Shown here piece after piece: positions 1-64,000 of a DNA stretch of 64,000 nt. The stretch comes from an uncultured Holophagales bacterium. Its GTDB lineage: Bacteria; Acidobacteriota; Thermoanaerobaculia; UBA2201. The stretch is taken from positions 309-64,308 of the forward strand of contig CAZRVT010000009.1 in NCBI GenBank assembly GCA_964603505.1, read 5' to 3'. The notes below the pieces were generated by a model. The model did not search any database, was not told the origin of the DNA, and was given only the letters and a program-made list of their open reading frames with translations. A program made the position numbers and the translations under genes. Numbering within the stretch: the first letter of the stretch is position 1; every line of letters starts with the position of its first letter.

Positions 1-694
1 GATCGTAGGCGTAGTCCGTGGTCCCTTGTCCTTGGTCCGTTGTCCTAACAAGGTGGGAGTCATAGTTCCACTCGTAGGTGGTGGTGCCGGAGAGATCGTC
101 TTTCGTGAGCATGTTGCCGGCGTTATCCCAGGTGTAGCTCGTCGTTGTCGTGCCTCGGACTTCGCTCAGTAGGCGGTTGGCATCGTCGTAGCCGTACGTG
201 GTGATGCCGTCTTTGTCGGTGAGGGTCTGCCGGTTTCCAGCGACGTCGTAGGTGAATTGCTCGAAGTTCGCCCAAGGATACGTCGCCTTGGTTAGGCGGT
301 ACGTTGAATCGTACTCGTAACTCGTGACTTGGTTGTCGCGGAGGGAGGTCATGCTGGTGCGGTTCCCCACGGCGTCCATCAAGTAGGAGTAGCCGTCAAT
401 GATGTCCCCTTGGTTGTTTTTGGTGATAAGGGACTTCAGGCGATACGCGTTGTCGTAGTCGTAGTAGGTCGTGAGGTTATTGGGATATTGCAGCGTCATC
501 CGCCGGTCCAGGGCGTTGTAGGTCCACTCGAAGGTCCCCGCCACCGGATCGGTCTGCTTGCTCAAGCGGTTCTTGGCGTCATAGATATACCGCGTCTCGC
601 CCTTCGGGCCCGGAATAATAGGGTCAGCCACCGTTTCTCTTTTTCTATTGTGCACTTGTGCCAAGAAACAGCTACCTATTTGAAGAAGCCCCAT
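1..694 (-). CDS. RHS/YD-repeat family protein fragment (partial; 3' part runs off the window start)
   Basis: Reverse-strand translation gives consecutive YD repeats: RYIYDAKNRL, YYDYDNAYRL, YEYDSTYRL, FTYDVAGNR, YGYDDANRL, YTWDNAGNM, YEWNYDSHL. It is absent from the ORF track because there is no stop in the window. Local GC (about 52-55%) is well below the window average. Start is uncertain: a possible ATG at 694, or the frame continues upstream into the neighbouring gene's end. Confidence 0.8.
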   Translation of the reverse strand, partial: MGLLQIGSCFLAQVHNRKRETVADPIIPGPKGETRYIYDAKNRLSKQTDPVAGTFEWTYNALDRRMTLQYPNNLTTYYDYDNAYRLKSLITKNNQGDIIDGYSYLMDAVGNRTSMTSLRDNQVTSYEYDSTYRLTKATYPWANFEQFTYDVAGNRQTLTDKDGITTYGYDDANRLLSEVRGTTTTSYTWDNAGNMLTKDDLSGTTTYEWNYDSHLVRTTDQGQGTTDYAYD

Positions 695-726
695 GGGATG
701 CCCGTCCCGGTGCACGCTGGTTCCTG

Positions 727-3700
727 TCACGGTTTCGCAATCCCTAACTCGCGCATCTGGTATCCCAGCGCCTGGGGCGTGATGCCCAACAGGGTGGCGG
801 CCTTCGGCCGGTCCCAGCCGCTCCGCTCCAGGGCCTGGACGATGACCTTCCGACGGTACTCCCGGATCAGCGCCTGATAGTTCCCCTCGATCTTCAACTC
901 GTCCCCCGGCGCCGGGGTGGGAGCCGGAGCGTGCCGGATGGAGAGGGGCTCCCCCTTCTGCACGTGGACCAGGCAGGCCAGGAGGAAGTTCTCCAGTTCG
1001 CGGACGTTGCCGCGCCACTCCTGCTCCATGAGGTAGGTGAGATACAGGGGATGCAGGTCCACCGGGGGGAGGTCGAAGAGGTGGCGGTTCTTCTCCACCA
1101 GGGCGCGCGCGATGAAGGGGATGTCTTCCCGCCGTTCCCGCAGGGGCGGCAGGTCGAGGGTGGCGACGGCGAGGCGGTAGAAGAGGTCCTCGCGGAACCG
1201 TCCCTCCCTGACCATGTCCTTGAGCGAGCGGTTGGTGGCGGTGACGAGGCGGAAGTCCACCTCGAACGACCGGGCGTCGCCGAGCCGCTGGATCCGCCGG
1301 TCGTTGAGGACCCGCAGGAGCTTGGCCTGCAGGGCGGGGGGAAGCTCGCCCACCTCGTCGAGGAAGAGGGTTCCCCCATGGGCGGCCTCGATGACGCCGG
1401 GACGGTCCATGAGGGCCCCGGTGAAGGCCCCCTTGCGCCACCCGAAGATCTCCCCCTCGAAGAGCGATTCGGGGATGGAGGCGCAGTTGACGGCGACGAA
1501 CGGGCCGCCGCGGCGGGGGGAGGCGCGGTGGAGGGCCTGGGCCAGCACCTCCTTGCCGCTCCCCGTTTCGCCGGTGATGTGAACGGGAATGGCGGCGCGG
1601 GCCACCTTTTGCGCTTCGTACACGACGAGGGCGCTCTTGGGGCAGGCATAGACGAACCCGTGGAACACCTGCGGCTCGCTGTGGGTGAGGACCTCGGGCC
1701 GCCGCACCGGGGCCTCCCCGAGGCGCGCCTGCAGGGTGAGCCCCCACACCTTCCAGAACTCCTCGGGAAGGAGCGAATAATGGGGCGCGGAGAGCGTGAG
1801 GACGCCGCCGCCAGGCAGTTCGAGCGCGCGCTTCTCGGTCAGGGTCCCGGCGGCGTAGACCTTCCCGCTGGGGAGGGTGATCGCGAAGGGGACGGGGCCG
1901 GCGTCGGGGTCGAACTCCTCGCGGGTGAGGAACTCGAACGCCTGCACGACCCCGACGTCCACCCGCGGCTGGGCCACCGCCTCCCAGCCGAGGGCCCCCC
2001 GCTCCTTGAGCAGGTCGAGCGCGCGCCGCAGGCGCGCCTGGGGGACCTTTCCCGGGTGGAACCGGTCCCACTCCAGGGCGAGGACGGCCGCGGGGATGGG
2101 GTTGGGCTCCGCGGCGAGGCGCTCCCACGCGGTCCAGTCCATCCCCTTCTCCGCCGTCACGAGGGGAAGGGGCGGGACCGGGCCGGGGCAGGCCTTCCGC
2201 AGGGCCCCCTGGCCGAGCAGACGCTCCCGGTCCGCGCGGTCCTGGGGGATATCGGCCCTCCATCCTTTGAGGTCCCGGAGGGCGGCGCGGTAGTCCTCCC
2301 GGTCCCCCCACTTGGCCAGTTCCGTCCTCAGGATGGGGACCTTGACCCCCCACGGGTGTGCCGAAAGGGGGATGCCGAGGGCCTCGATCTCCTCCAGGCG
2401 GGCGCGCACCTCCCGGTGGCTGCCCAACCAGTAATGGACCCGCGCCAACTGGACCAGGTCGAAAAAGAGGGCGTGGCGGTCGTCCCGCTCTCGGTCGGCG
2501 GCCGCCGCGGCCGTGAAGATGCGCTCCGCCTCGGCCAGATCCCCCTCCTGGAGGGCGATCTCGCCGAGGTTGAAGTACACCAGGTTGAGCTTGCGCTCGC
2601 TCCCGAGGTGGCGGGCCAGGGCCGCGGCCGAGGCGAAGGCCATGCGGGCCTCCCCGGGCCGATCCGACTCGTTGAGGATGACGCCCAGGTCGTTGAGGGC
2701 GAGAGCCTCCTGCCACAGCCAGCCGCGCGAGACGGCCTCCGCCAGCCAGCGGTGGGCCGCCTCCGCCGCGTCCTTCAGGCGCCCCAGGGTGTAGAAGAAG
2801 TAAGACAGGTATCGGTAGTATTGGCCCGCCACCGCTGGCGGGAGGTGCGGGAGGGCCTCCTGGCAGCGCGCCAGGAGGGCCATGGCCTCTTCCCGGTCCC
2901 CCTCGCTGGCTCGCAGGTCGGCCAGGGCAAGGGCGGCGAGGGCGCCCCACGGGGACCGCAGGTCGCCGGCGGCCCCTTCCAGGACCTGCCGGGCCTCCGC
3001 CGGCCGCCCGTCCCTTCGCAACCGCCGCGCCTCCAGGAGGGGGGCCGCGTCGGGGGCTTCGGGGGTCCGGTCGTCCGGACCGGTCATGCCCTCCCAACGG
3101 AGGAGGAACGCGGGGAGGGCCAGGTCGGGGTCGCCGGGACGCTCCGCGCTCAGGGGGGAGAACTTCTCGGCATCCCCCTGCCAGGCGGCGACGAGCGCCT
3201 CGCACCGCTCCGGTTCCTCCGCCCGGTCGAGCCGTTCCAGGACGCCGAACACATTCCCTTCGCGGGCCGACACGGTCAGGGCGTCCCGCTCCCGGGCCGC
3301 CGCGGCGGCGGGGTCGAGGAGCGCCTCCAGGGCGCGCCGCACGGGACCCGGCGGGTCCCCCCGTTCCAGCACCTCCCGCGCGACGGCGGGATCGGGAGGG
3401 GCGTCCGGGAGGGGACGGGCGGGCCACCACCGCTCCTCCCGGAGGAACGCCCACCCTTCGGCCTCCAGCGCCTCTCCCATCGGCGGCGCCAGGGCGGCCG
3501 CGGGCAGGGGGACCCCGGCCTCCGCCAGAAGGGCCCACCCCTTGCGCGCGGCGGGGGAGGGCGGCGGTGGTTGGACCGGATCGGGGGCGAGGTCGGACAC
3601 CAGTTCGCCGGGGAGGAGGCCCCGCCTCCGGCCCAGGGCCTGGAGCCGCGCGATAGCCTGGGAAGGGCCGAGCCCGGGCAGGTGGACCGTCTTGAGGAAG

Positions 3701-4431
3701 TGCGGCACGGTCAGGACCGGAAGGGCGAGGGTCCGGAACCCCTCCAGCGGCTTGCCGGGCCATCCCGTGACCGCAGCCTCCATTCCGGTGTGGGGGGCCA
3801 GGATCAGGAACTGGAGGATCCGCTCGAAGGTAGCCGGCTCGCAGGCCGAGGCGTGGGCGACGATCAAACAGCGCGCGCCCCGGGCGAGCTCGCCCTCCAT
3901 AGCCGCCCAGGCGGCCCCGGGCGCCTGGGAGAGGAGGGCGCAATCGACCAGGACGGCGGCTTTCCCGGCGGCCAGGGCGGCAAGATAGAAATACCGGGCC
4001 GCCGCCCCATGGCCCCGTTCCCCGTGGCTCTCCACGAGCACGCGCAGGGGGCGGTCGGCCGGCGGGTCCCAGGAAGGGGGGAAGGCCTCCTCCCACGCCG
4101 GAAGAGCGTCGGGGCCGGGTTCCCATCCTCCGAGGGACCAGGGGCCCCCGGCGTCCTCCCCATTTTCCATCCTCTTCCACCCGTCCCCGTCGCGTGCCAA
4201 GTCGGGGAGGGGCCCCTGCGCCGCGGAGGCGGCCGACGAGAACCCGAAGCCGAAAAAGCCCCAGGTCACCGCCAGGGCTTCCGGACCGGGGGAGGGGGTG
4301 AGGGGCGGAAGGTAGTGGAGCTCACCCGCGCCCTCCGCCCACCGGCCCCAGGCGAGGCGCGGCAGGAAGGGGGCGCGCACGGCGGGGAGCCGGCGGAACC
4401 AGCGGGGGGCGGCGGCCGCGGCCCGGATCAC
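727..4431 (-). CDS. Sigma-54-dependent Fis-family transcriptional activator with a very large N-terminal TPR-like/sensory region
   Basis: The C-terminal third has AAA+ sigma-54 interaction motifs: GETGSGKE (Walker A), GAFTGA, ESLFEGEIFG, NVRELEN. A Fis-type HTH sits at the extreme C-terminus. The N-terminal ~800 aa is a continuous ORF of helical repeat-like sequence. Its stop overlaps the next gene's start. Confidence 0.85.
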   Translation of the reverse strand: MIRAAAAAPRWFRRLPAVRAPFLPRLAWGRWAEGAGELHYLPPLTPSPGPEALAVTWGFFGFGFSSAASAAQGPLPDLARDGDGWKRMENGEDAGGPWSLGGWEPGPDALPAWEEAFPPSWDPPADRPLRVLVESHGERGHGAAARYFYLAALAAGKAAVLVDCALLSQAPGAAWAAMEGELARGARCLIVAHASACEPATFERILQFLILAPHTGMEAAVTGWPGKPLEGFRTLALPVLTVPHFLKTVHLPGLGPSQAIARLQALGRRRGLLPGELVSDLAPDPVQPPPPSPAARKGWALLAEAGVPLPAAALAPPMGEALEAEGWAFLREERWWPARPLPDAPPDPAVAREVLERGDPPGPVRRALEALLDPAAAAARERDALTVSAREGNVFGVLERLDRAEEPERCEALVAAWQGDAEKFSPLSAERPGDPDLALPAFLLRWEGMTGPDDRTPEAPDAAPLLEARRLRRDGRPAEARQVLEGAAGDLRSPWGALAALALADLRASEGDREEAMALLARCQEALPHLPPAVAGQYYRYLSYFFYTLGRLKDAAEAAHRWLAEAVSRGWLWQEALALNDLGVILNESDRPGEARMAFASAAALARHLGSERKLNLVYFNLGEIALQEGDLAEAERIFTAAAAADRERDDRHALFFDLVQLARVHYWLGSHREVRARLEEIEALGIPLSAHPWGVKVPILRTELAKWGDREDYRAALRDLKGWRADIPQDRADRERLLGQGALRKACPGPVPPLPLVTAEKGMDWTAWERLAAEPNPIPAAVLALEWDRFHPGKVPQARLRRALDLLKERGALGWEAVAQPRVDVGVVQAFEFLTREEFDPDAGPVPFAITLPSGKVYAAGTLTEKRALELPGGGVLTLSAPHYSLLPEEFWKVWGLTLQARLGEAPVRRPEVLTHSEPQVFHGFVYACPKSALVVYEAQKVARAAIPVHITGETGSGKEVLAQALHRASPRRGGPFVAVNCASIPESLFEGEIFGWRKGAFTGALMDRPGVIEAAHGGTLFLDEVGELPPALQAKLLRVLNDRRIQRLGDARSFEVDFRLVTATNRSLKDMVREGRFREDLFYRLAVATLDLPPLRERREDIPFIARALVEKNRHLFDLPPVDLHPLYLTYLMEQEWRGNVRELENFLLACLVHVQKGEPLSIRHAPAPTPAPGDELKIEGNYQALIREYRRKVIVQALERSGWDRPKAATLLGITPQALGYQMRELGIAKP

Positions 4432-5105
4432 CGCCCCCCCTCGGCGAGGAAGGCCGCGCGCTCGGTGTCCTGGAAGGCGGCCAGGCCCGTCACGCCGACC
4501 GCGCCCGCCTGAAGCGTAAAAGGGGAGTGGAAGTGTCCGAGGACGAGGGTGTCCACATCCGCGAGGGTTGCGGCAAAGGCGAGGATGTCCCCTTCGGGGA
4601 TGCGCCGCCGATATTTAAAGTTGGTCGCCCGAAGCCGCCGCTCGGCCCACCGGTAGAGGGGAAGGAGAAGGGGGCGAGGCAGGAGACGGGTGGCGGCGCA
4701 GGCGGCGCCGGACTTGGACACGGCTCTCCAGAGGCGGTAATTGCGGTCGCGCCGGTTGAGGCCGTCGCCGTGGAGGAACAGGAACCGGCTCCCGTCGTCG
4801 ATCCGCAGACGGGTGCCCACGGCGTCGAAGGCCTCCGCCAGGGCGGGGTCGCGGAGGAAGAAGTCGCGGTTCCCCTCGATGTAGGCGGTCCGGACGCCCG
4901 CCGCCTTCAGGGCCCGCACGGCGGCCAGGACCTCCTCCTGATCGGGCGTCCGCCAGCCGGGAAGGCCGATGAAGAAGCGGAACAGATCCCCCAGCACGAC
5001 GAAGTGGGCGGCGCCCCGCTCCCGCGCCTGGGCGCAGGCGCCGAGGAACGCCGGGAGGGTCCCGGGGCGCTCCCCGATGTGGGCGTCCGCCACCACCGCG
5101 ATCAT
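4428..5105 (-). CDS. LpxH-like calcineurin-type metallophosphoesterase (UDP-2,3-diacylglucosamine pyrophosphatase family)
   Basis: IAVVADAHIGE, VVLGDLFRFFIG and IEGNRDFF resemble the LpxH motifs (DxH, GDLFxxWIG, HGNRDF). There is a 4-nt ATGA-type overlap with the sigma-54 regulator start. Confidence 0.65.
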   Translation of the reverse strand: MIAVVADAHIGERPGTLPAFLGACAQARERGAAHFVVLGDLFRFFIGLPGWRTPDQEEVLAAVRALKAAGVRTAYIEGNRDFFLRDPALAEAFDAVGTRLRIDDGSRFLFLHGDGLNRRDRNYRLWRAVSKSGAACAATRLLPRPLLLPLYRWAERRLRATNFKYRRRIPEGDILAFAATLADVDTLVLGHFHSPFTLQAGAVGVTGLAAFQDTERAAFLAEGGR

Positions 5106-5356
5106 AGTCCCGGGAGGATGATGGGGCTCGCCTCCCGCTCCACGAGTTCGCGGGGGATGCGGACGAGGAGGAACACGTCCCGCTTCGCCGGGTCGCCGCG
5201 CAGGTTCTTCACTACCGCGTCGGGCACCGTCAACTTCAGCGCGCCGGGACGGTCGGCGGTGCCTCGGGTGGAGTCGGTGACCATCGTTTCCAGCGGGACC
5301 ACCTCCACGGCGTTGGGGAACTTCTCCAGAAACTCCTTCAGTTTTTTCGCTTCCAT
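5102..5356 (-). CDS. Small hypothetical protein (84 aa), operonic with the PP-loop ATPase and the LpxH-like gene
   Basis: It is the C-terminal part of track ORF 5102..6103. MEAKKLKEFLEKFPNAVEVVPLE... has a protein-like charged/hydrophobic composition, unlike the G/P-rich spurious upstream part. It overlaps both neighbours. Confidence 0.45.
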   Translation of the reverse strand: MEAKKLKEFLEKFPNAVEVVPLETMVTDSTRGTADRPGALKLTVPDAVVKNLRGDPAKRDVFLLVRIPRELVEREASPIILPGL

Positions 5357-6399
5357 ACGGTCTCCTTGGCGATGCGAAACGCCTCGACGGCCTCCTCGGG
5401 CAGGGGCGGCGCCGCCACCGTTTCCCGTTCCCCGCCCGGCCGCTCGACGGCCACGGTCACGGCTGTTCCGGGGGCGCGGGTGCAATACGAGGCCAGGATC
5501 CCCGCCGCCGTCCCCAGCTCGGCCGGGCCGGCGCCCGGCTCCAGGAGGGCGAAGGGGCCGGTGTGGCTCTCGGGGCGCAGGAGGATGAACCCCTCCCCCC
5601 GCTCCATAAGGAACTCGTTCTCCGACTCCTCGCGCCCCACGATGAGCTTGACCGCGGGGGAGAGGCGGAAATGGCGGCCGAACTTGAGGAGGAAGAAGTC
5701 CCGGTAGGGGACGTCGTCGATGGGGCGGTGGCGCACCAAGTCCAGAAAGCGCCACTTCAGATGGGGGTCGGTGAGGAAACAGCACCCCCCCGAGGGGGTG
5801 GGGTAGTCGGTCAGTCCGAACCGGGCCGCCAGCTCCATCTGCCGGATCCGCCGTCGTCCGGAGATGTCCAGCAGGCGCTCGCGGTCCACCTTCCCCTCCA
5901 GCTCGGCTCGGGTGGGCGGGAGTTGTTTGGCGCAGAGGGGCCGGACGATGAGCCCCTCCAGCCCGGCGGCCCGCTCGATCAGCTTCAGGGGGCGCGGCAT
6001 CTGGGTCATGGGGCGCTGGCCTAAGACCTCGCCGGTGAAGATGAAGTCCCACCCCTCCCTCTCCATGATGGCCCGGGCCTTCTGGAGCATGAAGATGCGG
6101 CAATCGATGCAGGGGTTGAATCCGGAGCCGTAGCCGTGCTTGGGGTGGCGCAGGATGCGCAGGTACTCCTCGCGGATGTCCACGATCTCCATGGGGATCT
6201 CGAAGGTGGAGGTGAACTTCCGGCCGTGGTGCACGGCCCGCTTCGCCCCCCGGCGAGGGACCCGCTGGGCCGCCTCCACCAGGCAGAAGCCGGTGTTGAA
6301 ATACAGCCCCCTGACTTCGATCCCCTGCTCCATCAGCAGGAGGGCGGCAAGGGAGGAATCAAGCCCTCCGGACAGGAGCCCCAAGGCCCTGACTTTCAT
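5338..6399 (-). CDS. PP-loop superfamily ATPase, ThiI-like tRNA sulfurtransferase type without THUMP domain
   Basis: SGGLDSS PP-loop motif near the N-terminus (MKVRALGLLSGGLDSS). NPCIDCRIFM and a downstream CCFL motif are reminiscent of ThiI. Start set at the MKVRALG ATG (6399) rather than the track start 6471. A TTGCCG-17-TACAAT promoter-like element lies immediately upstream. Confidence 0.7.
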   Translation of the reverse strand: MKVRALGLLSGGLDSSLAALLLMEQGIEVRGLYFNTGFCLVEAAQRVPRRGAKRAVHHGRKFTSTFEIPMEIVDIREEYLRILRHPKHGYGSGFNPCIDCRIFMLQKARAIMEREGWDFIFTGEVLGQRPMTQMPRPLKLIERAAGLEGLIVRPLCAKQLPPTRAELEGKVDRERLLDISGRRRIRQMELAARFGLTDYPTPSGGCCFLTDPHLKWRFLDLVRHRPIDDVPYRDFFLLKFGRHFRLSPAVKLIVGREESENEFLMERGEGFILLRPESHTGPFALLEPGAGPAELGTAAGILASYCTRAPGTAVTVAVERPGGERETVAAPPLPEEAVEAFRIAKETVWKRKN

Positions 6400-6405
6400 G
6401 GAGTT

Positions 6406-6434
6406 ATTGTAACCTATTCCCCGGCGGGCGGCAA
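6406..6434 (-). promoter_or_regulatory. Sigma-70-like promoter (TTGCCG-17 nt-TACAAT) 6 nt upstream of the PP-loop ATPase ATG; the transcript would be leaderless or nearly so
   Basis: Read on the minus strand: -35 TTGCCG, 17-nt spacer, -10 TACAAT, then aactcc ATG. Confidence 0.4.
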
Positions 6435-6494
6435 AAAGCGCGGCGAACGGTCCGCCGCCCTTTCGGGCCATCTAATTATGGTAAAATTGCCGGA

Positions 6495-7193
6495 ATGCAA
6501 ATCCGCTGCATGGCGGTGGTATGCCTGATGGCGGCCACCCTGCTCCCCGGCTACGAGGACCGGGTCATCTCCAAAGCGTCGCAGTACGCCCCGCAGGATC
6601 TGAAGCTCCTTTTCCGAAGCTTCGAGGAGGACTTCCGCCGCGGCCTTACGAAGCCGCCGGCGGCCACACCGGAAGCCCTGGACCGTCAGATTGCGGGGCT
6701 GATCCAGCGGATCAAGCGGCAGGAGCCGATGGCGCTCGTGGTGGAGGACCTCTCGGCCGTGGCCCGGGGGACGGTGCGGCTGCTGGATCCCGCCCTCGAC
6801 GGCCGGGCGGACCCCCTCGCCTCCCACATCCGGAAGGACTTCCCCCGGTACATGGAGCGGCGGCTGACCCGGTTCCCCGTCGTTTTCTACGGCTTCGACG
6901 GCCGCCTCCTGCGAGGGGACGCCCTCGGCTTCCTCCAAGAGAATCGGCGCGAAGTCACGCCGCTGGCCCAGCTCCTGCGGCAGGACTACTCGCGGACGGG
7001 CCAGTGGGCCGACTTCACCGCCTTCGACGACCAGAGCACCGCCTTCGGCGTGGCCCAGGTCACCGCCAACCGCGCCTTCTCGGCCGTCCTCAACATCTGG
7101 TACTATGTCTGGACACGGGGAGGCGGGCGGTGGGGCCCCCTCAAACCGGCGCTCAATACAGAAAGGGTATGGCTCTTCGGCTATGGCTATTAA
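6495..7193 (+). CDS. Hypothetical protein with an N-terminal hydrophobic/signal-like segment
   Basis: MAVVCLMAATLLPG is followed by a protein-like sequence (RIKRQEPMALVVEDLSAVARG...). The antisense ORF 6414..7400 is G/P-rich junk. The end overlaps the purH start by 10 nt. Confidence 0.5.
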   Translation: MQIRCMAVVCLMAATLLPGYEDRVISKASQYAPQDLKLLFRSFEEDFRRGLTKPPAATPEALDRQIAGLIQRIKRQEPMALVVEDLSAVARGTVRLLDPALDGRADPLASHIRKDFPRYMERRLTRFPVVFYGFDGRLLRGDALGFLQENRREVTPLAQLLRQDYSRTGQWADFTAFDDQSTAFGVAQVTANRAFSAVLNIWYYVWTRGGGRWGPLKPALNTERVWLFGYGY

Positions 7194-8721
7194 GATCAGG
7201 ACCGCCCTCCTCTCCACCCACTCCAAGAACGGGCTCCCCGATTTCGCCAAGTTCCTCCACGAGCGGGGGGTTACCCTCATCTCCACCGGGGGGACGGCCG
7301 CCTTCATCGAGCGGCTGGGCATTCCGGTGCGGAAGGTCTCCGACCTAACCGGCTTTCCCGAGATCCTCGGAGGCCGGGTCAAGACCCTCCACCCGGCCAT
7401 TCACGGCGGCATCCTGGCGGACACCCGGAACGCCGGCCACCTGGAGGAGCTCAAGCGCCACGGCATCGACAAGATCGACCTCGTCGTGGTGAACCTCTAC
7501 CCCTTCAAGGACGTCATCGCCAGCCGGTGCACCTTGGCGGAGGCCATCGAAAACATCGACATCGGAGGCGTGGCCCTCCTGCGGGCGGCGGCTAAGAACT
7601 ACCACTCCACGGCGGTCATCGTGGAGACCGAGGACTACGGCGCCATTCTCAAGGCGATCGAGGAGGAGGGGGGTGTCCCGCCCGATCTCGCCCAGCGCCT
7701 CGCGGTGAAGGCCTTCACCCACACCAGCGCCTACGACGCCGCCATCGCCCGCTACCTCCGCTCCCAGATGGAGGGGGAGGCGTTCCCCGAGGTCCTCCAG
7801 TGGACCCTCGAACGGGCCATGACGCTCCGCTACGGCGAAAACCCGCACCAGCCGGCCGCCCTCTACCGCCTCGAGCAGGGACGCGGCGGGCTCCACATGC
7901 TCCACCAGCACCAGGGGAAGGAGCTCTCGTTCAACAACCTCCTCGACATCGACAGCGCCCTCCGCATCGTCTCCGCCTTCAAGCGCCCGGCCTGCGTCAT
8001 CGTCAAGCACAACAGCCCGTGCGGCGTCGCCGTCGGGGCGACGGCCGAGGAGGCCTTCGCCAAGGCGTGGGCCTGCGACCCCAAGAGCGCCTTCGGCGGC
8101 ATCATCGCCTTCAACGCCCGGGTCGAGGGCGCCGTGGCCGAGGCTATCGTCCCCAACTTCATCGAGGTGGTCGTGGCTCCCGAATACGATCGGGCCGCCC
8201 TCGAGATCTTCAAGCCCAAGAAGAACGTCCGCGTCGTCACCCTCCCCGTCGAGGGGCCCCGCGCCGGGTGGGACTTCAAGCGCGTCGACGGCGGCGTCCT
8301 GGTCCAGGAGTGGGACGCCCACGAGGAGAACCTCCGCGGCGCGACCGTGGTCACCCGTCGGGCGCCGACGGAGGCCGAATGGGCCGACCTGGAGTTCGCC
8401 TGGGAGGTGGTCAAGGGGGTCAAGTCGAACGCGGTCATTTACGCCCGCGGGGGACAAACGGTGGCCCTCGGGTGCGGCCAGACCTCGCGGGTGGACGCGG
8501 CGCTCAACGCCCCTCAGAAGGCGGTCCTGCCGTTGGAGGGGAGCGTGGTGGCCTCCGACGGCTTCTTCCCCTTCCCCGACAACATCGAGGCCATCGCGGC
8601 CGCCAAGGCCACCGCCGTCGTGCAGCCGGGCGGCAGCATCAAGGACAAGGCCGTCATCGCGGCCGCCGACCGTTTCGGCCTGGCCATGGTGTTTACCGGC
8701 TGCCGGCACTTCCGGCACTGA
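7184..8721 (+). CDS. purH: Bifunctional AICAR formyltransferase / IMP cyclohydrolase
   Basis: [18 protein letters not shown]...GGTAAFIE...[10 protein letters not shown] and the full-length match to the PurH architecture. Start taken at the [10 protein letters not shown] rather than track start 7105. Confidence 0.95.
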
Positions 8722-8728
8722 TCCTCCC

Positions 8729-9136
8729 ATGAAGGCCCGCCGCGTCCCCGTGGTTCTGCGCTTCGCCGACGGCCGGATGGAGAAGTGCTTCGTGAGCCCC
8801 TACTTCTCCCACAGCCTCCGGGTGGTCCAGGTCATCCGCGAGGACCGGTCGGTCGTCACCCATCCCATCGAGTCGCTCAAGGCGGTCTTCTTCGTCCGCG
8901 ACCTGGACGGCCGGGGCCACCCGCGAGGGCACTGGAAGGAGGAAGACCCCGAGGCCCTCAAGGCCGGTCGGGCGGTGGTGGTGCACTTCGCCGACGGCGA
9001 GCGCATCCGCGGGAGGGTGCTGGGCGACCCTGGGCAGGGGGCGGGCTTCTTTGTCTACCCCACCGAGCCCGGGTCCAATAACCTCAAGGTCTTCGTGGTC
9101 CGCGCCTCGACCACGGCCGTGGAAACCGAGGCATGA
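8729..9136 (+). CDS. Small protein with two tandem Sm-like strand motifs (paralog A of a three-member family in this window)
   Basis: Two repeats of the pattern V-x-V-x-F-x-DG-x-x-x-x-G/C-x-V: [15 protein letters not shown] and [17 protein letters not shown], plus GFFVYP and NNLKVFVV. It shares the motif architecture of the proteins at 40633..41058 and 39210..39590. Confidence 0.6.
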
Positions 9137-9642
9137 CCCTCCTCCTCCTGCTGGCGCTGACGCTTCACGACCTCGGGCGCACCCTGGCGGCCCACTCCGC
9201 TTTCACCGCCCGTTTCCGCCAGTCCGTGGCCCTCCCCTCCGGCGAGACCCTGGAGGAAAAAGGGACCGTGGCGTTCGTCTGGGGGAAAGGGCTGCGCTTC
9301 GATTACGCGGGAGGGGTGGGCAAGGCGTTCGTCTTCACCGCGGACGGCTGGTATTCGCGGGAAGGGGCCGCGGAGTGGAATTTCCAGCCCTGGGACGGCG
9401 CTTCTCCCCAGATGCATCCCTTCACCTTTCTCCTGGACGGCCGGGTGCCCGAAGGGGTCGCCTGGACCGTGACCGGCGCCGGAAACGCCGTGGAGGTCGC
9501 TTCAGCGAATCCCGTCTTCACCCTCACCCTCGACCGCCGCACCGGCTGGCCCCTCCGCTTCCAGGTGGATCAGGAGGACGGAAGCCGGAACACGCTGGAG
9601 TTCTCCGGCCACCGGGCCGAGGTGCGGGAGCTGATGCCTTGA
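9133..9642 (+). CDS. LolA-like outer-membrane lipoprotein carrier / LolA-fold protein
   Basis: N-terminal signal peptide [23 protein letters not shown] followed by FTARFRQ. Size (169 aa) and beta-rich composition fit a LolA/LppX fold. ATGA overlap with the upstream gene. Confidence 0.5.
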   Translation: MTLLLLLALTLHDLGRTLAAHSAFTARFRQSVALPSGETLEEKGTVAFVWGKGLRFDYAGGVGKAFVFTADGWYSREGAAEWNFQPWDGASPQMHPFTFLLDGRVPEGVAWTVTGAGNAVEVASANPVFTLTLDRRTGWPLRFQVDQEDGSRNTLEFSGHRAEVRELMP

Positions 9643-10613
9643 CCCTCGACGATTACGCCCTCCGCCTCAAGACCCAGATGGAAGCCATGGAGGCCCTCCT
9701 CCTGCGGGAACTGGAGCGCAGCCCGGAGGCCGTGGCGGCCGCCTCGCGCTACATCACCGACGCCGGGGGGAAGCGCCTCCGCCCCCTCCTCCTGCTGGCG
9801 TGCTCGGACCTGCTCGGGTACCGCCGGAAGGACCGGCTGGTCTTCGCGGCGGTGGTGGAGGCCCTCCACACCGCCACCCTCATCCACGACGACGTCATCG
9901 ACGAAGCCGATCTCCGCCGCGGCCGCCGGACTCTTCACCACGACCTGGGCAACCGTCTCTCCATCCTGGTGGGCGACTATCTCTACGCCCGGGTCATCCG
10001 CCTCGCCGTGGAGAAGGGGAACCTCGGGATCATCCAGCTCCTCTCCGACGCCACCCTGAAGATGACCGAGGGGGAGATCTGGGGCCTCACCCGGGCGGGC
10101 GATCCCCGGCTCACCATCGAGGAGTACTTCGCCCACATCGAGAACAAGACCGGCTACCTCTTCGCCGCGGCCGCCTCCATCCCCGCCCTGCTGGCCGGGC
10201 GGGAGCGTCTCGTCCGCCGGCTCCACGGGTTCGGCCTCCGGTTCGGGGTCTTCTTCCAGATCCTCGACGACCTGCAGGATTTTGCCGCCCGCGAGGAGGA
10301 GGCCGGCAAGCCGGTCATGCACGACCTCGAGGAGGGCAAGCTGGGGATCCCCATCCTGCTCCTGCTCCGGCGCCTCCGTGGGCGGGAGCGTCGGGAGGTC
10401 CTCGCCTGGCTGGAGGACGCCCCCCGCCGTCGTTACGACCTTCTGGACCGGCTGAAGGCGCACGGCACGCTCGTCGAGACCCGCGAGCTGGCCCGTGCCC
10501 ATGCCGCCGAAGCGTGTCGCGCCTTGTCGATTTTTCCGGCTTCCCCCGCTCTGGAGCTCCTTACCGCCCTTCCGGAGCGGCTCCTCTCCCTCCCCGCCTT
10601 TTCTCGTCTGTAG
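9639..10613 (+). CDS. Polyprenyl diphosphate synthase (IspB-type, trans-prenyltransferase)
   Basis: GGKRLRP, LIHDDVIDEADLRRG (first DDxxD) and FQILDDLQD (second DDxxD). Start uncertain: TTG at 9639 overlapping the LolA-like stop, or ATG at 9678. Confidence 0.85.
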   Translation: MTLDDYALRLKTQMEAMEALLLRELERSPEAVAAASRYITDAGGKRLRPLLLLACSDLLGYRRKDRLVFAAVVEALHTATLIHDDVIDEADLRRGRRTLHHDLGNRLSILVGDYLYARVIRLAVEKGNLGIIQLLSDATLKMTEGEIWGLTRAGDPRLTIEEYFAHIENKTGYLFAAAASIPALLAGRERLVRRLHGFGLRFGVFFQILDDLQDFAAREEEAGKPVMHDLEEGKLGIPILLLLRRLRGRERREVLAWLEDAPRRRYDLLDRLKAHGTLVETRELARAHAAEACRALSIFPASPALELLTALPERLLSLPAFSRL

Positions 10614-10685
10614 CCCTGCCCCATGGCCGGATCGGCGCAACGGCGCCGCGGCGCGTCTGCGCAGGCGTGGGGATGGGGGGGGCGG

Positions 10686-11603
10686 CTACCAGCGGCGCAG
10701 CCGCCACATTGCCAGGAAGGCGGCCACCGACACCCCCGCCAGCCCGATGATCCACCAGAAGGAGGAGGGGGCGTCGTGCGGCAGGGGGATGCGGACGTTC
10801 ATGGAGAAGATGGAAACCACGAGCGTGGGCACCATAATGCCGATGGTGATGATGTTGAGGGTCTTCATCAGCACGTTGAGGTTGTTGCTGACGATGGAGG
10901 CGCGGGCGTCCATGAGCGAGGCCAGGATGTTGGAATAGATCTCCGCCTGACGGTAGCACTGATTGTGCTCGATGGCGAGGTCGTCGAGGAGCTCCAGTTG
11001 CTCGGTGGTGAACCCCAGTTTGGACTGGTTGTGGCGCAGCCGCTCGATAAGGACGCCGTTGGAGGCGATGGAGTTGAGGTAGTAGACGAGGCTCTTCTCC
11101 AGGGTGAAGAGATTGATCAGGTACTTGTTCTCCATCGAAAGGTTGATCTTCTGCTCCAGTTCCTCGGAGAGCATGTTGATGATCTTGAGGTGCTCCAGGA
11201 AGTGGAAGATGGAGCGGTGGAGGAGCTTGAGCATCAGGTCGGGCAGGGTGGGGACCTTGAGGAAGATCTTCCCCTCGAAGAGCGGCGCGTCGGCCCCCGT
11301 CACCACGATGAGCCGGTCGCTGAAGAGAAAGGCGCCGATGGTGGAGGCCTTGAAAAGGAGCTGGTCGGACCCGGAGTAGTTCTTGGGGGTCTTGAAGATC
11401 ATGGCGGCGTGGCTGGGTTCGAACTCCAGGCGGGCCAGCTCCTCGGGGTCGAGGGCCGACTGGAGGGTGTGCTCGTCCACCGAATAAGCGTCGATCAGCG
11501 TGCGGCGCTCCGCCTCGTCGGGGCTGACGTAGATCAGGATGGGGGCGTCGTCGGCCTCGGAGGGGACGACACGGTCGTTGACCAGGGCGAACCGCTTGAG
11601 CAT
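10686..11603 (-). CDS. corA: CorA-family magnesium/cobalt transporter
   Basis: Cytoplasmic domain followed by two C-terminal TM helices. The loop motif SMNV (a GMN variant), YxxNxxxxxxS and the overall CorA architecture. Confidence 0.75.
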   Translation of the reverse strand: MLKRFALVNDRVVPSEADDAPILIYVSPDEAERRTLIDAYSVDEHTLQSALDPEELARLEFEPSHAAMIFKTPKNYSGSDQLLFKASTIGAFLFSDRLIVVTGADAPLFEGKIFLKVPTLPDLMLKLLHRSIFHFLEHLKIINMLSEELEQKINLSMENKYLINLFTLEKSLVYYLNSIASNGVLIERLRHNQSKLGFTTEQLELLDDLAIEHNQCYRQAEIYSNILASLMDARASIVSNNLNVLMKTLNIITIGIMVPTLVVSIFSMNVRIPLPHDAPSSFWWIIGLAGVSVAAFLAMWRLRRW

Positions 11604-11777
11604 CCCGTCGGACCTCCTTTCCGGCCGCGCGCACGGCCCGGGTTCCGTTAGGGCGCGCCATTATAGCACGGCTTCATCGGCGGGCACCGGTCCTCGGGCC
11701 GGTCCCGACGAATGAATGCTAACCGCCTGATAATTGCCGGCTTGCGAGGAGTATTCTGCGCGGCCTCTCCGGGTCGT

Positions 11778-12155
11778 TCAGGGGTTCCCGTGCAGGTCGG
11801 CCCAGGTCTTCCGGCCGAAACCGAAGAGGGGAAGGCAGAGGGGAAGGAGGAGGAGCGTCCAGGGGCTCAACGGCTCCTCTCCGGGGAGCACATCGCGCAC
11901 GACGAAAAATATCGCCGCGCAGGCGGCGCACAGGAAGAGAACAAATCCGAGATACGGCTTCCACAGCGGCGTGTGCCGGTATTTCCAAGGGGCGAACACG
12001 GCCAGATACGCGGCCCCTGCCGCGAAGAGCCCAAAGCACAGGAGGGCCTTGCCCGCGTGGCCGCGAACGGCCAACACCGCCCCCAGGATGAGGATCCACA
12101 GCAAGGAGCCGAGGCCCCCATACGTCCAACCGGCTCGCGGTCCGCGTTCGCTCAT
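11778..12155 (-). CDS. Hypothetical membrane protein (3-4 TM helices)
   Basis: The hydrophobic segments LLWILILGAVLAV, LLCFGLFAAGAAYLAVFAPW and VLFLCAACAAIFFVV read as genuine TM helices. The overlapping plus-strand ORFs are R/P-rich junk. Confidence 0.45.
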   Translation of the reverse strand: MSERGPRAGWTYGGLGSLLWILILGAVLAVRGHAGKALLCFGLFAAGAAYLAVFAPWKYRHTPLWKPYLGFVLFLCAACAAIFFVVRDVLPGEEPLSPWTLLLLPLCLPLFGFGRKTWADLHGNP

Positions 12156-12248
12156 GGCTGGCCTCCTCGATTGGGTCTCACGCCCATTATGGCATCCCCG
12201 GCCCCGCCTCGCAAGGCCTCCATGCTACAATGACCCCACGTCATACCC

Positions 12249-13022
12249 TTGGAGGCCTCCATGAGCCAACCCCCCATCCCTCCGCCCATCCCCGCCGGCC
12301 CGACGCCCAGGAAAAAGGGCCTGCCCGTCCTGGCCTGGGTGGCCATCGGCTGCGGCGCGCTCCTGCTGATCGCCGGCTTGGCCGTGGTGGCCGGGGGCTT
12401 TTTCGTGGCCCGCACCGTGGGCAAGGCGGCCCACAACCCCGAGATGGCCGCGGCCAAGTTGGTGGTGGCGGCCAACCCCGACCTGGAGATCGTCTCCACC
12501 GACGAGGGGGCCGGCACCCTCACGATTCGCAACAAGAAAACGGGGGAGGTGGTCACCATGGACCTTTCCCAGATCAAAAAGGGCAAACTCGATTTCACCG
12601 GCCCCAAGGGCGAGAAGCTCTCCATCGATGCCGAGGGGAAGGAGGGCCAGGGCACCCTGAACTTCCACTCCGACCAGGGAGACGTCACCTTCGGCGCCGG
12701 GACCGGGGACAAGCCGCCGGCCTGGATCCCCGAATACCCCGGATCCGCCCCCGAGGGCACCACCTCCATGACCGACAAAATGCGGACGGCCGGGGGGTTC
12801 ACGTTCAAGGTTCCCGACGCGCCCCAGGCCGTGCTCGACCGCTACGAGGCGGCGTTCAAGGCGGCGGGGTTCGAGACGGGGAAACAGACCTTCTCGGGCG
12901 GCGGCTCTACCGGCGGGGTGGTGAGCGCCAAAAGCGGCGGACGGTCCGCCGCCGTCTCGGTGGCCTCCGGCGACGACGGGACCACGGTGATGGTCAACTT
13001 CGAGGAGAAAAAGGCGGAGTAG
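12249..13022 (+). CDS. Hypothetical membrane-anchored protein, Lys/Gly-rich ectodomain
   Basis: A Pro-rich N-terminus and one TM helix (LAWVAIGCGALLLIAGLAVVAGGFFVA) followed by a soluble, protein-like domain. The antisense ORF 12152..12808 is junk. Confidence 0.55.
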   Translation: MEASMSQPPIPPPIPAGPTPRKKGLPVLAWVAIGCGALLLIAGLAVVAGGFFVARTVGKAAHNPEMAAAKLVVAANPDLEIVSTDEGAGTLTIRNKKTGEVVTMDLSQIKKGKLDFTGPKGEKLSIDAEGKEGQGTLNFHSDQGDVTFGAGTGDKPPAWIPEYPGSAPEGTTSMTDKMRTAGGFTFKVPDAPQAVLDRYEAAFKAAGFETGKQTFSGGGSTGGVVSAKSGGRSAAVSVASGDDGTTVMVNFEEKKAE

Positions 13023-13055
13023 GCCGGCGCCGCGGGGCCGGGCCCCAAGGGGCGG

Positions 13056-14084
13056 TCAGCGGCCGCGAAACCGGTAGTGGGCCACCATCCACTCCCGCCC
13101 GCCCCGGTAGCCGAACAACTCGGCGCAGGCCATGAAGAAGACCCGCCAGAGGCGGAGGCGCTTGAGCCCCTCGCCGGGGCCGTAGACCTCCTGCAGGGCC
13201 TTCAGAGCCGCGGCCCGGTGGCGGTCCAGGCGGGACAGCCACGCCTCGCAGGTGCGCTGATAGTGGGTCCCGTCCACGAGCCATCGCTCCTCGATCAACA
13301 AGTCCTTTAGGAAGTGGAGGAGGAGGTCGGCCGAGGGCATCGTCCCCCCGGTGAAGAAATACCGCGCCATCCAGTCGGAGGCGTCGCGCACCTCGAAGGG
13401 GTAGGCGGCGGTGCGGTGGCAGAAGATATGGACGAAGCAGCGTCCCCCGGGCCGCATCCACGAGGCGATGCGCTCCATGAGGCGGCCGTAGTTGCGGACA
13501 TGCTCAAACATCTCCACCGAGACCACGCGGTCGAAGGTCCCCGCCGGGGCGAAAGCGTTGATGTCGGCGGTGGCCACGGCGACGTTGGACAGCCCCCGCT
13601 CCCGGGCCCGCGCCTCGATGAAGGCCTTCTGCGACGCGGAGTTCGAGACGGCGGTGATCCGGCTCTTCGGGAACCGCTCGGCCACAAACAGCGTCAGCGA
13701 GCCCCAGCCGCACCCCAGCTCCAGCACCTCCTGCCCGTCCTGGAGCAGGGCCCGGCGGGCCGTGAGGTCCAGCATCGCCTCCTCGGAGGCGTCGAGGGTC
13801 GCGGTCCCCTCGGGCCAGAGGCCGCACGAATATTTCATGCGCCGGCCCATCACCTGCTCGAAGAAGGCGGCGGGGACCTCGTAGTGCTGGGCGTTGGCGT
13901 CCTCGACGCTCAGCGCAATGGGGGACTCGCGGAGGGTCCGGAGGAACGCCTGGAGCCGCTCCTCCTGCCGGGCGGGGTCGGCCGCGGCCTCCTCCCGGAG
14001 GCGGGCGGTGAGGAGTCGGCGGATGCCGAGGCGGATCAGGGGATCGGGCAGGAGGCCCTTTTCGATCAGGGGGCGGAAGTCCAT
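13056..14084 (-). CDS. Cyclopropane-fatty-acyl-phospholipid synthase family SAM-dependent methyltransferase (copy 2)
   Basis: VLELGCGWGSL (SAM motif I) and the CFA-synthase-type ends YSCGLWPEGT, FEHV, YFFTGG. It is the last gene of the fatty-acid-modification operon. Confidence 0.85.
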   Translation of the reverse strand: MDFRPLIEKGLLPDPLIRLGIRRLLTARLREEAAADPARQEERLQAFLRTLRESPIALSVEDANAQHYEVPAAFFEQVMGRRMKYSCGLWPEGTATLDASEEAMLDLTARRALLQDGQEVLELGCGWGSLTLFVAERFPKSRITAVSNSASQKAFIEARARERGLSNVAVATADINAFAPAGTFDRVVSVEMFEHVRNYGRLMERIASWMRPGGRCFVHIFCHRTAAYPFEVRDASDWMARYFFTGGTMPSADLLLHFLKDLLIEERWLVDGTHYQRTCEAWLSRLDRHRAAALKALQEVYGPGEGLKRLRLWRVFFMACAELFGYRGGREWMVAHYRFRGR

Positions 14085-14087
14085 GAC

Positions 14088-14882
14088 CTATCCTTTTTCG
14101 CGGCGCCTGGGGAACCAGGGAACGAAGGCGGAGGTGGTGCGGATGTAGTCGGCATAGTCCTCGCCCCGGGTGCGGAGGGCCTGGGCCTCGGTGGCGGGGA
14201 TGCCGGTGACGCGGAAGAGGAAATAGAGCAGCAGCGCCGGGACCAGCCAAGCCGAGACCCCAAAGGGAGAAGGGGTGGCCATCAGGGCGAATCCGCACCA
14301 CAGAAGGGCCTCGAAGAAGTAGTTAGGGTGGCGGGAGTACCGCCACAGGCCGGCCCGGCAGGTTTTGCCCCGGTTGGCGGGGGCCTGCTTGAACCGGTGG
14401 AGCTGGAGGTCGGCCGCCGCCTCTCCGATCCAACCCAGGAACCACACCGCCGCCCCCGCCCCCTCCAGTGGATGGAAGGCTGCGGCGGGATTGCGGCTCA
14501 TCAGGAGGAAGGGGAGGGCGAAGAAGAGGTCGAGGAGCCCCTGGAACTGGAAAAAGAAGAACAGCTTGATCTCCGCCCTTGTCCCCCACTCCTTCCTCAG
14601 CTGGACATAGCGTCCCTCCTCCGGATGGCCGAGGACGCGGGTGAAGAGGAGATAGAGCCCCAGCCGCAGCCCCCAGAGGGCAGCGGCGACGGCGGCCAGC
14701 CGGCGGCGCGGCCCCCAGCCCGGGAGGACGAGGGCGAAGAGGGTGGCGAGGATGGGGATGCCGAGGGTCCATCCGAAATCGACGATGCCGGCGTTGCTCA
14801 TCCGGCGGCCGACGGCATAGAGAGTCCCCATCCAGGCGGCCATGAGGAGCAGGCCGAGCGCGGCGGCGGTCCAGGCGCTCAT
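14088..14882 (-). CDS. DUF1295 / steroid 5-alpha-reductase-like membrane protein
   Basis: Starts MSAWTAAALGLLL. A multi-TM protein whose C-terminal region (RAGLWRYSRHPNYFFEALLWCGFAL) is typical of DUF1295/ICMT-like methyltransferase-fold membrane proteins. The N-terminal extension in the track ORF is spurious. ATGA overlap with the desaturase stop. Confidence 0.7.
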   Translation of the reverse strand: MSAWTAAALGLLLMAAWMGTLYAVGRRMSNAGIVDFGWTLGIPILATLFALVLPGWGPRRRLAAVAAALWGLRLGLYLLFTRVLGHPEEGRYVQLRKEWGTRAEIKLFFFFQFQGLLDLFFALPFLLMSRNPAAAFHPLEGAGAAVWFLGWIGEAAADLQLHRFKQAPANRGKTCRAGLWRYSRHPNYFFEALLWCGFALMATPSPFGVSAWLVPALLLYFLFRVTGIPATEAQALRTRGEDYADYIRTTSAFVPWFPRRREKG

Positions 14883-15751
14883 CGTCCCCCTCCCGTTCCC
14901 GCGGCCAGGACCGCCGGGGCGGGGCCGTGGAGCCCGCGCACCAACCCCATCCAGGAGGCGGCCCGGAGGAGATAATGGGTGGGGTCGAACTCCCACCAGA
15001 AGAACCCCTGCCGCTCGGAGATGGGGTAGTGGTGGTGGTTGTTGTGCCACCCCTCGCCCAGGGTCAGAAGCGCAATGAACGGATTGTTCCGGCTGGTGTC
15101 CTTCGTGGCGTAGCGGCGGCTGCCCCACACATGGGCCAGCGAGTTGACGGAGAAGGTGGCGTGGTAGAGCAGGACGGTGGAGAGGAAAAACCCCCACGCC
15201 AGCAGCTGCAGTCCGCCGGTCCCCAGGGCCGGGGCGCGGGCGGCCAGGACCTGCCCCGCGGCGAAGAGGGCGGCGGCCAGGCCGACGGGGACGAGGGCGT
15301 GGAAGCGGGTCAGGAAGACCAGCTCGGGGAAGGGCGTCCAGTCCTTCACCCGCGACGGGTCCCAGCTCTCGTTGGCCTTGCACAGGATCCATCCCATGTG
15401 CGCCCACCAAAACCCCTTGACCGAGGGGGAGTGGGGGTCGTTCTCGGTGTCGGTGGCCGCGTGGTGGCCCCGGTGGTGGGCGGCCCACCAGAGGGGGCCC
15501 ATCTGCCCCGCGGAGGTGCCGAGGAGGGCCAGGAGGAACTGGACCGCGCGGCCCGTCCGGTAGGAGCGGTGGGAAAAGTAACGGTGGAAGCCGGCCGTGA
15601 TGCCGAACATCCGGACGAGGTAGAGGCCGGCCGCGGCGCCCGCCGCGGTCCAGGAGAACTCCGCGAAGGGCAGGAGGAGGAGCCCCGCGTGGACCGAGAT
15701 GAACGGAAGGCTGCCGACGAGGTCCAGCCGCTCGTCCGGCCGGCGCGTCAC
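14879..15751 (-). CDS. Membrane fatty-acid desaturase, delta-9 (stearoyl-CoA/acyl-lipid desaturase) family
   Basis: Three histidine boxes: HRYFSH (HxxxxH), HHRGHH (HxxHH), HNNHHHYP (HxxHH). GTG start overlapping the upstream Cfa stop (GTGA). The rest of the 494-aa track ORF is a spurious in-frame extension. Confidence 0.8.
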   Translation of the reverse strand: MTRRPDERLDLVGSLPFISVHAGLLLLPFAEFSWTAAGAAAGLYLVRMFGITAGFHRYFSHRSYRTGRAVQFLLALLGTSAGQMGPLWWAAHHRGHHAATDTENDPHSPSVKGFWWAHMGWILCKANESWDPSRVKDWTPFPELVFLTRFHALVPVGLAAALFAAGQVLAARAPALGTGGLQLLAWGFFLSTVLLYHATFSVNSLAHVWGSRRYATKDTSRNNPFIALLTLGEGWHNNHHHYPISERQGFFWWEFDPTHYLLRAASWMGLVRGLHGPAPAVLAAGTGGGR

Positions 15752-17007
15752 GCGGCCCCTCCCCCGAGGGAGTGGTTGCCGGGGCGGGTCAGGACCAGCT
15801 GGAGGTCGTTGAGGTGTCGGGCCCGGAAGCCGGCTTCGCAATAAGCGAAATAGTATTCCCAGGCGCGCAGGAACCGCTCGTCCCGCCCCTGGGCGAGGGC
15901 CTCCTCCCGGTGGGCCAGGAGGGCCTCCCGCCAGGCCCGGAGGGTGGGGGGGTAGTGGGGGCCGATGTTCTCCAAATGCTCCACCGTCAGCGCGGAGTGG
16001 CGCGTCATGGCCGCCGACAGCGCCGTGAGGGAGGGGAGGAGAGCGCCGGGGAAGATCGCCCTCTGGATCCAATCGCCGGTCCGGCGATAGGCCTCGTACC
16101 GCTGGTCCGGGATGGTGATCACCTGCACCACCGCCAGTCCGTCGGGCTTCAGGAGGCGGTCGAGGGCCCGGAAGAAGGCGGGGAAATTCTCGTGCCCGAC
16201 CGCCTCCAGCATCTCGATGGAGACGATCCGGTCGAAGGCGCCCTCCAGCCGCCGGAAGTCGCGCAGGAGCACCTCCACCCGCCCTTCCAATCCGGCCTCT
16301 CGCACCCGCTCCCGGGCGAGGCGGTGTTGTTCCTCGGAGATGGTCACGGTCGTCACCCGGCAACCCGCGGAGGCCGCGGCCTCCAGGGCGAACGAGCCCC
16401 AGCCGGAGCCGATCTCGAGGAGGTGGTGTTCCGGCGCCAGTCGGGCCTTCTCCAGGACCGCCCGCAGTTTCCGGCGCTGGGCCTGTTCCAGCGTGTCCCC
16501 CTCACGCCAAAGGGCGCAGGAGTAGGTCATGGTGGGGTCGAGGAAGAGACGGAAGAAATCGTTGCCCAGGTCGTAGTGGCGGCGGATGTTGCGGCGGCTG
16601 CCCGGCACGGTGTTCCGGTTCAACCGGTGGCGGATCCGGTGGAGGAGGCGGCCGAGCGCCGCGGAGCCGATCCGGCGGTCGTCCACCGCGGCCGCGTTCC
16701 GGATCAGGAACTCGATCAGCCCGGGCAGGTCGGGGGTCTCCCAGTCGCCGTCCACGAAGGCGTCGCCGAAGCCGAGGTCCGCCTCCAGAAGGACGCGGCG
16801 GAAGAACCGTTCCCGGCGGACCCACAGGGCCGCCACCGGGCCCCCGGACGGGCCGAAGGCGAGCGAGGCGCCGTCGGGAAGAGACATCATCAGGCGCCCT
16901 TCCCGGATCCGCGCCAGCATCCCCAGCACGGGCCGGCGGGCGAGCCGGTCGAGCGGTCTGGGGCGGGCGGGGGGGGCGTCGAGGATCCATTCATCGGGTT
17001 CGGTCAT
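15748..17007 (-). CDS. Cyclopropane-fatty-acyl-phospholipid synthase family SAM-dependent methyltransferase (copy 1)
   Basis: LLEIGSGWGSFAL (motif I) and the Cfa-type MTYSCALW, IEMLEAVGHENF, YFAYCEAGF. Confidence 0.9.
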   Translation of the reverse strand: MTEPDEWILDAPPARPRPLDRLARRPVLGMLARIREGRLMMSLPDGASLAFGPSGGPVAALWVRRERFFRRVLLEADLGFGDAFVDGDWETPDLPGLIEFLIRNAAAVDDRRIGSAALGRLLHRIRHRLNRNTVPGSRRNIRRHYDLGNDFFRLFLDPTMTYSCALWREGDTLEQAQRRKLRAVLEKARLAPEHHLLEIGSGWGSFALEAAASAGCRVTTVTISEEQHRLARERVREAGLEGRVEVLLRDFRRLEGAFDRIVSIEMLEAVGHENFPAFFRALDRLLKPDGLAVVQVITIPDQRYEAYRRTGDWIQRAIFPGALLPSLTALSAAMTRHSALTVEHLENIGPHYPPTLRAWREALLAHREEALAQGRDERFLRAWEYYFAYCEAGFRARHLNDLQLVLTRPGNHSLGGGAA

Positions 17008-17857
17008 GGGGTTTACTCCGGTCGAACAGCGCCCCCGCGCGGGCCAAAAGCGGCGAGGTGGCGAGGCGCTGGAGCAGGGGCTCGCGTCCCTTGATGAACG
17101 TGTCGGGGGAGGCGGGCTCGGGCTTGGGATGAAAAGGGAGCTTCCGGCGGTAGTAAAGCTTGGACGCCTGCCACAGGATGCGCGGCATGGTCAAGGCGGC
17201 GGTCAGGGGATGGCGGAGGGCGGCGGACAGGAGGGTTCCGCCCCCCAGGGGCCGAAGGGGCCCCCACAGGCGGGCACGGAACGCCTCCTCGCCGTCGCGG
17301 AACAGCCGGGCGGTGACGTCGAGCCCCTCGCGGGGGTCGCCGAAGGTGAACGCGTAGGTGCCGGAGCGGTCGAAGAAGGGGGAGACGTGGAAGGCCTTGG
17401 CGAACTCGTACCGGACGGGCCAGGCGCCGTCGCCCGCGGGGGTATGGAGGACATAGAGGTGGGCCTCGCCGAAGGTGTTGGCCACCTCCGCCACCGTGGC
17501 GCGCAGGGTGCCGTCCCCCCGCAGGGCGAGGAAGAACGAGACGGGGTTGAAGACATACCCGAACCACCGCGCCGAGGTGATGAGGAGGGTGCGCTCCACG
17601 CCGTCGGCGCATCCGCGCTCCTTCAGCAGGGCCAGCAGGCGCTCTTTCATCGGGCCGGCGCCGCCGCGGAGGTAGTCCCGATCCCAAAGGGAGACGGGCC
17701 GGAACCGGTTGTAGCCGAATCCCCCCAGGGTTTGGTCCAAAACAGGCAGATCGTCCAGATCGAAGAGATAGGCCAGGACGGGATACTGGAAAGCGTGCCC
17801 GACCGGTCCCAGGCGAGCGTGCATCACCCGGCCCCGCACGAGGAAGGAGTTCACCAT
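16991..17857 (-). CDS. DUF1365 family protein
   Basis: Starts MVNSFLVRGRVMHARLGPVGHAFQYPVLAYLFDLDDL, characteristic of DUF1365 (commonly encoded between an amine-oxidase-like gene and cfa). The rest of the 625-aa track ORF is spurious. Confidence 0.7.
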   Translation of the reverse strand: MVNSFLVRGRVMHARLGPVGHAFQYPVLAYLFDLDDLPVLDQTLGGFGYNRFRPVSLWDRDYLRGGAGPMKERLLALLKERGCADGVERTLLITSARWFGYVFNPVSFFLALRGDGTLRATVAEVANTFGEAHLYVLHTPAGDGAWPVRYEFAKAFHVSPFFDRSGTYAFTFGDPREGLDVTARLFRDGEEAFRARLWGPLRPLGGGTLLSAALRHPLTAALTMPRILWQASKLYYRRKLPFHPKPEPASPDTFIKGREPLLQRLATSPLLARAGALFDRSKPHDRTR

Positions 17858-19146
17858 GCCGCTCCGAGACTCCGCGCGGCCTCGACCCCCGAACGGACGG
17901 CGTCCTCGTGGAAGCCGTTGTGGAAGTAGGCCCCGCAGAACCAGGTGCGCCGGGTCCCGTTGAGGCCGGGGAGGAGGGCCTGCGTGGCCACCGCCTCGCG
18001 CGTGTAGAGGGGATGGGCGAACTCCACCGATTCGATGACCCGATCCGGGGCGACGGCGGCGCGCCGATTGAGGGTGACGAGATACTCCTCCCGCGTCCGA
18101 AGCCCCTGCAGACGGTTCATGTGATAGGTCAACGAAACCGGGTCGCCGGGCGCGGCGCCGCGCTCCCGGGCGTAGTTCCACGAGGCCCACGCGCTCCGCG
18201 CCCGCGGAAGGACCGAGGCGTCGGTGTGGAGGATGGTGAGGTTGCGCGAATAGCGCCAGGCCCCCAGGAGGCGGCGCTCCTCCTCGGAAGGGTCGGCCAG
18301 GAGGGCCAGGGCCTCGTCGGCGTGGGTCGCCACGACGGCATGGTCGAACCGCTCCTCCGTCCCCCCGAAGCGGACGCGCACCCCCCCCTCCTCCCGGAGG
18401 AGGGCCTCCACGCGACAGGCCGTCCGCACCGTCCCGGCGAACCGCCGCAGGAACGCGTCCACATACGACCGGCTCCCCCCTGCGACGGTCTGCCAGCGGG
18501 GGCGGTCCCTCAGGGAGAGGAGCCCGTGGTTGCGGAAAAACCGCATGAAAGCGGCGGCGGGAAACTCCAGGATCCGGCCCGGGGCCGCCGACCAGATGGC
18601 CGCCCCCATCGGAAGGAGGTAACGCTCGCGGAACGGGGCCGAGTAGCCCCCCTCCTGGAGATACGCCCCCATCGTCACCGTCTCCAGGTCCCTCCGCCCC
18701 CGCAGGTCCTCCAGCGCCGAGCGGCTGAACCGCCGGATCTCCCACAGCATGCTCCAGAAGGCCGGGGAGAAGAGGTTCCGCCGCCGGGAAAAGAGGCCGT
18801 TGAGGGTCGTTCCGGCGTAGTGGAACCCGCTGGTCTCGTCGTGGTAGGCGAAGGACATGTCGCTCCACCGCCAGGCGACCCCGAGGTCGGCCAGCAACCG
18901 GTGGAGGGTGGGGTAGGTGCGGTCGTTGAGGACGATAAAGCCCATGTCCACCCGGGTCCCGGCGTCCGGCCCGGAAGGGACTTCGACCGTGTGGACATGT
19001 CCCCCCAGCCGGGGGCCCTTCTCGAAGAGGGTGACCCGGTGGCGCCCCTGGAGGAGGTGGGCGGCGGCGATCCCCGCCGCCCCCCCGCCGATGACGGCGA
19101 CGGTGCCGGGTGGCGGGGGGGGCATGGGCGTGGAGGGGGCGGGCAT
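17851..19146 (-). CDS. FAD/NAD(P)-binding amine-oxidase-family oxidoreductase (COG2907 type, UfaD-like)
   Basis: Dinucleotide-binding motif VAVIGGGAAGIAAAHLL and a flavin amine oxidase-like C-terminus (FCGAYFHNGFHEDAVRSG). Start set at MPAPSTP (19146) rather than track start 19230. Confidence 0.8.
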   Translation of the reverse strand: MPAPSTPMPPPPPGTVAVIGGGAAGIAAAHLLQGRHRVTLFEKGPRLGGHVHTVEVPSGPDAGTRVDMGFIVLNDRTYPTLHRLLADLGVAWRWSDMSFAYHDETSGFHYAGTTLNGLFSRRRNLFSPAFWSMLWEIRRFSRSALEDLRGRRDLETVTMGAYLQEGGYSAPFRERYLLPMGAAIWSAAPGRILEFPAAAFMRFFRNHGLLSLRDRPRWQTVAGGSRSYVDAFLRRFAGTVRTACRVEALLREEGGVRVRFGGTEERFDHAVVATHADEALALLADPSEEERRLLGAWRYSRNLTILHTDASVLPRARSAWASWNYARERGAAPGDPVSLTYHMNRLQGLRTREEYLVTLNRRAAVAPDRVIESVEFAHPLYTREAVATQALLPGLNGTRRTWFCGAYFHNGFHEDAVRSGVEAARSLGAAW

Positions 19147-19189
19147 GTTTGCGCTATAACAACGACGGAAGGGCTCCCCTTCCCATCGC

Positions 19190-20101
19190 TCAGGGCGCGG
19201 GGACCGGCACCCGGCGGGTTTGAGCCGCAATGGCCGAGCGGATCGCCGGCAGGGCCGCGCGGGCGGCCGCCATTCCCGCCTCGAAGAGACGCTTCTTCTG
19301 AGTAAAGTCGTCGTAGGCCACGCCGGCCACTTCGGGGGTGATCACCACATCCGCCCGTTGGAGGGTGCACCGCCCCACTTCGGAAGCCATGATCGCCGCC
19401 GCCTGGATGGCCACCTCGAAGGGGTTGGAGGGGGCGCGGGCCGGCACTCCCGCCGGGATGCTCACCGCGATGACCACTTCGGCGCCCATGGCGCGCACCG
19501 CGTCCACCGGGACGGGGGCGGTCACCCCCCCGTCGACGAAGACGCGCCCGTCGATGGAAACCGGGACGAAGACGCCCGGGATGGCCGCGGAGGCGTGGAC
19601 GGCCCTGGCGGCCGGGCCCTGCCGGAAGGCCACCGTCTCGCCCGTCCGGAGGTCCACGGCGACGGCGGCGTAGGGGACGGCAAACCCCTCGATGGTCTTG
19701 TGCTTGAGGCGGGCGTCGAGGAAGGCCTCGATCCGCTCGCCCTTGACGAACCCGCCCGAGAAAAAGGCCAGGGTGGAGCGGTCGAAGATGTCCTCGGCGG
19801 TCACCTGGACCGAGGTGAACTCCAGATCCACCACCGATCCCGAATCGGCGTAGAGGGCCCCGATGAGGGCCCCGACGGAGGTGCCGGCGACGCGGTCCAC
19901 CGGGATCCTCTCCTGCTCGAGCACCCGCAGGACGCCCACTTCGGCGAAGCCCCGAGCGCCGCCTCCGCCAAGGGCCACCCCGACCACGGGGGGGACCTCT
20001 TTCCATGCCGCCGGGGCGGGCGGCGGGGGAGAGGGCGGGGTGGCACAGGCGGCGAGCACGAGGCACAGTGACGGCAGGGTTCCGGCGAGGGTGCGTTTCA
20101 T
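19190..20101 (-). CDS. Patatin-like phospholipase, lipoprotein-type signal
   Basis: GGGARG oxyanion motif and GTSVG (GxSxG nucleophile elbow). DGGV (catalytic Asp) is present. Signal peptide MKRTLAGTLPSLCLVLAACA with a lipobox-like LAAC. Confidence 0.85.
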   Translation of the reverse strand: MKRTLAGTLPSLCLVLAACATPPSPPPPAPAAWKEVPPVVGVALGGGGARGFAEVGVLRVLEQERIPVDRVAGTSVGALIGALYADSGSVVDLEFTSVQVTAEDIFDRSTLAFFSGGFVKGERIEAFLDARLKHKTIEGFAVPYAAVAVDLRTGETVAFRQGPAARAVHASAAIPGVFVPVSIDGRVFVDGGVTAPVPVDAVRAMGAEVVIAVSIPAGVPARAPSNPFEVAIQAAAIMASEVGRCTLQRADVVITPEVAGVAYDDFTQKKRLFEAGMAAARAALPAIRSAIAAQTRRVPVPAP

Positions 20102-20165
20102 GAAAGGGTCCTTCGATGGAATGGCTCCACGATAGCCCAATGGGCGGGGAAAAGGCAAGGGGCGG

Positions 20166-20660
20166 TCACTCGCCGGGGATCGTTTCACGGCAGGGTTCGC
20201 CCGTTTGGCGGTCGGTGCCGTAGAGGTCGATGGAGAGCACCCTGGGGATGAGCGAGGTTCCCTCGCCGGCGATGTAGATGCGCTCCAGGGTGCAGAGCCG
20301 CTTTCCGATGGAGGTCTCGGCCCACACCGCGCCCCCCTCCTGCTTCACCCGCACCCTCCGCGTCTCGATGGCCTTCAGACGCAGGTCGTAACTCCGGCCG
20401 CCGTCGATCGGCGCTGTGGAGAAGCCGTAGGCCTTGGCCTTTTCAAGCAGCGTCAATTCCTCCCGGACGCCCCCCTTCTCCACCATCACCCAATAGGCGG
20501 AGACCGGCCGCTTGGCGTCCAGGCGCCCCTGGGCGTCCAGATTGGCCTCGTAGTGGAGGACGTTGCGGTTGAGGGAGCGCTCGATGACGAACAGGGGGAG
20601 GGCCTCGCCGGCGGCGAGGGTCGAGGCGAGGACCATCATGCAACAGAAGAAGCGTTTCAC
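20166..20660 (-). CDS. Hypothetical secreted protein
   Basis: Signal peptide MKRFFCCMMVLASTLAAGEA followed by a protein-like sequence. Operonic with the patatin gene. Confidence 0.5.
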   Translation of the reverse strand: MKRFFCCMMVLASTLAAGEALPLFVIERSLNRNVLHYEANLDAQGRLDAKRPVSAYWVMVEKGGVREELTLLEKAKAYGFSTAPIDGGRSYDLRLKAIETRRVRVKQEGGAVWAETSIGKRLCTLERIYIAGEGTSLIPRVLSIDLYGTDRQTGEPCRETIPGE

Positions 20661-21253
20661 AGGCCTATCCTTAGAAAGTTCGCCAGGAGTTGGAGTCCGC
20701 GCTCACCGGATTGCTCGGGATGGAACTGGACCCCGAAAAGAGGCTTGTCCCGGTGCCGGATCCCCTCCAATCCGCCCTCGGGCGACTCCGCGATTTCCTC
20801 GAAGATGGCGTGCAGGGCCTCGTCGCGCACGACGATTTCCTCGTGGCTCTCATGCATAGGAAATGATGCGGGGAAGCCCTCGAACAAGCCTCCGGGTTTG
20901 AGGAGCCGGACCTGTTCCTCTCCCTTGTGTTTCAGGCCGTCCCTTCGCACAGTGGCGCCGAAAGCGTGCGCGAGGAGCTGGTGCCCGTAGCAGATCCCCA
21001 GGAGGGGAACGGCGCAGGACCGCGCCAGCTCCACCAGGGCGGGCTCCACCTGGCCCTCCCCCACCATCTTCGGGGAGCCCGAAACGACCACGAGGTCGGA
21101 GGGGGCGCCGGAGAGGGTGGCATCGGGCTCCTCCCGCACCTCGATTGCAACGCCGGCGCGCTCGGCGGCCCTCCGAAGCGCGTCCCGGTAGCCGGCGATC
21201 TTCACCTCGGCATCCGTGGGATAACAGTTGACGAGCAGAACCCTGATCGGCAT
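20657..21253 (-). CDS. Class I glutamine amidotransferase-like protein
   Basis: GICYGHQLL (catalytic Cys) and GVQFHPE (His/Glu). Stand-alone GATase1 domain. Confidence 0.8.
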   Translation of the reverse strand: MPIRVLLVNCYPTDAEVKIAGYRDALRRAAERAGVAIEVREEPDATLSGAPSDLVVVSGSPKMVGEGQVEPALVELARSCAVPLLGICYGHQLLAHAFGATVRRDGLKHKGEEQVRLLKPGGLFEGFPASFPMHESHEEIVVRDEALHAIFEEIAESPEGGLEGIRHRDKPLFGVQFHPEQSGERGLQLLANFLRIGL

Positions 21254-21329
21254 GTCGCTTCCCCCGGCCGGACTCTGCCGGCCGCGTCCATTCTACCGGA
21301 AACGGCGCGGCGGCGGGGGGTGTTTCTCC

Positions 21330-21359
21330 TTGAAGGGCCCTTAGTATCTATGGTATGAT
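21330..21359 (+). promoter_or_regulatory. Candidate sigma-70-like promoter (TTGAAG-18-TATGAT) for the nfnAB-like operon
   Basis: A hexamer pair with an 18-nt spacer about 30 nt upstream of the AAGGAG RBS and ATG at 21388. Confidence 0.35.
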
Positions 21360-21387
21360 TTGCCGATTTTTCCGCCAAGGAGCCCCG

Positions 21388-22233
21388 ATGTACAAGATCC
21401 TGAAAAAGCAGGTCTTTTCGCCGGTCACCTACCTCTGGGAGGTGGAGGCGCCCGACCTTGCCCGGGCCGCCCGGCCCGGCCATTTCGTCATTGTCCGCCA
21501 CAAGGAGGGGGGGGAGCGCATCCCGCTCACCATCGCCGATTTCGACCCCGCCCGGGGCACCATCACCCTGGTCATCCAAGCGGTCGGGCAGAGCACGAAG
21601 GAGATGATGGCCTTCGAGGAGGGCGCGGCCCTGCTCAACCTCGTCGGTCCCCTGGGCATCGCAAGCCACATCCAGCACTACGGCACCGTGGTCATGGTGG
21701 GGGGCGGCCTCGGCGTGGCGCCCGTCTTCCCGCAGTTGCGGGCGCTCAAGGAGGCCGGCAATAAAACCATCTCCATCATCGGCTTCCGGTCGAAGGACCT
21801 GATCTTCTGGGAGGACAAGTTCCGGAAGTACTCCGACGAGCTCATCATCACCACGGACGACGGGTCGTTCGGCGAGAAGGGGCTGGTGGTCGGGCCGCTG
21901 AAGCGCCTCCTCGAGGAGCGTCCCGGCGGCATCCAGATGGTCACCGCCATCGGCCCCGGCATCATGATGAAGGCCTGCTGCGAGACCACCCGCCCCTTCG
22001 GGGTCAAGACCATCGTCTCCCTCAACACCATCATGGTGGACGGCACGGGGATGTGCGGTTCGTGCCGCGTGTCGCTCGGGAAGGATGTGAAGTTCGTTTG
22101 CGTGGACGGCCCCGACTTCGACGGCCACCAAGTCAACTGGGACGAGCTGATGCAGCGGCAGAACCGGTTCCGCCGCGAGGAACAGCACTCCCTGGAGCAC
22201 TGCAAGCTCAACGCCAAAGTGGAGGGAGCGTAA
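21388..22233 (+). CDS. NfnA/SudB-like FAD and [2Fe-2S] oxidoreductase subunit (PyrK-like ferredoxin-NADP reductase fold)
   Basis: Starts MYKILKKQ. Contains the FAD-binding RxYS-type region, MVGGGLGVAPV (NAD-binding) and a C-terminal cysteine cluster CGSCRVSLGKDVKFVCVDGP. AAGGAG RBS upstream. Confidence 0.8.
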   Translation: MYKILKKQVFSPVTYLWEVEAPDLARAARPGHFVIVRHKEGGERIPLTIADFDPARGTITLVIQAVGQSTKEMMAFEEGAALLNLVGPLGIASHIQHYGTVVMVGGGLGVAPVFPQLRALKEAGNKTISIIGFRSKDLIFWEDKFRKYSDELIITTDDGSFGEKGLVVGPLKRLLEERPGGIQMVTAIGPGIMMKACCETTRPFGVKTIVSLNTIMVDGTGMCGSCRVSLGKDVKFVCVDGPDFDGHQVNWDELMQRQNRFRREEQHSLEHCKLNAKVEGA

Positions 22234-22236
22234 GCC

Positions 22237-23655
22237 GTGAGTGAGACCAAGAGGAAGAACATCGCCACCATCCCGCCCGACCGAACCACGATGCCGGAGC
22301 AGCCTCCCGAGGTGCGCCGAAAGAATTTCAAGGAGGTGGCTCTCGGATACCGGGAGGAGCACGCCCTCCGTGAAGCCGAGCGCTGCATCCAGTGCAAGAA
22401 GCCCCTCTGCGTTCCCGGTTGCCCCGTCGGCATCGACATCCCCGGTTTCATCCGGGCCATCGCGGAGAAGGACTACCCGAGGGCTTACGAGATCCTCCTG
22501 GCCTCCGACCTCCTCCCCGCCGTCACCGGCCGCGTATGCCCGCAGGAAAGCCAGTGCGAGGCCACCTGCATCGTCGGCAAGAAGTTCGAGCCGGTGGCCA
22601 TCGGCCGTCTCGAGCGCTTCGCCGCCGACTATGCCCTGGCCCACCACCTGGCCAAGATCCCCGAGATCCGGAAGCGCTCCGAGAAGGTCGCCGTCATCGG
22701 GAGCGGCCCCGGCGGCCTCACCTGCGCCGCCGACTGCGCCCGCGCCGGCCTCCAAGTCACCATCTTCGAGGCCCTCCACGTCGCCGGCGGCGTCCTCAAG
22801 TACGGCATCCCCGAGTTCCGCCTCCCGAACGCCATTGTGGACCGGGAGATCGAGAACCTCCTCAAGATGGGGGTCGAGATCAAGGTGGACCACATCATCG
22901 GCAAGATCTTCACCATCCCCCAACTGATGAACGAGATGGGGTACCGGGCCGTGTTCATCGCCACGGGGGCCGGGTTCCCCAAGTTCATGGGGATCGACGG
23001 CGAGGGGCTCAACGGCGTGATGAGCGCCAACGAGTTCCTCACCCGCGTCAACCTCATGACCGGATTCGAGTTCCCCCGCTCCGGGACCCCGGTGGGGATG
23101 GGGAAGCGGGTGGCCACCATCGGCGCCGGCAACACCGCCATGGACTCCTCCCGCACCGCCCTGCGCCTGGGGGCGGAGAAGTCCTACATCGTCTACCGCC
23201 GCACGGAGCGCGAGAGCCCCGCCCGGAGGGAGGAGCTCCACCACGCCATGGAGGAAGGGGTGGAGTTCCTGTGGCTCAACAATCCCGTGGAGATCCTGGG
23301 GAAGGAGGGCTGGGTGAAGGGGATGAGGTGCATCAAGATGGAGCTCGGCGCCCCCGACGAGAGCGGCCGCCGCAGCCCCGTTCCGGTTCCGGGCTCGGAG
23401 TTCGAGCTGGACGTGGACACCGTCATCTACGCCCTCGGCACCAAGGCCAACCCCATCATTGCCTCTACCACTCCGGGCCTCAAGACCAACAAGTGGGGGT
23501 ACATCGAGGTGGACCCCGAGACGCAGGAAACCTCGATCCCCGGGGTCTTCGCCGGCGGCGACATCGTCACCGGCTCGGCCACCGTCATCCTGGCGATGGG
23601 GGCCGGCCGCAAGGCCGCCCGCGGGATCCTTAAACGCCTGGGGATCCATGGCTAA
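22237..23655 (+). CDS. Glutamate synthase small-subunit-like NADPH oxidoreductase (GltD/NfnB/SudA family)
   Basis: N-terminal Fe-S cysteines (CIQCKKPLCVPGCP, CPQESQCEATC), VAVIGSGPGGLTCA (FAD site) and a second dinucleotide site VATIGAGNTAMD. GTG start 4 nt after the upstream stop. Confidence 0.85.
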   Translation: MSETKRKNIATIPPDRTTMPEQPPEVRRKNFKEVALGYREEHALREAERCIQCKKPLCVPGCPVGIDIPGFIRAIAEKDYPRAYEILLASDLLPAVTGRVCPQESQCEATCIVGKKFEPVAIGRLERFAADYALAHHLAKIPEIRKRSEKVAVIGSGPGGLTCAADCARAGLQVTIFEALHVAGGVLKYGIPEFRLPNAIVDREIENLLKMGVEIKVDHIIGKIFTIPQLMNEMGYRAVFIATGAGFPKFMGIDGEGLNGVMSANEFLTRVNLMTGFEFPRSGTPVGMGKRVATIGAGNTAMDSSRTALRLGAEKSYIVYRRTERESPARREELHHAMEEGVEFLWLNNPVEILGKEGWVKGMRCIKMELGAPDESGRRSPVPVPGSEFELDVDTVIYALGTKANPIIASTTPGLKTNKWGYIEVDPETQETSIPGVFAGGDIVTGSATVILAMGAGRKAARGILKRLGIHG

Positions 23656-23818
23656 GCTGCGCCGGGACCGGCCCAGGAAGAAGCGCTCCGCGGTGGAGGT
23701 CCTGATGGCCCTCCTCGGCGTCTCCTTCATCCTCCTGGCCGTCCTCGTCGTTGTTCTGCTGTTCACCCACGGTTGTTCCGTCGTTCACTATCCCCTTGAC
23801 TTGGAACAGCGGATGTGA
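23648..23818 (+). CDS. Possible small membrane protein (56 aa), overlapping the gltD-like stop
   Basis: MAKLRRDRPRKKRSAVEVLMALLGVSFILLAVLVVVLLF has a positive-inside N-terminus followed by one TM helix. There is no homology evidence, and the ORF contains the downstream lipoprotein promoter. Confidence 0.3.
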   Translation: MAKLRRDRPRKKRSAVEVLMALLGVSFILLAVLVVVLLFTHGCSVVHYPLDLEQRM

Positions 23819-23824
23819 TAAGAT
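23796..23824 (+). promoter_or_regulatory. Sigma-70-like promoter TTGACT-17 nt-TAAGAT driving the Ala/Lys-rich lipoprotein gene with a ~117-nt leader
   Basis: Near-consensus -35 and a 17-nt spacer. The downstream leader is AT-rich, with GGGAGG 8 nt before the ATG at 23942. Confidence 0.5.
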
Positions 23825-23941
23825 GAAAACTCGAAGTAAGGCAAACGTGTAGAAAAACGGGAGGCAATCATTGGGCATCGTAGATGCACCGTTGCCACCG
23901 CTCTACACCATCAGTGTTAACCGTAATGGGAGGTTAGAAGT

Positions 23942-24541
23942 ATGAAGCTGTTCAAGGTTGCGGTGCTGTTCCTCGCTCTGCTGGGCCTGCTGGCCTGCGC
24001 GAAGCCCCCCCAGGCCGAGATCGAAGCCGCCAAGGCCGCTCTCGATGCCGCCAAGGCCGCCGAGGCCGACATCTACGCCCCTGAGGCGCTCCGCGCCGCC
24101 GAGGACGCCCTCAACGCCGTCCAGACCGAGGTGGATGCCCAGGCCGCCAAGTTCGCCCTCTTCCGCTCCTACGAGAAGACCAAGGAGCTCGTGGCCAGCG
24201 CCAAGGCCGCCGCGGACAAGACCAAGACCGACGCCGACACCATGAAGGAGCAGGTCAAGAACGAGGCGCTCGCCCTCTTCACCGAGGCGAAGGACGCCCT
24301 CGCCGCCGCTCAGGAACTGCTCGCCAAGGCCCCCAAGGGCAAGGGCACCAAGGCCGACCTCGAGGCCCTCAAGGGCGACCTCGACGCCATCCAGCCGATG
24401 ATTGACGGCGCCCAGGCCTCCTTCGACGCCGGCAAGTACATGGATGCCAAGAACGGCATCATGGCCGCCAAGGACAAGGCCGTCTATGTGAAGGACGCCA
24501 TCACCAACGCCATCGAGATGGCGAAGGGCAAGAAGAAGTAA
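23942..24541 (+). CDS. Ala/Lys-rich alpha-helical lipoprotein
   Basis: Lipoprotein signal MKLFKVAVLFLALLGLLACA. The mature part is low-complexity Ala/Lys/Glu/Asp helical repeats. Strong promoter upstream and strong terminator downstream. Confidence 0.75.
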   Translation: MKLFKVAVLFLALLGLLACAKPPQAEIEAAKAALDAAKAAEADIYAPEALRAAEDALNAVQTEVDAQAAKFALFRSYEKTKELVASAKAAADKTKTDADTMKEQVKNEALALFTEAKDALAAAQELLAKAPKGKGTKADLEALKGDLDAIQPMIDGAQASFDAGKYMDAKNGIMAAKDKAVYVKDAITNAIEMAKGKKK

Positions 24542-24563
24542 CCCCCAGAACCGTGAATGTCCA

Positions 24564-24601
24564 GGCAGGTCTTCCGGTGCGCCGGAAGGCCTGCCTTTTT
24601 T
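24564..24601 (+). terminator. Rho-independent terminator (13/14-bp GC-rich stem, 4-nt loop, T6)
   Basis: GGCAGGTCTTCCGG tgcg CCGGAAGGCCTGCC followed by TTTTTT, immediately after the lipoprotein stop. Confidence 0.85.
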
Positions 24602-24613
24602 AATGCCCTGTCC

Positions 24614-25771
24614 ATGAAGACCGTCCTCAAGGCCGCCCTTGGCCTCCTGGTCCTGTTCCTCGGGGCCCGGGGGATTCTGCTTTACCGGGAATTGGAGCGG
24701 GCGAGCCGGGACCCGTGGCGCGAGCAGCGCCTCGCCGAGCGGATGGTCCAGACGGCCCGGGAATCGGCGGGGGCCCGCTACCACCCCCGCGAGGTGGAGG
24801 AGGCCTACCGGCTCTACTGGCGGGCCCGCCGCATCCACGCCATTCAGGATTCCAAGCCGTTCATTCTCAAGGATTTCGATTATACCCGCGACCTCTATTC
24901 TCAGGCCTTCCGTCTGGGGCTTGAGGCATGGAGGACGGGGACGGCCACCGACGCCCGACTCCGGGAAGAGGCCCAGGCGGCGGTCGCCCAGGCGGAGCAC
25001 CTCACCCGGTTCGCCCGGGAGATTTACAAGAAGGCCCAGATGGGGACGCTGCTGGTCCCCGCGATCGCGCAGGCCGAGATGGCCTGCGCGGAGGCCAAGG
25101 GCTTCTTCAAGATGCGGGAGTACCGGAAGGCCTCCGAGAAGGCCGGGCAATCGATCCGCACGGCCGAGACGGCCCTCGAGTCCATCGGCGGCGTCCTCGA
25201 GAAGTTTTACGACCCCGACCGGCTGAGGCACTGGCGCGGCCTCCTGGCCGGGGCGGTGGACTATTCGCGCTCCACCGGCCGCGTGGTCCTCGTCACCATC
25301 AAGGACCAGCGCATCCTCCGCGTCTACCGCCACGGAAAAATCGTCCGGACCTACGATGTCGAGCTCGGCAAAAACCCCCTAGAGCGGAAACTGCGGAGCG
25401 GCGACCTGGCGACCCCCGAGGGGCGCTATATCGTCTCCGCCAAGAAGAGCGGGCGTCAGACGAAATACTACCTCGCCCTCCTCATCAACTACCCCAACGA
25501 CGAGGACAAAAGCCGGTTTGCCGAGGCCAAGCGGTTGGGGCGCATTCCGGCCCGGTCGCACATCGGCGGACTCATCGAGATCCACGGGGACGGAGGGAAG
25601 GGGGGCGACTGGACCGAGGGGTGCGTCGCTCTGAAGAACGAGGACATGAAAGAGGTGTTCAACCAGGTCGAGGTGGGGACCCCCGTGGTCATCATCGGCT
25701 CCGAGGGGTACACCCAGACCTACAGCGAGCTGAGGGCCAGCCGGCCGTGGAAAAACGGAAAAGCCTCATAG
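24614..25771 (+). CDS. L,D-transpeptidase (YkuD domain) with N-terminal membrane anchor
   Basis: C-terminal catalytic-domain motifs GRYIVSAKK, IHGDGG and TEGCVAL (catalytic Cys). Start set at MKTVLKAALGLLVLFLG (24614) after the terminator, not at the track start. Confidence 0.8.
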   Translation: MKTVLKAALGLLVLFLGARGILLYRELERASRDPWREQRLAERMVQTARESAGARYHPREVEEAYRLYWRARRIHAIQDSKPFILKDFDYTRDLYSQAFRLGLEAWRTGTATDARLREEAQAAVAQAEHLTRFAREIYKKAQMGTLLVPAIAQAEMACAEAKGFFKMREYRKASEKAGQSIRTAETALESIGGVLEKFYDPDRLRHWRGLLAGAVDYSRSTGRVVLVTIKDQRILRVYRHGKIVRTYDVELGKNPLERKLRSGDLATPEGRYIVSAKKSGRQTKYYLALLINYPNDEDKSRFAEAKRLGRIPARSHIGGLIEIHGDGGKGGDWTEGCVALKNEDMKEVFNQVEVGTPVVIIGSEGYTQTYSELRASRPWKNGKAS

Positions 25772-26493
25772 GGCTGGATCTCGCCGAGCCGCCGTCCGCC
25801 GGGGAGGCCGCCCCGCCGGGAGACGCGCCGCCGCCGGGACCCCGGGGGCTTCGCGGCCGCTGGGCCGCCCGGCCCCGGTGGGTGGACCACGTCCTCGCCG
25901 CTTCCGGGACCCTCCTGCTGGCCATCCTCTTCTTCCTCTCCACCGGCGTCACCCGGGCGGCCCTCCCCCTCGACCGAATGACCACCGATCCCCAAGCCCC
26001 CATCCCTCTGGAGAAGGGGGAGGAGAAGAAGATCCGCTCCGGCCTGCCCAACCGCCCCTACCTTGCCGTGGACCGGGCCAACAACATTATGTGGCTGCGG
26101 CAGGGAGACGGCACCCTCCTCCGGAGGATGGTCGTCTCGGCGGGCTCCGGCGGGGTGCTGAAGGAGCCCAACGGAAAGCGGACCTGGGTCTTCGATACGC
26201 CGTTGGGGGTATTCACCATCAAGGGGAAACAGGAGGACCCGGTCTGGGTCAAACCCGACTGGGCCTTCATTGAGGAGGGGGAGCCGATCCCCAAGGACTA
26301 CTCCGAGCGGTTCGAATCGGGCATGCTCGGAGAGTACGCCATGTCCCTCGGGGGCGGCTATCTCATTCACGGGACCCTCTACGAACGCCTCCTGGGAAGG
26401 AATGTCACGCATGGGTGCATCCGCGTCGGCCGCGACGACCTGCGGGTCGTGGTCAAGACCGTTCGCGTCGGCGATCGCGTTTATATTTTTTAG
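25747..26493 (+). CDS. L,D-transpeptidase (YkuD domain), second copy, membrane-anchored
   Basis: IHGTLYERLLGRNVTHGCIRV (catalytic His/Cys), preceded by a TM anchor VLAASGTLLLAILFFLSTGV. Start uncertain (GTG 25747 chosen); the long upstream part of track ORF 24928..26493 is spurious. Confidence 0.65.
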   Translation: MEKRKSLIGLDLAEPPSAGEAAPPGDAPPPGPRGLRGRWAARPRWVDHVLAASGTLLLAILFFLSTGVTRAALPLDRMTTDPQAPIPLEKGEEKKIRSGLPNRPYLAVDRANNIMWLRQGDGTLLRRMVVSAGSGGVLKEPNGKRTWVFDTPLGVFTIKGKQEDPVWVKPDWAFIEEGEPIPKDYSERFESGMLGEYAMSLGGGYLIHGTLYERLLGRNVTHGCIRVGRDDLRVVVKTVRVGDRVYIF

Positions 26494-27115
26494 CCTCGCC
26501 CTGTTCCCCCAGGCGCAGGCGCTCACCGCCCACGAGAAGTCGCTGGCGGCGAAGGACGCGTTTTACTTCCTCGTCGACCTTCCCGCCAAGCGGATGATCC
26601 TCAAGTACCACGGCGCCCACCTGGCCGACTGGCCCATCCAGGCGGTCGAGACCATCGCGGCCCGCTTCCTCTTCTTCAAGCGGGTGCCCCACAAATTTCC
26701 CGAGGTCTTCTACATTCACGACGCCCTCATCGACCCCCCCGTGGAAATCCCCCGTCCGGAGATCATCCCCCCCGACCCCAACGCGCCGGAGGAGACCGGA
26801 TCCTCCGCCATCCCCCCCACGATGGAGGAGCTCATCAAGGCGCCGCAGGACTACACCTTCCGGGGCGACGCCCCGTGGCTGGTCCGCGTCCACATGCCGG
26901 AGGTCCCCAAGAACGGCATTCCGCCGCCCGAGCTGGCGGAGTCGTTCCGCACCCGCTTCGGCGACTTCATCAAGGGGATCACCGGCGATATTCCCCCCGT
27001 CCTCATCCTGACCCTGGCGAACGAGGACGGCGAGAAGATCTATCGCGCCTTTCCCGAGAAGGTCAACCTCCTCGTCTATTTCACCCCCCCGGTGCCGGAG
27101 AGCAGCGACCGGTAA
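26411..27115 (+). CDS. Hypothetical secreted protein
   Basis: Signal peptide ...RPFASAIAFIFFSLALFPQAQA|LTAHEKS. The mature region is protein-like and Pro-rich. Start uncertain (ATG 26402 or 26411); it overlaps the preceding gene's end. Confidence 0.45.
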   Translation: MGASASAATTCGSWSRPFASAIAFIFFSLALFPQAQALTAHEKSLAAKDAFYFLVDLPAKRMILKYHGAHLADWPIQAVETIAARFLFFKRVPHKFPEVFYIHDALIDPPVEIPRPEIIPPDPNAPEETGSSAIPPTMEELIKAPQDYTFRGDAPWLVRVHMPEVPKNGIPPPELAESFRTRFGDFIKGITGDIPPVLILTLANEDGEKIYRAFPEKVNLLVYFTPPVPESSDR

Positions 27116-27300
27116 TGGCATGATCCTCCCGATCTCTCGCACCGTTTCCCTGTCGGCTGGCGCAGTCTGGGCCTCCTCCTTTGGGGCACAAAGAAAGGGA
27201 TAGGGATCCTGCCATCCGTTGTAGCTTTCGGGGTTCGGCAGTCTCCTGGCCCTTCCCCGGATTCATCAACTCAACGATGGAGCAAACCCGAGCGTTTCCA

Positions 27301-28422
27301 TCACCGATCCCCTCCGACCTGTTGCCTCGCGGTCAGGCCTTCCCGATTGTTGATCCTGAACACCGGGATCTCCGAGCCCACGAACAAGCGCATGGGCGGG
27401 CCCCAGGTGCCGGCGCCCGAGGTGGTGTAGAGGTAGGCGTCCCCCTCGCGGTAGAGCCCGTAGGGGTATTCGAAAAAAGCGAAGATGATGGCGTCCAGCG
27501 GGGGGATCTGCCCCGCGTGCAGGTGGCCCGAGAGCTGGAGCTTCACGCCCGCCGCGCGGGCCAGGTCGAAGGCCCGCGGCGGGTGGTACAGGAAGAGAAC
27601 GGGGCGATCCGGCGGGAGGCCGGCGAAGAACGCCTTCGGCGTGACCGCCGGCTTCATCCCCATCCCCCGCCCCGCCGGATCGTCGAGCCCCGCCACGGTC
27701 CAGCCGTTGGGCAGGTCCGCGCGCTCGTTCCTCATCCAACGGAACCCCGCCCGGGTCACCAGGTCGCCGGCTCGGTCCAGCCCGGTGTAGAACTCGTGGT
27801 TGCCCGGCACGGCCCAAACGCCCAGGGGGGCCCGCAGGCGCCGGAGGGAGGGGATCAGGAATTCCAGCCCGCCGTTCCGCTCGTCCACCAGGTCCCCCGT
27901 GATGGCGATCAGGTCGGGTTTCGCGGCCAGCGTCCGATCGGCCAGACGCTCCACCTGCTTCGGCGAGGTCCAGCGGTTGAGGTGGACGTCGGAGAGATGG
28001 GCCACCGTCATCGGGGGCGCCCCGGGGATGGCGAGGTCGACGACCTTCACCTGGGGCGGAAGGGCGTTGTGGACCAGCGACACCGCCGCCGCGATGGCCG
28101 TCAGGGCCAGCGCCGCGATGTCGAAGGCGCGGGCGTGGGGCCTCCAGAGGAGCGTCGGGACGAGGAAGAGGAGCCAGAAGGTGAAGGCGATGAACACGGT
28201 GCCGAACCAGACATCGGCCCACACGGCCAACGGCTTCCAAGCCAGCGGCGTGACCCGAACGACGAGGAAGAGCAGGCCGGAGGCGGCGAAGAACGCTCGC
28301 AGGGTCCACAGCCAGGGCGCCGAGGGGGCGAACGCCCGGACGGCGAAATGGTAGAGGGGGAGGTGGGCCGAGCCGTACACGGCCGCGAGGACGACGACGA
28401 AGAGAAGGAGACCGAGACGCAT
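27301..28422 (-). CDS. Membrane-anchored calcineurin-like metallophosphoesterase (YkuE-like)
   Basis: Four N-terminal TM helices, then the phosphoesterase motifs HLSDVH, GDLVD, GNHE and GHLH. Confidence 0.8.
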   Translation of the reverse strand: MRLGLLLFVVVLAAVYGSAHLPLYHFAVRAFAPSAPWLWTLRAFFAASGLLFLVVRVTPLAWKPLAVWADVWFGTVFIAFTFWLLFLVPTLLWRPHARAFDIAALALTAIAAAVSLVHNALPPQVKVVDLAIPGAPPMTVAHLSDVHLNRWTSPKQVERLADRTLAAKPDLIAITGDLVDERNGGLEFLIPSLRRLRAPLGVWAVPGNHEFYTGLDRAGDLVTRAGFRWMRNERADLPNGWTVAGLDDPAGRGMGMKPAVTPKAFFAGLPPDRPVLFLYHPPRAFDLARAAGVKLQLSGHLHAGQIPPLDAIIFAFFEYPYGLYREGDAYLYTTSGAGTWGPPMRLFVGSEIPVFRINNREGLTARQQVGGDR

Positions 28423-28489
28423 GGGGGCGGGTCCTTTCGCGGGGGGCCTAAGGGAGAAGGGGCGCAGCCGCGCGATTATTCCCCGCGGC

Positions 28490-29164
28490 TCACACGTGGC
28501 GCGGCGGAAGCGGCGGGGTCCCTCCGGGTCCGGGCGGGGCGTCGGTGCGCATCTCCACCCGCCCCGGATCCATCCCCTCGGGGAATTGGATGAAGGCCCC
28601 GTTGATCAAAACGATGTCCGCGTCGAAGCCCCGGGTCGTCCCCTCGGGCGTGTCCACGAGGTCCCATCGCTCCCATGCGCCGTCCTTCCCCGCGCTTCCG
28701 AGGGCGTAGAGGGTGGGGGCCTCGTCCGCCTCGTCCTGAAGCCACGACTCGTACTTCAGCGCCCGGCCCCAACCGTCGGTCCGGGGCATTGCCTGGATAT
28801 AAGCGGGCTCCAGCAGGGCGGCCAGTTCTTCGATGGTGCCGGCGTCGGGGTAGGCCTGGGCGTCGGTCGCGTAGGCCTCCACCGCCGCGGCGATCCGCCG
28901 CATGTCGGCGATGGTGCGCAGTTGTTTATGGCGTTCCGCGGCGTTCAGCAAGCGGGGGATAGCGACGAAGGCGGCGACGCCGCCGACCGCCAGGAGAAGG
29001 AGCATCCCGCCGGCGGCGAAGAGGGCGATATTGGCGGCGGCGGTCCCGCTGGAGGGGGCGGCCGGCGGGGCGGGGGCCTCTCCCCCGAACCCCGTGGCGG
29101 TCCCGCACCACCGGCAAAACCGGTCGGTGTCGCCGACGGAGGTGCCGCACCGGGGGCAGAACAT
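28490..29164 (-). CDS. Zinc-ribbon / TM / pseudopilin-like (GspG-type fold) fusion protein lacking a prepilin leader
   Basis: N-terminal CPRCG...CRWCG zinc ribbon, then a TM helix ending in the pilin-like AIP (VAAFVAIPRLLNAAERHKQLRTIADMRRIAAAVEAYATDAQAYPDAGTIEELAALL). The C-terminal WGRALKYES...LGSAGKDGAW resembles the GspG DPWGxxY...LGxDGxxGG core. There is no G-F/M-T-L-I-E prepilin peptidase site. Confidence 0.6.
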   Translation of the reverse strand: MFCPRCGTSVGDTDRFCRWCGTATGFGGEAPAPPAAPSSGTAAANIALFAAGGMLLLLAVGGVAAFVAIPRLLNAAERHKQLRTIADMRRIAAAVEAYATDAQAYPDAGTIEELAALLEPAYIQAMPRTDGWGRALKYESWLQDEADEAPTLYALGSAGKDGAWERWDLVDTPEGTTRGFDADIVLINGAFIQFPEGMDPGRVEMRTDAPPGPGGTPPLPPRHV

Positions 29165-29189
29165 TTATGCCCGCCCCCTCCGGCCAGCT

Positions 29190-29219
29190 GAAGGCGGAAG
29201 GCGGAAGGCGGAAGGGCGG
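29190..29219. repeat. Heptamer tandem array (GAAGGCG)x3-4 in the intergenic spacer, followed by two copies of AACTCTGA
   Basis: gaaggcg gaaggcg gaaggcg gaagggcgg, lying between the zinc-ribbon pseudopilin-like gene start and the next gene's stop. Confidence 0.8.
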
Positions 29220-29274
29220 CCCAGGCGGGACTCCGAACTCTGAGCTCCCAACTCTGAACTGGAGCGAAGCGACT

Positions 29275-29634
29275 TCACCACTTCGGCGCCTCCTCCATCT
29301 GGTAGGTGGAACCGCAGTAGGGGCATCGCACGGAGATGCCCCCCTCGGCGACGGTGATGTTGTCCTTGCCCAGGGTGCCCGAGCACTGCCGGCACCGCAT
29401 CTCTTGGAGCTTCAGCTCGCCGGGGGCGTCGAGGGTGTGCTTGATCTCCACCTTCTGGATGACGGGCCGGGCGAAGGTCCAGCGGACGACGAGCCATCCC
29501 AGGGCGAACAGCACCGCGGCCACCGCGAGCCGGCCCGGGGAGAACGGATGCGGGCCGCTGGGGAAGGCGGCGATGAGGAACAGCAGCCCCAGCCCGAAAC
29601 AGGCGGCCGAAGCGAGGTAGGCGAGGATCTTCAT
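29275..29634 (-). CDS. Membrane protein with C-terminal zinc-ribbon (CxxC...CxxC)
   Basis: Two TM helices (ILAYLASAACFGLGLLFLIAAF, LAVAAVLFALGWLVV), then CRQCSG...CPYCGS. Likely co-transcribed with the downstream zinc-ribbon pseudopilin-like gene. Confidence 0.5.
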   Translation of the reverse strand: MKILAYLASAACFGLGLLFLIAAFPSGPHPFSPGRLAVAAVLFALGWLVVRWTFARPVIQKVEIKHTLDAPGELKLQEMRCRQCSGTLGKDNITVAEGGISVRCPYCGSTYQMEEAPKW

Positions 29635-29723
29635 GGCGTCATTTTACCATTTCCAATCGGGGTCGGAATGGGGTAAAATCGATCAACGCTTTGATGAGCA
29701 AGCCAACTACACGAGGAGGGACT

Positions 29724-32435
<2,712 letters not shown>

Positions 32436-32511
32436 TCGGAGGCCACGGGAGCCCCCCATAAAACGGTGCCTCGCCCGCGCCCCGTAGCGCCCGCGTCCCA
32501 CCCGTCCCCCA

Positions 32512-32541
32512 ACGCCCCCGACCGCCCGGGGGCGTTTTTTT
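32512..32541 (+). terminator. Rho-independent terminator after acnA (GCCCCCG-accgcc-CGGGGGC then GTTTTTTT)
   Basis: A GC stem followed by a 7-T run, about 75 nt after the acnA stop. Confidence 0.8.
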
Positions 32542-32839
32542 CCCGCAAGGCCGTCCCTGGCGTTGCCGGGAGGGCGGAGCCGGGGAGGGCCTCCATTCTC
32601 TCCTGCATCAACGCCGTTGGGGCGGCGCCGGAACACATGATCGCGTTGCGCTGCAGGCCGATAGGACAGCCCTGCCCCTCCGTGGCCATCATGAAGAGGT
32701 CGGCGTTCTCGGGGTCCGCCGCCAGGAGCGCGGGCTTCATGGGGCCGAGGGGGGCGGATCGATGCGCCGGCGGTGGCGCCGCAGGCCTGGCCTGGCCTAT
32801 AATGGAAGCGTGACCCATCTCATCCTGGCGGTGATCCTT

Positions 32840-34291
32840 ATGACGACCCAACTCTCCGTCCGCGAACCGGTGGTGGTGGGGCGGTTCTATCCCGGGGACC
32901 GCGCCGCTCTGCAGAAGGAAGTGAAGGGATACCTGGAAGCCGCCCCCGACCCCAAGATCGAGGGGCCGGTTCTGGCCCTCGTCTCGCCCCACGCGGGGTA
33001 CTCGTTCTCCGGGCCGACGGCGGGCCGGGCGATGAAGGCCCTGGCGGGGAGTGGGGTGAAGCGGGTTCTTTTGATCGGGACGGGGCACGCGGCCTACTAC
33101 GAGCGCGGGGCGGTGCTGGCCGATTACGACGCTTTCGCCACGCCGCTCGGGCCGGTCCCGGTGGACCGCGCGGCCGTGGCCGGGTTGGCGAAACAGGCCG
33201 GCTTCAAGGTGGCCAACCACCTCCATGCGCGGGAGCATTCACTGGAAGTGCAGCTTCCGTTCCTCCAGGAGGTCCTTCGGGAGTTCTCCATCGTTCCGAT
33301 GGTGATGGGGGGGCAGACGACGCCCGAGGACGCCGACGCCGTGGCCCGGGGCCTGCGGCCCCTGCTGGGCGAAAAGACGATCCTGGTCCTCTCCACCGAC
33401 TTCACCCATTACGGCCCCAACTACGACTACGTGCCGTTCCGCGAGGAGGTCTCCGCGCGGATGCGCGCCCTCGATTGGGGGGCGTGGGAGCTGGTGCGCC
33501 CGGGGTTCCAGGAGCGGTTCGCCGCCTACATCGAGACCACCGGAGCGACGGTGTGCGGCGAAAAGGGGCTGATGGTCCTCTGCGCCCTCCTGCCGTCCGG
33601 CGCGAAAAAAACGACGCTTCAATACACCTCCAGCGGCGAGGTCCTCCAGGACTACGACAACGCCGTGGGGTACCTGGCGGGGGCGTTCACCGGGCAGTGG
33701 AACGGCCCGACGCCGACGCCCGCGCGGAAGCCCCATTCCGGCAACCTGGCGGCGGCGGAGAAGAAGGCCCTGGTGCGCCTGGCCCGCGGGGCCCTCGTCT
33801 CGCATGTCGCCGGCGCCGACGACCTCTCCCGCGTCCTGCGGGACCTGGACCTGACTCCGGGCCTGACGGGCGTGGCCGGCGCCTTCGTCACGCTGAAGGT
33901 GGGGGAGGACCTGCGGGGGTGCATCGGCTCCATCGAGGGGCGGGAGCCGCTGTGGCTTTCGGTGGTCCACAACGCCGCCAACGCCGCCACGCGCGATCCC
34001 CGGTTCCGCCCCGTTCGGCCGGAGGAGCTGACGCTTCTTTCGGTCGAGGTCTCGGCCCTCTCCCCCATGAAACCGGTCGCCTCCTACAAGGATATCGTTC
34101 TGGGGACCCATGGGGTCGTGCTGGAGAAACGGGGGCGTAGCGCCGTCTTCCTCCCGCAGGTGGCCACCGAGACGGGGTGGACGCTCGACCAATTCCTCTC
34201 CCACCTGGCGCAGAAGGCGGGGCTGGCGGCTTCGGATTGGAAGGACGGGGCCTCATTCCGCGTTTTCACCGCCGAGGTGATCCATGAATGA
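32840..34291 (+). CDS. Fused AmmeMemoRadiSam system protein B (Memo-like) and protein A (AMMECR1 domain)
   Basis: N-terminal half is Memo-like (VVVGRFYPGD, SPHAGYSFSG, STDFTHYGPNYDY). C-terminal half is AMMECR1-like (GAFVTLKVGEDLRGCIGS, AVFLPQVATETGWTLDQFLSHLAQKAGL). Start set at MTTQLSV (32840). Confidence 0.8.
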   Translation: MTTQLSVREPVVVGRFYPGDRAALQKEVKGYLEAAPDPKIEGPVLALVSPHAGYSFSGPTAGRAMKALAGSGVKRVLLIGTGHAAYYERGAVLADYDAFATPLGPVPVDRAAVAGLAKQAGFKVANHLHAREHSLEVQLPFLQEVLREFSIVPMVMGGQTTPEDADAVARGLRPLLGEKTILVLSTDFTHYGPNYDYVPFREEVSARMRALDWGAWELVRPGFQERFAAYIETTGATVCGEKGLMVLCALLPSGAKKTTLQYTSSGEVLQDYDNAVGYLAGAFTGQWNGPTPTPARKPHSGNLAAAEKKALVRLARGALVSHVAGADDLSRVLRDLDLTPGLTGVAGAFVTLKVGEDLRGCIGSIEGREPLWLSVVHNAANAATRDPRFRPVRPEELTLLSVEVSALSPMKPVASYKDIVLGTHGVVLEKRGRSAVFLPQVATETGWTLDQFLSHLAQKAGLAASDWKDGASFRVFTAEVIHE

Positions 34292-35210
34292 CTGGGACCG
34301 GAGGGAGGTGCTGGCGGGAGTCGTCGGCCTCCTGGCGATGAATCTGCCCGCGGGGACCCCGGCGGCCGCCGATGTCGGCGTGGCCTTCGGGGGAAGTGTT
34401 GAAGAGAAGGCCGCCAAGGCCATCCTCTACTCGACGGGACGGGAGCCGACGGCTTTTTTCCGGTCGGTCCTTTCGCAGAAGGATGTCGTCGGCCTGAAAC
34501 TGAATTGCCTCGCCGGGCGGCCGCTTGCGCCGCGGGTGGAACTGGTGGAGGCGCTGGTGCGGTTCCTCGTCCGGGCCGGGGTGCCCGAGGAGCAGGTGAT
34601 CGTGTGGGAGCGCTCCGACCGCGAGCTCCAGCGGGCCGGGTTCGACCTCCGGACCGAAGGGAAACGGTACCGCTGTTACGGCACCAACGGGCAGTACGAC
34701 AAGGAGGTTTCCGAGAGCCGATCCGTCGGGACCTGCTTCTCGTCTATCCTGTCGCAGCAAATCACCAAACTCATCAATGTGGGGGTCCTCAAGGACCACG
34801 ACCTCGCGGGGGTCTCCGTGGGGCTGAAGAACTACTACGGCGTCATCCACAACCCCAACAAGTACCACGGCAACAACTGCACCCCCGGCGTGGCCCACCT
34901 GGCGAACCATCCCCTCATCCAGGGCAAGCACATTCTGACGGTGATTGACGCCGAGGTGTGCCAATACCACGGCGGCCCGGCCTACCGCGCCGACGCCGTC
35001 GTCCCCTTCGGGGCCGTGGCCGCCTCGGCCGACCTCGTCGCCTGCGATTTCTGGGGCCTGCGCGAAATCGAGCGGATCCGCAAGGAGAAGGGGAAAGGGA
35101 CCCTGGAGGCCGAGAAGCGTGCCCCGCAGTGGCTGAAGGTCGCGGCGGAGATCGGGCTGACGAGGGTTCGCCCCGAGACGCTGAAGGTGGCCACGGACGC
35201 CTCATCGTAG
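34284..35210 (+). CDS. Tat-signal protein, possibly DUF362 family, inserted inside the AmmeMemoRadiSam operon
   Basis: Twin-arginine signal MNDWDRREVLAGVVGLLAMNLPAGTPAAA. The family assignment (DUF362-like) is from memory of motifs and is uncertain. 8-nt ATGAATGA overlap with the upstream gene and 3 nt before the radical SAM gene. Confidence 0.55.
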   Translation: MNDWDRREVLAGVVGLLAMNLPAGTPAAADVGVAFGGSVEEKAAKAILYSTGREPTAFFRSVLSQKDVVGLKLNCLAGRPLAPRVELVEALVRFLVRAGVPEEQVIVWERSDRELQRAGFDLRTEGKRYRCYGTNGQYDKEVSESRSVGTCFSSILSQQITKLINVGVLKDHDLAGVSVGLKNYYGVIHNPNKYHGNNCTPGVAHLANHPLIQGKHILTVIDAEVCQYHGGPAYRADAVVPFGAVAASADLVACDFWGLREIERIRKEKGKGTLEAEKRAPQWLKVAAEIGLTRVRPETLKVATDASS

Positions 35211-35213
35211 CCC

Positions 35214-36287
35214 ATGCCCGAGCCGACGCTCCCTCCCGCCCTCCCCGAGCCCCTGACGGAGGCCGACCGGCAGTTCCCCCCGGTGGAGGCGAAGTACTGG
35301 AAGAAGCTGGACGGCGGACGGGTGGAGTGCGTCCTCTGCCCCGCCCAATGCCGGGTGGCCGACCGGGAGCGGGGGGCCTGCGGCGTGCGGGAGAATCGGG
35401 GCGGCGTCTATTACACGCTCGTCCATTCGCGGGTCTGCTCCGCCCATGTGGACCCCATCGAAAAGAAGCCCCTCTTCCACGTTCTCCCCGGCACCACCGC
35501 CTTCTCCCTGGCCACCCCCGGCTGCAACATGGCCTGCTCCTTCTGCCAGAACTGGGAGATCAGCCAGTTCCGTCCGGAGCAGATCGATTGCCAGAAGCTC
35601 CCGCCGGACCGGGTGCCGCCGCGCGCGAAGCGCTGGGGGGCCCCCACGGTCGCCTTCACCTACACCGAGCCGGTGGTCTTCACCGAGTACCTGCTCGACG
35701 TTGCCGCCGCGAACCGGAAGGAGGGCCTGCGCTCGGTCGTCATCACCAACGGCTGGATCCAGGAGGAACCCCTCAAGGACTGGCTGAAGGCCCTGGATGC
35801 CGTGAAGGTGGACCTCAAGGCCTTCACGCAGAAGTTCTACGAGGAGCAAACCGGCGGGCGGCTCATCGACGTCCTCGACACGCTGATCCGCGTCCGGAAG
35901 GCCGGGGTGTGGCTGGAGATCGTCACTCTCTTGATCCCCACCCTCAACGATTCCGCGAAGGAGGCGGCCTCCCTCGCCCGCTGGGTGGCGAGGAATCTCG
36001 GCCCCGAAGTGCCCCTTCACTTCACCCGGTTCCACCCGGAATACCGCCTCCGCAACCTCCCCGCGACGCCGGTTCGCACCCTCGAGAGGGCCCGCGATGC
36101 CGCCCTGGCCGAGGGGCTGAAGTTCGTCTACCTCGGCAACGTCCCCGGCCATCCCGCCGAGAACACCGCCTGCCCACAGTGCGGCAACGTCATTCTCAAA
36201 CGCTACGCGTTGAGCCTGACCGAGAACCATGTCGTCAAGGGCGCATGCGAATATTGCAAGGCGAAGATTCCGGGGGTGTGGGCCTAA
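35214..36287 (+). CDS. AmmeMemoRadiSam system radical SAM enzyme
   Basis: CNMACSFCQNW (CxxxCxxC radical SAM cluster), N-terminal cysteines (CVLCPAQC...C) and C-terminal CPQCG...CEYC. The architecture matches the radical SAM partner of Memo/AMMECR1. Confidence 0.8.
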   Translation: MPEPTLPPALPEPLTEADRQFPPVEAKYWKKLDGGRVECVLCPAQCRVADRERGACGVRENRGGVYYTLVHSRVCSAHVDPIEKKPLFHVLPGTTAFSLATPGCNMACSFCQNWEISQFRPEQIDCQKLPPDRVPPRAKRWGAPTVAFTYTEPVVFTEYLLDVAAANRKEGLRSVVITNGWIQEEPLKDWLKALDAVKVDLKAFTQKFYEEQTGGRLIDVLDTLIRVRKAGVWLEIVTLLIPTLNDSAKEAASLARWVARNLGPEVPLHFTRFHPEYRLRNLPATPVRTLERARDAALAEGLKFVYLGNVPGHPAENTACPQCGNVILKRYALSLTENHVVKGACEYCKAKIPGVWA

Positions 36288-36384
36288 GATCAGGCGACAG
36301 GGCGCCGGCGGCGGCTAACAAAAAGCGGGCCGCAGGGCCGTAGAGACACCCGTCGCAGGGGCACAGCGGGCGGTGCCCGGCCGC

Positions 36385-36414
36385 TTTACATATTCGCCCA
36401 TCGTCGCTTATAAT
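36385..36414 (+). promoter_or_regulatory. Sigma-70-like promoter TTTACA-17 nt-TATAAT ending 11 nt before the kinase ATG (near-leaderless)
   Basis: Near-consensus hexamers with a 17-nt spacer, then cagatttcact ATG. Confidence 0.55.
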
Positions 36415-36425
36415 CAGATTTCACT

Positions 36426-38957
36426 ATGGAAGGGGATCGGACCGGGAAAAGCACCACGCCGATGCCGCCGCCGGGCATCCATGAATACGCCTTCGAGCGC
36501 GGGCAGCTTCTCCTGGACCGGTTCGAGGTCCTGGAGCCGCTCGGTGTTGGGGGCGTCGGCGAGGTGTATCGGGTCCGGGACCATTGGCTCGGCGAAGAGG
36601 TCGCCCTCAAGATCGTCTTGCGCGGTTCCTTGCGCGCGGTCGATCTGGAGCGGGTCCGGCGCGAAGTCGCCATCGCGAGGAAGCTGAGTCATCCCAACAT
36701 CCTGAAGTATTACGATCTTCATGAATTCGATCGCGGCCTGGCCCTCGGCATGGAGTGGGTCCGGGGCAGCACCCTTCAGGACCTTCTCGACCGTGGGGGG
36801 CCGCTCGACGAGAACACCATCCGGGCCATCCTGCCGCAGATCGTCGAGGCGATGGAGCACCTTCACGCGAACGAGATCGTCCACCGCGACATCAAACCTT
36901 CGAACCTCTTCATCGGCGACGACGGGACGGTCAAGCTGGGGGACTTCGGCATCGTCCACACCGAAGGGGCGGAGGGGCTGACCCTGACGGGGGAGGCGAT
37001 CGGGACTCCCACCTACATGTCCCCGGAGCAGATCCAGGGCAAAAACCTCACGCCCGCCGCGGACTACTATTCTCTGGGGATCACGCTTTACGAACTGGCG
37101 TCCGGCCGGGTCCCCTTCGAGGGGACCTACGGCGAGGTGGCTTCGGCGCACCTTCACCAGCCGCTGTCCGGTGTGTGCGGCTTGCCGCTCTCGGCCCCCC
37201 TGAAGCGGCTCATCCTGGGGCTCCTTGATAAGCGACCGGAACGGCGCTGGGGCGCAATCGAGGCCCGGCATTACTGCACCCGGCGCCGCCTGCCCCTCTT
37301 GCCGCAGCAGCGGCGTCGGGCAGTGATTGCGGCCGCCATCATCTGCCTCGCGGGCGGCGCGGCATTCTTGGCGCCCCGCAGCTTGGCCCGCACCCGGCCA
37401 TTGGAGGTGACCATCGAGGGCCGAACGGTCTCCTGCGCGCAAGCTGGACGGTTGCGATGGCAAAAGAAATTCGATTCCGCCGTCCTCGGACACGTCCTCA
37501 TGGATGTGGACGGCGATGAGGCGGACGAGGTCATTCTCGGATTGCGTCTTCGGGTGTCCTCTGGTTCATCCCCCTCGGCCTTCCCGACATGGAAAGCTTC
37601 CGGGGACCCGGGTCCACCCCTGTTCTTAAATACAGGGCATCTGCTTGATTCCTTTGGCGCCCATTCTCCGAATTATCGGGCGATCATCAAGCGTCAAAAG
37701 TTGTTTTCCAAGAGCCAGGATGATCTCGTCATCTCTTTGCAGCACGAAACCTTTTATCCATTCTATCTCGCTATTTGGAGCGCGGAGCAGAGAAAAGAGA
37801 TCCTTTCGTTGGAGCATCCCGGCTGGATCAATCAAATCGAGCGATGGAAGGACGGCTTAGCCATTTGGGGGGGGAATGCCCGTCTGCTCCATTTGACCTG
37901 CTTGGCCCTCACGGGGCCCGTGGGGAGGGAGGGGACGGCAGATGGATTGGGCCTGGGGGGGGCCCAACCCAATGTTTCAAATCTGCGCGCTTATTATCTG
38001 CTGGAGAATTTCAACACGGGCAGCCAGGTGGCCGAGATGAGCCCGGAGGGCAGCATTCAAGTGCCCTCGTCCAAAGGCGATCTGGTTCTGCGAGACGATA
38101 ATACTCTGGAGGGAATGGGGCCGGGGGCCTCCAACCGCTCTCTTCATTGCTTGCACGCGGTCCTCCAGGTGCGTGAGCAGATGAACATCGGGCGTTGGCC
38201 GGAGGCGGCGAGTTTGATTGAAGAGACACGCAGGATCGCCGAGGAAAGCGGCCTCCAGGGGTGGGAGCTGGTGATGAAATGGCTGGATGCGGAACGCCTC
38301 GCCCGGGAAGGTGATATCGAAGGCGCCGTGAAGAAATGCTTTTCCCTAGTTAAGGAGCACCCCACCCGCGCCCAGGAACTCCCGGTTTGGGCGGGTTATT
38401 ACCGCTATCTCGCGGGGGATTTCGCCGGCGCCCGGACCACCTGGCTGGGACACCCTTCCGCCGCCCTCGTGGGAGGGGGAAAGGAGTGGGAGCTGTATCC
38501 CGCCTGCGTGTTCGCCTCCCTCCTGGAGGGTGTCCCGGACGACCGCCTCCGCGCCATGATCGAGGAATATTCGGCTGGCATGGAACAGGGGTATTACTGG
38601 CGGCGGTTCCTGGCGATGCAGAGAGGGTGGATCCCGCTCCTTCGAGGCGACCCGGCCGCGGCCATCCCGGTGCTTAAGGGCGCCCTGACCGAACCGAGCT
38701 TCGAGCCGCACGCTGCCGGCTACTTCCTGGCCCGCATCCTGACCGGGACCTACGATCCGGCCGAGATGGAGGCCTACGCCGGAAAACAGGGCGGCAACCC
38801 CCTCTACCTCCAGTGGATCGCCGCCGTCGGCGTGGGGGACCGGGACCGTGCCAAGCAGTGTTGGCGGGCGATCGAGTTGGAGGCCTGGGAGTCCCAGGAC
38901 ACGGCGCTGATGGTGCCGGTGATCAACCGCCTGCGGGGCCGCCTGAAGCGCCATTGA
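36426..38957 (+). CDS. Hanks-type Ser/Thr protein kinase with one TM helix and a large unusual C-terminal region
   Basis: LGVGGVGEVY (Gly loop), VALK (lysine), HRDIKPSN (catalytic loop), DFG, GTPTYMSPE. A TM segment AVIAAAIICLAGGAAFLA is followed by ~500 aa with no recognisable domain, including a low-GC stretch (~37560-38120). Confidence 0.9.
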   Translation: MEGDRTGKSTTPMPPPGIHEYAFERGQLLLDRFEVLEPLGVGGVGEVYRVRDHWLGEEVALKIVLRGSLRAVDLERVRREVAIARKLSHPNILKYYDLHEFDRGLALGMEWVRGSTLQDLLDRGGPLDENTIRAILPQIVEAMEHLHANEIVHRDIKPSNLFIGDDGTVKLGDFGIVHTEGAEGLTLTGEAIGTPTYMSPEQIQGKNLTPAADYYSLGITLYELASGRVPFEGTYGEVASAHLHQPLSGVCGLPLSAPLKRLILGLLDKRPERRWGAIEARHYCTRRRLPLLPQQRRRAVIAAAIICLAGGAAFLAPRSLARTRPLEVTIEGRTVSCAQAGRLRWQKKFDSAVLGHVLMDVDGDEADEVILGLRLRVSSGSSPSAFPTWKASGDPGPPLFLNTGHLLDSFGAHSPNYRAIIKRQKLFSKSQDDLVISLQHETFYPFYLAIWSAEQRKEILSLEHPGWINQIERWKDGLAIWGGNARLLHLTCLALTGPVGREGTADGLGLGGAQPNVSNLRAYYLLENFNTGSQVAEMSPEGSIQVPSSKGDLVLRDDNTLEGMGPGASNRSLHCLHAVLQVREQMNIGRWPEAASLIEETRRIAEESGLQGWELVMKWLDAERLAREGDIEGAVKKCFSLVKEHPTRAQELPVWAGYYRYLAGDFAGARTTWLGHPSAALVGGGKEWELYPACVFASLLEGVPDDRLRAMIEEYSAGMEQGYYWRRFLAMQRGWIPLLRGDPAAAIPVLKGALTEPSFEPHAAGYFLARILTGTYDPAEMEAYAGKQGGNPLYLQWIAAVGVGDRDRAKQCWRAIELEAWESQDTALMVPVINRLRGRLKRH

Positions 38958-39074
38958 GCCCACCCCCAGCCGATCCTGCCCGTAGGAACCGATGTCGTTT
39001 TTCGTGCGCTTGTCAAGCCCCGATGAAGCCCATTTTTATGTTGCGAGATCCGGAGAGAGCCAGTTTTTCCAGGG

Positions 39075-39585
39075 CGGGGGGACCCCGCAACGTTCAGCGC
39101 GGAACTGGGAATTGCCTTGGAGGGGCGGCGGGATCGCCGCCGTCGGCCTGCTCCCGGCAAGACGAGTTTCCGAAGCCTCAAGTCCGAACGGCCTCGACCC
39201 CCGCCGGGGTCAGATGATTTTTTTCTCGTCCAACGGATGGATGAGATGGTGCACGCTCCGCACCGCCTCGCGGTTGACCCAGACGCGGATGTTGTTGGTG
39301 ACGGGGTCGGCGGGGACCACATAGAAGCCGACGGCCTGGGGGAGACGGGCGACGTCGTTGACGAACCCCTCCATCATCTCCCCGTCCTTGAAGACGACCC
39401 GCACCTTCTGCCCGGAGCTGAGGGTGAAGGTCTGCCGGCCGGCCTGGGCCTTCACCCCCGTCCCCTCGAACGACTTCACGTAAAAGGCGCCCTTGACCTT
39501 CTTCAGGTCCACCCAGTGGATCTTCTCCTCCAGGTCCTTGAACTCCAGGACGGTCTCCCCGGGGGCGATGACGGAGCCGAACCCC
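39075..39585. repeat. Direct repeat copy 1 (511 bp, identical to 40498..41008)
   Basis: A base-for-base identical sequence appears twice. The six-frame track shows identical peptides from both copies (e.g. GGGTPQRSARNWELPWRGGGIAAVGLLPARR... and MWSPPTPSPTTSASGSTARRCGACTISS...). Confidence 0.95.
39196..39224 (+). terminator. Possible intrinsic terminator (plus-strand orientation) inside repeat copy 1: GACCCC-cgcc-GGGGTC then agatga TTTTTTT
   Basis: A 6-bp GC stem with a 7-T run 6 nt downstream. It could terminate the kinase transcript. The identical element in copy 2 (40619..40647) follows hepT. Confidence 0.4.
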
Positions 39586-39590
39586 CGCAA
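39210..39590 (-). pseudogene. 5'-truncated copy of the tandem Sm-like-motif small protein (lacks the first ~16 codons; TTG is the only available start)
   Basis: Residues 2-126 are identical to residues 17-141 of the 40633..41058 product. The repeat boundary falls inside the coding sequence. The frame is open upstream to a TAA with no ATG. Confidence 0.5.
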
Positions 39591-39600
39591 CGATGGTTCC

Positions 39601-39629
39601 TTGTAAATGGACGGAATCTTTGGGATAAT
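39601..39629 (+). promoter_or_regulatory. Sigma-70-like promoter TTGTAA-17 nt-GATAAT ending 6 nt before the MNT GTG start (leaderless transcript)
   Basis: Hexamers with a 17-nt spacer. A start codon directly at the expected +1 is typical of toxin-antitoxin operons. Confidence 0.5.
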
Positions 39630-39635
39630 GGAATC

Positions 39636-40052
39636 GTGCAGAGCGATCAGGAGCGTATCGTCCAGACGGTTTTAGCGCTCCACCCACGAGCGGAGGCCGT
39701 CTATCTCTTCGGGTCCTTCGGGACCGAGGGAGAGTTGCCGGGCAGCGACGCCGACATCGCCATCCTACTTCCTGCCGGAGAGGCCGCGGCTGGCGGTGCT
39801 CTGGGGTTGATCGAGACGCGGTTCGCCCTGGAGAAGGTCTTGGGAAGGGGGGTGGACCTGCTGAATCTGCGGTGCGTGCCCACCGTCCTCCAGAAGGAAG
39901 TGATTCTGGCGGAGAGGCGTATCTACTGCGGGGATCCCTTCGCCGCCGACACTTTTGAAATGCTTGTGCTCTCCCTTTATCAGAAGTTGAACGAGGAACG
40001 GCGGGGCATCCTGGAAGAGGGGTTGAGAAGCGGGAGGTTCTTCGCCGGATGA
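39636..40052 (+). CDS. mntA: MNT-type nucleotidyltransferase antitoxin of a HepT/MNT toxin-antitoxin pair
   Basis: LFGSFGTEGELPGSDADIAIL (GSx9-13DxD nucleotidyltransferase motif). Start set at the GTG giving MQSDQERIVQTV. ATGA overlap with hepT. Confidence 0.8.
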   Translation: MQSDQERIVQTVLALHPRAEAVYLFGSFGTEGELPGSDADIAILLPAGEAAAGGALGLIETRFALEKVLGRGVDLLNLRCVPTVLQKEVILAERRIYCGDPFAADTFEMLVLSLYQKLNEERRGILEEGLRSGRFFAG

Positions 40053-40468
40053 ACGACGTCCTGATCAATAAAAGGGAAAGCATCGAGCGGTGCATTCGCC
40101 AGGCCCGGGAATACTACCGGCGGGAAAGCGGGGTCCCGTTCAGCGAGGATTTTCTGAAACAGGATGCCATCGCCATCAATATCCAGCGGGCATGCGAACA
40201 GGCCATTGACCTTGCCAATCATCTCATCCGAACGCACAAACTCGGGCTTCCCAAGGAGAGCCGGGAAAGCTTTATCATCCTGGCGCGCTTCGGACTCATT
40301 CCCGCGGACCTGTCGGAACGGCTGCAACGGATGGTGGGCTTCCGGAACATTTTGATTCATCAGTACCAGGTCCTGGATCTGGGCATCCTCGTGGATATCG
40401 TCCAAAACCGCCTGCAGGACCTTCTGGATTTTGCCGACCGAGTTTGCACGGAAGCCGGGATCGAGTAG
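40049..40468 (+). CDS. hepT: HepT (DUF86) RNase toxin
   Basis: RNILIHQY (Rx4HxY catalytic motif) and the ~139-aa size typical of HepT. Confidence 0.8.
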   Translation: MNDVLINKRESIERCIRQAREYYRRESGVPFSEDFLKQDAIAINIQRACEQAIDLANHLIRTHKLGLPKESRESFIILARFGLIPADLSERLQRMVGFRNILIHQYQVLDLGILVDIVQNRLQDLLDFADRVCTEAGIE

Positions 40469-40497
40469 GTTTCCCGAGTTCTTGGATTGTTCCCAGG

Positions 40498-41008
40498 CGG
40501 GGGGACCCCGCAACGTTCAGCGCGGAACTGGGAATTGCCTTGGAGGGGCGGCGGGATCGCCGCCGTCGGCCTGCTCCCGGCAAGACGAGTTTCCGAAGCC
40601 TCAAGTCCGAACGGCCTCGACCCCCGCCGGGGTCAGATGATTTTTTTCTCGTCCAACGGATGGATGAGATGGTGCACGCTCCGCACCGCCTCGCGGTTGA
40701 CCCAGACGCGGATGTTGTTGGTGACGGGGTCGGCGGGGACCACATAGAAGCCGACGGCCTGGGGGAGACGGGCGACGTCGTTGACGAACCCCTCCATCAT
40801 CTCCCCGTCCTTGAAGACGACCCGCACCTTCTGCCCGGAGCTGAGGGTGAAGGTCTGCCGGCCGGCCTGGGCCTTCACCCCCGTCCCCTCGAACGACTTC
40901 ACGTAAAAGGCGCCCTTGACCTTCTTCAGGTCCACCCAGTGGATCTTCTCCTCCAGGTCCTTGAACTCCAGGACGGTCTCCCCGGGGGCGATGACGGAGC
41001 CGAACCCC
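40498..41008. repeat. Direct repeat copy 2 (511 bp, identical to 39075..39585)
   Basis: See copy 1. In this copy the repeat ends inside the intact small gene (codon ~17). Confidence 0.95.
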
Positions 41009-41058
41009 TTCATCAACGAGCCGTCCAAGAACTTCAGCACCATGATGCTGTCGAACAT
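40633..41058 (-). CDS. Small protein with two tandem Sm-like strand motifs (paralog B, intact copy)
   Basis: VLKFLDGSLMKGFGSV and VRVVFKDGEMMEGFVNDV, then GFYVVPADPVTNNIRVWVN. Same motif architecture as 8729..9136 ([15 protein letters not shown] / [15 protein letters not shown] / GFFVYP...NNLKVFVV). Confidence 0.6.
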   Translation of the reverse strand: MFDSIMVLKFLDGSLMKGFGSVIAPGETVLEFKDLEEKIHWVDLKKVKGAFYVKSFEGTGVKAQAGRQTFTLSSGQKVRVVFKDGEMMEGFVNDVARLPQAVGFYVVPADPVTNNIRVWVNREAVRSVHHLIHPLDEKKII

Positions 41059-41213
41059 ACGGCCTTATTCTACAACAAATTGCATGCGGAAAGGGCGGAG
41101 CCCCCTTCCGCCCCGGGAAGTGAATTCCCGAAAATCCGCTCTCTCCCCGCGAGGAACCCACCCCGTCCGGCCCGAAGCGCAGGCCGGCCCGATATCCCAA
41201 GGAGGGGGCGGAT

Positions 41214-41646
41214 CTAAGAGATCGGCCGGTCCAGGAGGGGGAGGAACGGGGCCAACAGGGGCTCCACGGCCGCCGGGGGCCGCCCCATGATCGTGACGGT
41301 CACCTGCCGGCCGCCGAAGGAAACGCGGATGGAGGTGGAGTTCCCCCTCATGTCCAGGTCCTTGCTCGTGTAGAGCGGCTTGAAGGCCGCGAAGTCCAGC
41401 GCCCGGACCCGCTCCACGAGGCGCCTGTACGCCTCCTTGTCCAGCGTCCCGGAGGCCGTCCGCACCTGGGGCCGCTTGTCCATCCCTATCGAGGTGAGGG
41501 TGAGGGTGTAGTCGCGCCCGTTCAGTTCCAGGGCGCGCTTGCTCTGAAGGGTGCCGATGACCACCGTGGCCGTCAGGGGCGGCTCCGGGGCCGTAACGCA
41601 GGCGAGGGCAAGGACGCTAACGCAGGCGATCAGCCACGGCTTCCAC
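41214..41646 (-). CDS. Hypothetical lipoprotein
   Basis: GTG start giving VRWKPWLIACVSVLALACVTAPEPP (lipobox LALAC), then a protein-like mature region. 30-nt overlap with the proS end. Confidence 0.5.
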
Positions 41647-43320
41647 CGCACGGGCCACCTCCACGTCGGATTTTTCGCCGCTCCTGCGGTCGGCCAGCTC
41701 CACTTTTCCCTCCTTGACCTTTTTCGACCCGGCGACCACCTGGAGCGGGAAGCCGATAAGCTCGGCATCCTTGAACTTGACGCCGGCCCGCTCTCCGCGG
41801 TCGTCGTAGATGGCCTCGATGCCCCGCTCCATCAGCCCCGCGTACACCGCTTCCGCGGCGGCGCGGACGGCGGCGTCGTCGGGGTTCGTGGCGATGACGT
41901 CCACGAGATAGGGGGCCAGCGGCTTGGGCCACACGATCCCCATGTCGTCGTGGTTCTGCTCGATGGCGGCCGCCACCGTGCGCCCCATCCCCAGGCCGTA
42001 GCAGCCCATAATCATGGGGTGCGCGGCCCCCTTCTCGTCGAGGAAGACGCACTTCATCGGCTCGCTGTACTTGGTGCCCAGCTTGAAAATGTGCCCCACC
42101 TCGATGCCCCGGTACTGGGAGAGGGGCTGGCCGCAGGTGGCGCACGGCTCGCCGTCCCGGGCCAGGCGGAGGTCGGCGAAGGGGGGGAGCTCGAAGTCGC
42201 GCCCCGGATTGACGCCGACGAAGTGGGCGTCGGCGGCGTTGGCCCCGCACACGGCGTTCGCCATCCCGCGGACCGACTCGTCGGCCAGCAGGCGGACGCC
42301 CTTCAGCCCCACGGGCCCCGCGAACCCCTGCGGCGCGCCGGTGAGCTTCTCGATCTTGGCCTCGGAGGCCAGCGCCAGGTGCTGGGCGTCGAGGGCGTTC
42401 TTGAGCTTGACCTCGTTGACCTCCAGGTCGCCGCGGATGAGGACGGCGGCGAATTCGCGATCGGTCTCGTAGAGGAGGGTCTTGAGGATGCGGCGCGGCT
42501 CGACGCCCAGGAACGCGGCCACCTCCTCCACCGTCCGGGCGCCGGGGGTGGCGACGCGCTCCAGCGCCTTGGGCTTTTCGTCGGCGATCGTCGGAACGGC
42601 CGGGACCGACACCGCCTTCTCCGCGTTGGCCCCGTAGCCGCAGCCGGCGCAGCGGAAGACGACATCTTCGCCCGTGGAGGCCAGGACCATGAACTCGTGG
42701 GATTGCGAACCGCCGATGTTGCCGGTGTCGGCCTCCACGAGGGTGTACTGGAGCTGGCACCGCTCGAAGATGCGGCAGTAGGCGCCGTGGATCTTCCAGT
42801 AGACCTCGTCGAGCGACTCCGGGGTGGCGTGAAAGGAGTAAGCGTCCTTCATCGAAAATTCCCGCCCCCGCATGAGACCGAACCGGGGACGGATCTCGTC
42901 GCGGAACTTGGTCTGGATCTGGTAGAGGGTGAAGGGCAACTGCCGGTACGACTTCACGTGGTGGCGGACGATGTCGGTCACCACCTCCTCGTGGGTGGGG
43001 CCGAAGCAGAAGTCGCGGTCGTTGCGGTCCTTGATGCGGAGCAACTCCTTCCCGTATTTCTGCCAGCGGCCCGACTCCATCCAGAGCTCGGCGGGCTGGA
43101 CGGCGGGCATGTGGATCTCGATGCAGCCGATGCGGTCCAACTCCTCCCGCACGATGGCCTCCAGCTTCCGGAGGGACCGCAGCCCCAGGGGGAGCATGGA
43201 ATAGATGCCCGAGGCGGCCTTCTGGATCATGCCGCCCTTGAGCATCAGGCGGTGGGAGACCACCTCCGCGTCGGAGGGGACCTCCTTCAGGGTGGGGATG
43301 AAGCAGCCGGACCAGCGCAT
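41617..43320 (-). CDS. proS: Prolyl-tRNA synthetase (bacterial type with editing domain)
   Basis: Starts MRWSGCFIPTLKEVPSDAEVVSHRLMLKGGMIQK (compare E. coli [34 protein letters not shown]). Class II motifs 2 and 3 are present. AAGGAG lies 9 nt before the second ATG. The rest of the 1150-aa track ORF is an in-frame extension through the upstream gene. Confidence 0.9.
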   Translation of the reverse strand: MRWSGCFIPTLKEVPSDAEVVSHRLMLKGGMIQKAASGIYSMLPLGLRSLRKLEAIVREELDRIGCIEIHMPAVQPAELWMESGRWQKYGKELLRIKDRNDRDFCFGPTHEEVVTDIVRHHVKSYRQLPFTLYQIQTKFRDEIRPRFGLMRGREFSMKDAYSFHATPESLDEVYWKIHGAYCRIFERCQLQYTLVEADTGNIGGSQSHEFMVLASTGEDVVFRCAGCGYGANAEKAVSVPAVPTIADEKPKALERVATPGARTVEEVAAFLGVEPRRILKTLLYETDREFAAVLIRGDLEVNEVKLKNALDAQHLALASEAKIEKLTGAPQGFAGPVGLKGVRLLADESVRGMANAVCGANAADAHFVGVNPGRDFELPPFADLRLARDGEPCATCGQPLSQYRGIEVGHIFKLGTKYSEPMKCVFLDEKGAAHPMIMGCYGLGMGRTVAAAIEQNHDDMGIVWPKPLAPYLVDVIATNPDDAAVRAAAEAVYAGLMERGIEAIYDDRGERAGVKFKDAELIGFPLQVVAGSKKVKEGKVELADRRSGEKSDVEVARAVEAVADRLR

Positions 43321-45149
43321 GGCCATTTTCTCCTTGTCTCGAGTTTTACCGCATGCCACAATCTCCAGGGGATCCCGCCGGGGGCGGGAGGAAGCCGCCG
43401 GGCGCTCCGCCGGGCCTCCCGGGCCTCGGCGAGGCGGCCGAGAGCCCGCTCGGCCCCGGCCAGGGCCTCCAGAAGGGCGGCCGAGGGGTCGGTCCGCGCG
43501 GCCTCCCGCAGGTCCCGGGCCCCCTCCTCGATGCGCCCCAGGGCGCACAGCACGCGGCCGCGGGCTTCCAGGGCCGCCGCGGCGAGCTCCTCCGGGGCGA
43601 AATGAAGGGCGGTGCGGGCCAGGTCGAGGGCCTCTTCGAGGTGTCGCCCCTGCCGAACGAGGGCGCCGGCCCAGGCGGCGCAGGCCAGCGACTTTCCGTA
43701 GGGGGAGCGGATGCGCGCCGCCATCCGCTGGGCCTCCCGCTGGCAGGCAGCGTCCCGCCCCGCCTCGGCCAAAGAGGCCAGGGCGGCGGCCCACGCCGGC
43801 ACCAGCACCACTTCGGGGGCGCCGGTGCGCTCCAGGGCCCGGCTGGCGCGGAGGCAGGTCTCGCGCCGGCCGGTGCGGTGGGCCAGGACCGCCCACCCCA
43901 GGAGGGCCAGGGGGTGGCGGGGGAGGGGACGGGAGGCGGCCGCGTAGGCCTCCCGGGCCTCCTCCAACCGGCCGTCGGCCAGGGCCGCCTCGGCGGCGCG
44001 CAGGGCGTCCGCGGCGGTGGGGGGGACGGGGGCGATGGCGTTCCACCCCTCGGCCAAGGCCAGGGCTTGTTGGTATTTCCAGCGGGCGGGGCCGGTGCGG
44101 GAGAGCTCTTTGAGGACGCGTCGGGCCTTGCCCGGGCGGTCCCGGTCCAGGTAGCAGAGCCCGAGGAGAAACAGGGCCTCGGGGTCCGCCTGCCGCTCCC
44201 CGTAAAGGGCCTCCAGCAGAGGCAAGGCCTCGGGGGAGCGGCCCCGAGCGTAGAGGACCGAGGCAAGGGCGGCCCGCGCCGCGGGCTGGGGCTCGGCCGC
44301 CACCGCCGCCCGCAGCTCCGCCTCGGCCCGGTCGTTGCGCCGGAGCGAGGCGTAGAGGGTGCCGAGGGTGTAGCGCACCAGGAACGGCTGGGGCGCCTCC
44401 CCCTTGACCGACTCCAGAAGGCGGACCGCCTCGCCGGTGTCCCCGCGGAGGGCCTTGAGGAGCCCCAGGAGGAACCGCGCCTCGGGATGCCGCGGCTCCC
44501 GGGCAAGGGCCTTCGCCAGACAGCGGGCGGCCGGGGCCAGCTCGTCCCCCTGCAGATGGAACCCGGCGAGGAAGGTGAGGAGCTCGACGTTGCGTCCGTC
44601 CAGGGCCAGGGCCGCGCTCAAGGCGTCGAGGGCGGCGCCCCGCCCCTGGGCGGTGAGGTGGAAGAGGGCGCTGTCGAGGGCCCGGGTGAACCCCTTCAGG
44701 TCGTGCCCGCGGAAGGCCCCCAGGATGGCGTCGCGCTTTTGCATCAGCTTGTTGCGCTGCTCCATGAGGAAGAACTGGTCGGCCAGCACCTGCTCCCAGC
44801 GGTCGGTCCACTCCTGTTCTTCGAAGAGCCCTTTGTCGCGCAGGAGATCCCGCAGGGCCGCCACGCCGCCCTGCAGAATGGAGATCCCCCGGCCCTGGTT
44901 CTCCAGCTCGGCGACGGTCCGCTCCAGGAGGCGGCGAAGCTCGCGCTCCCGCTCCTCCAGGAGGCGGAGGCGGTCCTCCCACTCGGCTGCGGGGGGGACG
45001 GCCTCGAAGAAGTCCTCGCCGCGGTCGGTTCCCGAGACGATGTAGAGGGGGGCCCCGCAGGCCCGGCACTGGTCCGCCTCCTCGGGGTTGGAGCCCCCGC
45101 AGACCTGGCAGAGGACTTCAGGCCGTGTAAGTGTAGAATCCCTTCCCAC
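43287..45149 (-). CDS. Zinc-ribbon, coiled-coil and TPR-repeat protein
   Basis: CQVCGG...CRACG zinc ribbon at the N-terminus, a coiled-coil (LEERERELRRLLERTVAELEN), then multiple TPR-like Ala/Leu repeats. Start uncertain: a GTG (45149) overlaps the hbd end by ~30 nt, and there is no ATG downstream of the hbd stop until far inside. Confidence 0.6.
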   Translation of the reverse strand: MGRDSTLTRPEVLCQVCGGSNPEEADQCRACGAPLYIVSGTDRGEDFFEAVPPAAEWEDRLRLLEERERELRRLLERTVAELENQGRGISILQGGVAALRDLLRDKGLFEEQEWTDRWEQVLADQFFLMEQRNKLMQKRDAILGAFRGHDLKGFTRALDSALFHLTAQGRGAALDALSAALALDGRNVELLTFLAGFHLQGDELAPAARCLAKALAREPRHPEARFLLGLLKALRGDTGEAVRLLESVKGEAPQPFLVRYTLGTLYASLRRNDRAEAELRAAVAAEPQPAARAALASVLYARGRSPEALPLLEALYGERQADPEALFLLGLCYLDRDRPGKARRVLKELSRTGPARWKYQQALALAEGWNAIAPVPPTAADALRAAEAALADGRLEEAREAYAAASRPLPRHPLALLGWAVLAHRTGRRETCLRASRALERTGAPEVVLVPAWAAALASLAEAGRDAACQREAQRMAARIRSPYGKSLACAAWAGALVRQGRHLEEALDLARTALHFAPEELAAAALEARGRVLCALGRIEEGARDLREAARTDPSAALLEALAGAERALGRLAEAREARRSARRLPPAPGGIPWRLWHAVKLETRRKWPCAGPAASSPP

Positions 45150-45972
45150 TCTTCTTCCCCAAGAAGCCGCCGTCCACCATCTTGACCAGGAGCGGGCACG
45201 GGCGGTACTTGGGGTCCTTGAAGCCGTCGTGGAGGACATTGAGGATGTCGAGGCAGACGTCGAGGCCGATGAGGTCGGCCAGGGCCAGGGGGCCCATGGG
45301 GTGGTTCATCCCCAGCTTCATGACGGAATCGATCGCCTCGGCGGTGCCGACCCCCTCGTAGAGGCAGAAGACGGCCTCGTTGATCATGGGCATGAGCACC
45401 CGGTTGGAGACGAAACCGGGGCTGTCCTGCGCCTCGACGGGGGTCTTTCCCATCTTCTTGCAGGTCTCCATGACCGCCTGGACGGTGGCGGCGTCGGTGG
45501 CGAGGCCGCGGATGACCTCCACGAGCGGCATCAAGGGGACGGGGTTCATGAAGTGCATGCCGATGACCTGGGCGGGGCGCTTCGTCCCGGCGGCCAGGAG
45601 GGTGATGCTGATGGAGGAGGTGTTGGAAGCCAAGACGGCGCCGGGCTTCATCAACCCGTCCAAGGCAGCGAAGAGGGCTTGCTTGGCCTCGCGCTTCTCG
45701 ACGATGGCTTCGACGACGAGGTCGGCGTCCGCGGCGTCGGAGAGCTCCGTCGAGAACGCGATGGAGGCCCGCGCGGCGGCGGCGGCCTCGGGGGTGAGCT
45801 TCCCCTTCTCGGCCCACTTGTCCAGCCCCTTCTGAATGGAGGCCCGGGCCCCCTCGATGGCCTTGGGCAACGAATCGACGGCGGCGACCTTGTACCCTGA
45901 GGCGGCGGCCACTTGGATGATCCCCCGGCCCATGGTCCCGCACCCGACGACGGCGATCTTGGCAACGTCCAT
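45118..45972 (-). CDS. hbd: 3-hydroxybutyryl-CoA / 3-hydroxyacyl-CoA dehydrogenase
   Basis: IAVVGCGTMGRGIIQVAA (NAD-binding motif), NTSS and the full-length Hbd/FadB-C architecture. Confidence 0.9.
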   Translation of the reverse strand: MDVAKIAVVGCGTMGRGIIQVAAASGYKVAAVDSLPKAIEGARASIQKGLDKWAEKGKLTPEAAAAARASIAFSTELSDAADADLVVEAIVEKREAKQALFAALDGLMKPGAVLASNTSSISITLLAAGTKRPAQVIGMHFMNPVPLMPLVEVIRGLATDAATVQAVMETCKKMGKTPVEAQDSPGFVSNRVLMPMINEAVFCLYEGVGTAEAIDSVMKLGMNHPMGPLALADLIGLDVCLDILNVLHDGFKDPKYRPCPLLVKMVDGGFLGKKSGKGFYTYTA

Positions 45973-46102
45973 GCTCTCGCTCCTTAATTAGGTATTCAAG
46001 GGTGGTATCTTTTCACACTTCCCCCCTTTTTGCAAGGGCCGGGAATAGGGGTCGGAGGCGGGGCGATTATCAGGAAGATGCGTATGAAAAGGAGATATGT
46101 CC

Positions 46103-46711
46103 ATGGAGAAATATAGCACCAGGGTGGGGCTCGCCTGGCCGGCCGTGGTCGTCCTCTTGCTGATCGTGGCCTTCGGCGTCTGGTTCTTCTTCCACAGTTT
46201 GGCCGAGATGCGGGAGATGGAGCGCGAGGCCCTGGCGCCCGTCCCGGCGCCGGGCGGGGCCCCGCCCGAGGGGGCCCACCTGATGCCCGGCTCCGAAGCC
46301 GGAGCCGCCTACGCCCTCGCCCTGCGGGACCTGGAGGGAGAGCGCCTCGACATGGCTGCGTTCACGGGCAAGCCGGTCTTCATCACCTTTTGGGCCACCT
46401 GGTGCCGGTTTTGTGTCAGTGAGCTCCCCTCCATTCAGAAGCTGTACGACTCCATGGAAGGGGAGAATGTGGCTTTCCTGATGATCTCCAGCGAGAAGGG
46501 GCGCGAGGTGAAACCCTTCCTGGAGAAGCACGGCTACTCCTTCCCCGTGGCGGTCTTGGACGGGGCCCTTCCGGCTTTGTACCGGACGCAGGGGATCCCG
46601 GCGACTTTCATCCTGGACAAGGAGGGCAACATCGCCCGCAAGCAGGTGGGGGCGGCGGACTGGGACGACGATTCGGTTCGGAAACTGCTGAAAGATCTGG
46701 CAAAATCGTAG
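46103..46711 (+). CDS. TlpA/ResA-like membrane-anchored thiol-disulfide oxidoreductase
   Basis: TM anchor, then the thioredoxin fold with WATWCRFC (CxxC). AAGGAG lies 8 nt before the ATG at 46103. Confidence 0.8.
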   Translation: MEKYSTRVGLAWPAVVVLLLIVAFGVWFFFHSLAEMREMEREALAPVPAPGGAPPEGAHLMPGSEAGAAYALALRDLEGERLDMAAFTGKPVFITFWATWCRFCVSELPSIQKLYDSMEGENVAFLMISSEKGREVKPFLEKHGYSFPVAVLDGALPALYRTQGIPATFILDKEGNIARKQVGAADWDDDSVRKLLKDLAKS

Positions 46712-46720
46712 GGAACAGGA

Positions 46721-46990
46721 CTACGGGACCGACTCTTTCAGACAGTCGGAATACCAGGCGCAGCCGGTCTGGTCGCAGTATCCGGACGTGGCCGTGCCGT
46801 AGCAGTCGAAATTGCCCTCCGCGCGCTGAATGGCCCGGATGAGTTCCTTCTTGGTCTTCCCGAAGGACGGGATGCCCAGGGCCTTGGCGGCGGCCCGGAT
46901 GGTGGCCATTGTCGCGCCGGCGGCCGGGGCGGCTTTTTTCGCGGCGGGGCTCTTCTTCTTGGCGGTGCTCTTCTTGCCGGTGATGGTCAT
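46721..46990 (-). CDS. Small basic protein with a Rho-N/SAP-like helix-hairpin and a C-terminal Cys-rich motif
   Basis: MTITGKKSTAKKKSPAAKKAAPAAG is a Lys-rich tail. MATIRAAAKALGIPSFGKTKKELIRAIQ resembles a Rho_N/SAP motif. FDCYGTATSGYCDQTGCAWYSDC carries 5 Cys. Confidence 0.5.
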   Translation of the reverse strand: MTITGKKSTAKKKSPAAKKAAPAAGATMATIRAAAKALGIPSFGKTKKELIRAIQRAEGNFDCYGTATSGYCDQTGCAWYSDCLKESVP

Positions 46991-47051
46991 GGCGGCCTCC
47001 CGATTTACATTATAGGCAAGGGAAACCCCGGTTGGGGGGCGAATGTGAAAG

Positions 47052-48071
47052 TTAGAGGATGAGCGTGGCATCCCCGTAACTTAAAAAGCGGTAGCCCGCT
47101 GAAATCGCATGATTATACCATGACAGAACCCGCTCCCGGCCCCCAAAGGCGCAGGTGAGGACTAGGGGGGTGGAGCGGGGCTGATGGAAATTGGTCATCA
47201 GGCCGTCCAGGACCCGAAACTCGAACCCGGGAGCGATGAACAGCCCCGTCTCCCCCTCCCCGGCCGTCACGCTCCCATGCTCCAAGGCGGAGGCCTCGAG
47301 GGTGCGCGTGACGGTGGTTCCCACGGCGACGACCCGGCGCCCCTCGCTCTTGGCCCGGTTCACCGCCTCGGCGGTGGCGGTCGGAATGCGGAACCGCTCC
47401 GGATCCATGCGGTGCCCATCCAGGGTTTCCCCCGTGATGGGACGGAAGGTCCCCGTTCCCACATGGAGGGTCAGGCGCGCCACCTCCACCCCCGCCGCCC
47501 CGAGGGCCGAAAGGAGGGAGGGGGTGAAATGGAGGCCGGCGGTGGGGGCGGCCACGGAGCCCTCCTCTCGGGCATAGACGGTCTGGTACCACTCCCGGTC
47601 CTCGGGGCCGTCGGGGCGCCGGATGTAGGGGGGGAGGGGGATCCGTCCCCGGATGTCCAGGTGGGGCCGCGGGTCCTCCGAGAACCGCAGCCGCCGCTCC
47701 CCGCGCCCGCCCGAAGCCCGCACCTCGGCCTCCAGGCCCTCCCCGAAACGGATCCGCGTGCCCGGCCTCAGCTTTCGTCCGGGCCGGGCCAGGGCCAGGT
47801 ATTCGAGCGCATCGAGGCGCAAGGTCAAGAGCACCTCCACCGTCCCTCCGCTCGCCAACGCGCCATGGAGCCGGGCGGGGAAGACGCGGGTGTCGTTGAG
47901 GACCAGGACGGTTCCCGGAGGGAGGTAAGTTGGCAGGTCTGCCACGGTGGCGTCCCGGCACCGGCCGGAGGCGCGCTCGCCAATCAGGAGGCGCGAGGTC
48001 CCCCGGGGAAGGGGCGCCTGGGCGATAGCGCTCTGGGGCAGCGGGTAATCGAAGAGGTCGAGGCGCAACAT
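47052..48071 (-). CDS. queA: S-adenosylmethionine:tRNA ribosyltransferase-isomerase
   Basis: Collinear with E. coli QueA, including PLPPYI, TAGLHF and VGTTxxR(T/S)LE. Confidence 0.9.
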   Translation of the reverse strand: MLRLDLFDYPLPQSAIAQAPLPRGTSRLLIGERASGRCRDATVADLPTYLPPGTVLVLNDTRVFPARLHGALASGGTVEVLLTLRLDALEYLALARPGRKLRPGTRIRFGEGLEAEVRASGGRGERRLRFSEDPRPHLDIRGRIPLPPYIRRPDGPEDREWYQTVYAREEGSVAAPTAGLHFTPSLLSALGAAGVEVARLTLHVGTGTFRPITGETLDGHRMDPERFRIPTATAEAVNRAKSEGRRVVAVGTTVTRTLEASALEHGSVTAGEGETGLFIAPGFEFRVLDGLMTNFHQPRSTPLVLTCAFGGRERVLSWYNHAISAGYRFLSYGDATLIL

Positions 48072-48152
48072 CGTCAACGGGCTACGGACCGCAGGCAACA
48101 GGGGAAAAACGGCTGTATTCTGTTGGCCGGAGCCTGTTGCCTGGTTCTCGCT

Positions 48153-49070
48153 TCACTTCCGAAAGTAGTTCTTCAGGATGAAGAAGAGGTTTGCCGGCCG
48201 TTCGGCAAGACGGCGCATGAAATAGGGGTACCACTGATCGCCGTAGGGGACATAGACGCGGACGTTGTGCCCCTCCCGGACCAACCCCTCCTGCAGGTCG
48301 CGCCGGATACCGAAGAGCATCTGGAACTCGAAGGCCCCGGGGGTGATCCCCTTCTGGGCGGCGTAGTCCCGGGTGGCGCGGATCATGGCTTCGTCGTGGG
48401 TGGCGATGCCGTGGTAGAGGCCCGAATCCAGCATCCTCTGCATGACCTTGACGAAATTGGCGTTGACGTCCTTCTTCTTGGGGAAGGCGACGGAGGCGGG
48501 CTCCTTGTAGGCCCCCTTGCACAGCCGGATGCGGGCGCCCCGCGCCATCACGGCGGCCGCGTCATTTTCCGTCCGGTAGAGGTAGGACTGCAGGACGATG
48601 CCCACATGCTCCGGGCCGACGCGGTCCAGCATGGCGTTGAAAATGTCCAGAGTGCGGTCGGTGGCGGCGCTGTCCTCCATGTCGATGCGGACGAAGTTGC
48701 CGAGGGCCTTGGCCCGGTCCACGATGCGCGCCACGTTGCCGCGGCAGAACTCCTGCCCGAGCTCCAGCCCCAGTTGAGTGAGCTTGATGGAAACGTTCCC
48801 CTGGATGTTCCGGGCGGCGATGAACTCCAGGATGCGGATGGCCTCGTCGGCGGAGGCGAGGGCCTCCGGTTTGGTGGTGACGCTCTCCCCCAGGAAGTCC
48901 ATCGTGACAAGGATGCCCTTGGCGTTGAGGTCCCGGACGGGGGCCAGGGCCTGGTCGAGGGTGATGCCGGAGACGAACCGCCCGGAGGCCCTTTGGGCCA
49001 GGCGGTTCTTCATGGCGAAGGAGCGGAGGGCGCTGGACTTGGAGAGGGAGATGAACAGGGAGCGGAGCAT
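48153..49070 (-). CDS. Proline dehydrogenase (monofunctional PRODH domain)
   Basis: The PutA PRODH-domain motifs MDFLGE, IKLTQLG, GAYKEP and YVPYG. 1-nt TGATG overlap with the queD stop. Confidence 0.8.
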   Translation of the reverse strand: MLRSLFISLSKSSALRSFAMKNRLAQRASGRFVSGITLDQALAPVRDLNAKGILVTMDFLGESVTTKPEALASADEAIRILEFIAARNIQGNVSIKLTQLGLELGQEFCRGNVARIVDRAKALGNFVRIDMEDSAATDRTLDIFNAMLDRVGPEHVGIVLQSYLYRTENDAAAVMARGARIRLCKGAYKEPASVAFPKKKDVNANFVKVMQRMLDSGLYHGIATHDEAMIRATRDYAAQKGITPGAFEFQMLFGIRRDLQEGLVREGHNVRVYVPYGDQWYPYFMRRLAERPANLFFILKNYFRK

Positions 49071-49453
49071 CAGAGGGCCTCCTGGGGGGGGGGTTCGTAA
49101 ACGGCGCAAGAGGTGGGGGTTTCCCACACTTCCACCCGGTGCACCGCGGGGCCGGGGGGGAGGCGCCGGGCCACCTCCGCGGCGATGTGGCGGGCCAGGT
49201 TTTCGGCCGTGCTGTTGACGGTGTCGAAGGGGGGGACCGCGGCGAGGTCGGCGTGGTCCATCGGGGCGGTCGCTTCGCGCAGGATGCGCTTGAACTCGGT
49301 GAAGTCGAGGACCATGCCCAAGGGGTCGAGGGCCGCGGCGCGCAGGAACACGCGGGCCCGGTAGTTGTGCCCGTGCACCTTCTCGCAGGGCCCCTGGTAG
49401 CCCCGGAGGCGGTGGGCGGCGGAGAACTCTATTTCCTTGCTGACGAAGTACAT
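49070..49453 (-). CDS. queD: 6-carboxy-5,6,7,8-tetrahydropterin synthase (PTPS family)
   Basis: FSAAHRL...GHNY...CxxxHGH-type PTPS motifs (EIEFSAAHRLRGYQGPCEKVHGHNY) in a 127-aa protein. Confidence 0.85.
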   Translation of the reverse strand: MYFVSKEIEFSAAHRLRGYQGPCEKVHGHNYRARVFLRAAALDPLGMVLDFTEFKRILREATAPMDHADLAAVPPFDTVNSTAENLARHIAAEVARRLPPGPAVHRVEVWETPTSCAVYEPPPQEAL

Positions 49454-50022
49454 GACGCGACCCGGGCCTCCAAGTCCCGAAGGGCCGCCTCGACGCGGTC
49501 CAGCCGGTCCAGGATCCTCCGCAGGGCCTCCACCGGGTCCAGGTCCTCCACCAGGGATCCGAGCTCCTTGAGGGAGGGGAGGGTGTCCTCCGGGTCCTTC
49601 TGCTCGTAGTGCTTCTGGATGACCTTGTCGATGGACGACTGGGGAGCGATGAGGGGGGTGACCGAGCAGCCGGTGTGGGCCTCGATCTCGGTCACGGCAT
49701 TGATGTCGGTGGGGTCGGTCATGGCCACATAGAGCGTCCCCTCCTCCAATTTAAACGGCACGGCGTTGTGCCGGCGGGCCATCTCCGCCGGCACCGTGGC
49801 CAGGACCCGGGGGGGGATGGCGATGTTGAGGAGCGAGACGCAGGGGATGTCCACCTGCTTGCTCAGGAAGGCGGCCAGGACGTTTTCGTCGATGAACTTC
49901 AGGTCCACGAGGGTGGACCCGAACCGTTTCCCCGTTTTCCGCTGGACTTCCAGGGCGATCTGCATCTGGATTTCGTCGATGAGATTGGCCTCCAGAAGCA
50001 TGTGCCCTAAATTTTTCTTCAT
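49429..50022 (-). CDS. Stand-alone type II secretion GspE N-terminal (T2SSE_N) domain protein
   Basis: Two repeats of the GspE_N signature (LGHMLLEANLIDEIQMQIALEVQRKTGKRFGSTLVDLKFIDENVL...). No ATPase domain follows. 25-nt overlap with queD. Confidence 0.6.
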   Translation of the reverse strand: MKKNLGHMLLEANLIDEIQMQIALEVQRKTGKRFGSTLVDLKFIDENVLAAFLSKQVDIPCVSLLNIAIPPRVLATVPAEMARRHNAVPFKLEEGTLYVAMTDPTDINAVTEIEAHTGCSVTPLIAPQSSIDKVIQKHYEQKDPEDTLPSLKELGSLVEDLDPVEALRRILDRLDRVEAALRDLEARVASCTSSARK

Positions 50023-50107
50023 CGGCCTCCGTATATTACAAAGACCTTCCCTTGAATGTCAAGGTAAGGTTGTATTACAATATCAGCGAACCGCAAGGAG
50101 GTTCCTT

Positions 50108-51112
50108 ATGAAGAAGTGCGTCTGGCTCGTGGCATTCCTTTGTGCCGCGGCCCTGTTCGCCCAGAACGCCCCCAAACTGGTCCTCGAGGACGCCATCCAC
50201 GACTTCGGCGTCGTGGTGAAAGGCGATGTGGTGGAGTGGGCCTACTCCCTCAAGAACGCCGGCACGGCCGACCTGACCATCACCGATGCCCGCCCCAGCT
50301 GCGGCTGCACCGTGGCCCAGTGGGACAAGGTCATCAAGCCCGGAGAGACGGGCAAGGTCACGGCGAAGCTGGAAACCAAGGACTTCAAAGGGCCCATCAA
50401 CAAGACCATCACGATCGTCTCCAACGACCCGGAGACGCCCCAGGCCCGGCTCTTCCTCAAGGCCACCGTCAAGGCCGTGGTCGACCTGGTCCCGGACGTC
50501 AACTTCCGGTTCAACAAGTTGAAGCGCGAGTCCGGCCAAGTCAAGCGGCTCCTGGTGACCGAGGAGGACGGGTTCGAATTCAAGGTGACCAAGACCGAGG
50601 CCTCCCAACCTTGGATCAAGTTCGACGTCGCCCCCGCGCCGCAGGAGGTCCGGCAGGCCAACTACCCCAACGCGCAGTACGAGGTCACCGCCATCATCGG
50701 TCCCGAGGCCCCGGTGGGGATGGTCAACGAGTCGGGCACCCTCTACACCACCAGCCCCAAGATGCCGGCCCTGAAAGTGAAGATCATGGGGCTCGTCCGG
50801 CCCGACGTCATGGCCTCCCCCCCCCGGCTGGAGATGGGGACGGTCGAGGCGGCCCCCGACTTCTCCCGCATGCTGAAGGTGCGGGACAACACCAAGTCGG
50901 GCACCTTCGAGCTCACCGCGGTGACCTGCACGGTCCCCTTCCTGACGGTGGCGCAGGAGGTGGTGAACAAGAACGAGGAGTATAACCTCGTCGTCAAGTT
51001 CAGCACCACCCCCCCCAAGGGCGACTTCTCCGGCAAGGTGGTGGTCAAGACCAACGCTGCGGCCGAGGAGTTCAAGACCATCGAGATCCCGGTCTCCGGG
51101 ACGGTGAAATAA
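50108..51112 (+). CDS. Secreted DUF1573 domain protein (tandem Ig-like domains)
   Basis: Signal peptide MKKCVWLVAFLCAAALFA. DUF1573 signature FGVVVKGDVVEWAYSLKNAGTADLTITDARPSCGCT. AAGGAGG RBS 6 nt upstream. The N-terminal part of track ORF 49766..51112 is spurious. Confidence 0.75.
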   Translation: MKKCVWLVAFLCAAALFAQNAPKLVLEDAIHDFGVVVKGDVVEWAYSLKNAGTADLTITDARPSCGCTVAQWDKVIKPGETGKVTAKLETKDFKGPINKTITIVSNDPETPQARLFLKATVKAVVDLVPDVNFRFNKLKRESGQVKRLLVTEEDGFEFKVTKTEASQPWIKFDVAPAPQEVRQANYPNAQYEVTAIIGPEAPVGMVNESGTLYTTSPKMPALKVKIMGLVRPDVMASPPRLEMGTVEAAPDFSRMLKVRDNTKSGTFELTAVTCTVPFLTVAQEVVNKNEEYNLVVKFSTTPPKGDFSGKVVVKTNAAAEEFKTIEIPVSGTVK

Positions 51113-51122
51113 AGGGGGCCCC

Positions 51123-52550
51123 TTGGCCAAGCCCCCGCGTCAGGCCGGCGCAGATCTGGATTGGTACCTCATCCAGGTCTCCACGCTCAAGAAGATCGGG
51201 CTCATCCTCCTGGTCGGACTGGTCGTGGCCGGCCTGGGCTACGTGGCTTACAACCACCTCACCTCCGACCGTTCGCGCGCCCAGAGCCGGCTGAAGGAGG
51301 CGGTCAACCTGGTGGAGCAGATCCCGAAGCTCCCCGACTTCGCCTCCCTCCGGCCGGTGTACATCCAGCTCCAGGAGCTTCTCCAGGGAGCCCAGAAGGC
51401 CTTCATGGCCAAGGACTACGCCGCCGCCCTCTCATCCGCCACCCAGGCGGCCCAGCGCGCCCAGGACGTCCTTTCCGGCGCCCAGACCTCCAAAGGCAAG
51501 GGGGTCGAGGAGATTCTCGACCTGGAGGGCAAGGTGCAGGTCCAGCGGAAAGAGCAGGGGACCTGGGAGGACGCCAAGCCCCGCATGCCCCTCTATGCGG
51601 GGGATTTCGTCAAGACGGGGTCCGGCGGGAGCGCGCGCCTCATCACCGACAGCAACGTCATCATCTTCCTGCCCCCCGACTCGCTTCACGAGGTGGCCCA
51701 GCCGGCCACCACCTCTTCCGGCGAGCGACAGCACAAGGTCAAGCTCATCTACGGGCAGGCCGACATCATCACTCAGAGCCAGAAGGCCCAGATCGTCACC
51801 GTGGCCGCCACCGGCGAGGTGGATCTCAACTCCCAGACCTATGTCTCCGTCCGGGAGAACCGCACCGAGATCCGTAACGACCGCGGTCTCACCACCGTCA
51901 GCACCCAGGACGGGCAGACCATCGCCCTCAACCCCCTGCAGAAGGTCAACATCGCCGGGGGGAAGGCGGGCGAGGTGGTGCAGGTGCTCCCCCGGCCGCG
52001 CCTGATGGAGCCCGTCAACAACAAGACGATTGTCTTCACCCACAACCTCGCGGTCAAGCTGCAGTGGGAAAAGGTCCCGGGCGCCGTCCAGTACATCGTC
52101 CAGGTCTCGTACTCCTCCTTCTTCGTGGAGTTGCAGGAGAAGCGGAAGGCCGAGAACTATCTGAGCGTCCGGATCCCGGCCCCGGCCGACTACTACTGGC
52201 GCGTCGCCGCCCTCGACGCCAACGGGAACCAGAGCCCCTGGAGCACTCCCGACCCTTGCAAGTTCCGGATCATCCCCCCCGGCGAAGCCGCCAACCTCGA
52301 CCGGACCCCACCCCCCCTGGAGGTCGCTCCGGAGAACCCCATGGGCAACTCCTGCATCGTCCGGGGCGTCACCGAGCCCGGCGCCACCGTCACCATCAAC
52401 GGCGACCAGGCCTTCACCAAGGAGGACGGGTCCTTCTACGCCAATATCACCCTCAAGCAAGTGGGGATCAACCAGGTCGTGGTCAAGGCCGTGGACCCCT
52501 TCGGCAACGAGACCGTCAAGAAGGTCAACGTCACCGTGCAGGATTATTGA
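51123..52550 (+). CDS. Hypothetical membrane-anchored protein with FecR-like and Ig/FN3-like regions
   Basis: TTG start, a TM anchor (LILLVGLVVAGLGYVAY), a helical region, then beta-rich repeats (a FecR-like stretch LEGKVQVQRKEQGTWEDAKPRMPLYAGDFVKTG). Sits upstream of mreB. Confidence 0.6.
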   Translation: MAKPPRQAGADLDWYLIQVSTLKKIGLILLVGLVVAGLGYVAYNHLTSDRSRAQSRLKEAVNLVEQIPKLPDFASLRPVYIQLQELLQGAQKAFMAKDYAAALSSATQAAQRAQDVLSGAQTSKGKGVEEILDLEGKVQVQRKEQGTWEDAKPRMPLYAGDFVKTGSGGSARLITDSNVIIFLPPDSLHEVAQPATTSSGERQHKVKLIYGQADIITQSQKAQIVTVAATGEVDLNSQTYVSVRENRTEIRNDRGLTTVSTQDGQTIALNPLQKVNIAGGKAGEVVQVLPRPRLMEPVNNKTIVFTHNLAVKLQWEKVPGAVQYIVQVSYSSFFVELQEKRKAENYLSVRIPAPADYYWRVAALDANGNQSPWSTPDPCKFRIIPPGEAANLDRTPPPLEVAPENPMGNSCIVRGVTEPGATVTINGDQAFTKEDGSFYANITLKQVGINQVVVKAVDPFGNETVKKVNVTVQDY

Positions 52551-52554
52551 CGCC

Positions 52555-53577
<1,023 letters not shown>

Positions 53578-53618
53578 GCCGAACCGCCCGTTGCGCCGCC
53601 GTTGATCGGGAGCGAACC

Positions 53619-54410
53619 ATGCGGGTGAAACGCAGCCTCGAGTTCCATCTGCTCGCCCTGGTCCTCCTGAACCTCGTCCTCCTGACGTTCCAGAGCCAAG
53701 CGGACCTCTGGGTGCGCGGCTTCTCCGCGGTCCTGGGGCCCCCCGTCATCCTCGTCCACCGCGCCCTCGACCGCGTGGCGGAGAGGTGGGAGCGTTTGGT
53801 GTCTCTCGGTCGGGCCCAGGAGGAGAACCGCACCCTCCGGGACCGCCTCTTCTGGGCCCGCCTCGACAACGACCGCCTGCGGATGGAGAACCTCTACCTG
53901 CAGGGGTTCCGCCGCTTGGCCGAACACCCCTCCCTGGAGGCGTCGGGCGGGAGGACCGTCGCCGTGGTTCGGCGGCGCAGCGCCAGCTACTCCGCGGAGC
54001 TCCTGGTGGACGCCGGCGCCCTCCGCGGCGTGAAAGCGGGCCAGATCGCCCTCGCTCCCGAGGGGGTCGTGGGGTTGGTGGTCGGCGTGGATGCCCTCAG
54101 CGCTACGATCCGCCCGGTCGTCCACCCCGACAGCGTGGTCTCGGTGGTGGACCTGCGCACCGGGACCCATGCCGTGGCCAAGGGGGACGGCACCGGCTTC
54201 CTGGAGCTCAAGTATCTCCCCCCCTATGCCGACGTGGCGCCGGGGGATCGGTTCGTCACCGACTGCTGGGACTTCCAGTACCACCCGGGGCTCCCGCTGG
54301 GCACCGCCGTGGAGGTGGGAGCCGACGAATCGCAGCTGAGGGTGCGGCTGCGGCCCCAGGCGGACCTTTCCTCGCTCCATTGGCTGACGCTCGTGAAGGA
54401 GGCCTCGTAG
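53619..54410 (+). CDS. mreC: Rod shape-determining protein MreC
   Basis: N-terminal TM, a coiled-coil (ENRTLRDRLFWARLDNDRLRMENLYLQ), then a beta-rich C-terminal domain. Position is immediately after mreB. Confidence 0.8.
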   Translation: MRVKRSLEFHLLALVLLNLVLLTFQSQADLWVRGFSAVLGPPVILVHRALDRVAERWERLVSLGRAQEENRTLRDRLFWARLDNDRLRMENLYLQGFRRLAEHPSLEASGGRTVAVVRRRSASYSAELLVDAGALRGVKAGQIALAPEGVVGLVVGVDALSATIRPVVHPDSVVSVVDLRTGTHAVAKGDGTGFLELKYLPPYADVAPGDRFVTDCWDFQYHPGLPLGTAVEVGADESQLRVRLRPQADLSSLHWLTLVKEAS

Positions 54411-54412
54411 CC

Positions 54413-54874
54413 GTGGGCCGCGCCCTGGCGGTCGCCGTGCTCTGTCTGTTGGCCCTCCGGGTCCAGTTCGGGCTCCTGCGCGATGCCGCCGTCCTGGACC
54501 CGCTCTTCGTGGGGGCGGTCTACGCCGCCCTGGTCCTGCGCGGGGCCGGGGCCCTTTGGCTGGCCGCCGCCCTTGGACTGGCCGGCGACTGGGTGAGCGG
54601 GACCCCTCTCGGGTTCGAGGGGGCCGCCCTGACGGCCACCGCCTACCTGGCGTTCCGCGCTGCCCGGCACCTCCTGGTCTCCTCGCGGGGCCCCCTGTTC
54701 CTGCTGGCCCTCCTCCTCTTCGTCGTCCACGAGGCGCTCCGCCGCCTCCTCGACCTCGCCCTCGGCCTGGGGCTGGGCCTCCCGTTCTCTCCCCCGCTGG
54801 CCGCCTCCGCCCTCCTCTCCGCGTTGGCGGCGGCCGCCCTCGGGTTCCGCCATGAAGAAAGAACGCCTGTTTGA
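54413..54874 (+). CDS. mreD: Rod shape-determining protein MreD
   Basis: A ~153-aa polytopic membrane protein with a GTG start 2 nt after the mreC stop. Assigned mainly by its position between mreC and mrdA. Confidence 0.55.
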   Translation: MGRALAVAVLCLLALRVQFGLLRDAAVLDPLFVGAVYAALVLRGAGALWLAAALGLAGDWVSGTPLGFEGAALTATAYLAFRAARHLLVSSRGPLFLLALLLFVVHEALRRLLDLALGLGLGLPFSPPLAASALLSALAAAALGFRHEERTPV

Positions 54875-56561
54875 AACGGCGGTGGTCCTCGGTTTCGCCG
54901 TCCTCCTCCTGCGCCTCTTCTCCATCCAGGTGCGTCACGGGGCCGAGTACGAGCAGATGGCGCTGCGCAACCACTTCCGCTACATCCCCATCCCCGCTCC
55001 GCGGGGAACCATCTGGTCGGCCGACGGCACCACGCTGGCCAGCAACCACGCCTCCACCGACCTGGTGGTCTACCGGGAGGAGATGGGGGACGCCGAGGCC
55101 CTGAAGCGGCGCCTCTGCCAGCTCCTGCCTTACCGCGCGGAGGAGGTGCAGGCGCGGTGGCGGCAGATGGCCCATACCCCCGCCTATATTCCCCACCCCG
55201 TCCTGTCCGACCTCCGGGACGACGAAATCCCGATTATCGAGCTGGAAAAGGTGCGGTTCCCCGAGTTGGCGGTGGTCAAGCCCATGCGCCGCCTCTATCC
55301 CACCGCCGATCTCTTCTCGCACGCCCTCGGCTACATCGCAGAACTCTCCCCCGAGGACGAGGGGGCGGCGGGCGGGCGGGTGGGCGATTGGGTGGGCAAG
55401 GCGGGGCTGGAGCGCTCCTACAACGACCGGCTCCGAGGGGCCGACGGCCGGTGGGCCGTGGTTGTGGACAGCCGTGAACGCGAGGTGGCCCGGTACCTGG
55501 TGGCGCGGGCCCAGGACGGCAACCCGCTTTCCACCGGCCTCCGTATCGGCCTCCACCAGGTGGCCCGCGAGATGTTCGGGGAAGACAGCGGCGCGGCGGT
55601 GGTGATGGACGTCCAGACCGGGCAGGTACTCTGCTATTATTCCTCCCCCAGCTACCCGGCCGTTCCCCCTACCTCCAGCCTGGCGCAGGCGGTCTGGAAG
55701 CAGGTCTTCGCCGACCCGCGCAAGCCGATGCTGGATCGGGTCTCCCAGGGGACCTACGCCCCGGGCTCGGTCTTCAAGGTGATTCTGGCCGCGGCGGCGC
55801 TGGAGGAGGGGATCTGGGGGCCCGCACGGGGGGTCTCCTGCAACGGGGCGTTCCAGTTCGGCAACAAGGTGTTCCGGTGCTGGAACCGGGGCGGGCACGG
55901 CTGGGTGGATCTGCGCCGGGCGCTCATTGTCTCGTGCGACGTTTACTTCTACCAGCTCGGCCTTGCCCTGGGGGTGGACCGCATCCAGGCCTGGGCGCAG
56001 CGGTTCGGGATGGGGACCCGCACGGGGGTGGACCTCCCCTTCGAGAAGCCGGGGCTGGTCCCCTCCGAGGAGTGGAGCCGGCGGGTGCGGGGGGTCCCAT
56101 GGTTCCCCGGCGAGACGGTGTCGCTGGCCATCGGCCAGGGGCCGGTGCTCGTCACGGCGATGCAGGTGTGTCAGATCTATGGCGCCATCGCCAACGGCGG
56201 CGCCCTTCTGACCCCCCGGCTCGCCGCCGGGGGGGCGCCGCAGCGGCGGGCCGTCGAGGTCTCCCCCTCCACCCTGGCCTTCCTCCGCCAGGCCCTCGGC
56301 GATGTCGTGGCGGAGCCCGGAGGGACCGCCCACCGGCAGGAGCAGGACGGGCTCCCCACGATCGCGGGCAAGACCGGTACATCCCAGGTGATGTCCGAGG
56401 TGGACGGGAAACCCTACCTCAAGGAGCACGCGTGGTTCGCCGGGTTCGCCCCCCGCGGGAACCCCCGGGTGGCGTGCGCCGTGCTGGTGGAGCACGGGGG
56501 CCACGGCTCGGAGGCCGCGGCCCCGCTGGCCGCCGCGCTCATGCGGGAGGCGCTCAAATGA
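54852..56561 (+). CDS. mrdA: Penicillin-binding protein 2 (elongasome transpeptidase)
   Basis: SVFK (SxxK), SCN (SxN) and KTGTS (KTG) active-site motifs. N-terminal TM and dimerisation domain. Lies between mreD and rodA. Confidence 0.9.
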   Translation: MKKERLFETAVVLGFAVLLLRLFSIQVRHGAEYEQMALRNHFRYIPIPAPRGTIWSADGTTLASNHASTDLVVYREEMGDAEALKRRLCQLLPYRAEEVQARWRQMAHTPAYIPHPVLSDLRDDEIPIIELEKVRFPELAVVKPMRRLYPTADLFSHALGYIAELSPEDEGAAGGRVGDWVGKAGLERSYNDRLRGADGRWAVVVDSREREVARYLVARAQDGNPLSTGLRIGLHQVAREMFGEDSGAAVVMDVQTGQVLCYYSSPSYPAVPPTSSLAQAVWKQVFADPRKPMLDRVSQGTYAPGSVFKVILAAAALEEGIWGPARGVSCNGAFQFGNKVFRCWNRGGHGWVDLRRALIVSCDVYFYQLGLALGVDRIQAWAQRFGMGTRTGVDLPFEKPGLVPSEEWSRRVRGVPWFPGETVSLAIGQGPVLVTAMQVCQIYGAIANGGALLTPRLAAGGAPQRRAVEVSPSTLAFLRQALGDVVAEPGGTAHRQEQDGLPTIAGKTGTSQVMSEVDGKPYLKEHAWFAGFAPRGNPRVACAVLVEHGGHGSEAAAPLAAALMREALK

Positions 56562-56612
56562 ACCTCCGCCACTGCTGGTTCCAAGTTCAGAGAATGCCGG
56601 GACGGGGTGGAC

Positions 56613-56646
56613 AACCCGGAACCCGGAACCCGGAACCTGGAACCGG
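56613..56646. repeat. Heptamer tandem array (CCCGGAA)x3 + CCTGGAA in the mrdA-rodA spacer
   Basis: aa cccggaa cccggaa cccggaa cctggaa ccgg. Its reverse complement is the GTTCCGG-type unit seen in other intergenic arrays in this window. Confidence 0.85.
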
Positions 56647-56661
56647 CAGGGGAGGGCGGGC

Positions 56662-57756
56662 GTGAGCGCGCGCGCCACCGGCCCGGTCTTCCGCCGGCCC
56701 CTCCGGCTCCGGCACTGGGACCCTGTCTTCTCCCTGGTGCCCCTCTTCTTCACCCTGGCGGGCCTCTACCTCATCGCGGTCACCGTGCCGAGGGCCCTCC
56801 CCGCCCAGGCGGCATACGCCGCCGCCGGCGTCGCCCTCTTCCTGGCGGTCACCGTCCTGGGGCACGGCCTCTTCGTCCGGTTCTCCCGGGTCCTCTACGG
56901 ACTGTTCGTCCTCCTCCTCCTCGCGACCCTCTTTTTCGCCCCCCCCATCGCCGGGAGCCGCGCGTGGCTGGTCCTGGGGCCCCTCCACTTCCAGCCGGCG
57001 GAGTGGATGAAGCCGGTCCTGGCGCTGGCCCTGGCCGAGCTCTACATGCGCCCCCCCGCCCGCCTCTCCCGCCTCCTGGTCCTCGGGACGGTCCCCCTGG
57101 CCCTGGTGCTGGCCCAGCCCGACCTGGGGACCGCCGTCGCGCTGGGGACGGTGACGGCGGTGGCCCTCTACTTCCAGCGGTTCTCCCTCCGGATGGTGGT
57201 CACCGTGGCCGTGGCGGGCGCCGTCGTCTTCCTCGCCGCCTGGCTCTTCCTGTTCAAGCCGTACCAGAAACAGCGCATTCTCACCTTCCTGTTCCCCTCC
57301 TACGCCACCTCCCACTCGGGCTACCAGGCGAAGCAGTCGCTCATCGCCGTGGGGTCGGGGCGCCTGCTGGGGCGCGGGATGTCCCTCTCGACCCAGACCC
57401 AGCTCCGGTTCCTCCCGGCGCAACACACCGACTTCATCTTCGCCACCCTGGCCGAGCGCCGGGGCTTCCTGGGCGCGTCCATCGCCCTGGGGCTCTTCGC
57501 CCTCCTCATCCTCCGGATGACCGCGGCGGGGCGGGCCTCGCCGGAGCCCGACGCGAGGATGCTGGCCTTCATGATCGCGGGGTTCTTCTCGTTCCACGTG
57601 ATGTACAATATCGCGATGGTCGTGGCGCTCGTTCCCATCACCGGGATCCCCCTGCCCTTCCTCTCCTACGGGGGCTCGTTCCTGACGGCCTGCTGGTTCT
57701 CCGCGGGGCTCCTCCATTCGGTCTCCATCCGGCGGTACGGGCAGTATGAAAGTTGA
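56662..57756 (+). CDS. rodA: SEDS-family peptidoglycan glycosyltransferase RodA
   Basis: FtsW/RodA/SpoVE family multi-TM protein (QPAEWMKP, PDLGTA, FIFA..E.GF). Sits immediately after mrdA. Confidence 0.9.
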   Translation: MSARATGPVFRRPLRLRHWDPVFSLVPLFFTLAGLYLIAVTVPRALPAQAAYAAAGVALFLAVTVLGHGLFVRFSRVLYGLFVLLLLATLFFAPPIAGSRAWLVLGPLHFQPAEWMKPVLALALAELYMRPPARLSRLLVLGTVPLALVLAQPDLGTAVALGTVTAVALYFQRFSLRMVVTVAVAGAVVFLAAWLFLFKPYQKQRILTFLFPSYATSHSGYQAKQSLIAVGSGRLLGRGMSLSTQTQLRFLPAQHTDFIFATLAERRGFLGASIALGLFALLILRMTAAGRASPEPDARMLAFMIAGFFSFHVMYNIAMVVALVPITGIPLPFLSYGGSFLTACWFSAGLLHSVSIRRYGQYES

Positions 57757-59218
57757 CCTCGTCGTCGCCGCGCGGGGCCTCCTCGACCGGGTGGTCCTGC
57801 TGGAGGACGACCAACCCCAGGAGTTCTACCTCGAGTCGAAGGCCGAGCCCTCCCTGGTCGGGAACATCTACAAGGGGATCGTCCAGAAGGTCCTGCCCGG
57901 GATGGAGGCCGCCTTCGTGGACCTGGGGCTCCCGAAGAACGCCTTCCTCTACAAGCGCGACGTCCTCGACGAGTGGCAGGAGTACGCCGACCTGTTCGGC
58001 CCCGCGCCCGCCGCGCCGCCGCGGCGGGCCGCCATCGACGAGATCCTCCGCGAGGGGCAGACGGTCCTGGTGCGGGTGCGCCGGGGGGAGCGGGCCTCCA
58101 AGGGGGCGCGCGTCACCACCGTGGTCACCCTGGCGGGGCGCACCCTCGTCTACCTCCCCTTCAACGAGTTCTCCGGCGTCTCCCGCCGCATCGAGGGCGA
58201 CGCAGAGCGCCAGCGCCTGCGCGACGCCTTGGAGTCGCTGGGCCCTCCGCCGGCGGGGGGCTTCATCGTCCGCACCGCGGCCCAGGGGCTCCCCGCGGAG
58301 GCGCTCGCCCTCGACCGGGACGCCCTCCTGCGGCGCTGGGAGGCCATCCTGCGCCGGGCCGATGCCGTGAAGGCCCCCGCGCTGCTGGAGGAGGAGCTGC
58401 CCCTCTACCTCCGGGTCCTGCGCGACCGGATGGGGACGGAGATCCGCTCCATCACCGTGGACGACCGCGCCGCCCTCGACCGCCTGGCCGCCTTCCTGGA
58501 GGACCCGCCCCACGACCTGCGGCGCCGCCTCCGCCTCTACGAGGGGGCCGTCCCGCTCCTGGAGGACCTGGGGCTCCGGAAGGACCTGGACCGCGCCCTG
58601 GGGCGCCGGGTGTGGCTCAAGAGCGGCGGCACCCTGGTGGTGGACCAGACCGAGGCCCTGACGGCCATCGACGTCAACAGCGGCAAGTACGTGGGGAAGC
58701 GCGGGCTCAACGAAACGGCCCTCAAGATCAACCTCCAGGCGGTCAAGGAGGTGGTGCGTCAGATCCGCCTCCGCGACCTGGGGGGCATCATCGTCGTGGA
58801 CTTCATCGACATGGGCCCGGAGCGCCTGCGGCGCGAGCTGATGGAGGCGTTTCACACCGAGATGAAGCGGGACCGCTCCCGCTCCCGCGTCGAGGCGCTG
58901 TCGGCCTTCGGCCTCCTGCAGCTCACCCGCAAGCGCCTGTACGGCTCCCCCGAACAGACGGCCCTGCGGGAGTGCCCCTGCTGCGGGGGCGCCGGGCGCG
59001 TCCGGTCGGCCGCCCTGCTCGCGCAGGAGGTCTTCGACCACATCGTCCAGGTCCGGGCCTCCGCACCGGGCCGGCCGCTGGTCGTGCGGTGCCATCCCGA
59101 GGTGGTCCGGGAGCTGGAAACGGAGCCCTGGCGCGAGCGGCTGGCCGCCCTCGGGCTCGAGTGGACCGTCCAGCCCACGGAAGGAGAAGAGCGTGAACGC
59201 CACGAGATCATCGCCTGA
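57746..59218 (+). CDS. rng: Ribonuclease G (RNase E/G family)
   Basis: N-terminal S1 domain (GNIYKGIVQKVLPGMEAAFVDLG) and the DNase I-like catalytic region with LTAIDVNSG and IIVVDFIDM. Zn-link CPCCGG. Length 490 aa. Confidence 0.9.
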   Translation: MKVDLVVAARGLLDRVVLLEDDQPQEFYLESKAEPSLVGNIYKGIVQKVLPGMEAAFVDLGLPKNAFLYKRDVLDEWQEYADLFGPAPAAPPRRAAIDEILREGQTVLVRVRRGERASKGARVTTVVTLAGRTLVYLPFNEFSGVSRRIEGDAERQRLRDALESLGPPPAGGFIVRTAAQGLPAEALALDRDALLRRWEAILRRADAVKAPALLEEELPLYLRVLRDRMGTEIRSITVDDRAALDRLAAFLEDPPHDLRRRLRLYEGAVPLLEDLGLRKDLDRALGRRVWLKSGGTLVVDQTEALTAIDVNSGKYVGKRGLNETALKINLQAVKEVVRQIRLRDLGGIIVVDFIDMGPERLRRELMEAFHTEMKRDRSRSRVEALSAFGLLQLTRKRLYGSPEQTALRECPCCGGAGRVRSAALLAQEVFDHIVQVRASAPGRPLVVRCHPEVVRELETEPWRERLAALGLEWTVQPTEGEERERHEIIA

Positions 59219-60191
59219 GCCGGGGCGGCCGACGAAGGCCGAACTCTTGGAGATGCTCCGCGCCTTTGTCGGGCGGCGGGTGGTGGTGTGGGCCGACCTG
59301 GGGGTGGACCGCTACCTCTGGGGCGCCCCCAAGCGGGTCTCCCGCGAGGCCCCCGTCCTCATCCTGGGGGTCCGCCGGGAGTGGTGGGTCCCCGGGGGCG
59401 GCGCCAACGCCGTCATGAACCTCCGCGCCTTGGGGGGGGAACCCGTCCCCGTCGGCGCGGTGGGGGGGGACGAGGACGGCGCCCGCCTCCTGGAGTGCTT
59501 CCGCCGGCGGGGCATCCCCATCCGGCACATCCGGACCGTGCGGGGCTATCGGACCGTCTCCAAAACCCGCGTCCTGGCCGGCCCCGACACCGGCGTGAAG
59601 CAGCAAGTGGTCCGGTACGACCGGGAGGAACCCCTCCCCGAAGGGATGCGCATCGTCCCCGACGGGGCGCTCCGGGCCGACGCCCTCGTCGTCTCCGACT
59701 ACGGTTACCGCGCCGTCGATCCCGCCGCCCTGGGGCGGCTGCGTCCCGGCGTCCCCGTGGTGGTGGACAGCCGGTTCCGCCTTCTGGAGTTCCCCCGCGT
59801 CGCGGCGGTGACTCCCAACGAGGAGGAGGCGGCCCGGGCCGCGGGGCTGGCCATCGCCTCCGACGCCGACGCGGAAGCCGCCGGCCGCCGCATCCTCCGG
59901 GCGCTGAAGGCCGGCACCCTCCTCATGACGCGCGGCTCGCGGGGCGTCCTCCTTATGGAGCCCCGAAAGCGTCCCCACGCCATTCCCGCCCACGGCGACG
60001 GCGAGGTGGCCGACACCACCGGCGCGGGCGACACCGTCCTGGCCGCCTTCACCCTAGGGCTGGCCGCCGGGTTTTCCCCGGGCCATGCCGCGTTCCTGGC
60101 CAATATCGCCGGGGCGCTGAAGGTGCGCAAGCTGGGCACCGCGACGGTGTCGGCCGAGGAACTGCGGCGTGAGATCGACGCGTCCCTCTAA
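59193..60191 (+). CDS. hldE: D-glycero-beta-D-manno-heptose-7-phosphate kinase (HldE domain I / RfaE1, PfkB family)
   Basis: VVVWADLGVDRY, GGGANAVMN and DTTGAGDTV (PfkB signature). Collinear with the E. coli HldE N-terminal domain. An alternative start is MLRAFVG at 59253. Confidence 0.8.
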   Translation: MNATRSSPEPGRPTKAELLEMLRAFVGRRVVVWADLGVDRYLWGAPKRVSREAPVLILGVRREWWVPGGGANAVMNLRALGGEPVPVGAVGGDEDGARLLECFRRRGIPIRHIRTVRGYRTVSKTRVLAGPDTGVKQQVVRYDREEPLPEGMRIVPDGALRADALVVSDYGYRAVDPAALGRLRPGVPVVVDSRFRLLEFPRVAAVTPNEEEAARAAGLAIASDADAEAAGRRILRALKAGTLLMTRGSRGVLLMEPRKRPHAIPAHGDGEVADTTGAGDTVLAAFTLGLAAGFSPGHAAFLANIAGALKVRKLGTATVSAEELRREIDASL

Positions 60192-60651
60192 GATCCTCGC
60201 CCTTGCCGACCTCCCCGCCCTGCGCGAGCGGGCGGAGCGCGAGGGGCGGACCATCGCCTTCGCCAACGGATGTTTCGATCTCCTCCATGTGGGACATGTC
60301 CGCTACCTTGAGGCGTCCGCCCGTGAGGCCGACCTGCTCGTGGTGGCGGTCAACGACGACGACTCCGTCCGCCTCCTCAAGGGGGCCGGACGGCCGCTGA
60401 TGCCGGTGGGGGAGCGGATGGAGATCCTGGCCGCCCTCGCGTGCGTGGATTTCCTGGTGCCGTTTCCCGGTCGGCAGCCCCTGGCCGTCATAAAGGCTCT
60501 CCGTCCCCACGTCCAGTGCAAGGGCACCGATTACACCGTCGAGGCCGTTCCGGAGCGGGAGCTCGTGGAGCGCCTCGGCGGCCGCGTGGCCATCGTGGGG
60601 GACCCCAAGGACCATTCCACGACCGCCCTCTTGAAGAAGATGGGGAAGTGA
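60169..60651 (+). CDS. D-glycero-beta-D-manno-heptose-1-phosphate adenylyltransferase (HldE domain II / RfaE2)
   Basis: FANGCFDLLHVGHVRYLE is the cytidylyltransferase HxGH motif. A ~160-aa separate ORF overlapping the kinase gene's end. Confidence 0.85.
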   Translation: MRSTRPSKILALADLPALRERAEREGRTIAFANGCFDLLHVGHVRYLEASAREADLLVVAVNDDDSVRLLKGAGRPLMPVGERMEILAALACVDFLVPFPGRQPLAVIKALRPHVQCKGTDYTVEAVPERELVERLGGRVAIVGDPKDHSTTALLKKMGK

Positions 60652-60660
60652 TGCACCAGC

Positions 60661-60697
60661 CGTTCGGGGTCCGGCGTTCCGCGTTCCGCGTTCCGCG
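60661..60697. repeat. Heptamer tandem array (CGTTCCG)x3 preceded by a degenerate unit
   Basis: cgttcgg ggtccgg cgttccg cgttccg cgttccg cg, located between the hldE adenylyltransferase and the heptosyltransferase. Confidence 0.85.
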
Positions 60698-60763
60698 CAA
60701 GGGGGGGCGGGACGCTGGACCCCATGCGCCGTGCACGGTACGGCTCTTTATGGGAGGGCGGGG

Positions 60764-61684
60764 GTGAAAGTGGCCGTCCTGCGGCTTTCCGCGTTTGGGG
60801 ACGTCGTCCATGTCCTTCCGCTCTGCTTCGTCCTCAAGCGGGGCCTGCCGAACACCGAGGTCCTTCTGGCCACCGCGGAGCGTAACGCCGTCTGGACGAT
60901 GGACCTCCCCTTCCTCGACCGCGTCCTCGCCCTCCCCGCCGCGCCGGGCGCCACCGCGAAGGTTCTTCGAGCGGAGATTTTGGACGCCCTGCTTGACGCG
61001 CAGGGGCTCTATAAATCGGCCCTCGTCGCCTTCCGATCCGGCGCTTGCCTCCGCGGCGGGTTTGGGTTCGGGGCGTGCCGGGAGCCCCTAGCCGCCCTGG
61101 CCTACCACCGCCACGCCGCGCCGCCGTGTCGGGCGCACATCATCGACAAGAACCTGGCCCTGGCGGCCTTGGCGGGGGTTTCCGACCGTTCGCTGAACGG
61201 CTATTCCCTCGCGGCCGTCGCCGCCGATCCGCGGGGGACGGTGGAGTCATTCCTCCGTTCCCTCCACGGCCGCCGTCCCGCCGTCCTCCACCCCTTCTCG
61301 AGCCGGCGGGACAAGGATTTTCCCCTCGACCCGTTGAAGGCGCTGATACCCTCCCTTCGGGCGAGGGGCTGGGAACCGGTCCTCTCCTCCGGTCCCGGGC
61401 AGGAGCCGATGGCGGAGCAGGCCGCGGCGCACCTCGGTTGCCGCCGGATGCCGCCCCTCGATGTGCGGGAGACCGCCGCCCTGTTGTCCGTTGCCGCCTG
61501 CCTCGCCGCCCCCGACACCGGGTTCCTCCATCTGGCCGACGCTCTGGGGGTCCCCACCCTTTCCTGGTTTACGCGCCTCCCCGCGTGGCGCAACGGGCCG
61601 CGGTTCTCCCGGCACCTCGTCTTCGACCGGATTCCACCGGACCCCCGGACGATGGGGGAGTTCGTGGAGGCGTTGTCGGCATGA
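60764..61684 (+). CDS. Glycosyltransferase family 9 (ADP-heptose:LPS heptosyltransferase-like)
   Basis: GTG start giving VKVAVLRLSAFGDVVHVLP (typical GT9 N-terminus). GGGAGGG RBS 5 nt upstream. C-terminal APDTGFLHLADALGVPTLSWF. Confidence 0.75.
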   Translation: MKVAVLRLSAFGDVVHVLPLCFVLKRGLPNTEVLLATAERNAVWTMDLPFLDRVLALPAAPGATAKVLRAEILDALLDAQGLYKSALVAFRSGACLRGGFGFGACREPLAALAYHRHAAPPCRAHIIDKNLALAALAGVSDRSLNGYSLAAVAADPRGTVESFLRSLHGRRPAVLHPFSSRRDKDFPLDPLKALIPSLRARGWEPVLSSGPGQEPMAEQAAAHLGCRRMPPLDVRETAALLSVAACLAAPDTGFLHLADALGVPTLSWFTRLPAWRNGPRFSRHLVFDRIPPDPRTMGEFVEALSA

Positions 61685-61688
61685 CGAA

Positions 61689-61785
61689 GTTCCTGGTTCC
61701 GAGTTCCGAGTTCCGAGTTCCCCCCGCCCGGGCCGGCTTGGTAGGGTGTTTTGCCCGGAACCAGGAACCAGGAACCCGTAACCGG
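61689..61785. repeat. Inverted pair of heptamer arrays, (GTTCCGA)x3-4 and (GGAACCA)x3, flanking a 35-nt GC-rich spacer; potential long stem-loop
   Basis: Left arm gttcctg gttccga gttccga gttccga gttcc. Right arm ggaacca ggaacca ggaaccc gtaacc is its approximate reverse complement. Lies directly after the heptosyltransferase stop. Confidence 0.8.
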
Positions 61786-61799
61786 CGGGTGGTTGCGGG

Positions 61800-62486
61800 G
61801 TGATCCTTCCCCTGCTCCTCGCCGCCACTGCCGCCGCCCCCTGGGCCGGCGGGGAGCGGCTGGACTACACCCTCCACTGGATGGGGATGCGGGTGGGGAC
61901 GATGACGCTGACGGCCCGGGATGCCGGAGAGAACTGGGCGTTCTTCCTTGCCACCCAAACCGAGGGGGCGGGGGCGAAGATCTACCCGGTCGAGCAGGAG
62001 CTGGAGTCCCTCGTCCGCAAGGCCGATTTCCAGACCCTCTATTTCCGCAAATGGGAGCACAAGCCCGGAAAACCCGAGAAAGAGGGGGAGACCCTCCTGG
62101 ACCTCGAGGGCGGCTGGCTCTACTACCGCGACTTCAAACCCCTCCCCTGGCCGTGCGTGGACACCCTTTCGTTCATCCACCTCCTCCGCCTCTCCCCCGC
62201 GGTCCCCCGCGCCCCGCCCCGGGCCTACGACCGCGGCAAGTTCTACCGCCTCACCCTGCAGGACCAGGGGGAGCGGGAGATCACGGTCGCCGGGCGGCGG
62301 GTCCGGGCCCGCAAGGTGGTCCCGAAGATGGTGGAGGAGGGGGGGAAGAAGCCCCGGAAGGGGAGCATGGTCCTCTGGCTCGGCCCCGGCCCGTCCCGCC
62401 TCCCCCTGCGCATAGATTTTTCCATCCCCCTGGGGACCCTCCGGGCCGAGCTGGCCTGCGAGCCACAGGAGGCCCGGCCTAATTAG
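61800..62486 (+). CDS. Secreted hypothetical protein, DUF3108-like
   Basis: GTG start. Signal MILPLLLAATAAAPWAGG, then a beta-rich region with Trp/Tyr motifs (LDYTLHWMGMRVGTMTLTA...). The family assignment is tentative. Confidence 0.5.
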   Translation: MILPLLLAATAAAPWAGGERLDYTLHWMGMRVGTMTLTARDAGENWAFFLATQTEGAGAKIYPVEQELESLVRKADFQTLYFRKWEHKPGKPEKEGETLLDLEGGWLYYRDFKPLPWPCVDTLSFIHLLRLSPAVPRAPPRAYDRGKFYRLTLQDQGEREITVAGRRVRARKVVPKMVEEGGKKPRKGSMVLWLGPGPSRLPLRIDFSIPLGTLRAELACEPQEARPN

Positions 62487-62677
62487 CGATGGTCTGCTAT
62501 AATGAATGCTGATAGCCTCCAGGAGATATCAATTGTCGAACAATAGGCCACTGACCCCGAATCGTCTTGCGGCCCGTTTGAGTGCCAGTGGCTCGGCCCG
62601 AGGCACCAGTTCCGATGGGGTTGCGCATGGAGCCGCCTGCGGCTACAGGTGTCGAATCAGTTGAAGGGAAACGCTCG

Positions 62678-64000
62678 ATGAACTCGATAAGATCAAGAAT
62701 CCTGTTTATCAGCATCGCCATGTTGTTCACTGAGATATTCCTCATCCGCTGGATATCAACGGAAATCCGTGTTTTCGCTTATGTCAGCAACCTGGTGTTG
62801 TTGGCTTGTTTTATTGGCATCGGGGTTGGTTGCTGCTTCGCGGATCGAAAAGGGTCTTTGCTTTGGAGCTATGGCTTTATAGGCGTATTGGTTTTAGCGG
62901 TCCGATCAAAGGTCTTTGTCAAGATCACCGATTACATTGCCCATTTCTCCGATTCTGTCATTTGGCAGCAAACCAAACCGGAAGACGTCCTTTTGCCCTC
63001 CGTCCTGGGTTTCTTGCTCACGTTAATCATGTTCGGCATAATTGTGGCGGTATTCATCCCCATGGGGCAGATTCTTGGGAGTCTTTTCAATCGCAGCCAT
63101 GAAGCGATCATTGCCTATTCGGTCAACATCGTGGGGAGCATCGCGGGCACATGGCTGTTCGCCCTTGTCGCATACTTCAACGCTCCACCGTGGGTCTGGC
63201 TGGTTCTCGCATTGTTGCTGGGGGCACCGTTGATTTCATGGAGCCGCATCAATGGCTTGGTATTCGCCGGAATTGCGATATCTTCCATCACCGTCATGCT
63301 CGCGCCAACGGTCAGCCGCGTCCTCACCATATGGAGTTCCTATCAGAAATTGGAAGTATACGAAAATACTCTTCCGGGAAGTAAAACGAAAAACGGATAT
63401 GGCGTTCTGGTCAATTCTATAGGCTACATGTGGCTGATTGATCTCTCCCGTACCTTTATGGAGCAACACCTCGGGCGGTATTCACCCGGCGTCAAGGCGC
63501 TATACGAGGTGAATCAGTACGAATTGCCCTTCCTTCTTCATCCTTCGCCTTCCGAAGTGTTGATTCTCGGAGCGGGGGGGGGAATGATGTGGCGGGCGCG
63601 CTCCGGCGGCAAGTCCCTCGGATCGATGCCGTGGAGATTGATGCCGCCATTTATAGGATTGGCCGCCTCTATCATCCGGAAAGGCCGTATCAGCAGCCCA
63701 ATGTGACGGTTCACATTGAGGACGCCCGCACCTTTCTACAGCGGTGCGACCGTCGATACGACGTCATCAGTTTCGGATTGCTGGACTCGCACACACAGGG
63801 ATCAAGCTATAACAACATCCGCCTCGATCATTATGTTTACACGATCGAGGGGCTCCAGAGTGCCAAAGCCCGGCTGAAGCCGAATGGGATCCTGTGTCTG
63901 CTATTCATGGCGGAGCGCGATTGGATCACCCAGCGCCTCTACGGTATGCTGGAAGGTGTGTTTCATAAGCCACCTTTGGTCCTTAGCCTGCCGTCCACCA
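62678..64000 (+). CDS. Polytopic-membrane-domain / spermidine-synthase-like fusion protein, interrupted by a +1 frameshift at a G10 tract (possible pseudogene, phase-variable gene or homopolymer sequencing error); runs off window end
   Basis: The N-terminal ~300 aa is multi-TM. The frame then reads VLILGAGGG (a SAM glycine motif) into a stop at 63706. The +1 frame continues NDVAGALRRQVPRIDAVEIDAAIYRIGRLY...VTVHIEDARTFL...YDVISFGLLDS, which are spermidine-synthase motifs. One extra G in the G10 run would fuse the frames. GC is ~47-50%, far below the window average. Confidence 0.7.
63574..63583 (+). repeat. Homopolymeric G10 tract at the frameshift point of the spermidine-synthase-like gene
   Basis: agcgggggggggg aatgatg. 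11 G would restore a continuous ORF. Confidence 0.9.

Follow-up and report, generated by a model that had tools for sequence, protein, structure and literature searches.

The window analysed here, 64,000 nucleotides from an uncultured Holophagales bacterium, carries a run of minus-strand genes in which two methyltransferase-family proteins are packed together with a membrane desaturase, a flavoenzyme, and a DUF1365 and a DUF1295 protein. Which fatty acids would such a set produce, and do all six genes serve the same pathway? Our analysis suggests that the genes, read in the order F-E-D-C-B-A, probably form one translationally coupled operon that turns membrane-phospholipid acyl chains into methylated furan fatty acids, the likely products being mono- and dimethyl furan fatty acids.

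Gene content and arrangement

The six-gene unit spans 13056-19146 and is tightly packed, in a high-GC host, and three further genes lie upstream in the same orientation:

13056-14084, minus strand: gene A, CMAS family, 342 aa (Pfam CMAS, E 1e-39)
14088-14882, minus strand: gene B, DUF1295 protein, 264 aa (Pfam DUF1295, E 7e-65; Steroid_dh, 8e-10)
14879-15751, minus strand: gene C, FA_desaturase, 290 aa, GTG start (Pfam FA_desaturase, 3e-20)
15748-17007, minus strand: gene D, long CMAS-family SAM methyltransferase, 419 aa (Pfam CMAS, 3e-86)
16991-17857, minus strand: gene E, DUF1365 protein, 288 aa (Pfam DUF1365, 5.6e-72, whole model covered)
17851-19146, minus strand: gene F, FAD-dependent amine-oxidase-like oxidoreductase, 431 aa (Pfam Amino_oxidase, 5e-23; NAD_binding_8, 1e-14)
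19167-19183, minus strand: small GC-rich hairpin, located within the 43 nt that separate the G stop codon from the F start (terminator-like scan)
19190-20101, minus strand: gene G, patatin-like phospholipase, lipoprotein, 303 aa (Pfam Patatin, 4e-33; NCBIfam RssA-like, 5e-37)
20166-20660, minus strand: gene H, DUF4833 protein with a signal peptide, secreted (Pfam DUF4833, 9e-32)
20657-21253, minus strand: gene I, class I GATase (glutamine amidotransferase; Pfam GATase, 1e-31)

A sequence-only reading of this DNA had described the six genes, their families and start/stop overlaps between them. The GC3 frame plot, the ORF list and the Pfam matches, which together define all nine co-directional genes, bear this out, as do the independent gene calls by JGI for the source contig (3300043267 Ga0484935_000276), which give the same products of 419, 290, 264 and 342 aa. 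Neighbouring genes overlap by 7 (F/E, the start of E overlapping the stop of F), 17 (E/D), 4 (D/C) and 4 nt (C/B), and 3 nt separate B from A. Upstream, the G/F and H/G gaps measure 43 and 64 nt, and I and H overlap by 4 nt. The patatin gene had been called 'divergently anchored' in the title of that reading; it instead shares the strand of the six genes and lies directly upstream of them, as the body of the reading itself had it. The lipoprotein and secreted character given there to the two upstream products is borne out by the LAAC lipobox of G, which also carries GGGARG (GGGxRG), GTSVG (GxSxG) and DGG motifs, and by the signal peptide of H. Genes H and I probably head the transcription unit.

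The UfaD-UfaO-UfaM-type core and the proposed pathway

From family membership and gene order we infer a pathway of five steps, together with the acyl chain and the position on which they would act. The SCD/DesC-type desaturase C would use O2 to desaturate a saturated acyl chain, creating a cis double bond, and the UfaM-type enzyme D is predicted to methylate that double bond of the cis-monounsaturated chain with SAM as the donor, giving a methyl-branched trans-monoene. This would be desaturated to a conjugated methyl-diene by the UfaD-type flavoenzyme F, after which the UfaO-type DUF1365 protein E is predicted to close the ring with an oxygen atom from O2, yielding a monomethyl furan fatty acid. 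A second methyl group, added by the FufM-type enzyme A, would give the dimethyl form. The DUF1295 protein B, a membrane enzyme that travels with A, is assigned to none of these five steps. What the sequence shows is the layout of the genes, their families, the synteny with loci characterised by experiment, and the subfamily signatures; the enzymatic steps themselves, the supply of substrate by C and the product of A are predictions. The assignment of the window genes as orthologues of UfaM, UfaD, UfaO and FufM is a putative one, drawn from family, synteny and indirect comparisons.

The core of this proposal is the contiguous trio F-E-D, whose order is that of ufaD-ufaO-ufaM in Rhodopseudomonas palustris (RPA2571-2570-2569), a contiguous and experimentally proven locus (PMC7380195). 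The UfaO proteins of R. palustris and R. sphaeroides are DUF1365 proteins (PMC7380195), and ufaM, ufaD and ufaO are consecutive in Halomonas YLGW01 (PMC12089945); P. syringae shares the contiguous arrangement. The sequence-only reading had traced the trio to the Rhodobacter locus. The likeness stands for R. palustris, whereas in R. sphaeroides ufaM (RSP2144) is unlinked and RSP1089 encodes a GPH symporter, not a Cfa. Homologues of F, which carries the dinucleotide-binding motif GGGAAG (19072-19089), lie directly 5' of a DUF1365 gene in at least 35 related loci as well as in Ralstonia and Acinetobacter.

Could the two methylases simply be cyclopropane fatty acid synthases, so that the operon would serve to make unsaturated and cyclopropanated membrane lipids? 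Automatic annotation implies as much: both D and A match the Pfam CMAS and NCBIfam Cfa models, and the JGI name for both is 'cyclopropane-fatty-acyl-phospholipid synthase'. The S. maltophilia paper discussed below also treats its own cluster as CFA synthases. Every NCBIfam Cfa score, however, falls under its cut-off (298 for D and 167 for A, against 400). The top PDB match of D, which has the SAM motif LEIGSGWG at 16396-16419, is E. coli Cfa (6bqc, 7e-63). In D and in all 16 long CMAS proteins examined that are linked to DUF1365 at other loci, E. coli G236 is replaced by E, H240 by A and H266, the bicarbonate-ligand position, by Q; A355 is replaced by E in D and in 15 of the 16 homologues. The histidines, which lie in GMFEHVG and LHTIG in E. 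coli Cfa, are kept in L. acidophilus Cfa and replaced in D. Moreover, the cluster-linked homologues of R. palustris and Halomonas produce methyl-olefins rather than cyclopropanes, the Halomonas enzyme yielding 11-methyl-octadec-12-enoate in E. coli. Since D differs at the bicarbonate-ligand position and A is distant from canonical Cfa, the two methylases do not both group with cyclopropane synthases, the outcome that the sequence-only reading had named as speaking against itself, and we regard a purely cyclopropanating operon as very improbable. The furan or methyl-branched pathway put forward in that reading thus holds as far as the sequence goes, given the contiguous trio and two methylases unlike canonical Cfa.

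The desaturase, the short methylase and the DUF1295 protein

Gene C belongs to the SCD/DesC ('delta-9') membrane desaturase family: its top PDB match is mouse SCD1 (4ymk, 2e-28), it shares 54% identity with acyl-CoA desaturase genes of cyanobacteria, among them one annotated as desC1, and the three histidine boxes expected from the first reading are present (HRYFSH at 15569-15586, HRGHH at 15461-15475 and HNNHH at 15032-15046). Of 80 loci with a desaturase homologue, 41 have ufa genes next to it; when only loci with 2.5 kb or more on both sides are counted, 34 in all, 21 have ufa genes beside the desaturase and 13 have none near it. We predict that C makes the cis double bond on which D acts, with a regiospecificity that is not readable from the sequence; alternatively, C could be a housekeeping desaturase merely travelling with the cluster.

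The description of A as a 'second Cfa' was right as to the Pfam model, but the protein falls in the coclaurine-N-methyltransferase-like branch of the CMAS family, not in the Cfa branch. In phmmer searches of PDB, A (SAM motif LELGCGWG at 13701-13724) matches coclaurine N-methyltransferase 6gkv over its full length at 9e-81 and E. coli Cfa at 1e-24, and it shares just 31% identity with D. The same affinity is reported for FufM, the methylase responsible for dimethyl furan fatty acids: FufM (Q6NBA4) and Arabidopsis AT4G33110, a putative coclaurine N-methyltransferase by annotation, share 37.9% identity (PMC10940516), and the reported identity of FufM to UfaM is 26%. The FufM C-terminus, RLKPA* from the cloning primers, fits those of A-type proteins (for example, HYRLKKAGL and HYLLRPAGRT), and the ATGA overlap of RPA0923 and fufM resembles that of the Shinella DUF1295 and A-type genes. 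FufM is thus the likely explanation for the second methylase, and A is predicted to place a second methyl on the furan ring, although an acceptor other than furan is possible because the plant relatives of A-type enzymes are N-methyltransferases.

Gene B encodes a polytopic membrane protein with an invariant RHPNYFFE motif. Its AlphaFold model (pLDDT 87.7) has a predicted steroid-5-alpha-reductase-like fold, the best PDB matches being SRD5A2 (7bw1) and PbSRD5A (7c83; TM 0.48-0.57), with ICMT behind (TM 0.36-0.41). DUF1295 genes form pairs with A-type genes in Ralstonia, Shinella and Acinetobacter, and also in many loci from metagenomes. FufM alone is enough for the synthesis of dimethyl furan fatty acids in R. 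sphaeroides and in vitro, so the DUF1295 protein is not needed at that step; our best guess is that B carries out an NAD(P)H-dependent C=C reduction in the pathway product or an oxidised form of it.

Such a reductase also invites a different reading of the operon, in which the double bond made by C is given a methyl or methylene group by D or A and the SRD5A-like protein reduces the olefin, so that saturated or monounsaturated fatty acids with a mid-chain methyl branch arise instead of furans. Sterol C24-methyltransferase (ERG6) with the ERG4 reductase, and the BfaB/BfaA pair that makes 10-methyl stearate, offer parallels. The operon has both a desaturase and a methylase, a methylase is nearly always adjacent to B, and an 11-methyl monoene is a genuine product of a UfaM-type enzyme. 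This reading nevertheless leaves the conserved DUF1365 and amine-oxidase genes, whose sole known role is in furan formation, unexplained; the partner of B falls in the FufM/CNMT branch and not in the Cfa/BfaB branch; and B is intact in relatives that lack A, D and C. We consider it unlikely.

Distribution, regulation and origin of the gene set

The desaturase, DUF1295 protein and second methylase that had been presented as an extension of the Rhodobacter locus are indeed present, but they are not unique to this genome. All six families occur on Acinetobacter plasmid p4 and in 13 metagenome loci, and in Ralstonia chromids the desaturase is missing from the set. Gene orders are shuffled in L001, Ralstonia, Acinetobacter and the metagenome loci, and L064 has F-E-D-C as in the window. 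The version with desaturase, FufM-type methylase and DUF1295 protein is widespread and little studied rather than peculiar to this genome.

By its annotation, the window operon resembles the S. maltophilia operon smlt2375-2367 (2025), which is induced 165- to 700-fold in a sigmaEc/ChrR-dependent manner. In Shinella, a DUF1295 and an A-type gene come right after rpoE-chrR, and in Chlamydomonas CFA2, DUF1365 and DUF1295 genes share a table of singlet-oxygen-responsive genes. By analogy with Rhodobacter and Stenotrophomonas, the operon probably protects against singlet oxygen or other membrane oxidants. Within the window, we found no ChrR/ECF11 sigma factor, photolyase or lipocalin, and the ECF-sigma-type promoter suggested earlier had no convincing match (TGATCC-N16-CGTA). 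The NfnAB-like genes nearby hint that the organism lives anaerobically, at odds with three proposed steps that require O2.

Close relatives suggest how the locus may have been assembled. F-E-D-C is precisely absent from L112 and L113 (about 81-86% nucleotide identity) and from the more distant L115, in all of which the patatin gene lies directly 5' of DUF1295; H and I are syntenic in L112 and L113 and are not conserved with the cluster elsewhere. Among 80 related loci, a single one has a patatin homologue close to the desaturase; G is kept beside DUF1295 in this lineage only and so does not belong to the cluster in general. The operon might accordingly be a recent mosaic, a four-gene ufaD-ufaO-ufaM-desaturase cassette inserted into an older patatin-DUF1295-methylase unit with a separate function, such as remodelling or repair of damaged phospholipids, in which A methylates a non-furan acceptor and the whole need not be one pathway. 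The B identities among the relatives (84, 78 and 80%) place L115 as the outgroup, which favours one insertion over two deletions, although they are pairwise values for one protein; the same F-E-D-C order in L064 and the DUF1295/A pairs without adjacent ufaD or ufaM genes, as in Shinella, point the same way. Conversely, GC3 is even along the whole locus, and B-A recurs with F-E-D, with or without C, in many unrelated genomes, which argues that the two modules cooperate and that an insertion would rebuild a known functional set. We give two independent functions a small chance, slightly above that of the methyl-branched products, and favour a single furan fatty acid pathway.

The hairpin at 19167-19183 (scan match GGAAGGGGAGCCCTTCC, with a poor T tract after it) may act as a weak terminator or as a processing site; support for it is weak, since the total of terminator-like matches equals the shuffle expectation. 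It sits at the edge of the segment missing from the close relatives.

Operon structure and the UfaD/UfaO/UfaM-type core

With a G+C content of about 68%, the window yields raw lists of open reading frames that are crowded with spurious frames, and a GC3 frame plot shows the minus strand from 21253 down to 13056 to be one unbroken series of genes. The families of these nine genes, lettered A to I, were assigned with Pfam and NCBIfam:

20657-21253, minus strand: gene I, class I glutamine amidotransferase (GATase), 198 aa
20166-20660, minus strand: gene H, DUF4833 protein with signal peptide, 164 aa
19190-20101, minus strand: gene G, patatin-like phospholipase with LAAC lipobox, 303 aa
17851-19146, minus strand: gene F, amine-oxidase-like FAD enzyme, 431 aa
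16991-17857, minus strand: gene E, DUF1365 protein, 288 aa
15748-17007, minus strand: gene D, CMAS, 419 aa
14879-15751, minus strand: gene C, fatty-acid desaturase with three His boxes, 290 aa
14088-14882, minus strand: gene B, DUF1295 protein, 264 aa
13056-14084, minus strand: gene A, CMAS, 342 aa

The junctions from F to A (-7, -17, -4, -4 and +3 nt) are the signature of a translationally coupled operon and bear out the six-gene operon with start/stop overlaps described in the sequence-only reading; all six families (desaturase, FAD oxidoreductase, DUF1365, long CMAS, DUF1295 and short CMAS) lie in this one overlapping run. The patatin gene, which the same reading had called divergently anchored, is on the strand of the operon. 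The products called by JGI on contig Ga0484935_000276 of metagenome 3300043267 (64.6 kb) are identical to those read here, and Logan SRR12686701 holds the same sequence.

The first three genes of the operon form a recognizable core. F matches the Pfam families Amino_oxidase and NAD_binding_8, and runs 7 nt past the start of the DUF1365 gene; E matches the whole of PF07103 (DUF1365; 5.6e-72, model positions 1-235 of 235). The order F-E-D is that of ufaD-ufaO-ufaM in Rhodopseudomonas palustris CGA009, in which the same three families, RPA2571 (ufaD), RPA2570 (ufaO, DUF1365) and RPA2569 (ufaM), are contiguous and together are both required and enough to yield the methyl monoene, the methyl diene and 9M5-FuFA, a monomethyl furan fatty acid (FuFA) (Lemke et al. 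2020, PMC7380195). The three ufa genes are also consecutive in Halomonas YLGW01, the linked methylase of which yields 11-methyl-octadec-12-enoate in E. coli (PMC12089945). In R. sphaeroides (Cereibacter), adjacency is restricted to ufaD (RSP1091) and ufaO (RSP1090, DUF1365), the products of which make 9M5-FuFA from the UfaM product; ufaM (RSP2144) is unlinked, RSP1089, RSP1088 and RSP1087 (a GPH symporter, a hypothetical protein and an SDR) are dispensable, and the operon is without FufM, DUF1295 and desaturase genes. The trio attributed earlier to Rhodobacter is thus a conserved contiguous core, but strictly in the arrangement of R. palustris, Halomonas and P. syringae, not in that of R. sphaeroides, whose UfaD, UfaO and UfaM nevertheless provide the functional model for F, E and D.

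An alignment of the long methylase D included E. coli Cfa and 16 long CMAS proteins adjoining DUF1365 genes at other loci. At the positions of E. coli G236, H240 and H266, D and all 16 linked proteins carry E, A and Q, respectively, and D and 15 of the 16 carry E at A355. The resulting motifs, EMxEAxG and xQxIT, differ from GMFEHVG and LHTIG of E. coli Cfa, the histidines of which are also kept in L. acidophilus Cfa. The bicarbonate-binding residues of Cfa are C139, E239, H266, I268 and Y317 (E. coli numbering), H266 being one of the ligands. At these five positions, D has C, E, Q, I and Y, and A has C, E, H, F and Y; D therefore departs from canonical Cfa in the replacement of H266, and the NCBIfam Cfa equivalog model gives scores of 298 for D and 167 for A against a cut-off of 400. 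Likeness to E. coli Cfa (PDB 6BQC) extends to the two-domain length, the CMAS fold family (7e-63) and residues C139, E239 and Y317. The shared H266Q, H240A and G236E substitutions, together with the role of H266 as a ligand, set the DUF1365-linked methylases apart as a distinct subfamily, and D, linked to ufaD- and ufaO-type genes and bearing the signature common to the linked homologues, is a candidate UfaM-type methylase.

The second methylase, the desaturase and the DUF1295 protein

Gene A had been labelled a second Cfa, a label that does not hold: A belongs to a branch resembling coclaurine N-methyltransferase (CNMT). It is only 31% identical to D and lacks the N-terminal domain of E. coli Cfa. 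Against the PDB, its best match over the whole length is plant CNMT (6gkv; E 9e-81, 275 bits), followed by pavine and tetrahydroprotoberberine N-methyltransferases, with E. coli Cfa distant at 1e-24, whereas D gives the reverse pattern (Cfa 7e-63, CNMT 2e-16). A also keeps the E-x-F-E-H motif region. CNMTs act in the N-methylation of alkaloid amines; by contrast, the characterised bacterial member, FufM, C-methylates the furan ring of a phospholipid acyl chain, and the acceptor of A is a prediction.

FufM of R. palustris (RPA0924, Q6NBA4), a second and divergent methylase of the CMAS family, converts 9M5-FuFA to the dimethyl 9D5-FuFA and is about 26% identical to UfaM (PMC7380195). Among plant proteins, the greatest reported similarity to FufM is that of Arabidopsis AT4G33110 (LIME1, AtFUFM1; 37.9% identity, PMC10940516), a gene annotated as a putative CNMT. 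According to the published cloning primers, fufM starts with MSGLASL and ends with RLKPA*, and the upstream RPA0923 overlaps its start by ATGA, much as in pairs of DUF1295 and A-type genes elsewhere. The RLKPA* terminus is compatible with those of A-type proteins (HYRLKKAGL, HYLLRPAGRT, HYRFVKP and similar), from which D-type proteins differ. Taken together, the reported identity values, the likeness to CNMT and the termini deduced from the primers indirectly suggest FufM-type as the best reading of A, and the predicted end product would accordingly be a dimethyl furan fatty acid. Exact matches to the 21-mer ATGAGCGGGCTCGCCTCGCTG, with which R. palustris fufM begins, are present in 20 genome contigs (L004-L023), mostly from Chloroflexia/Chloroflexota MAGs and none from Rhodopseudomonas; as about 0.3 chance matches are expected, some conserved gene start in Chloroflexia/Chloroflexota shares this 21-mer. 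A 26-mer from the fufM primers gave no exact match in the metagenomes.

The desaturase C carries the His boxes HRYFSH, HRGHH and HNNHH, has mouse SCD1 (4ymk, 2e-28) as its best match among solved structures and shares 54% identity with acyl-CoA desaturase genes of cyanobacteria, including one with the annotation desC1, which together place it in the SCD/DesC family of 'delta-9' first desaturases. This family also includes enzymes acting at other positions. The persistent linkage of such desaturases to ufa genes in shuffled orders and their co-induction with the rest of the operon in Stenotrophomonas maltophilia argue that C is part of the pathway, and in its simplest role, it would make the cis-olefin that the UfaM-type enzyme methylates.

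The DUF1295 protein B matches its own Pfam family strongly and Steroid_dh (8e-10), PEMT and ICMT weakly, and its sequence match in the PDB is 7c83 (E 0.009). An AlphaFold model built from 28 homologues (pLDDT 87.7) retrieves human SRD5A2 (7bw1) and bacterial PbSRD5A (7c83) at the top of a Foldseek search (probability 1.00, TM 0.48-0.57), ahead of ICMT (TM 0.36-0.41). RHPNYFFE, which fits the C-terminal R-H-P-N-Y...E cofactor motif of polytopic reductases of this kind, and many charged residues are invariant across the 28 homologues. The fold search thus favours SRD5A over ICMT, with weak E-values (0.01) and with an RHPNY motif common to reductases and methyltransferases. On these grounds, B is placed in the steroid 5-alpha-reductase-like clan (SRD5A, ERG4/24, ICMT, PEMT and DUF1295) and appears closest to SRD5A. 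FufM alone sufficed for the dimethyl FuFA in R. sphaeroides and in vitro (PMC7380195), so that B is not needed for dimethylation. A table of singlet-oxygen-responsive genes of Chlamydomonas lists CFA2, DUF1365 and DUF1295 genes together. With low confidence, we propose that B could act as a C=C reductase on the pathway product or on an oxidised form of it.

Distribution of the cluster and its history in close relatives

The six-family set is widespread. A scan of metagenomes anchored on C gave 80 loci with desaturase homologues 46-59% identical, the neighbours of which were identified by tblastn with the window proteins. Genes of the ufa type adjoin the desaturase in 41 of these 80 loci (21 of the 34 that are flanked by 2.5 kb or more on either side), and 13 of the 80 contain the complete set. 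The genes usually run desaturase, F, E, D, a gap, B and A; metagenome locus L064 has the order F-E-D-C of the window and is its closest match (58, 50, 56 and 56% identity). An ENA MAG contig carries MarR, YceI, desaturase, amine oxidase, DUF1365, CMAS, DUF1475, DUF2062, DUF1295 and short CMAS genes. A-type proteins number at least 8,000 in the protein collection, homologues of A and B named to a taxon are assigned to Acidobacteriota, Thermoanaerobaculia, Bryobacteraceae or Steroidobacteraceae (55-64% identity), and in Shinella a DUF1295 gene and an A-type gene directly follow rpoE-chrR. The PurH of the window has only a handful of metagenome relatives above 59% identity, and its best named relative among those read is from Thermodesulfovibrio (53%).

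Replicons other than the main chromosome also carry the set, complete or without the desaturase. Plasmid p4 of Acinetobacter haemolyticus (CP085288.1, 81.6-87.7 kb) and similar plasmids have all six families in one run, ordered acyl-CoA desaturase, FAD oxidoreductase, DUF1365, CFA-family, DUF1295 and class I methyltransferase, with the p4 desaturase and A-type proteins 52% and 49% identical to those of the window and a lipocalin gene ahead of the run; several other Acinetobacter plasmids have a desaturase and an A-type gene about 5 kb apart. The Ralstonia chromid (for example CP076412.1) has the same run minus the desaturase, and a homologue of A occurs in 129 Ralstonia records. In Ralstonia wenshanensis, the FAD oxidoreductase, DUF1365, CFA-family, DUF1295 and short CFA-family genes come before genes for DUF2878, a lipocalin, a chalcone-isomerase-like protein and photolyases. 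These annotation-only records differ from the chromosomal operon of the window in their mobilisable plasmid or chromid setting, in the desaturase-first order (Acinetobacter) and in the lipocalin, chalcone-isomerase-like and photolyase flanks.

A published operon with a matching annotation is the nine-gene smlt2375-smlt2367 of S. maltophilia, which comprises a periplasmic hypothetical protein, an acyl-CoA desaturase, an FAD oxidoreductase, a hypothetical protein of the cytosol, CfaS2, two hypothetical proteins of the inner membrane, CfaS1 and a lipocalin (PMC11832516, 2025). It is 165- to 700-fold upregulated in a chrR mutant in a sigmaEc-dependent manner, accounts for a rise in both menadione tolerance and ceftazidime susceptibility, and was discussed as cyclopropane synthesis without product determination (PMC11832516). 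Its content and order, matched by published annotation only, are those of the common form of the cluster, and from order and predicted location we infer that its hypothetical proteins include DUF1365 and DUF1295. The desaturase precedes the FAD oxidoreductase there, whereas in the window it follows the long methylase, and the window is without the lipocalin, the leading periplasmic protein and the divergent rpoE-chrR. In R. palustris, by contrast, fufM is at a separate locus and a desaturase has not been reported, whereas the window unites both methylases in one operon and interposes the DesC/SCD-type desaturase between the UfaM-type methylase and DUF1295.

The window operon therefore belongs to a cluster family that is already described and poorly understood. 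Its earlier reading as a furan or methylated fatty acid locus was essentially right, and an extra desaturase, a DUF1295 protein and a second methylase are indeed present; what falls away is the notion of a peculiar extension, since the set recurs in 13 metagenome loci and in Acinetobacter. Across the window, 13 or more loci related to it, the plasmids of Acinetobacter and the operon of S. maltophilia, a DesC-type desaturase and a reductase-like DUF1295 protein are conserved members of a common natural form of the pathway, and the genes that annotation calls a 'second cyclopropane synthase' resemble FufM and CNMT. Our analysis adds the placement of A in the FufM/CNMT branch, an H266Q signature shared by the linked methylases, a quantified linkage of DesC-type desaturase and DUF1295, and natural deletion or insertion variants in close relatives; it supplies concrete candidates for testing and does not reveal a new kind of system. 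To our knowledge, only three or four bacterial FuFA enzymes have been characterised, all in two alphaproteobacteria.

The variants are found on two JGI contigs of this lineage (L112 and L113), which are 81-86% identical in nucleotides to window 25791-13046 and syntenic from YkuD to the end of A; the L112-type locus is carried by JGI 3300001580 and 3300002220. Both contigs lack window 19198-14882, exactly genes F, E, D and C, so that the patatin gene runs directly into an intact DUF1295 gene. Of A, nothing remains in them but codons 1-21 and 224-342, which meet at a CCGACT microhomology (segment compared: 14013-13382). In a more distant relative (L115), DUF1295 likewise directly follows patatin, and A is absent. 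Two histories can be envisioned: one insertion of F-E-D-C into a patatin-DUF1295-A unit, or two deletions. The identities of B (window-L112 84%, L112-L115 80%, window-L115 78%) make L115 the outgroup, which renders a single cassette insertion the more parsimonious history as judged from pairwise identities of one protein. A compositional sign of foreign origin was sought in F to C and none was found, with GC3 uniform at 0.88-0.95 across genes A to H. Whether by insertion or deletion, the synthesis genes are accessory within this lineage, and the relatives missing exactly F to C offer a natural comparison for lipidomics.

Near-repeats flank the F-C segment, GGGAAGGGGAG just past the patatin stop resembling GGGAGGGGGAC just before the start of B. 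The GATase gene overlaps the secreted DUF4833 gene by 4 nt (window 20166-21253; L112 4608-5695), and the pair is upstream of patatin in the relatives. As general parts of the pathway, patatin, DUF4833 and GATase were considered and rejected: among the 80 related loci, one has a patatin homologue close to the desaturase, one has a GATase homologue there, and none has DUF4833.

A broader model goes beyond a plain biosynthetic operon and sees in the cluster a self-contained, horizontally mobile FuFA module in which the desaturase and DUF1295, as integral parts, would support a cycle of synthesis and repair. Furan fatty acids are potent membrane antioxidants of industrial interest. Under this model, a dedicated DesC-type desaturase would make the cis-olefin for UfaM on demand and with its own regiospecificity, and DUF1295, in the membrane, would use NAD(P)H to reduce enones, acting on the reactive dioxo-ene chains left after FuFA scavenging of singlet oxygen or radicals, or on another C=C of the product. 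In this lineage, the lipoprotein patatin lipase might excise spent chains; patatin stays beside DUF1295 in relatives even where the synthesis genes are absent. As a whole, we consider the synthesis-and-repair cycle an improbable account of the cluster.

Regulation and surroundings

The R. sphaeroides operon belongs to the sigmaE/ChrR core regulon and adjoins rpoE-chrR, a pair absent from the window: tblastn with the Shinella proteins gave no sigmaE or ChrR homologue in the 64 kb. Homologues of MerR, GTP cyclohydrolase I, DUF2878, lipocalin, chalcone-isomerase-like protein and photolyase were likewise not found in the window; a regulator may be encoded elsewhere in the genome. With up to two mismatches allowed, the ECF11 consensus TGATCC-N16-CGTA (PMC5507510) has 53 matches against 38 +/- 7 expected, which we rate as not enriched. 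The gaps ahead of F, G and I contain none of them, so that the ECF-sigma-type promoter envisaged upstream of the operon did not emerge from the motif scan; the only nearby site (19319-19344, two mismatches) is inside the patatin gene. Scans for sigma-70 promoters and terminators gave nothing above shuffle expectation bar a small hairpin:

19167-19183, minus strand: GC-rich hairpin GGAAGGG-GAG-CCCTTCC, in the 43-nt gap between the patatin gene and F

The sole sigma-70-like promoter match in the region (21330-21359, plus strand) is ahead of a divergently transcribed gene pair, and transcription of the operon may start upstream of I, opposite this pair. The pair (21355-23655, plus strand) encodes a DHODB-type Fe-S subunit and a Fer4_20/Pyr_redox_2 protein and resembles NfnAB or electron-bifurcating enzymes of the sulfide dehydrogenase type, which hints at an anaerobic or microaerobic lifestyle beside an operon with three predicted O2-dependent steps.

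The flanks consist of chromosomal housekeeping genes (CorA, PurH, aconitase, PBP2 and RNase G), and searches for rRNA, tRNA and Rfam families gave no match in the window. Unrelated to the operon, 727-4431 (minus strand) encodes a very large sigma-54 activator (1,234 aa) with TPR repeats and a long N-terminal region without Pfam match. A direct repeat of about 330 nt (39064-39392 and 40487-40815, 99-100% identity, copies 1,423 nt apart) extends over the 3' portions of two short ORFs on the minus strand (39210-39590 and 40633-41058), and a 46-nt piece of it has a third copy at 40986-41031 (74% identical); the arrangement looks like a local gene duplication. At the far end, the G+C content falls to 0.567 over 62001-64000, against 0.68 overall, and the window may border there on DNA that is foreign or non-coding.

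Follow-up and report, generated by a model that had tools for sequence, protein, structure and literature searches.

A zinc-ribbon-anchored pilin-like protein without a class III signal peptide in uncultured Acidobacteriota

Every type IV filament subunit is considered to be defined by a class III signal peptide with its Gly-1, Phe1 and Glu5 residues, and genome pipelines label proteins carrying a T2SSG head as GspG, PulG or PilA. A gene in the 64,000-nucleotide stretch of DNA analyzed here (the 64-kb window) encodes a 224-residue protein in which a pilin-like helix and head are preceded by a zinc ribbon. The question raised by this locus is whether the protein is a true relative of the pilins and, if so, what role such a protein may serve. 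Both open reading frames of the preliminary description, that of the 224-residue protein and that of a ribbon protein upstream of it, are present on the minus strand (Table 1).

Table 1. Positions of the features discussed, numbered from the first letter of the window
Feature	Positions	Strand	Basis and remarks
119-aa protein with two TM helices and a C-terminal CRQC..x19..CPYC ribbon	29275..29634	minus	Upstream co-directional ORF
Shine-Dalgarno-like GGAGGGGG	29174..29181	minus	9 nt 5' of the ATG at 29164; read from the sequence
Gene for the 224-aa zinc-ribbon-anchored leaderless pilin-like protein	28490..29164	minus	Stop codon 28490..28492; Zn_Ribbon_1 and T2SSG above gathering cut-offs
N-terminal zinc ribbon, residues 1-24, C3-x2-C6 ... 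C17-x2-C20	29093..29164	minus	Zn_Ribbon_1 match
Gly/Pro/Ala/Ser-rich flexible linker, residues 25-44	29033..29092	minus	pLDDT <50 for residues 27-38
Single hydrophobic helix, pilin α1N equivalent, residues 45-70	28955..29032	minus	Profile alignment to PulG 5WDA and type IV pilins
α1C helix and GspG/PilA-type globular head, residues 71-198	28571..28954	minus	T2SSG, head profile, AlphaFold, Foldseek
C-terminal tail, residues 199-224, Pro-rich, poorly conserved	28493..28570	minus	pLDDT <50 for residues 199-224
373-aa membrane-anchored calcineurin-like metallophosphoesterase	27301..28422	minus	Downstream co-directional, 67-nt gap; Pfam Metallophos 50 bits
Terminator-like hairpin after the third gene	27198..27217	minus	Only one on this strand here; consensus match, count not above shuffle expectation
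Stand-alone MshEN domain protein	49429..50022	minus	MshEN 78 bits; MshE-type c-di-GMP motif 60.7 bits

The placement of GGAGGGGG supports a start of translation at the zinc ribbon. A regular expression for the prepilin motif (G|F/M-T-L-I-E) has no match in any frame of the gene or in the rest of the window, and a mis-called start or hidden prepilin motif was ruled out by this search of all frames together with the ribosome-binding site at the ribbon start. A protein identical to the 224-residue product (P0001) is present in public metagenomes, on independent contigs from two samples. The gene is under purifying selection: against an orthologue of 89% identity, the whole gene has a pN/pS of 0.35 and the part coding for the TM helix and head one of 0.28. 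For ribbon, linker and tail together the ratio has the relaxed value of 0.67, with small counts and too few sites in the ribbon alone.

The N-terminus reads MFCPRCGTSVGDTDRFCRWCG and forms a CxxC-x10-CxxC zinc ribbon, which matches Zn_Ribbon_1 (PF13240) over residues 2–22 with 26.7 bits (gathering cut-off 25) and is predicted to bind zinc. Its four cysteines are kept at identities as low as 39% where the N-terminus of the homologue is complete, and the linker that follows varies in length and sequence across the leaderless family described below.

The head comprises an α-β loop helix and β strands, with the motifs DGW..Y, GSAGKDG and FDADIV..NG.F..P.G. T2SSG (PF08334) matches residues 72–163 with 22.7 bits, a margin of just 1.7 bits over the gathering cut-off of 21, and reaches 28–105 bits in relatives of the protein. 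The NCBIfam GspG model (TIGR01710) scores 30.2 bits, far under its cut-off of 88.85, so that the equivalog threshold is not reached. A head-only profile built from 17 family members matches the soluble domains of GspG structures (2KEP, 8.5e-7; 3GN9, 3.7e-6; 3FU1, 6.8e-6; 4LW9, 1e-5) and aligns the family motifs DGWg..rYe and YalGsaGkDG with GspG DPWGNPYQY and LGADGKEG. The AlphaFold model of the head alone has a pLDDT of 94.5 and a pTM of 0.88, and its top Foldseek matches are the GspG structures 3GN9 and 4LW9 (probability 1.00, TM-score 0.55–0.63, identity 24–26%), followed by type IV pilins. The full-length model gives weak pilin matches only (best E 0.03), since the comparison is dominated by its long helix and disordered ends. 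As judged by these profile and model comparisons, the resemblance of the head to GspG is not compositional, and the 224-residue protein is a genuine relative of the subunits of pili and type II secretion pseudopili.

GspG (PulG, EpsG, XcpT), the major pseudopilin of the T2SS, is the best PDB match by both sequence profile and structure. Features common to the two proteins are the hydrophobic α1 with Gly14 and Ala-Ile-Pro22, α1C, the α-β loop, and the β-sheet head with DPWG..Y.Y-like and LG.DG-like motifs. The 224-residue protein differs from GspG in that: (i) the leader peptide, the Gly-1/Phe1 cleavage and methylation site and Glu5 are missing; (ii) a 24-residue zinc ribbon and a 20-residue linker are added N-terminal of the helix; (iii) the β2-β3 loop is about 12 residues longer and extra C-terminal strands (T..FD.DIV..NG.F.QYPEG) are present; and (iv) its gene lies outside any gsp operon.

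The helix itself is the equivalent of the pilin α1N. The full-length family profile aligns it with α1N of PulG and type IV pilins, placing A68-I69-P70 at the helix end on pilin A20-I21-P22, and the match to pilin α1 spans Gly14–Pro22. In the aligned stretch F49-A-A-G-G53 the equivalent of Phe1 is Phe49, and Glu5 of PulG (5WDA) faces Gly53. No N_methyl or prepilin family was found in the protein in the Pfam scan, even at E<=1. We set 25 leaderless proteins against 95 canonical GFTLIE pilins from their phylum. Gly-1, Phe1, Thr2, Leu3, Ile4 and Glu5 are 96–100% conserved in the canonical set only; Glu5 is present in 100% of the canonical pilins, and the corresponding position is glycine in 64% of the leaderless set. 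The segment G62–P70, in contrast to these residues, is conserved in both groups, with G62 and P70, which align to G14 and P22, at 100% in the leaderless family. The two sets also have in common almost every conserved residue between Gly14 and the C-terminal strand. In this alignment the class III signal motif has evidently been lost from the leaderless family, and with the processing site and Glu5 gone and a folded domain at the N-terminus, the protein would probably be neither processed nor polymerized. The preliminary description had proposed a pilin-like fold in which a zinc ribbon replaces the prepilin peptidase site. Pfam, the profile-to-PDB comparison and AlphaFold/Foldseek agree on a pilin or pseudopilin fold that keeps α1 and head, with a likeness to GspG/PilA structures beyond low complexity, and the replacement is borne out by Pfam and by the family comparison with canonical pilins.

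In profile score, too, the canonical Acidobacteriota GFTLIE pilins come closest (E 1e-35 to 1e-47). They have the same head, including the C-terminal extension, and nearly identical conserved residues from Gly14 on, but they have retained Glu5 (100%) together with the class III signal peptide and occur as two or three tandem paralogues in pilus loci, near genes for a PilS-like kinase, a PilT-like ATPase and minor pilins. The leaderless proteins are instead single-copy, are encoded in unrelated loci, never adjoining pilus genes, and carry a ribbon or a multi-TM N-terminus.

In an exhaustive search, the family profile, whose top hit is the 224-residue protein, retrieved 3415 representative clusters at E<=1e-10 and 406 at E<=1e-30. 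Most of the best clusters carry the ribbon, and others have multi-TM, Sec-exported tandem-head or TonB_C/TPR fusion architectures; among the top representatives with a full head, the ribbon is present in 82/135 and GFTLIE in 7/135. Same-clade orthologues insert three extra hydrophobic segments between ribbon and pilin helix, and Thermoanaerobaculia members are without the C-terminal tail. Some relatives consist of a Sec-type signal peptide followed by two to four tandem heads without α1N, and further ones join the head to TonB_C, TPR or a ParA-like ATPase; by their architecture, these Sec-exported and fused heads show that a pilin-type head can work without a filament. The 224-residue protein has the signature of the family: an N-terminal CxxC..CxxC, a variable linker, an α1 conserved only from Gly14, no GFTLIE, and a DGW / SAGKDG / FD.DIV..NG.F.QYP.G head. 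Databases name the family automatically as 'GspG/PulG/PilA/PilE', and we found no dedicated Pfam or NCBIfam model for it. The literature on pseudopilins, GspG, zinc ribbons and pilin-like or T2SSG domains yielded no description of the ribbon-anchored architecture, and the paper on MasABK concerns proteins unrelated to this one (PMC3546991). By the profile search, the leaderless family is a sizeable one in Acidobacteriota, for which we found no prior description.

The genes around the pilin-like gene differ between clades. In the source clade, the neighbouring 119-residue protein has a highly conserved C-terminal CxxC..CxxC ribbon, probably cytoplasmic, and weak ribbon matches only in Pfam. Its family is tiny (11 clusters), and hhalign finds nothing but the ribbon knuckles in common between it and the ZnR-CD225 neighbours in other clades, described below. 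Adjacency of the two genes is limited to the closest clade (loci L001–L012, L014 and L098) and is found in none of the other 79 related loci. The genes are four genes apart in L013, and L095 has the 119-residue and Metallophos genes and no pilin-like gene; the 119-residue gene remains next to aconitase also at loci from which the pilin-like gene is missing or has been displaced. The upstream two-TM gene with a C-terminal ribbon noted in the preliminary description is thus real, but its pairing with the pilin-like gene does not hold, and a functional pairing as a property of the family was ruled out, the synteny being confined to one narrow clade. On the other side, the 373-residue metallophosphoesterase has weak, sub-threshold NCBIfam matches to YaeI and LpxG, and its synteny with the pilin-like gene extends to L001–L014 and L098 only. 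The arrangement is compatible with a three-gene transcript ending at the hairpin downstream.

In Thermoanaerobaculia, a ZnR-CD225 gene and then a DUF2752 gene lie downstream of the leaderless gene in 19/19 loci, 0–10 nt past the stop codon (219 nt in L016), and stop and start codons often overlap. The ZnR-CD225 proteins likewise have an N-terminal Zn_Ribbon_1, a flexible linker and a TM module, but where the leaderless proteins have a pilin head, these have a CD225/dispanin domain as their extracytoplasmic or membrane part. In two of them, the first 70 residues match the family profile at E of about 1e-5.

The protein previously read as a GspE N-terminal domain turned out to be a stand-alone MshEN c-di-GMP-binding domain. 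It is encoded 20 kb away among queD, proline dehydrogenase and queA, housekeeping neighbours by which a link to the pilin-like gene was ruled out. No T2SS or T4P genes were found in the 64-kb window, and no T2SS machinery or pil/gsp linkage in 26 non-redundant leaderless loci, each taken with flanks of as much as 10 kb. The search for orthologues and their co-occurrence with T2SS or T4P genes, proposed earlier, recovered a family with no linkage to pil or gsp genes in these loci.

For the location of the head, one indication comes from a cysteine pair at the base of the β1-β2 hairpin (Cys140/Cys150), which the 224-residue protein itself does not have. Cys150 is present in 46/47 sequences with Cys140 and in 5/88 without it (Fisher 3.5e-29, phylogeny ignored), and this co-occurrence, together with the Sec-exported relatives, points to a periplasmic head. 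The orientation of the helix is not settled by the positive-inside rule because the flank on its C-terminal side has a strong positive charge, which is also the case in real pilins. A naive count of the three extra segments in same-clade orthologues would place the head in the cytoplasm, and this counts against the periplasmic model.

Taking these results together, we propose, with a probability of roughly 60%, that the 224-residue protein is an exapted, unprocessed and non-polymerizing pilin or pseudopilin head that is statically tethered to the inner membrane. It would be a bitopic inner-membrane protein with its N-terminal zinc ribbon in the cytoplasm and its GspG/PilA-type head on the periplasmic face, the single helix representing a degenerate pilin α1N. 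Prepilin peptidase would have nothing to cut without Gly-1/Phe1, and extraction from the bilayer would be blocked in a protein that lacks Glu5 and has a bulky folded N-terminus. With no Gly-1/Phe1, no Glu5 and an unextractable N-terminus, the protein would not be fed into a growing filament, and would for that reason constitute a static membrane-tethered periplasmic module rather than a fibre subunit. Its most likely role would be that of a binding or scaffolding head. The helix, in which Gly14–Pro22 is strictly conserved, and the ribbon probably contact other small membrane proteins, for which possible partners are the neighbouring 119-residue ribbon protein in the source clade and the ZnR-CD225 and DUF2752 pair in Thermoanaerobaculia. 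We infer the topology, the complex formation and the binding or scaffolding role alike. Three further observations count against the proposal: (i) the strict conservation of Gly14–Pro22 and of α1C surface residues that true pilins have as well could mean docking to pilus machinery or pilins; (ii) the proposed partners depend on the clade, and the 119-residue one is dispensable; and (iii) the T2SSG margin of this one sequence is small. A more general and more tentative idea, to which we would give somewhat less than even odds, is that such proteins form an unrecognised class of 'anchored pilins': former filament subunits that would serve, independently of T2SS and T4P, as the periplasmic heads of ribbon-held inner-membrane complexes with the clade-specific partners named above.

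The protein could instead be a working T4P or T2SS part, that is, an unextractable pilin mimic that docks via α1 (Gly14–Pro22) to the assembly platform, a PilS-type sensor or the membrane pilin pool while its ribbon touches a cytoplasmic component, and that acts as a base anchor, terminator or regulator of fibre assembly. PilS senses PilA via intramembrane contacts with α1N. The nearest relatives of the protein are pilins in T4P-type loci, and residues from G14 to about position 58 and most of those on the head surface are conserved as in canonical pilins of the same phylum, which exceeds the needs of a plain anchor. We nevertheless regard such a function as unlikely, given the lack of pil/gsp linkage in the 26 leaderless loci and the window, the loss of Glu5, which serves docking of the incoming subunit and is implicated in PilS sensing, and the existence of soluble Sec-exported and fused heads that function without a filament.

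Transmembrane signalling of the anti-sigma or one-component type appears less probable again. The head would sense a ligand or the state of the envelope, and the ribbon would bind or release a cytoplasmic regulator, nucleic acid or the neighbouring ribbon protein. Membrane anti-sigma factors have a small cytoplasmic Zn-binding domain, one TM helix and an extracytoplasmic domain, an arrangement that the 224-residue protein would resemble by analogy; the ribbon is conserved family-wide, and in two clades the neighbours include small membrane proteins that bear a ribbon. However, no sigma-factor or regulator gene is adjacent in either clade, the ribbon is a generic Zn_Ribbon_1 with no anti-sigma zinc-finger family among the Pfam matches, and the pN/pS of ribbon, linker and tail is relaxed (small counts). 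Hardly any weight is left for an annotation or assembly error, an ordinary prepilin with a mis-called start or a decaying dead pilin copy. The database labels of the family and a few departures of the protein from the α1 consensus, such as AIPRLL for AIPNFL, would fit such an artefact, but it is already contradicted by the results: the GFTLIE-like motif is missing throughout, the ribbon is in frame behind a good ribosome-binding site and conserved at the protein level to 39% identity, the identical protein recurs in two samples, pN/pS is low overall and in the head, and hundreds of diverged clusters retain the architecture.

The gene and its family show that a pilin lineage can lose its class III signal, gain a zinc ribbon, probably cytoplasmic, or a multi-TM anchor, and still be kept by purifying selection in loci that have no relation to pili or secretion. 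The pilin head may have an activity independent of the filament, for example in binding or scaffolding, and the inventories of secretion systems and pili in Acidobacteriota are probably inflated by leaderless proteins. The family also offers a natural experiment that may separate the parts of α1 needed for life in the membrane from those needed for polymerization. Should the wider idea of anchored pilins be true, a pilin lineage would for the first time on record have replaced its class III signal peptide, which is supposed to be universal. The pilin head would then also be a module that can be carried between periplasmic proteins, which the Sec-exported tandem heads and the TonB_C/TPR fusions would likewise suggest. 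The organisms are uncultured lineages known from MAGs, and the immediate impact is moderate.

A converse case exists in archaea, where class III (pilin-type) signal peptides occur on non-pilin proteins, for example sugar-binding ones. Evolution has likewise uncoupled and reused the pilin signal or helix and the head there, but it is the pilin-type signal that is found on non-pilin domains, whereas the leaderless family keeps the head and most of the helix and loses the signal.

Finally, the Ca2+ site of EpsG lies in the β2-β3 loop with what we take to be two Asp ligands. In the HMM alignment, the aspartate of EpsG 'GADG', presumably the first of these ligands, is opposite Ala158 of the 224-residue protein, with Asp161 nearby, and Asp183 of the 'DADI' motif is near-invariant in the leaderless family.

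The 224-aa protein contains an N-terminal Zn_Ribbon_1 domain (residues 2–22; 26.7 bits, Pfam cut-off 25) and a T2SSG domain (residues 72–163; 22.7 bits, cut-off 21). A Pfam scan to E ≤ 1 found no prepilin or N_methyl family, and the NCBIfam GspG equivalog scored 30 bits, below its cut-off of 88.85. Together with the ORF calls, these scans show the preliminary description of the sequence to be accurate; it left out only the minus-strand placement of the genes.

The pilin resemblance is real, as judged by three independent lines: sequence profiles, fold and canonical relatives. In a 12-sequence family profile, the TM-helix part matches PulG (5WDA, 4e-7), geopilins and type IV pilins, and the head part matches GspG soluble domains. 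A head-only profile, which excludes the TM helix, matches XcpT (2KEP, 8.5e-7) and 3GN9, 3FU1 and 4LW9 (1e-5 to 4e-6), aligning the family motifs DGWg..rYe and YalGSAGKDG with DPWGNPYQY and LGADGKEG. The full-length AlphaFold model (pLDDT 73) combines a helix of 63 residues with a second, short one and a small sheet; a head-only model from 55 sequences reached pLDDT 94.5 and pTM 0.88, and its best PDB matches in Foldseek are GspG of Vibrio vulnificus and V. cholerae (probability 1.00, TM-score 0.55–0.63, identity 24–26%), with type IV pilins next. Profiles and model thus recover the GspG-like pilin fold that had been proposed from sequence.

When one genome per GTDB species was scanned, 80 related loci emerged, about 30 leaderless and about 50 encoding ordinary prepilins whose GFTLIE motif is perfect and whose head is the same. 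In an alignment of 25 leaderless and 95 canonical proteins, nearly all conserved residues from pilin Gly14 onward are common to both groups (224-aa numbering: G62, I63, A66–N71, R78, Q81, R83, D87, R89, E96–Y98, D101, Y105–P106, P120, Y122, P127, D130–W132, Y153, S157, G159, T177, F180, D183–I184, G189, F191, P195 and G197), whereas Gly-1, Phe1, Thr2, Leu3, Ile4 and Glu5 reach 96–100% conservation among the canonical proteins and are not conserved among the leaderless ones, 64% of which have Gly at the Glu5 position. Based on this pattern, the 224-aa protein is a true pilin homologue and, with the missing N_methyl match, the reported absence of a prepilin processing site stands. Only the processing/assembly end of alpha1N has decayed, a ribbon and linker having been added ahead of it.

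An exhaustive HMMER search over 1.84 billion representatives returned 17,947 proteins at E ≤ 1e-3, which will include ordinary pseudopilins, 3,415 at E ≤ 1e-10 and 406 at E ≤ 1e-30. Among the best 150 matches plus the first 13, 135 proteins have a complete head: 82 carry an N-terminal ribbon (52 with 1–2 hydrophobic segments, 30 with 3–6), GFTLIE is present in 7, and the remaining 46 begin in other ways. P0023, P0024, P0058 and P0138 have a Sec-type signal peptide followed by 2–4 tandem heads without alpha1N, and heads are also fused to TonB_C (P0078), TPR (P0151), a ParA/MinD-like ATPase (P0118) and DUF3352 (P0014); the pilin head has therefore been employed repeatedly outside filaments. All leaderless loci of the genome scan are from Acidobacteriota (Thermoanaerobaculia, Holophagales and unclassified), a range that may be underestimated since the scan patterns were derived from the window's clade. 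Source databases name family members "general secretion pathway protein G", "PulG", "PilA" or "PilE"; neither Pfam nor NCBIfam holds a dedicated model, and full-text searches of the literature turned up no account of a ribbon-anchored leaderless pilin architecture. Systematic loss of a "universal" pilin signal across a large conserved family would surprise a specialist, and the family bears on secretion-system annotation.

A third of the family carries a pair of Cys, equivalent to residues 140 and 150, on either side of the beta1–beta2 hairpin. Of the 47 proteins with Cys140, 46 also have the second Cys; among those lacking Cys140 the figure is 5 of 88 (Fisher 3.5e-29, with no correction for phylogeny). 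This co-occurrence is the signature of a putative disulfide, which would place the head in an oxidising compartment. This pair, the Sec-exported relatives and the need of a Cys4 ribbon for a reducing compartment support an N-in/C-out topology in single-TM proteins. The Cys140/Cys150 pair is absent from the window protein itself, and for that reason its topology is one that we infer. Four same-clade orthologues are longer by about 145 residues, which include three additional hydrophobic segments, and the putative disulfide pair is present in 2 of 23 insert-bearing forms versus 30 of 48 single-TM forms. An even crossing count would place the head of insert-bearing orthologues in the cytoplasm; either their third segment, of 29 residues, is re-entrant, or the two forms differ in where the head lies.

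In the window, the 224-aa gene is the second of three co-directional genes, with a ribosome-binding site (GGAGGGGG) 9 nt ahead of its ATG. The third encodes a membrane-anchored calcineurin-like phosphoesterase (Pfam, NCBIfam) and has the strand's only terminator-like hairpin behind it, a weak match because hairpins are no more numerous than expected from shuffles. The order aconitase/119-aa/pilin-like/Metallophos is kept in the window's clade (L001–L012, L014, L098) and is not obligatory: UBA2201-type loci have a CN_hydrolase gene between the pilin-like and Metallophos genes, four genes separate the 119-aa and pilin-like genes in L013, and L095 has the 119-aa and Metallophos genes without the pilin-like gene. 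No homologue of either neighbour was found in the other 79 related loci, so the suggested pairing with the 119-aa ribbon protein is confined to one clade and breaks down even there. The 119-aa family (11 clusters; window gene and P0162–P0172) always adjoins aconitase in divergent orientation. The window's 119-aa protein has a pair of hydrophobic helices and ends in a CxxC..CxxC region that gives only weak Pfam ribbon matches; this very strongly conserved C-terminal domain (VEIKHTLDAPGELKLQEMRCRQCSGTL...CPYCGSTYQMEEAPKW) is probably cytoplasmic. One member was mislabelled RpoP/RPC12 by JGI. On Holophagales UBA2201-type contigs, the SIR2_2-to-ResIII block appears to be a defence-island insertion.

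Coordinates of features in the window and in related loci
Feature	Location	Strand	Remarks
119-aa protein gene	29275..29634	-	ORF
224-aa pilin-like protein gene	28490..29164	-	ORF; 110-nt gap after 119-aa gene
373-aa protein gene	27301..28422	-	ORF; 67-nt gap after 224-aa gene
Aconitase	29691..32435	+	divergent, upstream of 119-aa gene
TTCCGCC, three in tandem (ccttccgccttccgccttccgccttc)	29190..29216	-	in 110-nt spacer, directly upstream of the pilin-like gene's ribosome-binding site
Stand-alone 197-aa MshEN domain protein	49429..50022	-	MshE-type c-di-GMP-binding motif NF053729, 60.7 bits
1234-aa sigma-54 activator	727..4431	-	Sigma54_activat, AAA lid, HTH_8
Small Metallophos gene	4428..5105		overlaps start of sigma-54 activator gene
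Two cyclopropane-fatty-acid-synthase-like methyltransferases and amine-oxidase-type flavoprotein, clustered	13056..14084, 15748..17007, 17851..19230	-	possible lipid-modification locus
ORFs without Pfam match	26270..27115 / 9570..10640 / 12249..13022	+ / - / +	gene-like codon bias, GC3 0.76–0.92
Insert-bearing orthologues	P0004, P0005, P0007, P0008; L003 10001-11116; L013 9827-11002		insert between ribbon and pilin helix
Leaderless/ZnR-CD225/DUF2752 loci	L009, L015–L034; e.g. L022 3564-4847, L027 9998-11266		
SIR2_2 + HerA/DUF87 pair, Trypsin_2 protease, ResIII helicase	L003–L008, ~600–9400		directly upstream of 119-aa gene; absent from window

The context in Thermoanaerobaculia differs from that of the window's clade and is much tighter. 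The leaderless gene is followed by ZnR-CD225 (zinc ribbon plus CD225/dispanin) and DUF2752 genes in 19/19 loci with enough flank, usually downstream of suf genes and FeS_assembly_P, and ZnR-CD225 starts 0–10 nt past the leaderless stop codon, often overlapping it (219 nt in L016). Two CD225 neighbours match the profile of the pilin-like family (E ~1e-5) through their N-terminal ribbon, linker and TM. The arrangement looks like a conserved three-gene membrane module; neither CD225 nor DUF2752 genes occur in the 64-kb window. The canonical pilin relatives are encoded by 2–3 tandem genes, accompanied by genes for a PilS-like kinase, a PilT-like ATPase and a minor pilin.

The best-supported reading, to which we assign a probability of about 0.6, is an unprocessed, non-polymerising, membrane-tethered periplasmic pilin head. 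Upon membrane insertion the ribbon would remain in the cytoplasm and the head would face the periplasm; prepilin peptidase would make no cut because Gly-1 and Phe1 are missing, and the protein would not dock beneath a growing fibre, since it lacks both Glu5 and a free, N-methylated N-terminus and the folded domain at that end could not exit the membrane. Unprocessed and undocked, it would thus act as a static periplasmic head, probably within a small membrane complex, where it may bind partners or serve as a scaffold. The analysis demonstrates homology, fold, loss of the motif, conservation, selection and the lack of neighbouring machinery genes, whereas topology, absence of processing and polymerisation, partners and a binding or scaffold activity are deduced. 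Gly14–Pro22 is strictly conserved, as are surface residues common with real pilins, and this would also suit a mimic still able to dock into components of T4P or T2SS, where it would be an anchor, terminator or regulator, but Glu5 is lost and linkage to T4P/T2SS genes is lacking, which makes this unlikely. We regard a receptor or anti-sigma-like signalling protein as more doubtful still.

That the gene is an artefact or pseudogene is contradicted and highly improbable. Compared with its 89%-identical orthologue in L098, dN/dS is 0.35 overall, and pN/pS is 0.28 over TM helix and head and 0.67, from small counts, over ribbon, linker and tail, with all four Cys unchanged; the same comparison gives 0.22 for the 119-aa gene. 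By analogy, the protein may work like a membrane-tethered pilin head. It belongs to the T2SSG domain superfamily and the Zn_Ribbon_1 domain family and is not a GspG, as tested by leader, Glu5, equivalog score and operon context, and its family is best filed as a pilin lineage with the class III signal peptide replaced.

No pilin, secretin, GspE/PilB, PilC or PilD gene is found in the 64-kb window, whose housekeeping genes include purH, CorA, CFA synthases, aconitase, YkuD transpeptidases, PBP2/RodA, RNase G and a heptosyltransferase. The protein previously taken as a GspE N-terminal domain is instead the stand-alone MshEN protein, with no visible connection to the pilin-like gene. It is joined to no ATPase or glycosyltransferase and is probably a free c-di-GMP receptor; its neighbours on one flank are DUF1573 and Glucodextran_B-like genes, and on the opposite flank queD, proline dehydrogenase and queA. 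The sigma-54 activator is an enhancer-binding protein of unusual size, with a ~930-residue N-terminal region containing TPR. The ORF at 26270..27115, which has the YkuD transpeptidase genes on one side and the Metallophos gene on the other, is kept in syntenic relatives.

Follow-up and report, generated by a model that had tools for sequence, protein, structure and literature searches.

Introduction

An example of a type VII HepT/MntA (HEPN/MNT) toxin–antitoxin (TA) pair is SO_3166/SO_3165 of Shewanella oneidensis, the RNase/AMPylation motif of the toxin being RX4HXY (PMC7641770). In type VII systems the toxicity of HepT is neutralised through poly-AMPylation by MntA, and the same would be predicted for the pair described here. 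Duplicated bacterial genes, for example tufA and tufB in Salmonella or the rRNA operons, undergo RecA-dependent gene conversion. A search of the literature found no paper in which a TA module is flanked by gene fragments that have undergone conversion. We describe here a HepT/MntA pair that stands between two identical direct repeats, one of which is part of an intact gene and the other a truncated copy of it. The locus lies in a stretch of 64,000 nucleotides (JGI metagenome contig Ga0484935_000276), referred to below as the window; all coordinates are those of the window.

A cassette between two exact repeats

Comparison of the window with itself shows that positions 39073–39585 and 40496–41008 form a direct repeat of 513 bp with a period of 1423 bp and no mismatches. 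The first-pass annotation had described the same identical repeats and period, with a length of 511 bp. An exact repeat of 513 bp cannot be due to chance. The first copy, R1 (39073–39585), consists of the 137-nt 3' flank of a DUF6982 gene (element X, 39073–39209) together with codons 18–141 and the stop codon. The second, R2 (40496–41008), matches it exactly, begins 27 nt past the hepT stop codon and is the ancestral copy. To the left of the repeat about 9 more bases are imperfectly alike (TTTTTCCAG / TTGTTCCCA) and at the right end identity is lost abruptly; further homology in the flanks past the two ends was tested and is not significant. The left edge of R2 coincides with the end of element X and with the point of TA insertion, the end of X being set by a relative with an empty site (L052).

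Between the repeats lies a unique insert of 910 bp (I, 39586–40495, + strand), made up of a promoter, mntA, hepT and the 27 nt that follow. Its GC content, at 58%, is lower than that of the window (68%). The ends of the cassette match the ends of the repeats, with 14 nt separating the −35 box from the upstream end and 27 nt the hepT stop codon from the downstream end. No inverted repeat pairs were found at the ends of the insert, the flanking duplication being that of 513 bp, and there is no transposase, integrase, recombinase or IS in the insert, which holds only mntA and hepT, or next to it, where the genes are those of a kinase, DUF6982, a DUF6438-like protein and proS. Each repeat contains, as had been noted, a hairpin, GGCCTCGACCCCCGCCGGGGTC, with a run of seven T residues 6 nt after the stem (39190–39211, + strand, and again at 40613–40634), although this is a weak terminator-like site (three such sites in the terminator scan against 2.5 expected, that is, no enrichment). 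A scan of the whole window against Rfam gave no matches.

The MntA/HepT module

Judged by its sequence, the pair is an intact, standard type VII MntA/HepT module. The antitoxin gene, mntA (39636–40052, + strand), starts at GTG and encodes an adenylyltransferase of 138 residues, assigned by NCBIfam and Pfam. It scores 82.8 bits against the NCBIfam model MntA_antitoxin NF047752 (cutoff 60), matches Polbeta and NTP_transf_2 in Pfam, and its residues 26–40, GSFGTEGELPGSDAD, fit GSX10DXD. The toxin gene, hepT (40049–40468, + strand), encodes a HEPN RNase of 139 residues, which scores 143 bits against HepT_toxin NF047751 in NCBIfam (cutoff 60) and 109.4 bits (E = 1.2e-31, cutoff 23.5) against HepT-like PF01934 in Pfam. 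Its residues 99–106, RNILIHQY, fit RX4HXY, and it aligns over its full length with the S. oneidensis HepT chains 5yep and 6m6u (E = 4e-36). The two genes are co-oriented, the mntA stop and hepT start overlap as ATGA (40049–40052), and a single promoter-like site stands upstream. PADLOC gave generic kinase-domain and weak nucleotidyltransferase matches only and made no defence-system assignment.

The promoter is of the sigma-70 type with an extended TG (TTGTAA-17-TGnGATAAT, 39601–39629, + strand), the promoter scan finding one such site where 0.2 would be expected. The boxes and their spacing are kept upstream of mntA homologues in two other contexts (L043 and L044). The −10 box ends 7 nt from the start codon, a distance which suggests that the mntA–hepT transcript would be leaderless.

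The left-hand neighbour of the module is a gene for a Ser/Thr protein kinase of 843 residues (36426–38957, + strand; Pfam Pkinase, E = 1.7e-56). The linkage of kinase, TA and DUF6982 is also found in Holophagales UBA2201 (L045), where the kinase, 58% identical over 837 residues in tblastn, adjoins a HepT fragment and DUF6982. The spacer from the kinase stop codon to R1 (38958–39072) has no homologue in the flank of any relative, local alignments with these flanks or with the hepT-proximal end of the insert being no better than those of shuffled sequences. The idea that this spacer is a decayed second TA copy left by a tandem duplication was rejected, the homology not being significant. A match of 14 in 16 nucleotides between the 3' ends of the kinase gene and hepT has the wrong offset and was treated as chance. 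In UBA2201 the interval from the radical-SAM gene to the kinase gene holds another copy of the X flank, which is absent in the window. In this interval of the window only the kinase promoter is conserved. On the right-hand side, the genes for the DUF6438-like protein (41214–41564, − strand) and proS (41617–43326, − strand), both JGI gene calls, are syntenic with L004, L012 and L053. Beyond the repeats themselves, the first-pass annotation was thus correct in the HepT/MNT identity of the two proteins, in the leaderless type of the promoter and in placing the module downstream of the kinase gene.

Junctions and divergence in related lineages

The junction between the truncated DUF6982 copy and mntA is collinear in two metagenomic relatives, L013 and L014, at a DNA divergence of about 7–9% (nucleotide identity across the junction about 92–93%). 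L014 aligns with window positions 40054–39209 without gaps at 93.1% identity, and its junction reads ...AAGGAACCATCGTTATGG followed by GGGTTCGG, against ...CATCGTTGCGG followed by GGGTTCGG in the window. The opposite junction, between hepT and the full-length gene, is collinear in L012 (DUF6982 89% identical in amino acids) and in UBA2201 (77%), where only a decayed HepT remains of the TA. In a more distant relative, L052, the site is empty. Since both junctions are common to relatives, the duplication is old, and the view that it reflects a very recent event is not supported; if the TA came as a small cassette with duplication of its target, that event is ancient. The microhomology proposed as its cause, CCCCGCAACG, is not supported either: the junction has CCCCATAACG in L013 and L014 and the left-edge site has ACCCGCCGCT in L012, so that the 10-mer match is lineage-specific and younger than the junction. 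Nor is it enriched, its sites in the window being those at 39083, 39583 and 40506 only, with 0.61 expected per window, and we have rejected it. Two of these three sites are one position of the repeat counted twice.

R1 and R2 show no differences in 376 coding positions, whereas each of them differs at 29–33 of the 376 from the full-length copy of L012 and from the truncated copies of L013 and L014. The duplication thus predates the split of the lineages, yet the copies within one genome are closer to each other than to their orthologues. Identical paralogues with orthologues 8% apart are the signature of concerted evolution, and recent gene conversion accounts best for the absence of differences between the copies; the first-pass annotation had named conversion as its alternative. 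Among the sampled lineages, that of the window is the only one in which both copies lie on one contig. A mosaic is seen between the full-length copy of L012 and the truncated copies of L013 and L014, with 1 difference in 203 positions centrally and 9 in 55 and 8–10 in 50 at the ends; as an argument for conversion it assumes that these three, which are distinct short contigs of sister samples, represent one population. L013 and L014 match each other over 631 nt, and from 50 nt ahead of the stop codon onwards they are entirely different. In the first 55 nt of the truncated copies there is a single difference from UBA2201. Past the stop codon the truncated copies share little of the 3' flank with the window, about 27 nt in L013 and none in L014, which has instead about 45 nt of UBA2201-type flank. 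Either the relatives have lost the 3' flank or the left junction of the window is newer than the right. In UBA2201, in addition, copies of the target flank (X and Y, at 72–81%) stand on both sides of the kinase gene, and the neighbours past the truncated copy differ among relatives. The mosaic patterns and these differing neighbours indicate that the locus recombines often. The site is found empty, with a decayed TA, with an intact TA and with differing neighbours, and the DUF6982/kinase/radical-SAM junction is a rearrangement hot spot in Holophagae-like genomes.

With the kinase as anchor no relative was found in GTDB genomes, and the homologues of DUF6982 in the JGI metagenome_contigs are at most 57% identical, mostly about 30%, with none adjoining a TA.

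The divergence of the window from its relatives is 5% for mntA, about 10% for hepT and about 8% for proS, and these similar values point to vertical inheritance of the cassette. Taking these observations together, we consider it probable that an old TA insertion stands between the DUF6982 gene and an ancestral partial copy of it, and that these two copies were homogenised by recent gene conversion. The host is an uncultured Holophagae-like acidobacterium and the TA a chromosomal type VII module. On this explanation the lower-GC cassette would have entered long ago where the 3' flank of the DUF6982 gene ends, and an ancestor common to the window and at least one other lineage (L013/L014) would have gained a partial copy of the gene across the cassette. 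This partial copy would have abutted the mntA promoter and spanned the region from about codon 14–17 to the stop codon and the whole of the 137-nt 3' flank. Direct repeats 910 bp apart may then have served as substrates for recombination, and a recent non-crossover exchange, that is, gene conversion, would have made the copies identical across all of their homologous sequence. The conversion tract would reach as far as homology does, being bounded by the truncation junction and, at its other end, by the TA insertion point. If the copies recombined with a crossover, the TA would be removed precisely and the DUF6982 gene left intact. Selection possibly acts against cells that lose an addictive TA, which could account for the persistence of so unstable a structure.

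Identity of the copies and the assembly

The value of zero differences has to be read with the caveat that a de Bruijn or short-read assembler can merge near-identical copies by bubble popping. It may therefore be asked whether the duplication is real and old and its perfect identity the consensus of two copies differing at a few sites, written twice by the assembler. The contig does come from a metagenome assembly, and in an independent k = 31 graph the repeat is one shared node. Furthermore, should L012 and L013 belong to one population, there would be a difference of 5.6% between the copies of this related lineage, and identity would not be the rule. We regard this explanation as rather unlikely, however. 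The same two proteins, of 141 and 126 residues, are found in three assemblies, namely that of the window and those represented by a further contig from JGI, of 65,070 bp, and one from NCBI, of 64,926 bp. Differences of several percent are normally resolved, so that at most a handful of SNPs would be hidden, and even these would need recent homogenisation when set against a lineage divergence of 8%.

The order of the parts is itself well supported. Logan contigs of SRR12686701 (k = 31) match the window exactly; one (L055) stops 30 nt inside R1, at 39102, and another (L003) corresponds exactly to 39556–40525, that is, the insert and 30 nt of each copy. At three junctions, then, the independent assembly is interrupted exactly 30 nt within the repeat, which is what a true repeat would give at k = 31, and the order repeat–insert–repeat is real.

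Possible mobility of the cassette

It is also possible to envisage that the 1423-bp unit, consisting of the TA and a 513-bp arm, is a translocatable unit that needs no recombinase of its own, being circularised by RecA recombination between the repeats and re-entering the DUF6982 gene by a single Campbell-type crossover, or that the duplication arose afresh in this lineage by template switching. In both cases the identity of the copies would record a new event and not conversion. Several observations would suit such an event. The ends of the repeat are both ends of the minimal TA cassette, its left end falls exactly where, by comparison with the empty site of L052, the TA was inserted, and the X and Y copies of UBA2201 suggest that insertions here bring long target duplications. 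The connections in the assembly graph (spacer to repeat, repeat to insert, insert to repeat and repeat to the right-hand flank) also fit a circle or extra tandem units, and R1 carries more 3' flank in the window than in the relatives. We nevertheless consider the proposal unlikely, because the R1/mntA junction is inherited rather than new and the TA has diverged to the same extent as its flanking genes. A diverged donor would also yield chimeric rather than identical copies, and the TA homologues found elsewhere (L043 and L044) have no DUF6982 arm. Excision and reintegration within one clone would have the same outcome as conversion. A bolder form of the proposal, and distinctly unlikely, is that the TA with its 0.5-kb DUF6982 arm is a selfish unit with no recombinase of its own, whose 1423-bp circle would enter any genome with DUF6982 by homologous recombination of the host and restore an intact target; addiction would penalise its loss, and the X and Y flanks of UBA2201 would be a second product of the same way of insertion at this locus, in which a long stretch of the target is duplicated.

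The truncated DUF6982 copy

The full-length DUF6982 gene (40633–41058, − strand) encodes 141 residues, of which 6–131 match PF22478 with E = 8.1e-25 and 87.9 bits (cutoff 24.5), and its orthologues are 65–89% identical. No paper mentioning DUF6982 was found in the literature. The AF2 model (pLDDT 70) predicts two small beta-barrels, with strands at residues 4–10 and 15–20; the model is moderate and finds only weak Tudor/Sm-like matches. The truncated copy is an open reading frame of 126 codons (39210–39590, − strand; ORF list, JGI and NCBI gene calls) which starts from a TTG straddling the junction and is annotated as PF22478 in the source record. As the first-pass annotation had it, the gene in this copy breaks off at about codon 17, and the sequence fused to it there is that of the promoter and GTG of mntA.

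Returning to the explanation by old duplication and recent conversion, the truncated copy is probably a pseudogene whose reading frame is kept open by conversion from the functional copy. The contrary reading is that it is a functional, N-terminally shortened paralogue, with transcription running divergently from the mntA promoter region, and under purifying selection, so that the TA would lie inside a two-gene DUF6982 locus. The frame is open in three lineages despite a divergence of about 8%, gene callers annotate it, and the TTG in the window has AAGGAA 7 nt before it, so that the copy may be expressed. Against this, its start codon is not conserved, since the TTG is TTA in L013 and L014 and their first in-frame ATG is CTG in the window. 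The copy also lacks the native promoter, the promoter scan finding no minus-strand promoter-like site for it, and, going by the AF2 model, its N-terminal barrel is missing strand 1 and the greater part of strand 2. An open frame is equally the product of conversion from the functional copy, and dN/dS values of 0.3–0.7, from small counts, do not distinguish between a pseudogene and a paralogue under selection. We find the functional paralogue very improbable. Hardly credible is a misjoin, with a single genomic DUF6982 copy and the second an artefact of assembly: exact repeats longer than the reads are classic sites of misassembly, but two different assemblers flank the insert on both sides with repeat sequence only, and relatives independently carry the truncated-copy/mntA and hepT/full-copy junctions, so that the order repeat–insert–repeat must exist.

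Comparison with known systems

The components of this locus are all known and no long-standing question hinges on it; it is a tidy but ordinary case. Its main lesson is one of caution, in that a perfect repeat around a TA mimics the fresh insertion of a mobile element, whereas the comparative data point to an old structure homogenised by recombination. It would also be a natural case of a promoter-less gene fragment kept 'alive' by conversion from its functional parent. Precise deletion of the TA would restore the wild-type gene, making the locus a handy setting in which to test addiction against RecA-mediated loss.

The module resembles HepT/MntA of S. oneidensis in being a two-gene operon, in which the antitoxin gene precedes that of the toxin and the stop and start codons overlap, in its combination of PF01909/PF18765 with PF01934 and equivalog models above their cutoffs, and in having both GSX10DXD and RX4HXY, including the Tyr that is AMPylated. 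It differs in being bracketed by a 513-bp duplication of a neighbouring gene, the proteins themselves being no different. With Campbell-type, translocatable and att elements that duplicate a 3' end it shares an insert that has the 3' part of the target, in direct orientation, on both of its sides, the preservation of an intact gene and the possibility of a precise pop-out by homologous recombination. Unlike integrative and mobile elements, however, the 910-bp insert has no integrase, transposase, IS or inverted terminal repeats, and the repeat is far longer than att cores or the target duplications of transposons. A parallel for the repeat is the concerted evolution of the tufA/tufB type, where paralogues within a genome are likewise identical and orthologues diverged, with mosaic tracts in relatives. 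The locus departs from that type in that one partner is a promoter-less gene fragment rather than a functional duplicate, and in that the two copies, which have the same orientation, are separated by only 0.9 kb, with a TA between them.

The repeat–insert–repeat structure

Repeat, ORF and composition analyses of the region 38700–41400 show that 39073–39585 (copy 1) and 40496–41008 (copy 2) are identical over 513 bp, at a spacing of 1423. The perfect direct repeats of 511 bp described in the first-pass annotation are thus confirmed in their identity but are really two bases longer. At the left edge about 9 extra bases are imperfectly similar, the identity ends abruptly at the right edge, and the outer flanks of the two copies align with a score no better than shuffled controls. 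The unique segment between the copies (39586–40495, 910 bp) has a G+C content of 58%, compared with 66% for the repeat and 68% for the whole window. Elsewhere in the window, G+C reaches 75–82% at 43300–44500, in the gene for a TPR-repeat protein that lies downstream of proS.

The window is a JGI metagenome contig (3300043267, Ga0484935_000276) and was compared with the Logan assembly of SRR12686701, made by a different assembler at k = 31. Two Logan contigs match the window without mismatch, one starting upstream of the kinase and ending at 39102, the other reaching from 39556 to 40525, that is, the insert plus 30 nt of repeat at either end. Both stop exactly k − 1 = 30 nt into the repeat. The reads therefore contain all three junctions: kinase to repeat, repeat to mntA and hepT to repeat. 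Since the insert is bordered solely by repeat sequence on both sides in these contigs, any linear genome holding it contains the order repeat–insert–repeat. The junctions in independent contigs speak strongly against an assembly artefact as the origin of this order, and the structure is real. The 141- and 126-residue products of the full and truncated genes are also recorded from two further contigs, one of JGI and one of NCBI.

A canonical type VII toxin–antitoxin pair

The insert carries mntA (39636–40052, GTG start; NCBIfam MntA_antitoxin, 82.8 bits, cutoff 60) and hepT (40049–40468; HepT_toxin, 143 bits, cutoff 60), which overlap at ATGA. MntA has the GSX10DXD motif (GSFGTEGELPGSDAD) and HepT the RX4HXY motif (RNILIHQY), the defining motifs of class I HEPN/MNT pairs (PMC7641770). 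HepT aligns over its full length with the solved Shewanella oneidensis toxin (E = 4e-36). The HepT/MNT cassette seen on first reading is therefore a canonical type VII pair. A promoter-like site, TTGTAA-17-GATAAT with an extended TG (39601–39629), the sole one within 38800–41400, ends 7 nt ahead of the mntA start. From this position, and from the conservation of the promoter spacing at two mntA homologues in other contexts, we reasonably infer that the transcript would be leaderless. The hairpin and T7 element noted earlier are present, but are only a weak terminator-like match with no enrichment over shuffles. Over the window (1–64000), Rfam gave no family at gathering score, and no tRNA, rRNA or riboswitch.

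The DUF6982 gene, its truncated copy and the neighbouring genes

Copy 2 overlaps a full DUF6982 gene (40633–41058, minus strand; PF22478, 8e-25), with a DUF6438-like gene and then proS to the right. Copy 1 holds DUF6982 codons 18–141 and 137 nt of 3' flank (X), and is joined to the region immediately upstream of mntA, giving a 126-codon ORF whose TTG straddles the junction; truncation at about codon 17 had been read correctly at first pass. An AlphaFold model of DUF6982, of moderate confidence (pLDDT 70), has two small beta-barrels (residues 4–53 and 76–139) and in Foldseek weakly resembles tandem Tudor and Sm/Hfq-like barrels; truncation takes away the first strand and the greater part of the second. 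The native promoter is missing from the truncated copy and no minus-strand promoter-like site was found in 38800–41400. Its start codon is unconserved, the TTG being TTA in the relatives L013 and L014, whose first in-frame ATG (giving 112 residues) is CTG in the window. Its dN/dS was uninformative. We regard it as a fragment whose frame is kept open by conversion, although, with AAGGAA 7 nt before the TTG, it may still be expressed in this genome.

X contains heptad repeats, GCAGTTG about 6 times and GTTTCGA about 3–4 times, with a C-rich tract after each run. They lie at 39073–39209 and 40496–40632 in the window, in a diverged version, and at 10429–10469 and 465–560 in the relatives L045 and L052. 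The TA insertion point is directly after the second C-rich tract.

The left neighbour encodes a Ser/Thr kinase of 843 residues. Its last 11 codons (38924–38957) are not homologous to the C-terminus of the kinase in Holophagales bacterium UBA2201 (L045) and start with a 14/16-nt match to hepT (40406–40421), which, being weak and wrongly offset, is probably due to chance. The kinase promoter region (TTTACA ... TATAAT, 36374–36425) is conserved with UBA2201; the remaining radical-SAM/kinase intergenic region differs. Upstream (~33400–36287) are genes for a Memo–AMMECR1 fusion, a DUF362 protein and a radical-SAM enzyme, an AmmeMemoRadiSam-type set, the last with 82–83% amino acid identity in UBA2201 and L052.

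The locus in relatives

DUF6982 has few close homologues. The contig L012 (89% amino acid identity) carries proS, the DUF6438-like gene, DUF6982 and then the convergent 3' end of hepT, collinear with the window straight over the left edge of copy 2, so the hepT/copy-2 junction is inherited. In L013 and L014, from sister metagenomes, a truncated DUF6982 diverges from mntA; window 40054–39209 aligns collinearly with L014, gap-free and at 93% identity. The truncated-copy/mntA junction reads ...AAGGAACCATCGTTATGG followed by GGGTTCGG in both, against ...AAGGAACCATCGTTGCGG followed by GGGTTCGG in the window.

Among GTDB representatives, UBA2201 alone has a close DUF6982 (77%). Its order is radical SAM, kinase, ~340 nt, a hepT fragment (codons 44–139, 85%) and DUF6982, with neither mntA nor a truncated copy at the locus; its TA pair has decayed to a toxin fragment. 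Within these ~340 nt, a 38/45-nt tandem repeat of about 3 copies (L045 10935–11076) occupies the place of mntA and hepT codons 1–43. In L052 (77%), DUF6982, X and the sequence following X (Y) are immediately succeeded by a small ORF and the radical-SAM gene, and this single X–Y, with neither kinase nor TA at the locus, identifies L052 as an empty site. A distant 82% group (L004–L007) keeps proS synteny, with other genes after DUF6982.

MntA/HepT homologues at 73–85% sit in unrelated contexts (L043, L044), so the cassette has moved in the past. Divergence between the window and its relatives is 5% for mntA and ~10% for hepT, similar to the ~8% of proS, which argues for vertical descent within the window's clade. 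L043 (Logan SRR29366200; 1399–3200) has mntA–hepT (78% and 85%) and, after the pair, the opening ~135 codons of a gene homologous to the window kinase gene, fused out of frame to a C-terminal sigma-54 activator fragment (GNIRE... lid and HTH_8). In L013 a homologue of this HTH_8 fragment is found past the truncated copy.

Age of the duplication and probable homogenisation of the copies

Because the window shares its truncation point with L013 and L014, which are ~7–9% different in DNA, the duplication predates the split of these lineages and is not the very recent event first proposed. The alternative then offered, gene conversion, is supported. At shared coding positions the window copies differ at 0 of 376, and the window differs from L012, L013 or L014 at 29–33 of 376; without homogenisation one would expect the copies to be at least as far apart as the lineages, and the pattern is that of concerted evolution. 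The identical tract covers all available homology. One boundary is the truncation junction, at which a small indel-like departure from the full gene sets in. The other is the end of X: in the window, L012 and UBA2201 the TA meets the DUF6982 flank precisely there, and at the empty site Y follows on from the same point. For the perfect identity, known at the level of the assembly, recent gene conversion is the best explanation.

The relatives appear to show independent signs of recombination. Between the full copy (L012) and the truncated copies (L013/L014) there is 1 difference in 203 positions at the centre, but there are 9/55 and 8–10/50 towards the ends; over their first 55 nt the truncated copies are just a single nt away from the UBA2201 gene. 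L013 1–631 and L014 165–795, from different samples, are 100% identical (631 nt: mntA, the junction and 326 nt of truncated copy) and diverge completely 50 nt before the truncated-copy stop, a point which marks a recombination breakpoint inside the repeat. Past it lie a sigma-54-activator fragment in L013 and unrelated AT-rich sequence in L014, the short 3' flank of which matches the UBA2201/L052-type X.

Origin of the duplication

One repeat boundary lies 14 nt upstream of the −35 box and the other 27 nt past the hepT stop, and the two coincide with the limits of a minimal TA cassette. Such a match fits a target-duplicating insertion, for example single-crossover integration of a circle with the cassette and a DUF6982 arm, and also fits tandem duplication of arm and cassette followed by loss of one cassette; a search of the spacer 38958–39072 for a second-cassette remnant gave nothing significant. 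In UBA2201 (DCUZ01000099.1), direct, diverged duplicates of X and Y (10435–10516/13765–13852, 72%, and 11116–11208/13873–13966, 81%) bracket the kinase gene, so long target duplications may be a recurring outcome at this locus. To read the locus on that basis as a translocatable unit is of low probability. Microhomology at CCCCGCAACG, suggested in the first-pass annotation as the cause, is rejected: it has three sites in the window, where chance predicts 0.61, two of the three being the same repeat position, and the orthologous sites read CCCCATAACG at the junction in L013/L014 and ACCCGCCGCT at the left edge in L012, so that the 10-mer match is younger than the junction.

The structure thus combines ordinary components, a canonical type VII TA pair and a partial duplicate of a gene, in an arrangement that is old, and the locus is a new example of known phenomena.
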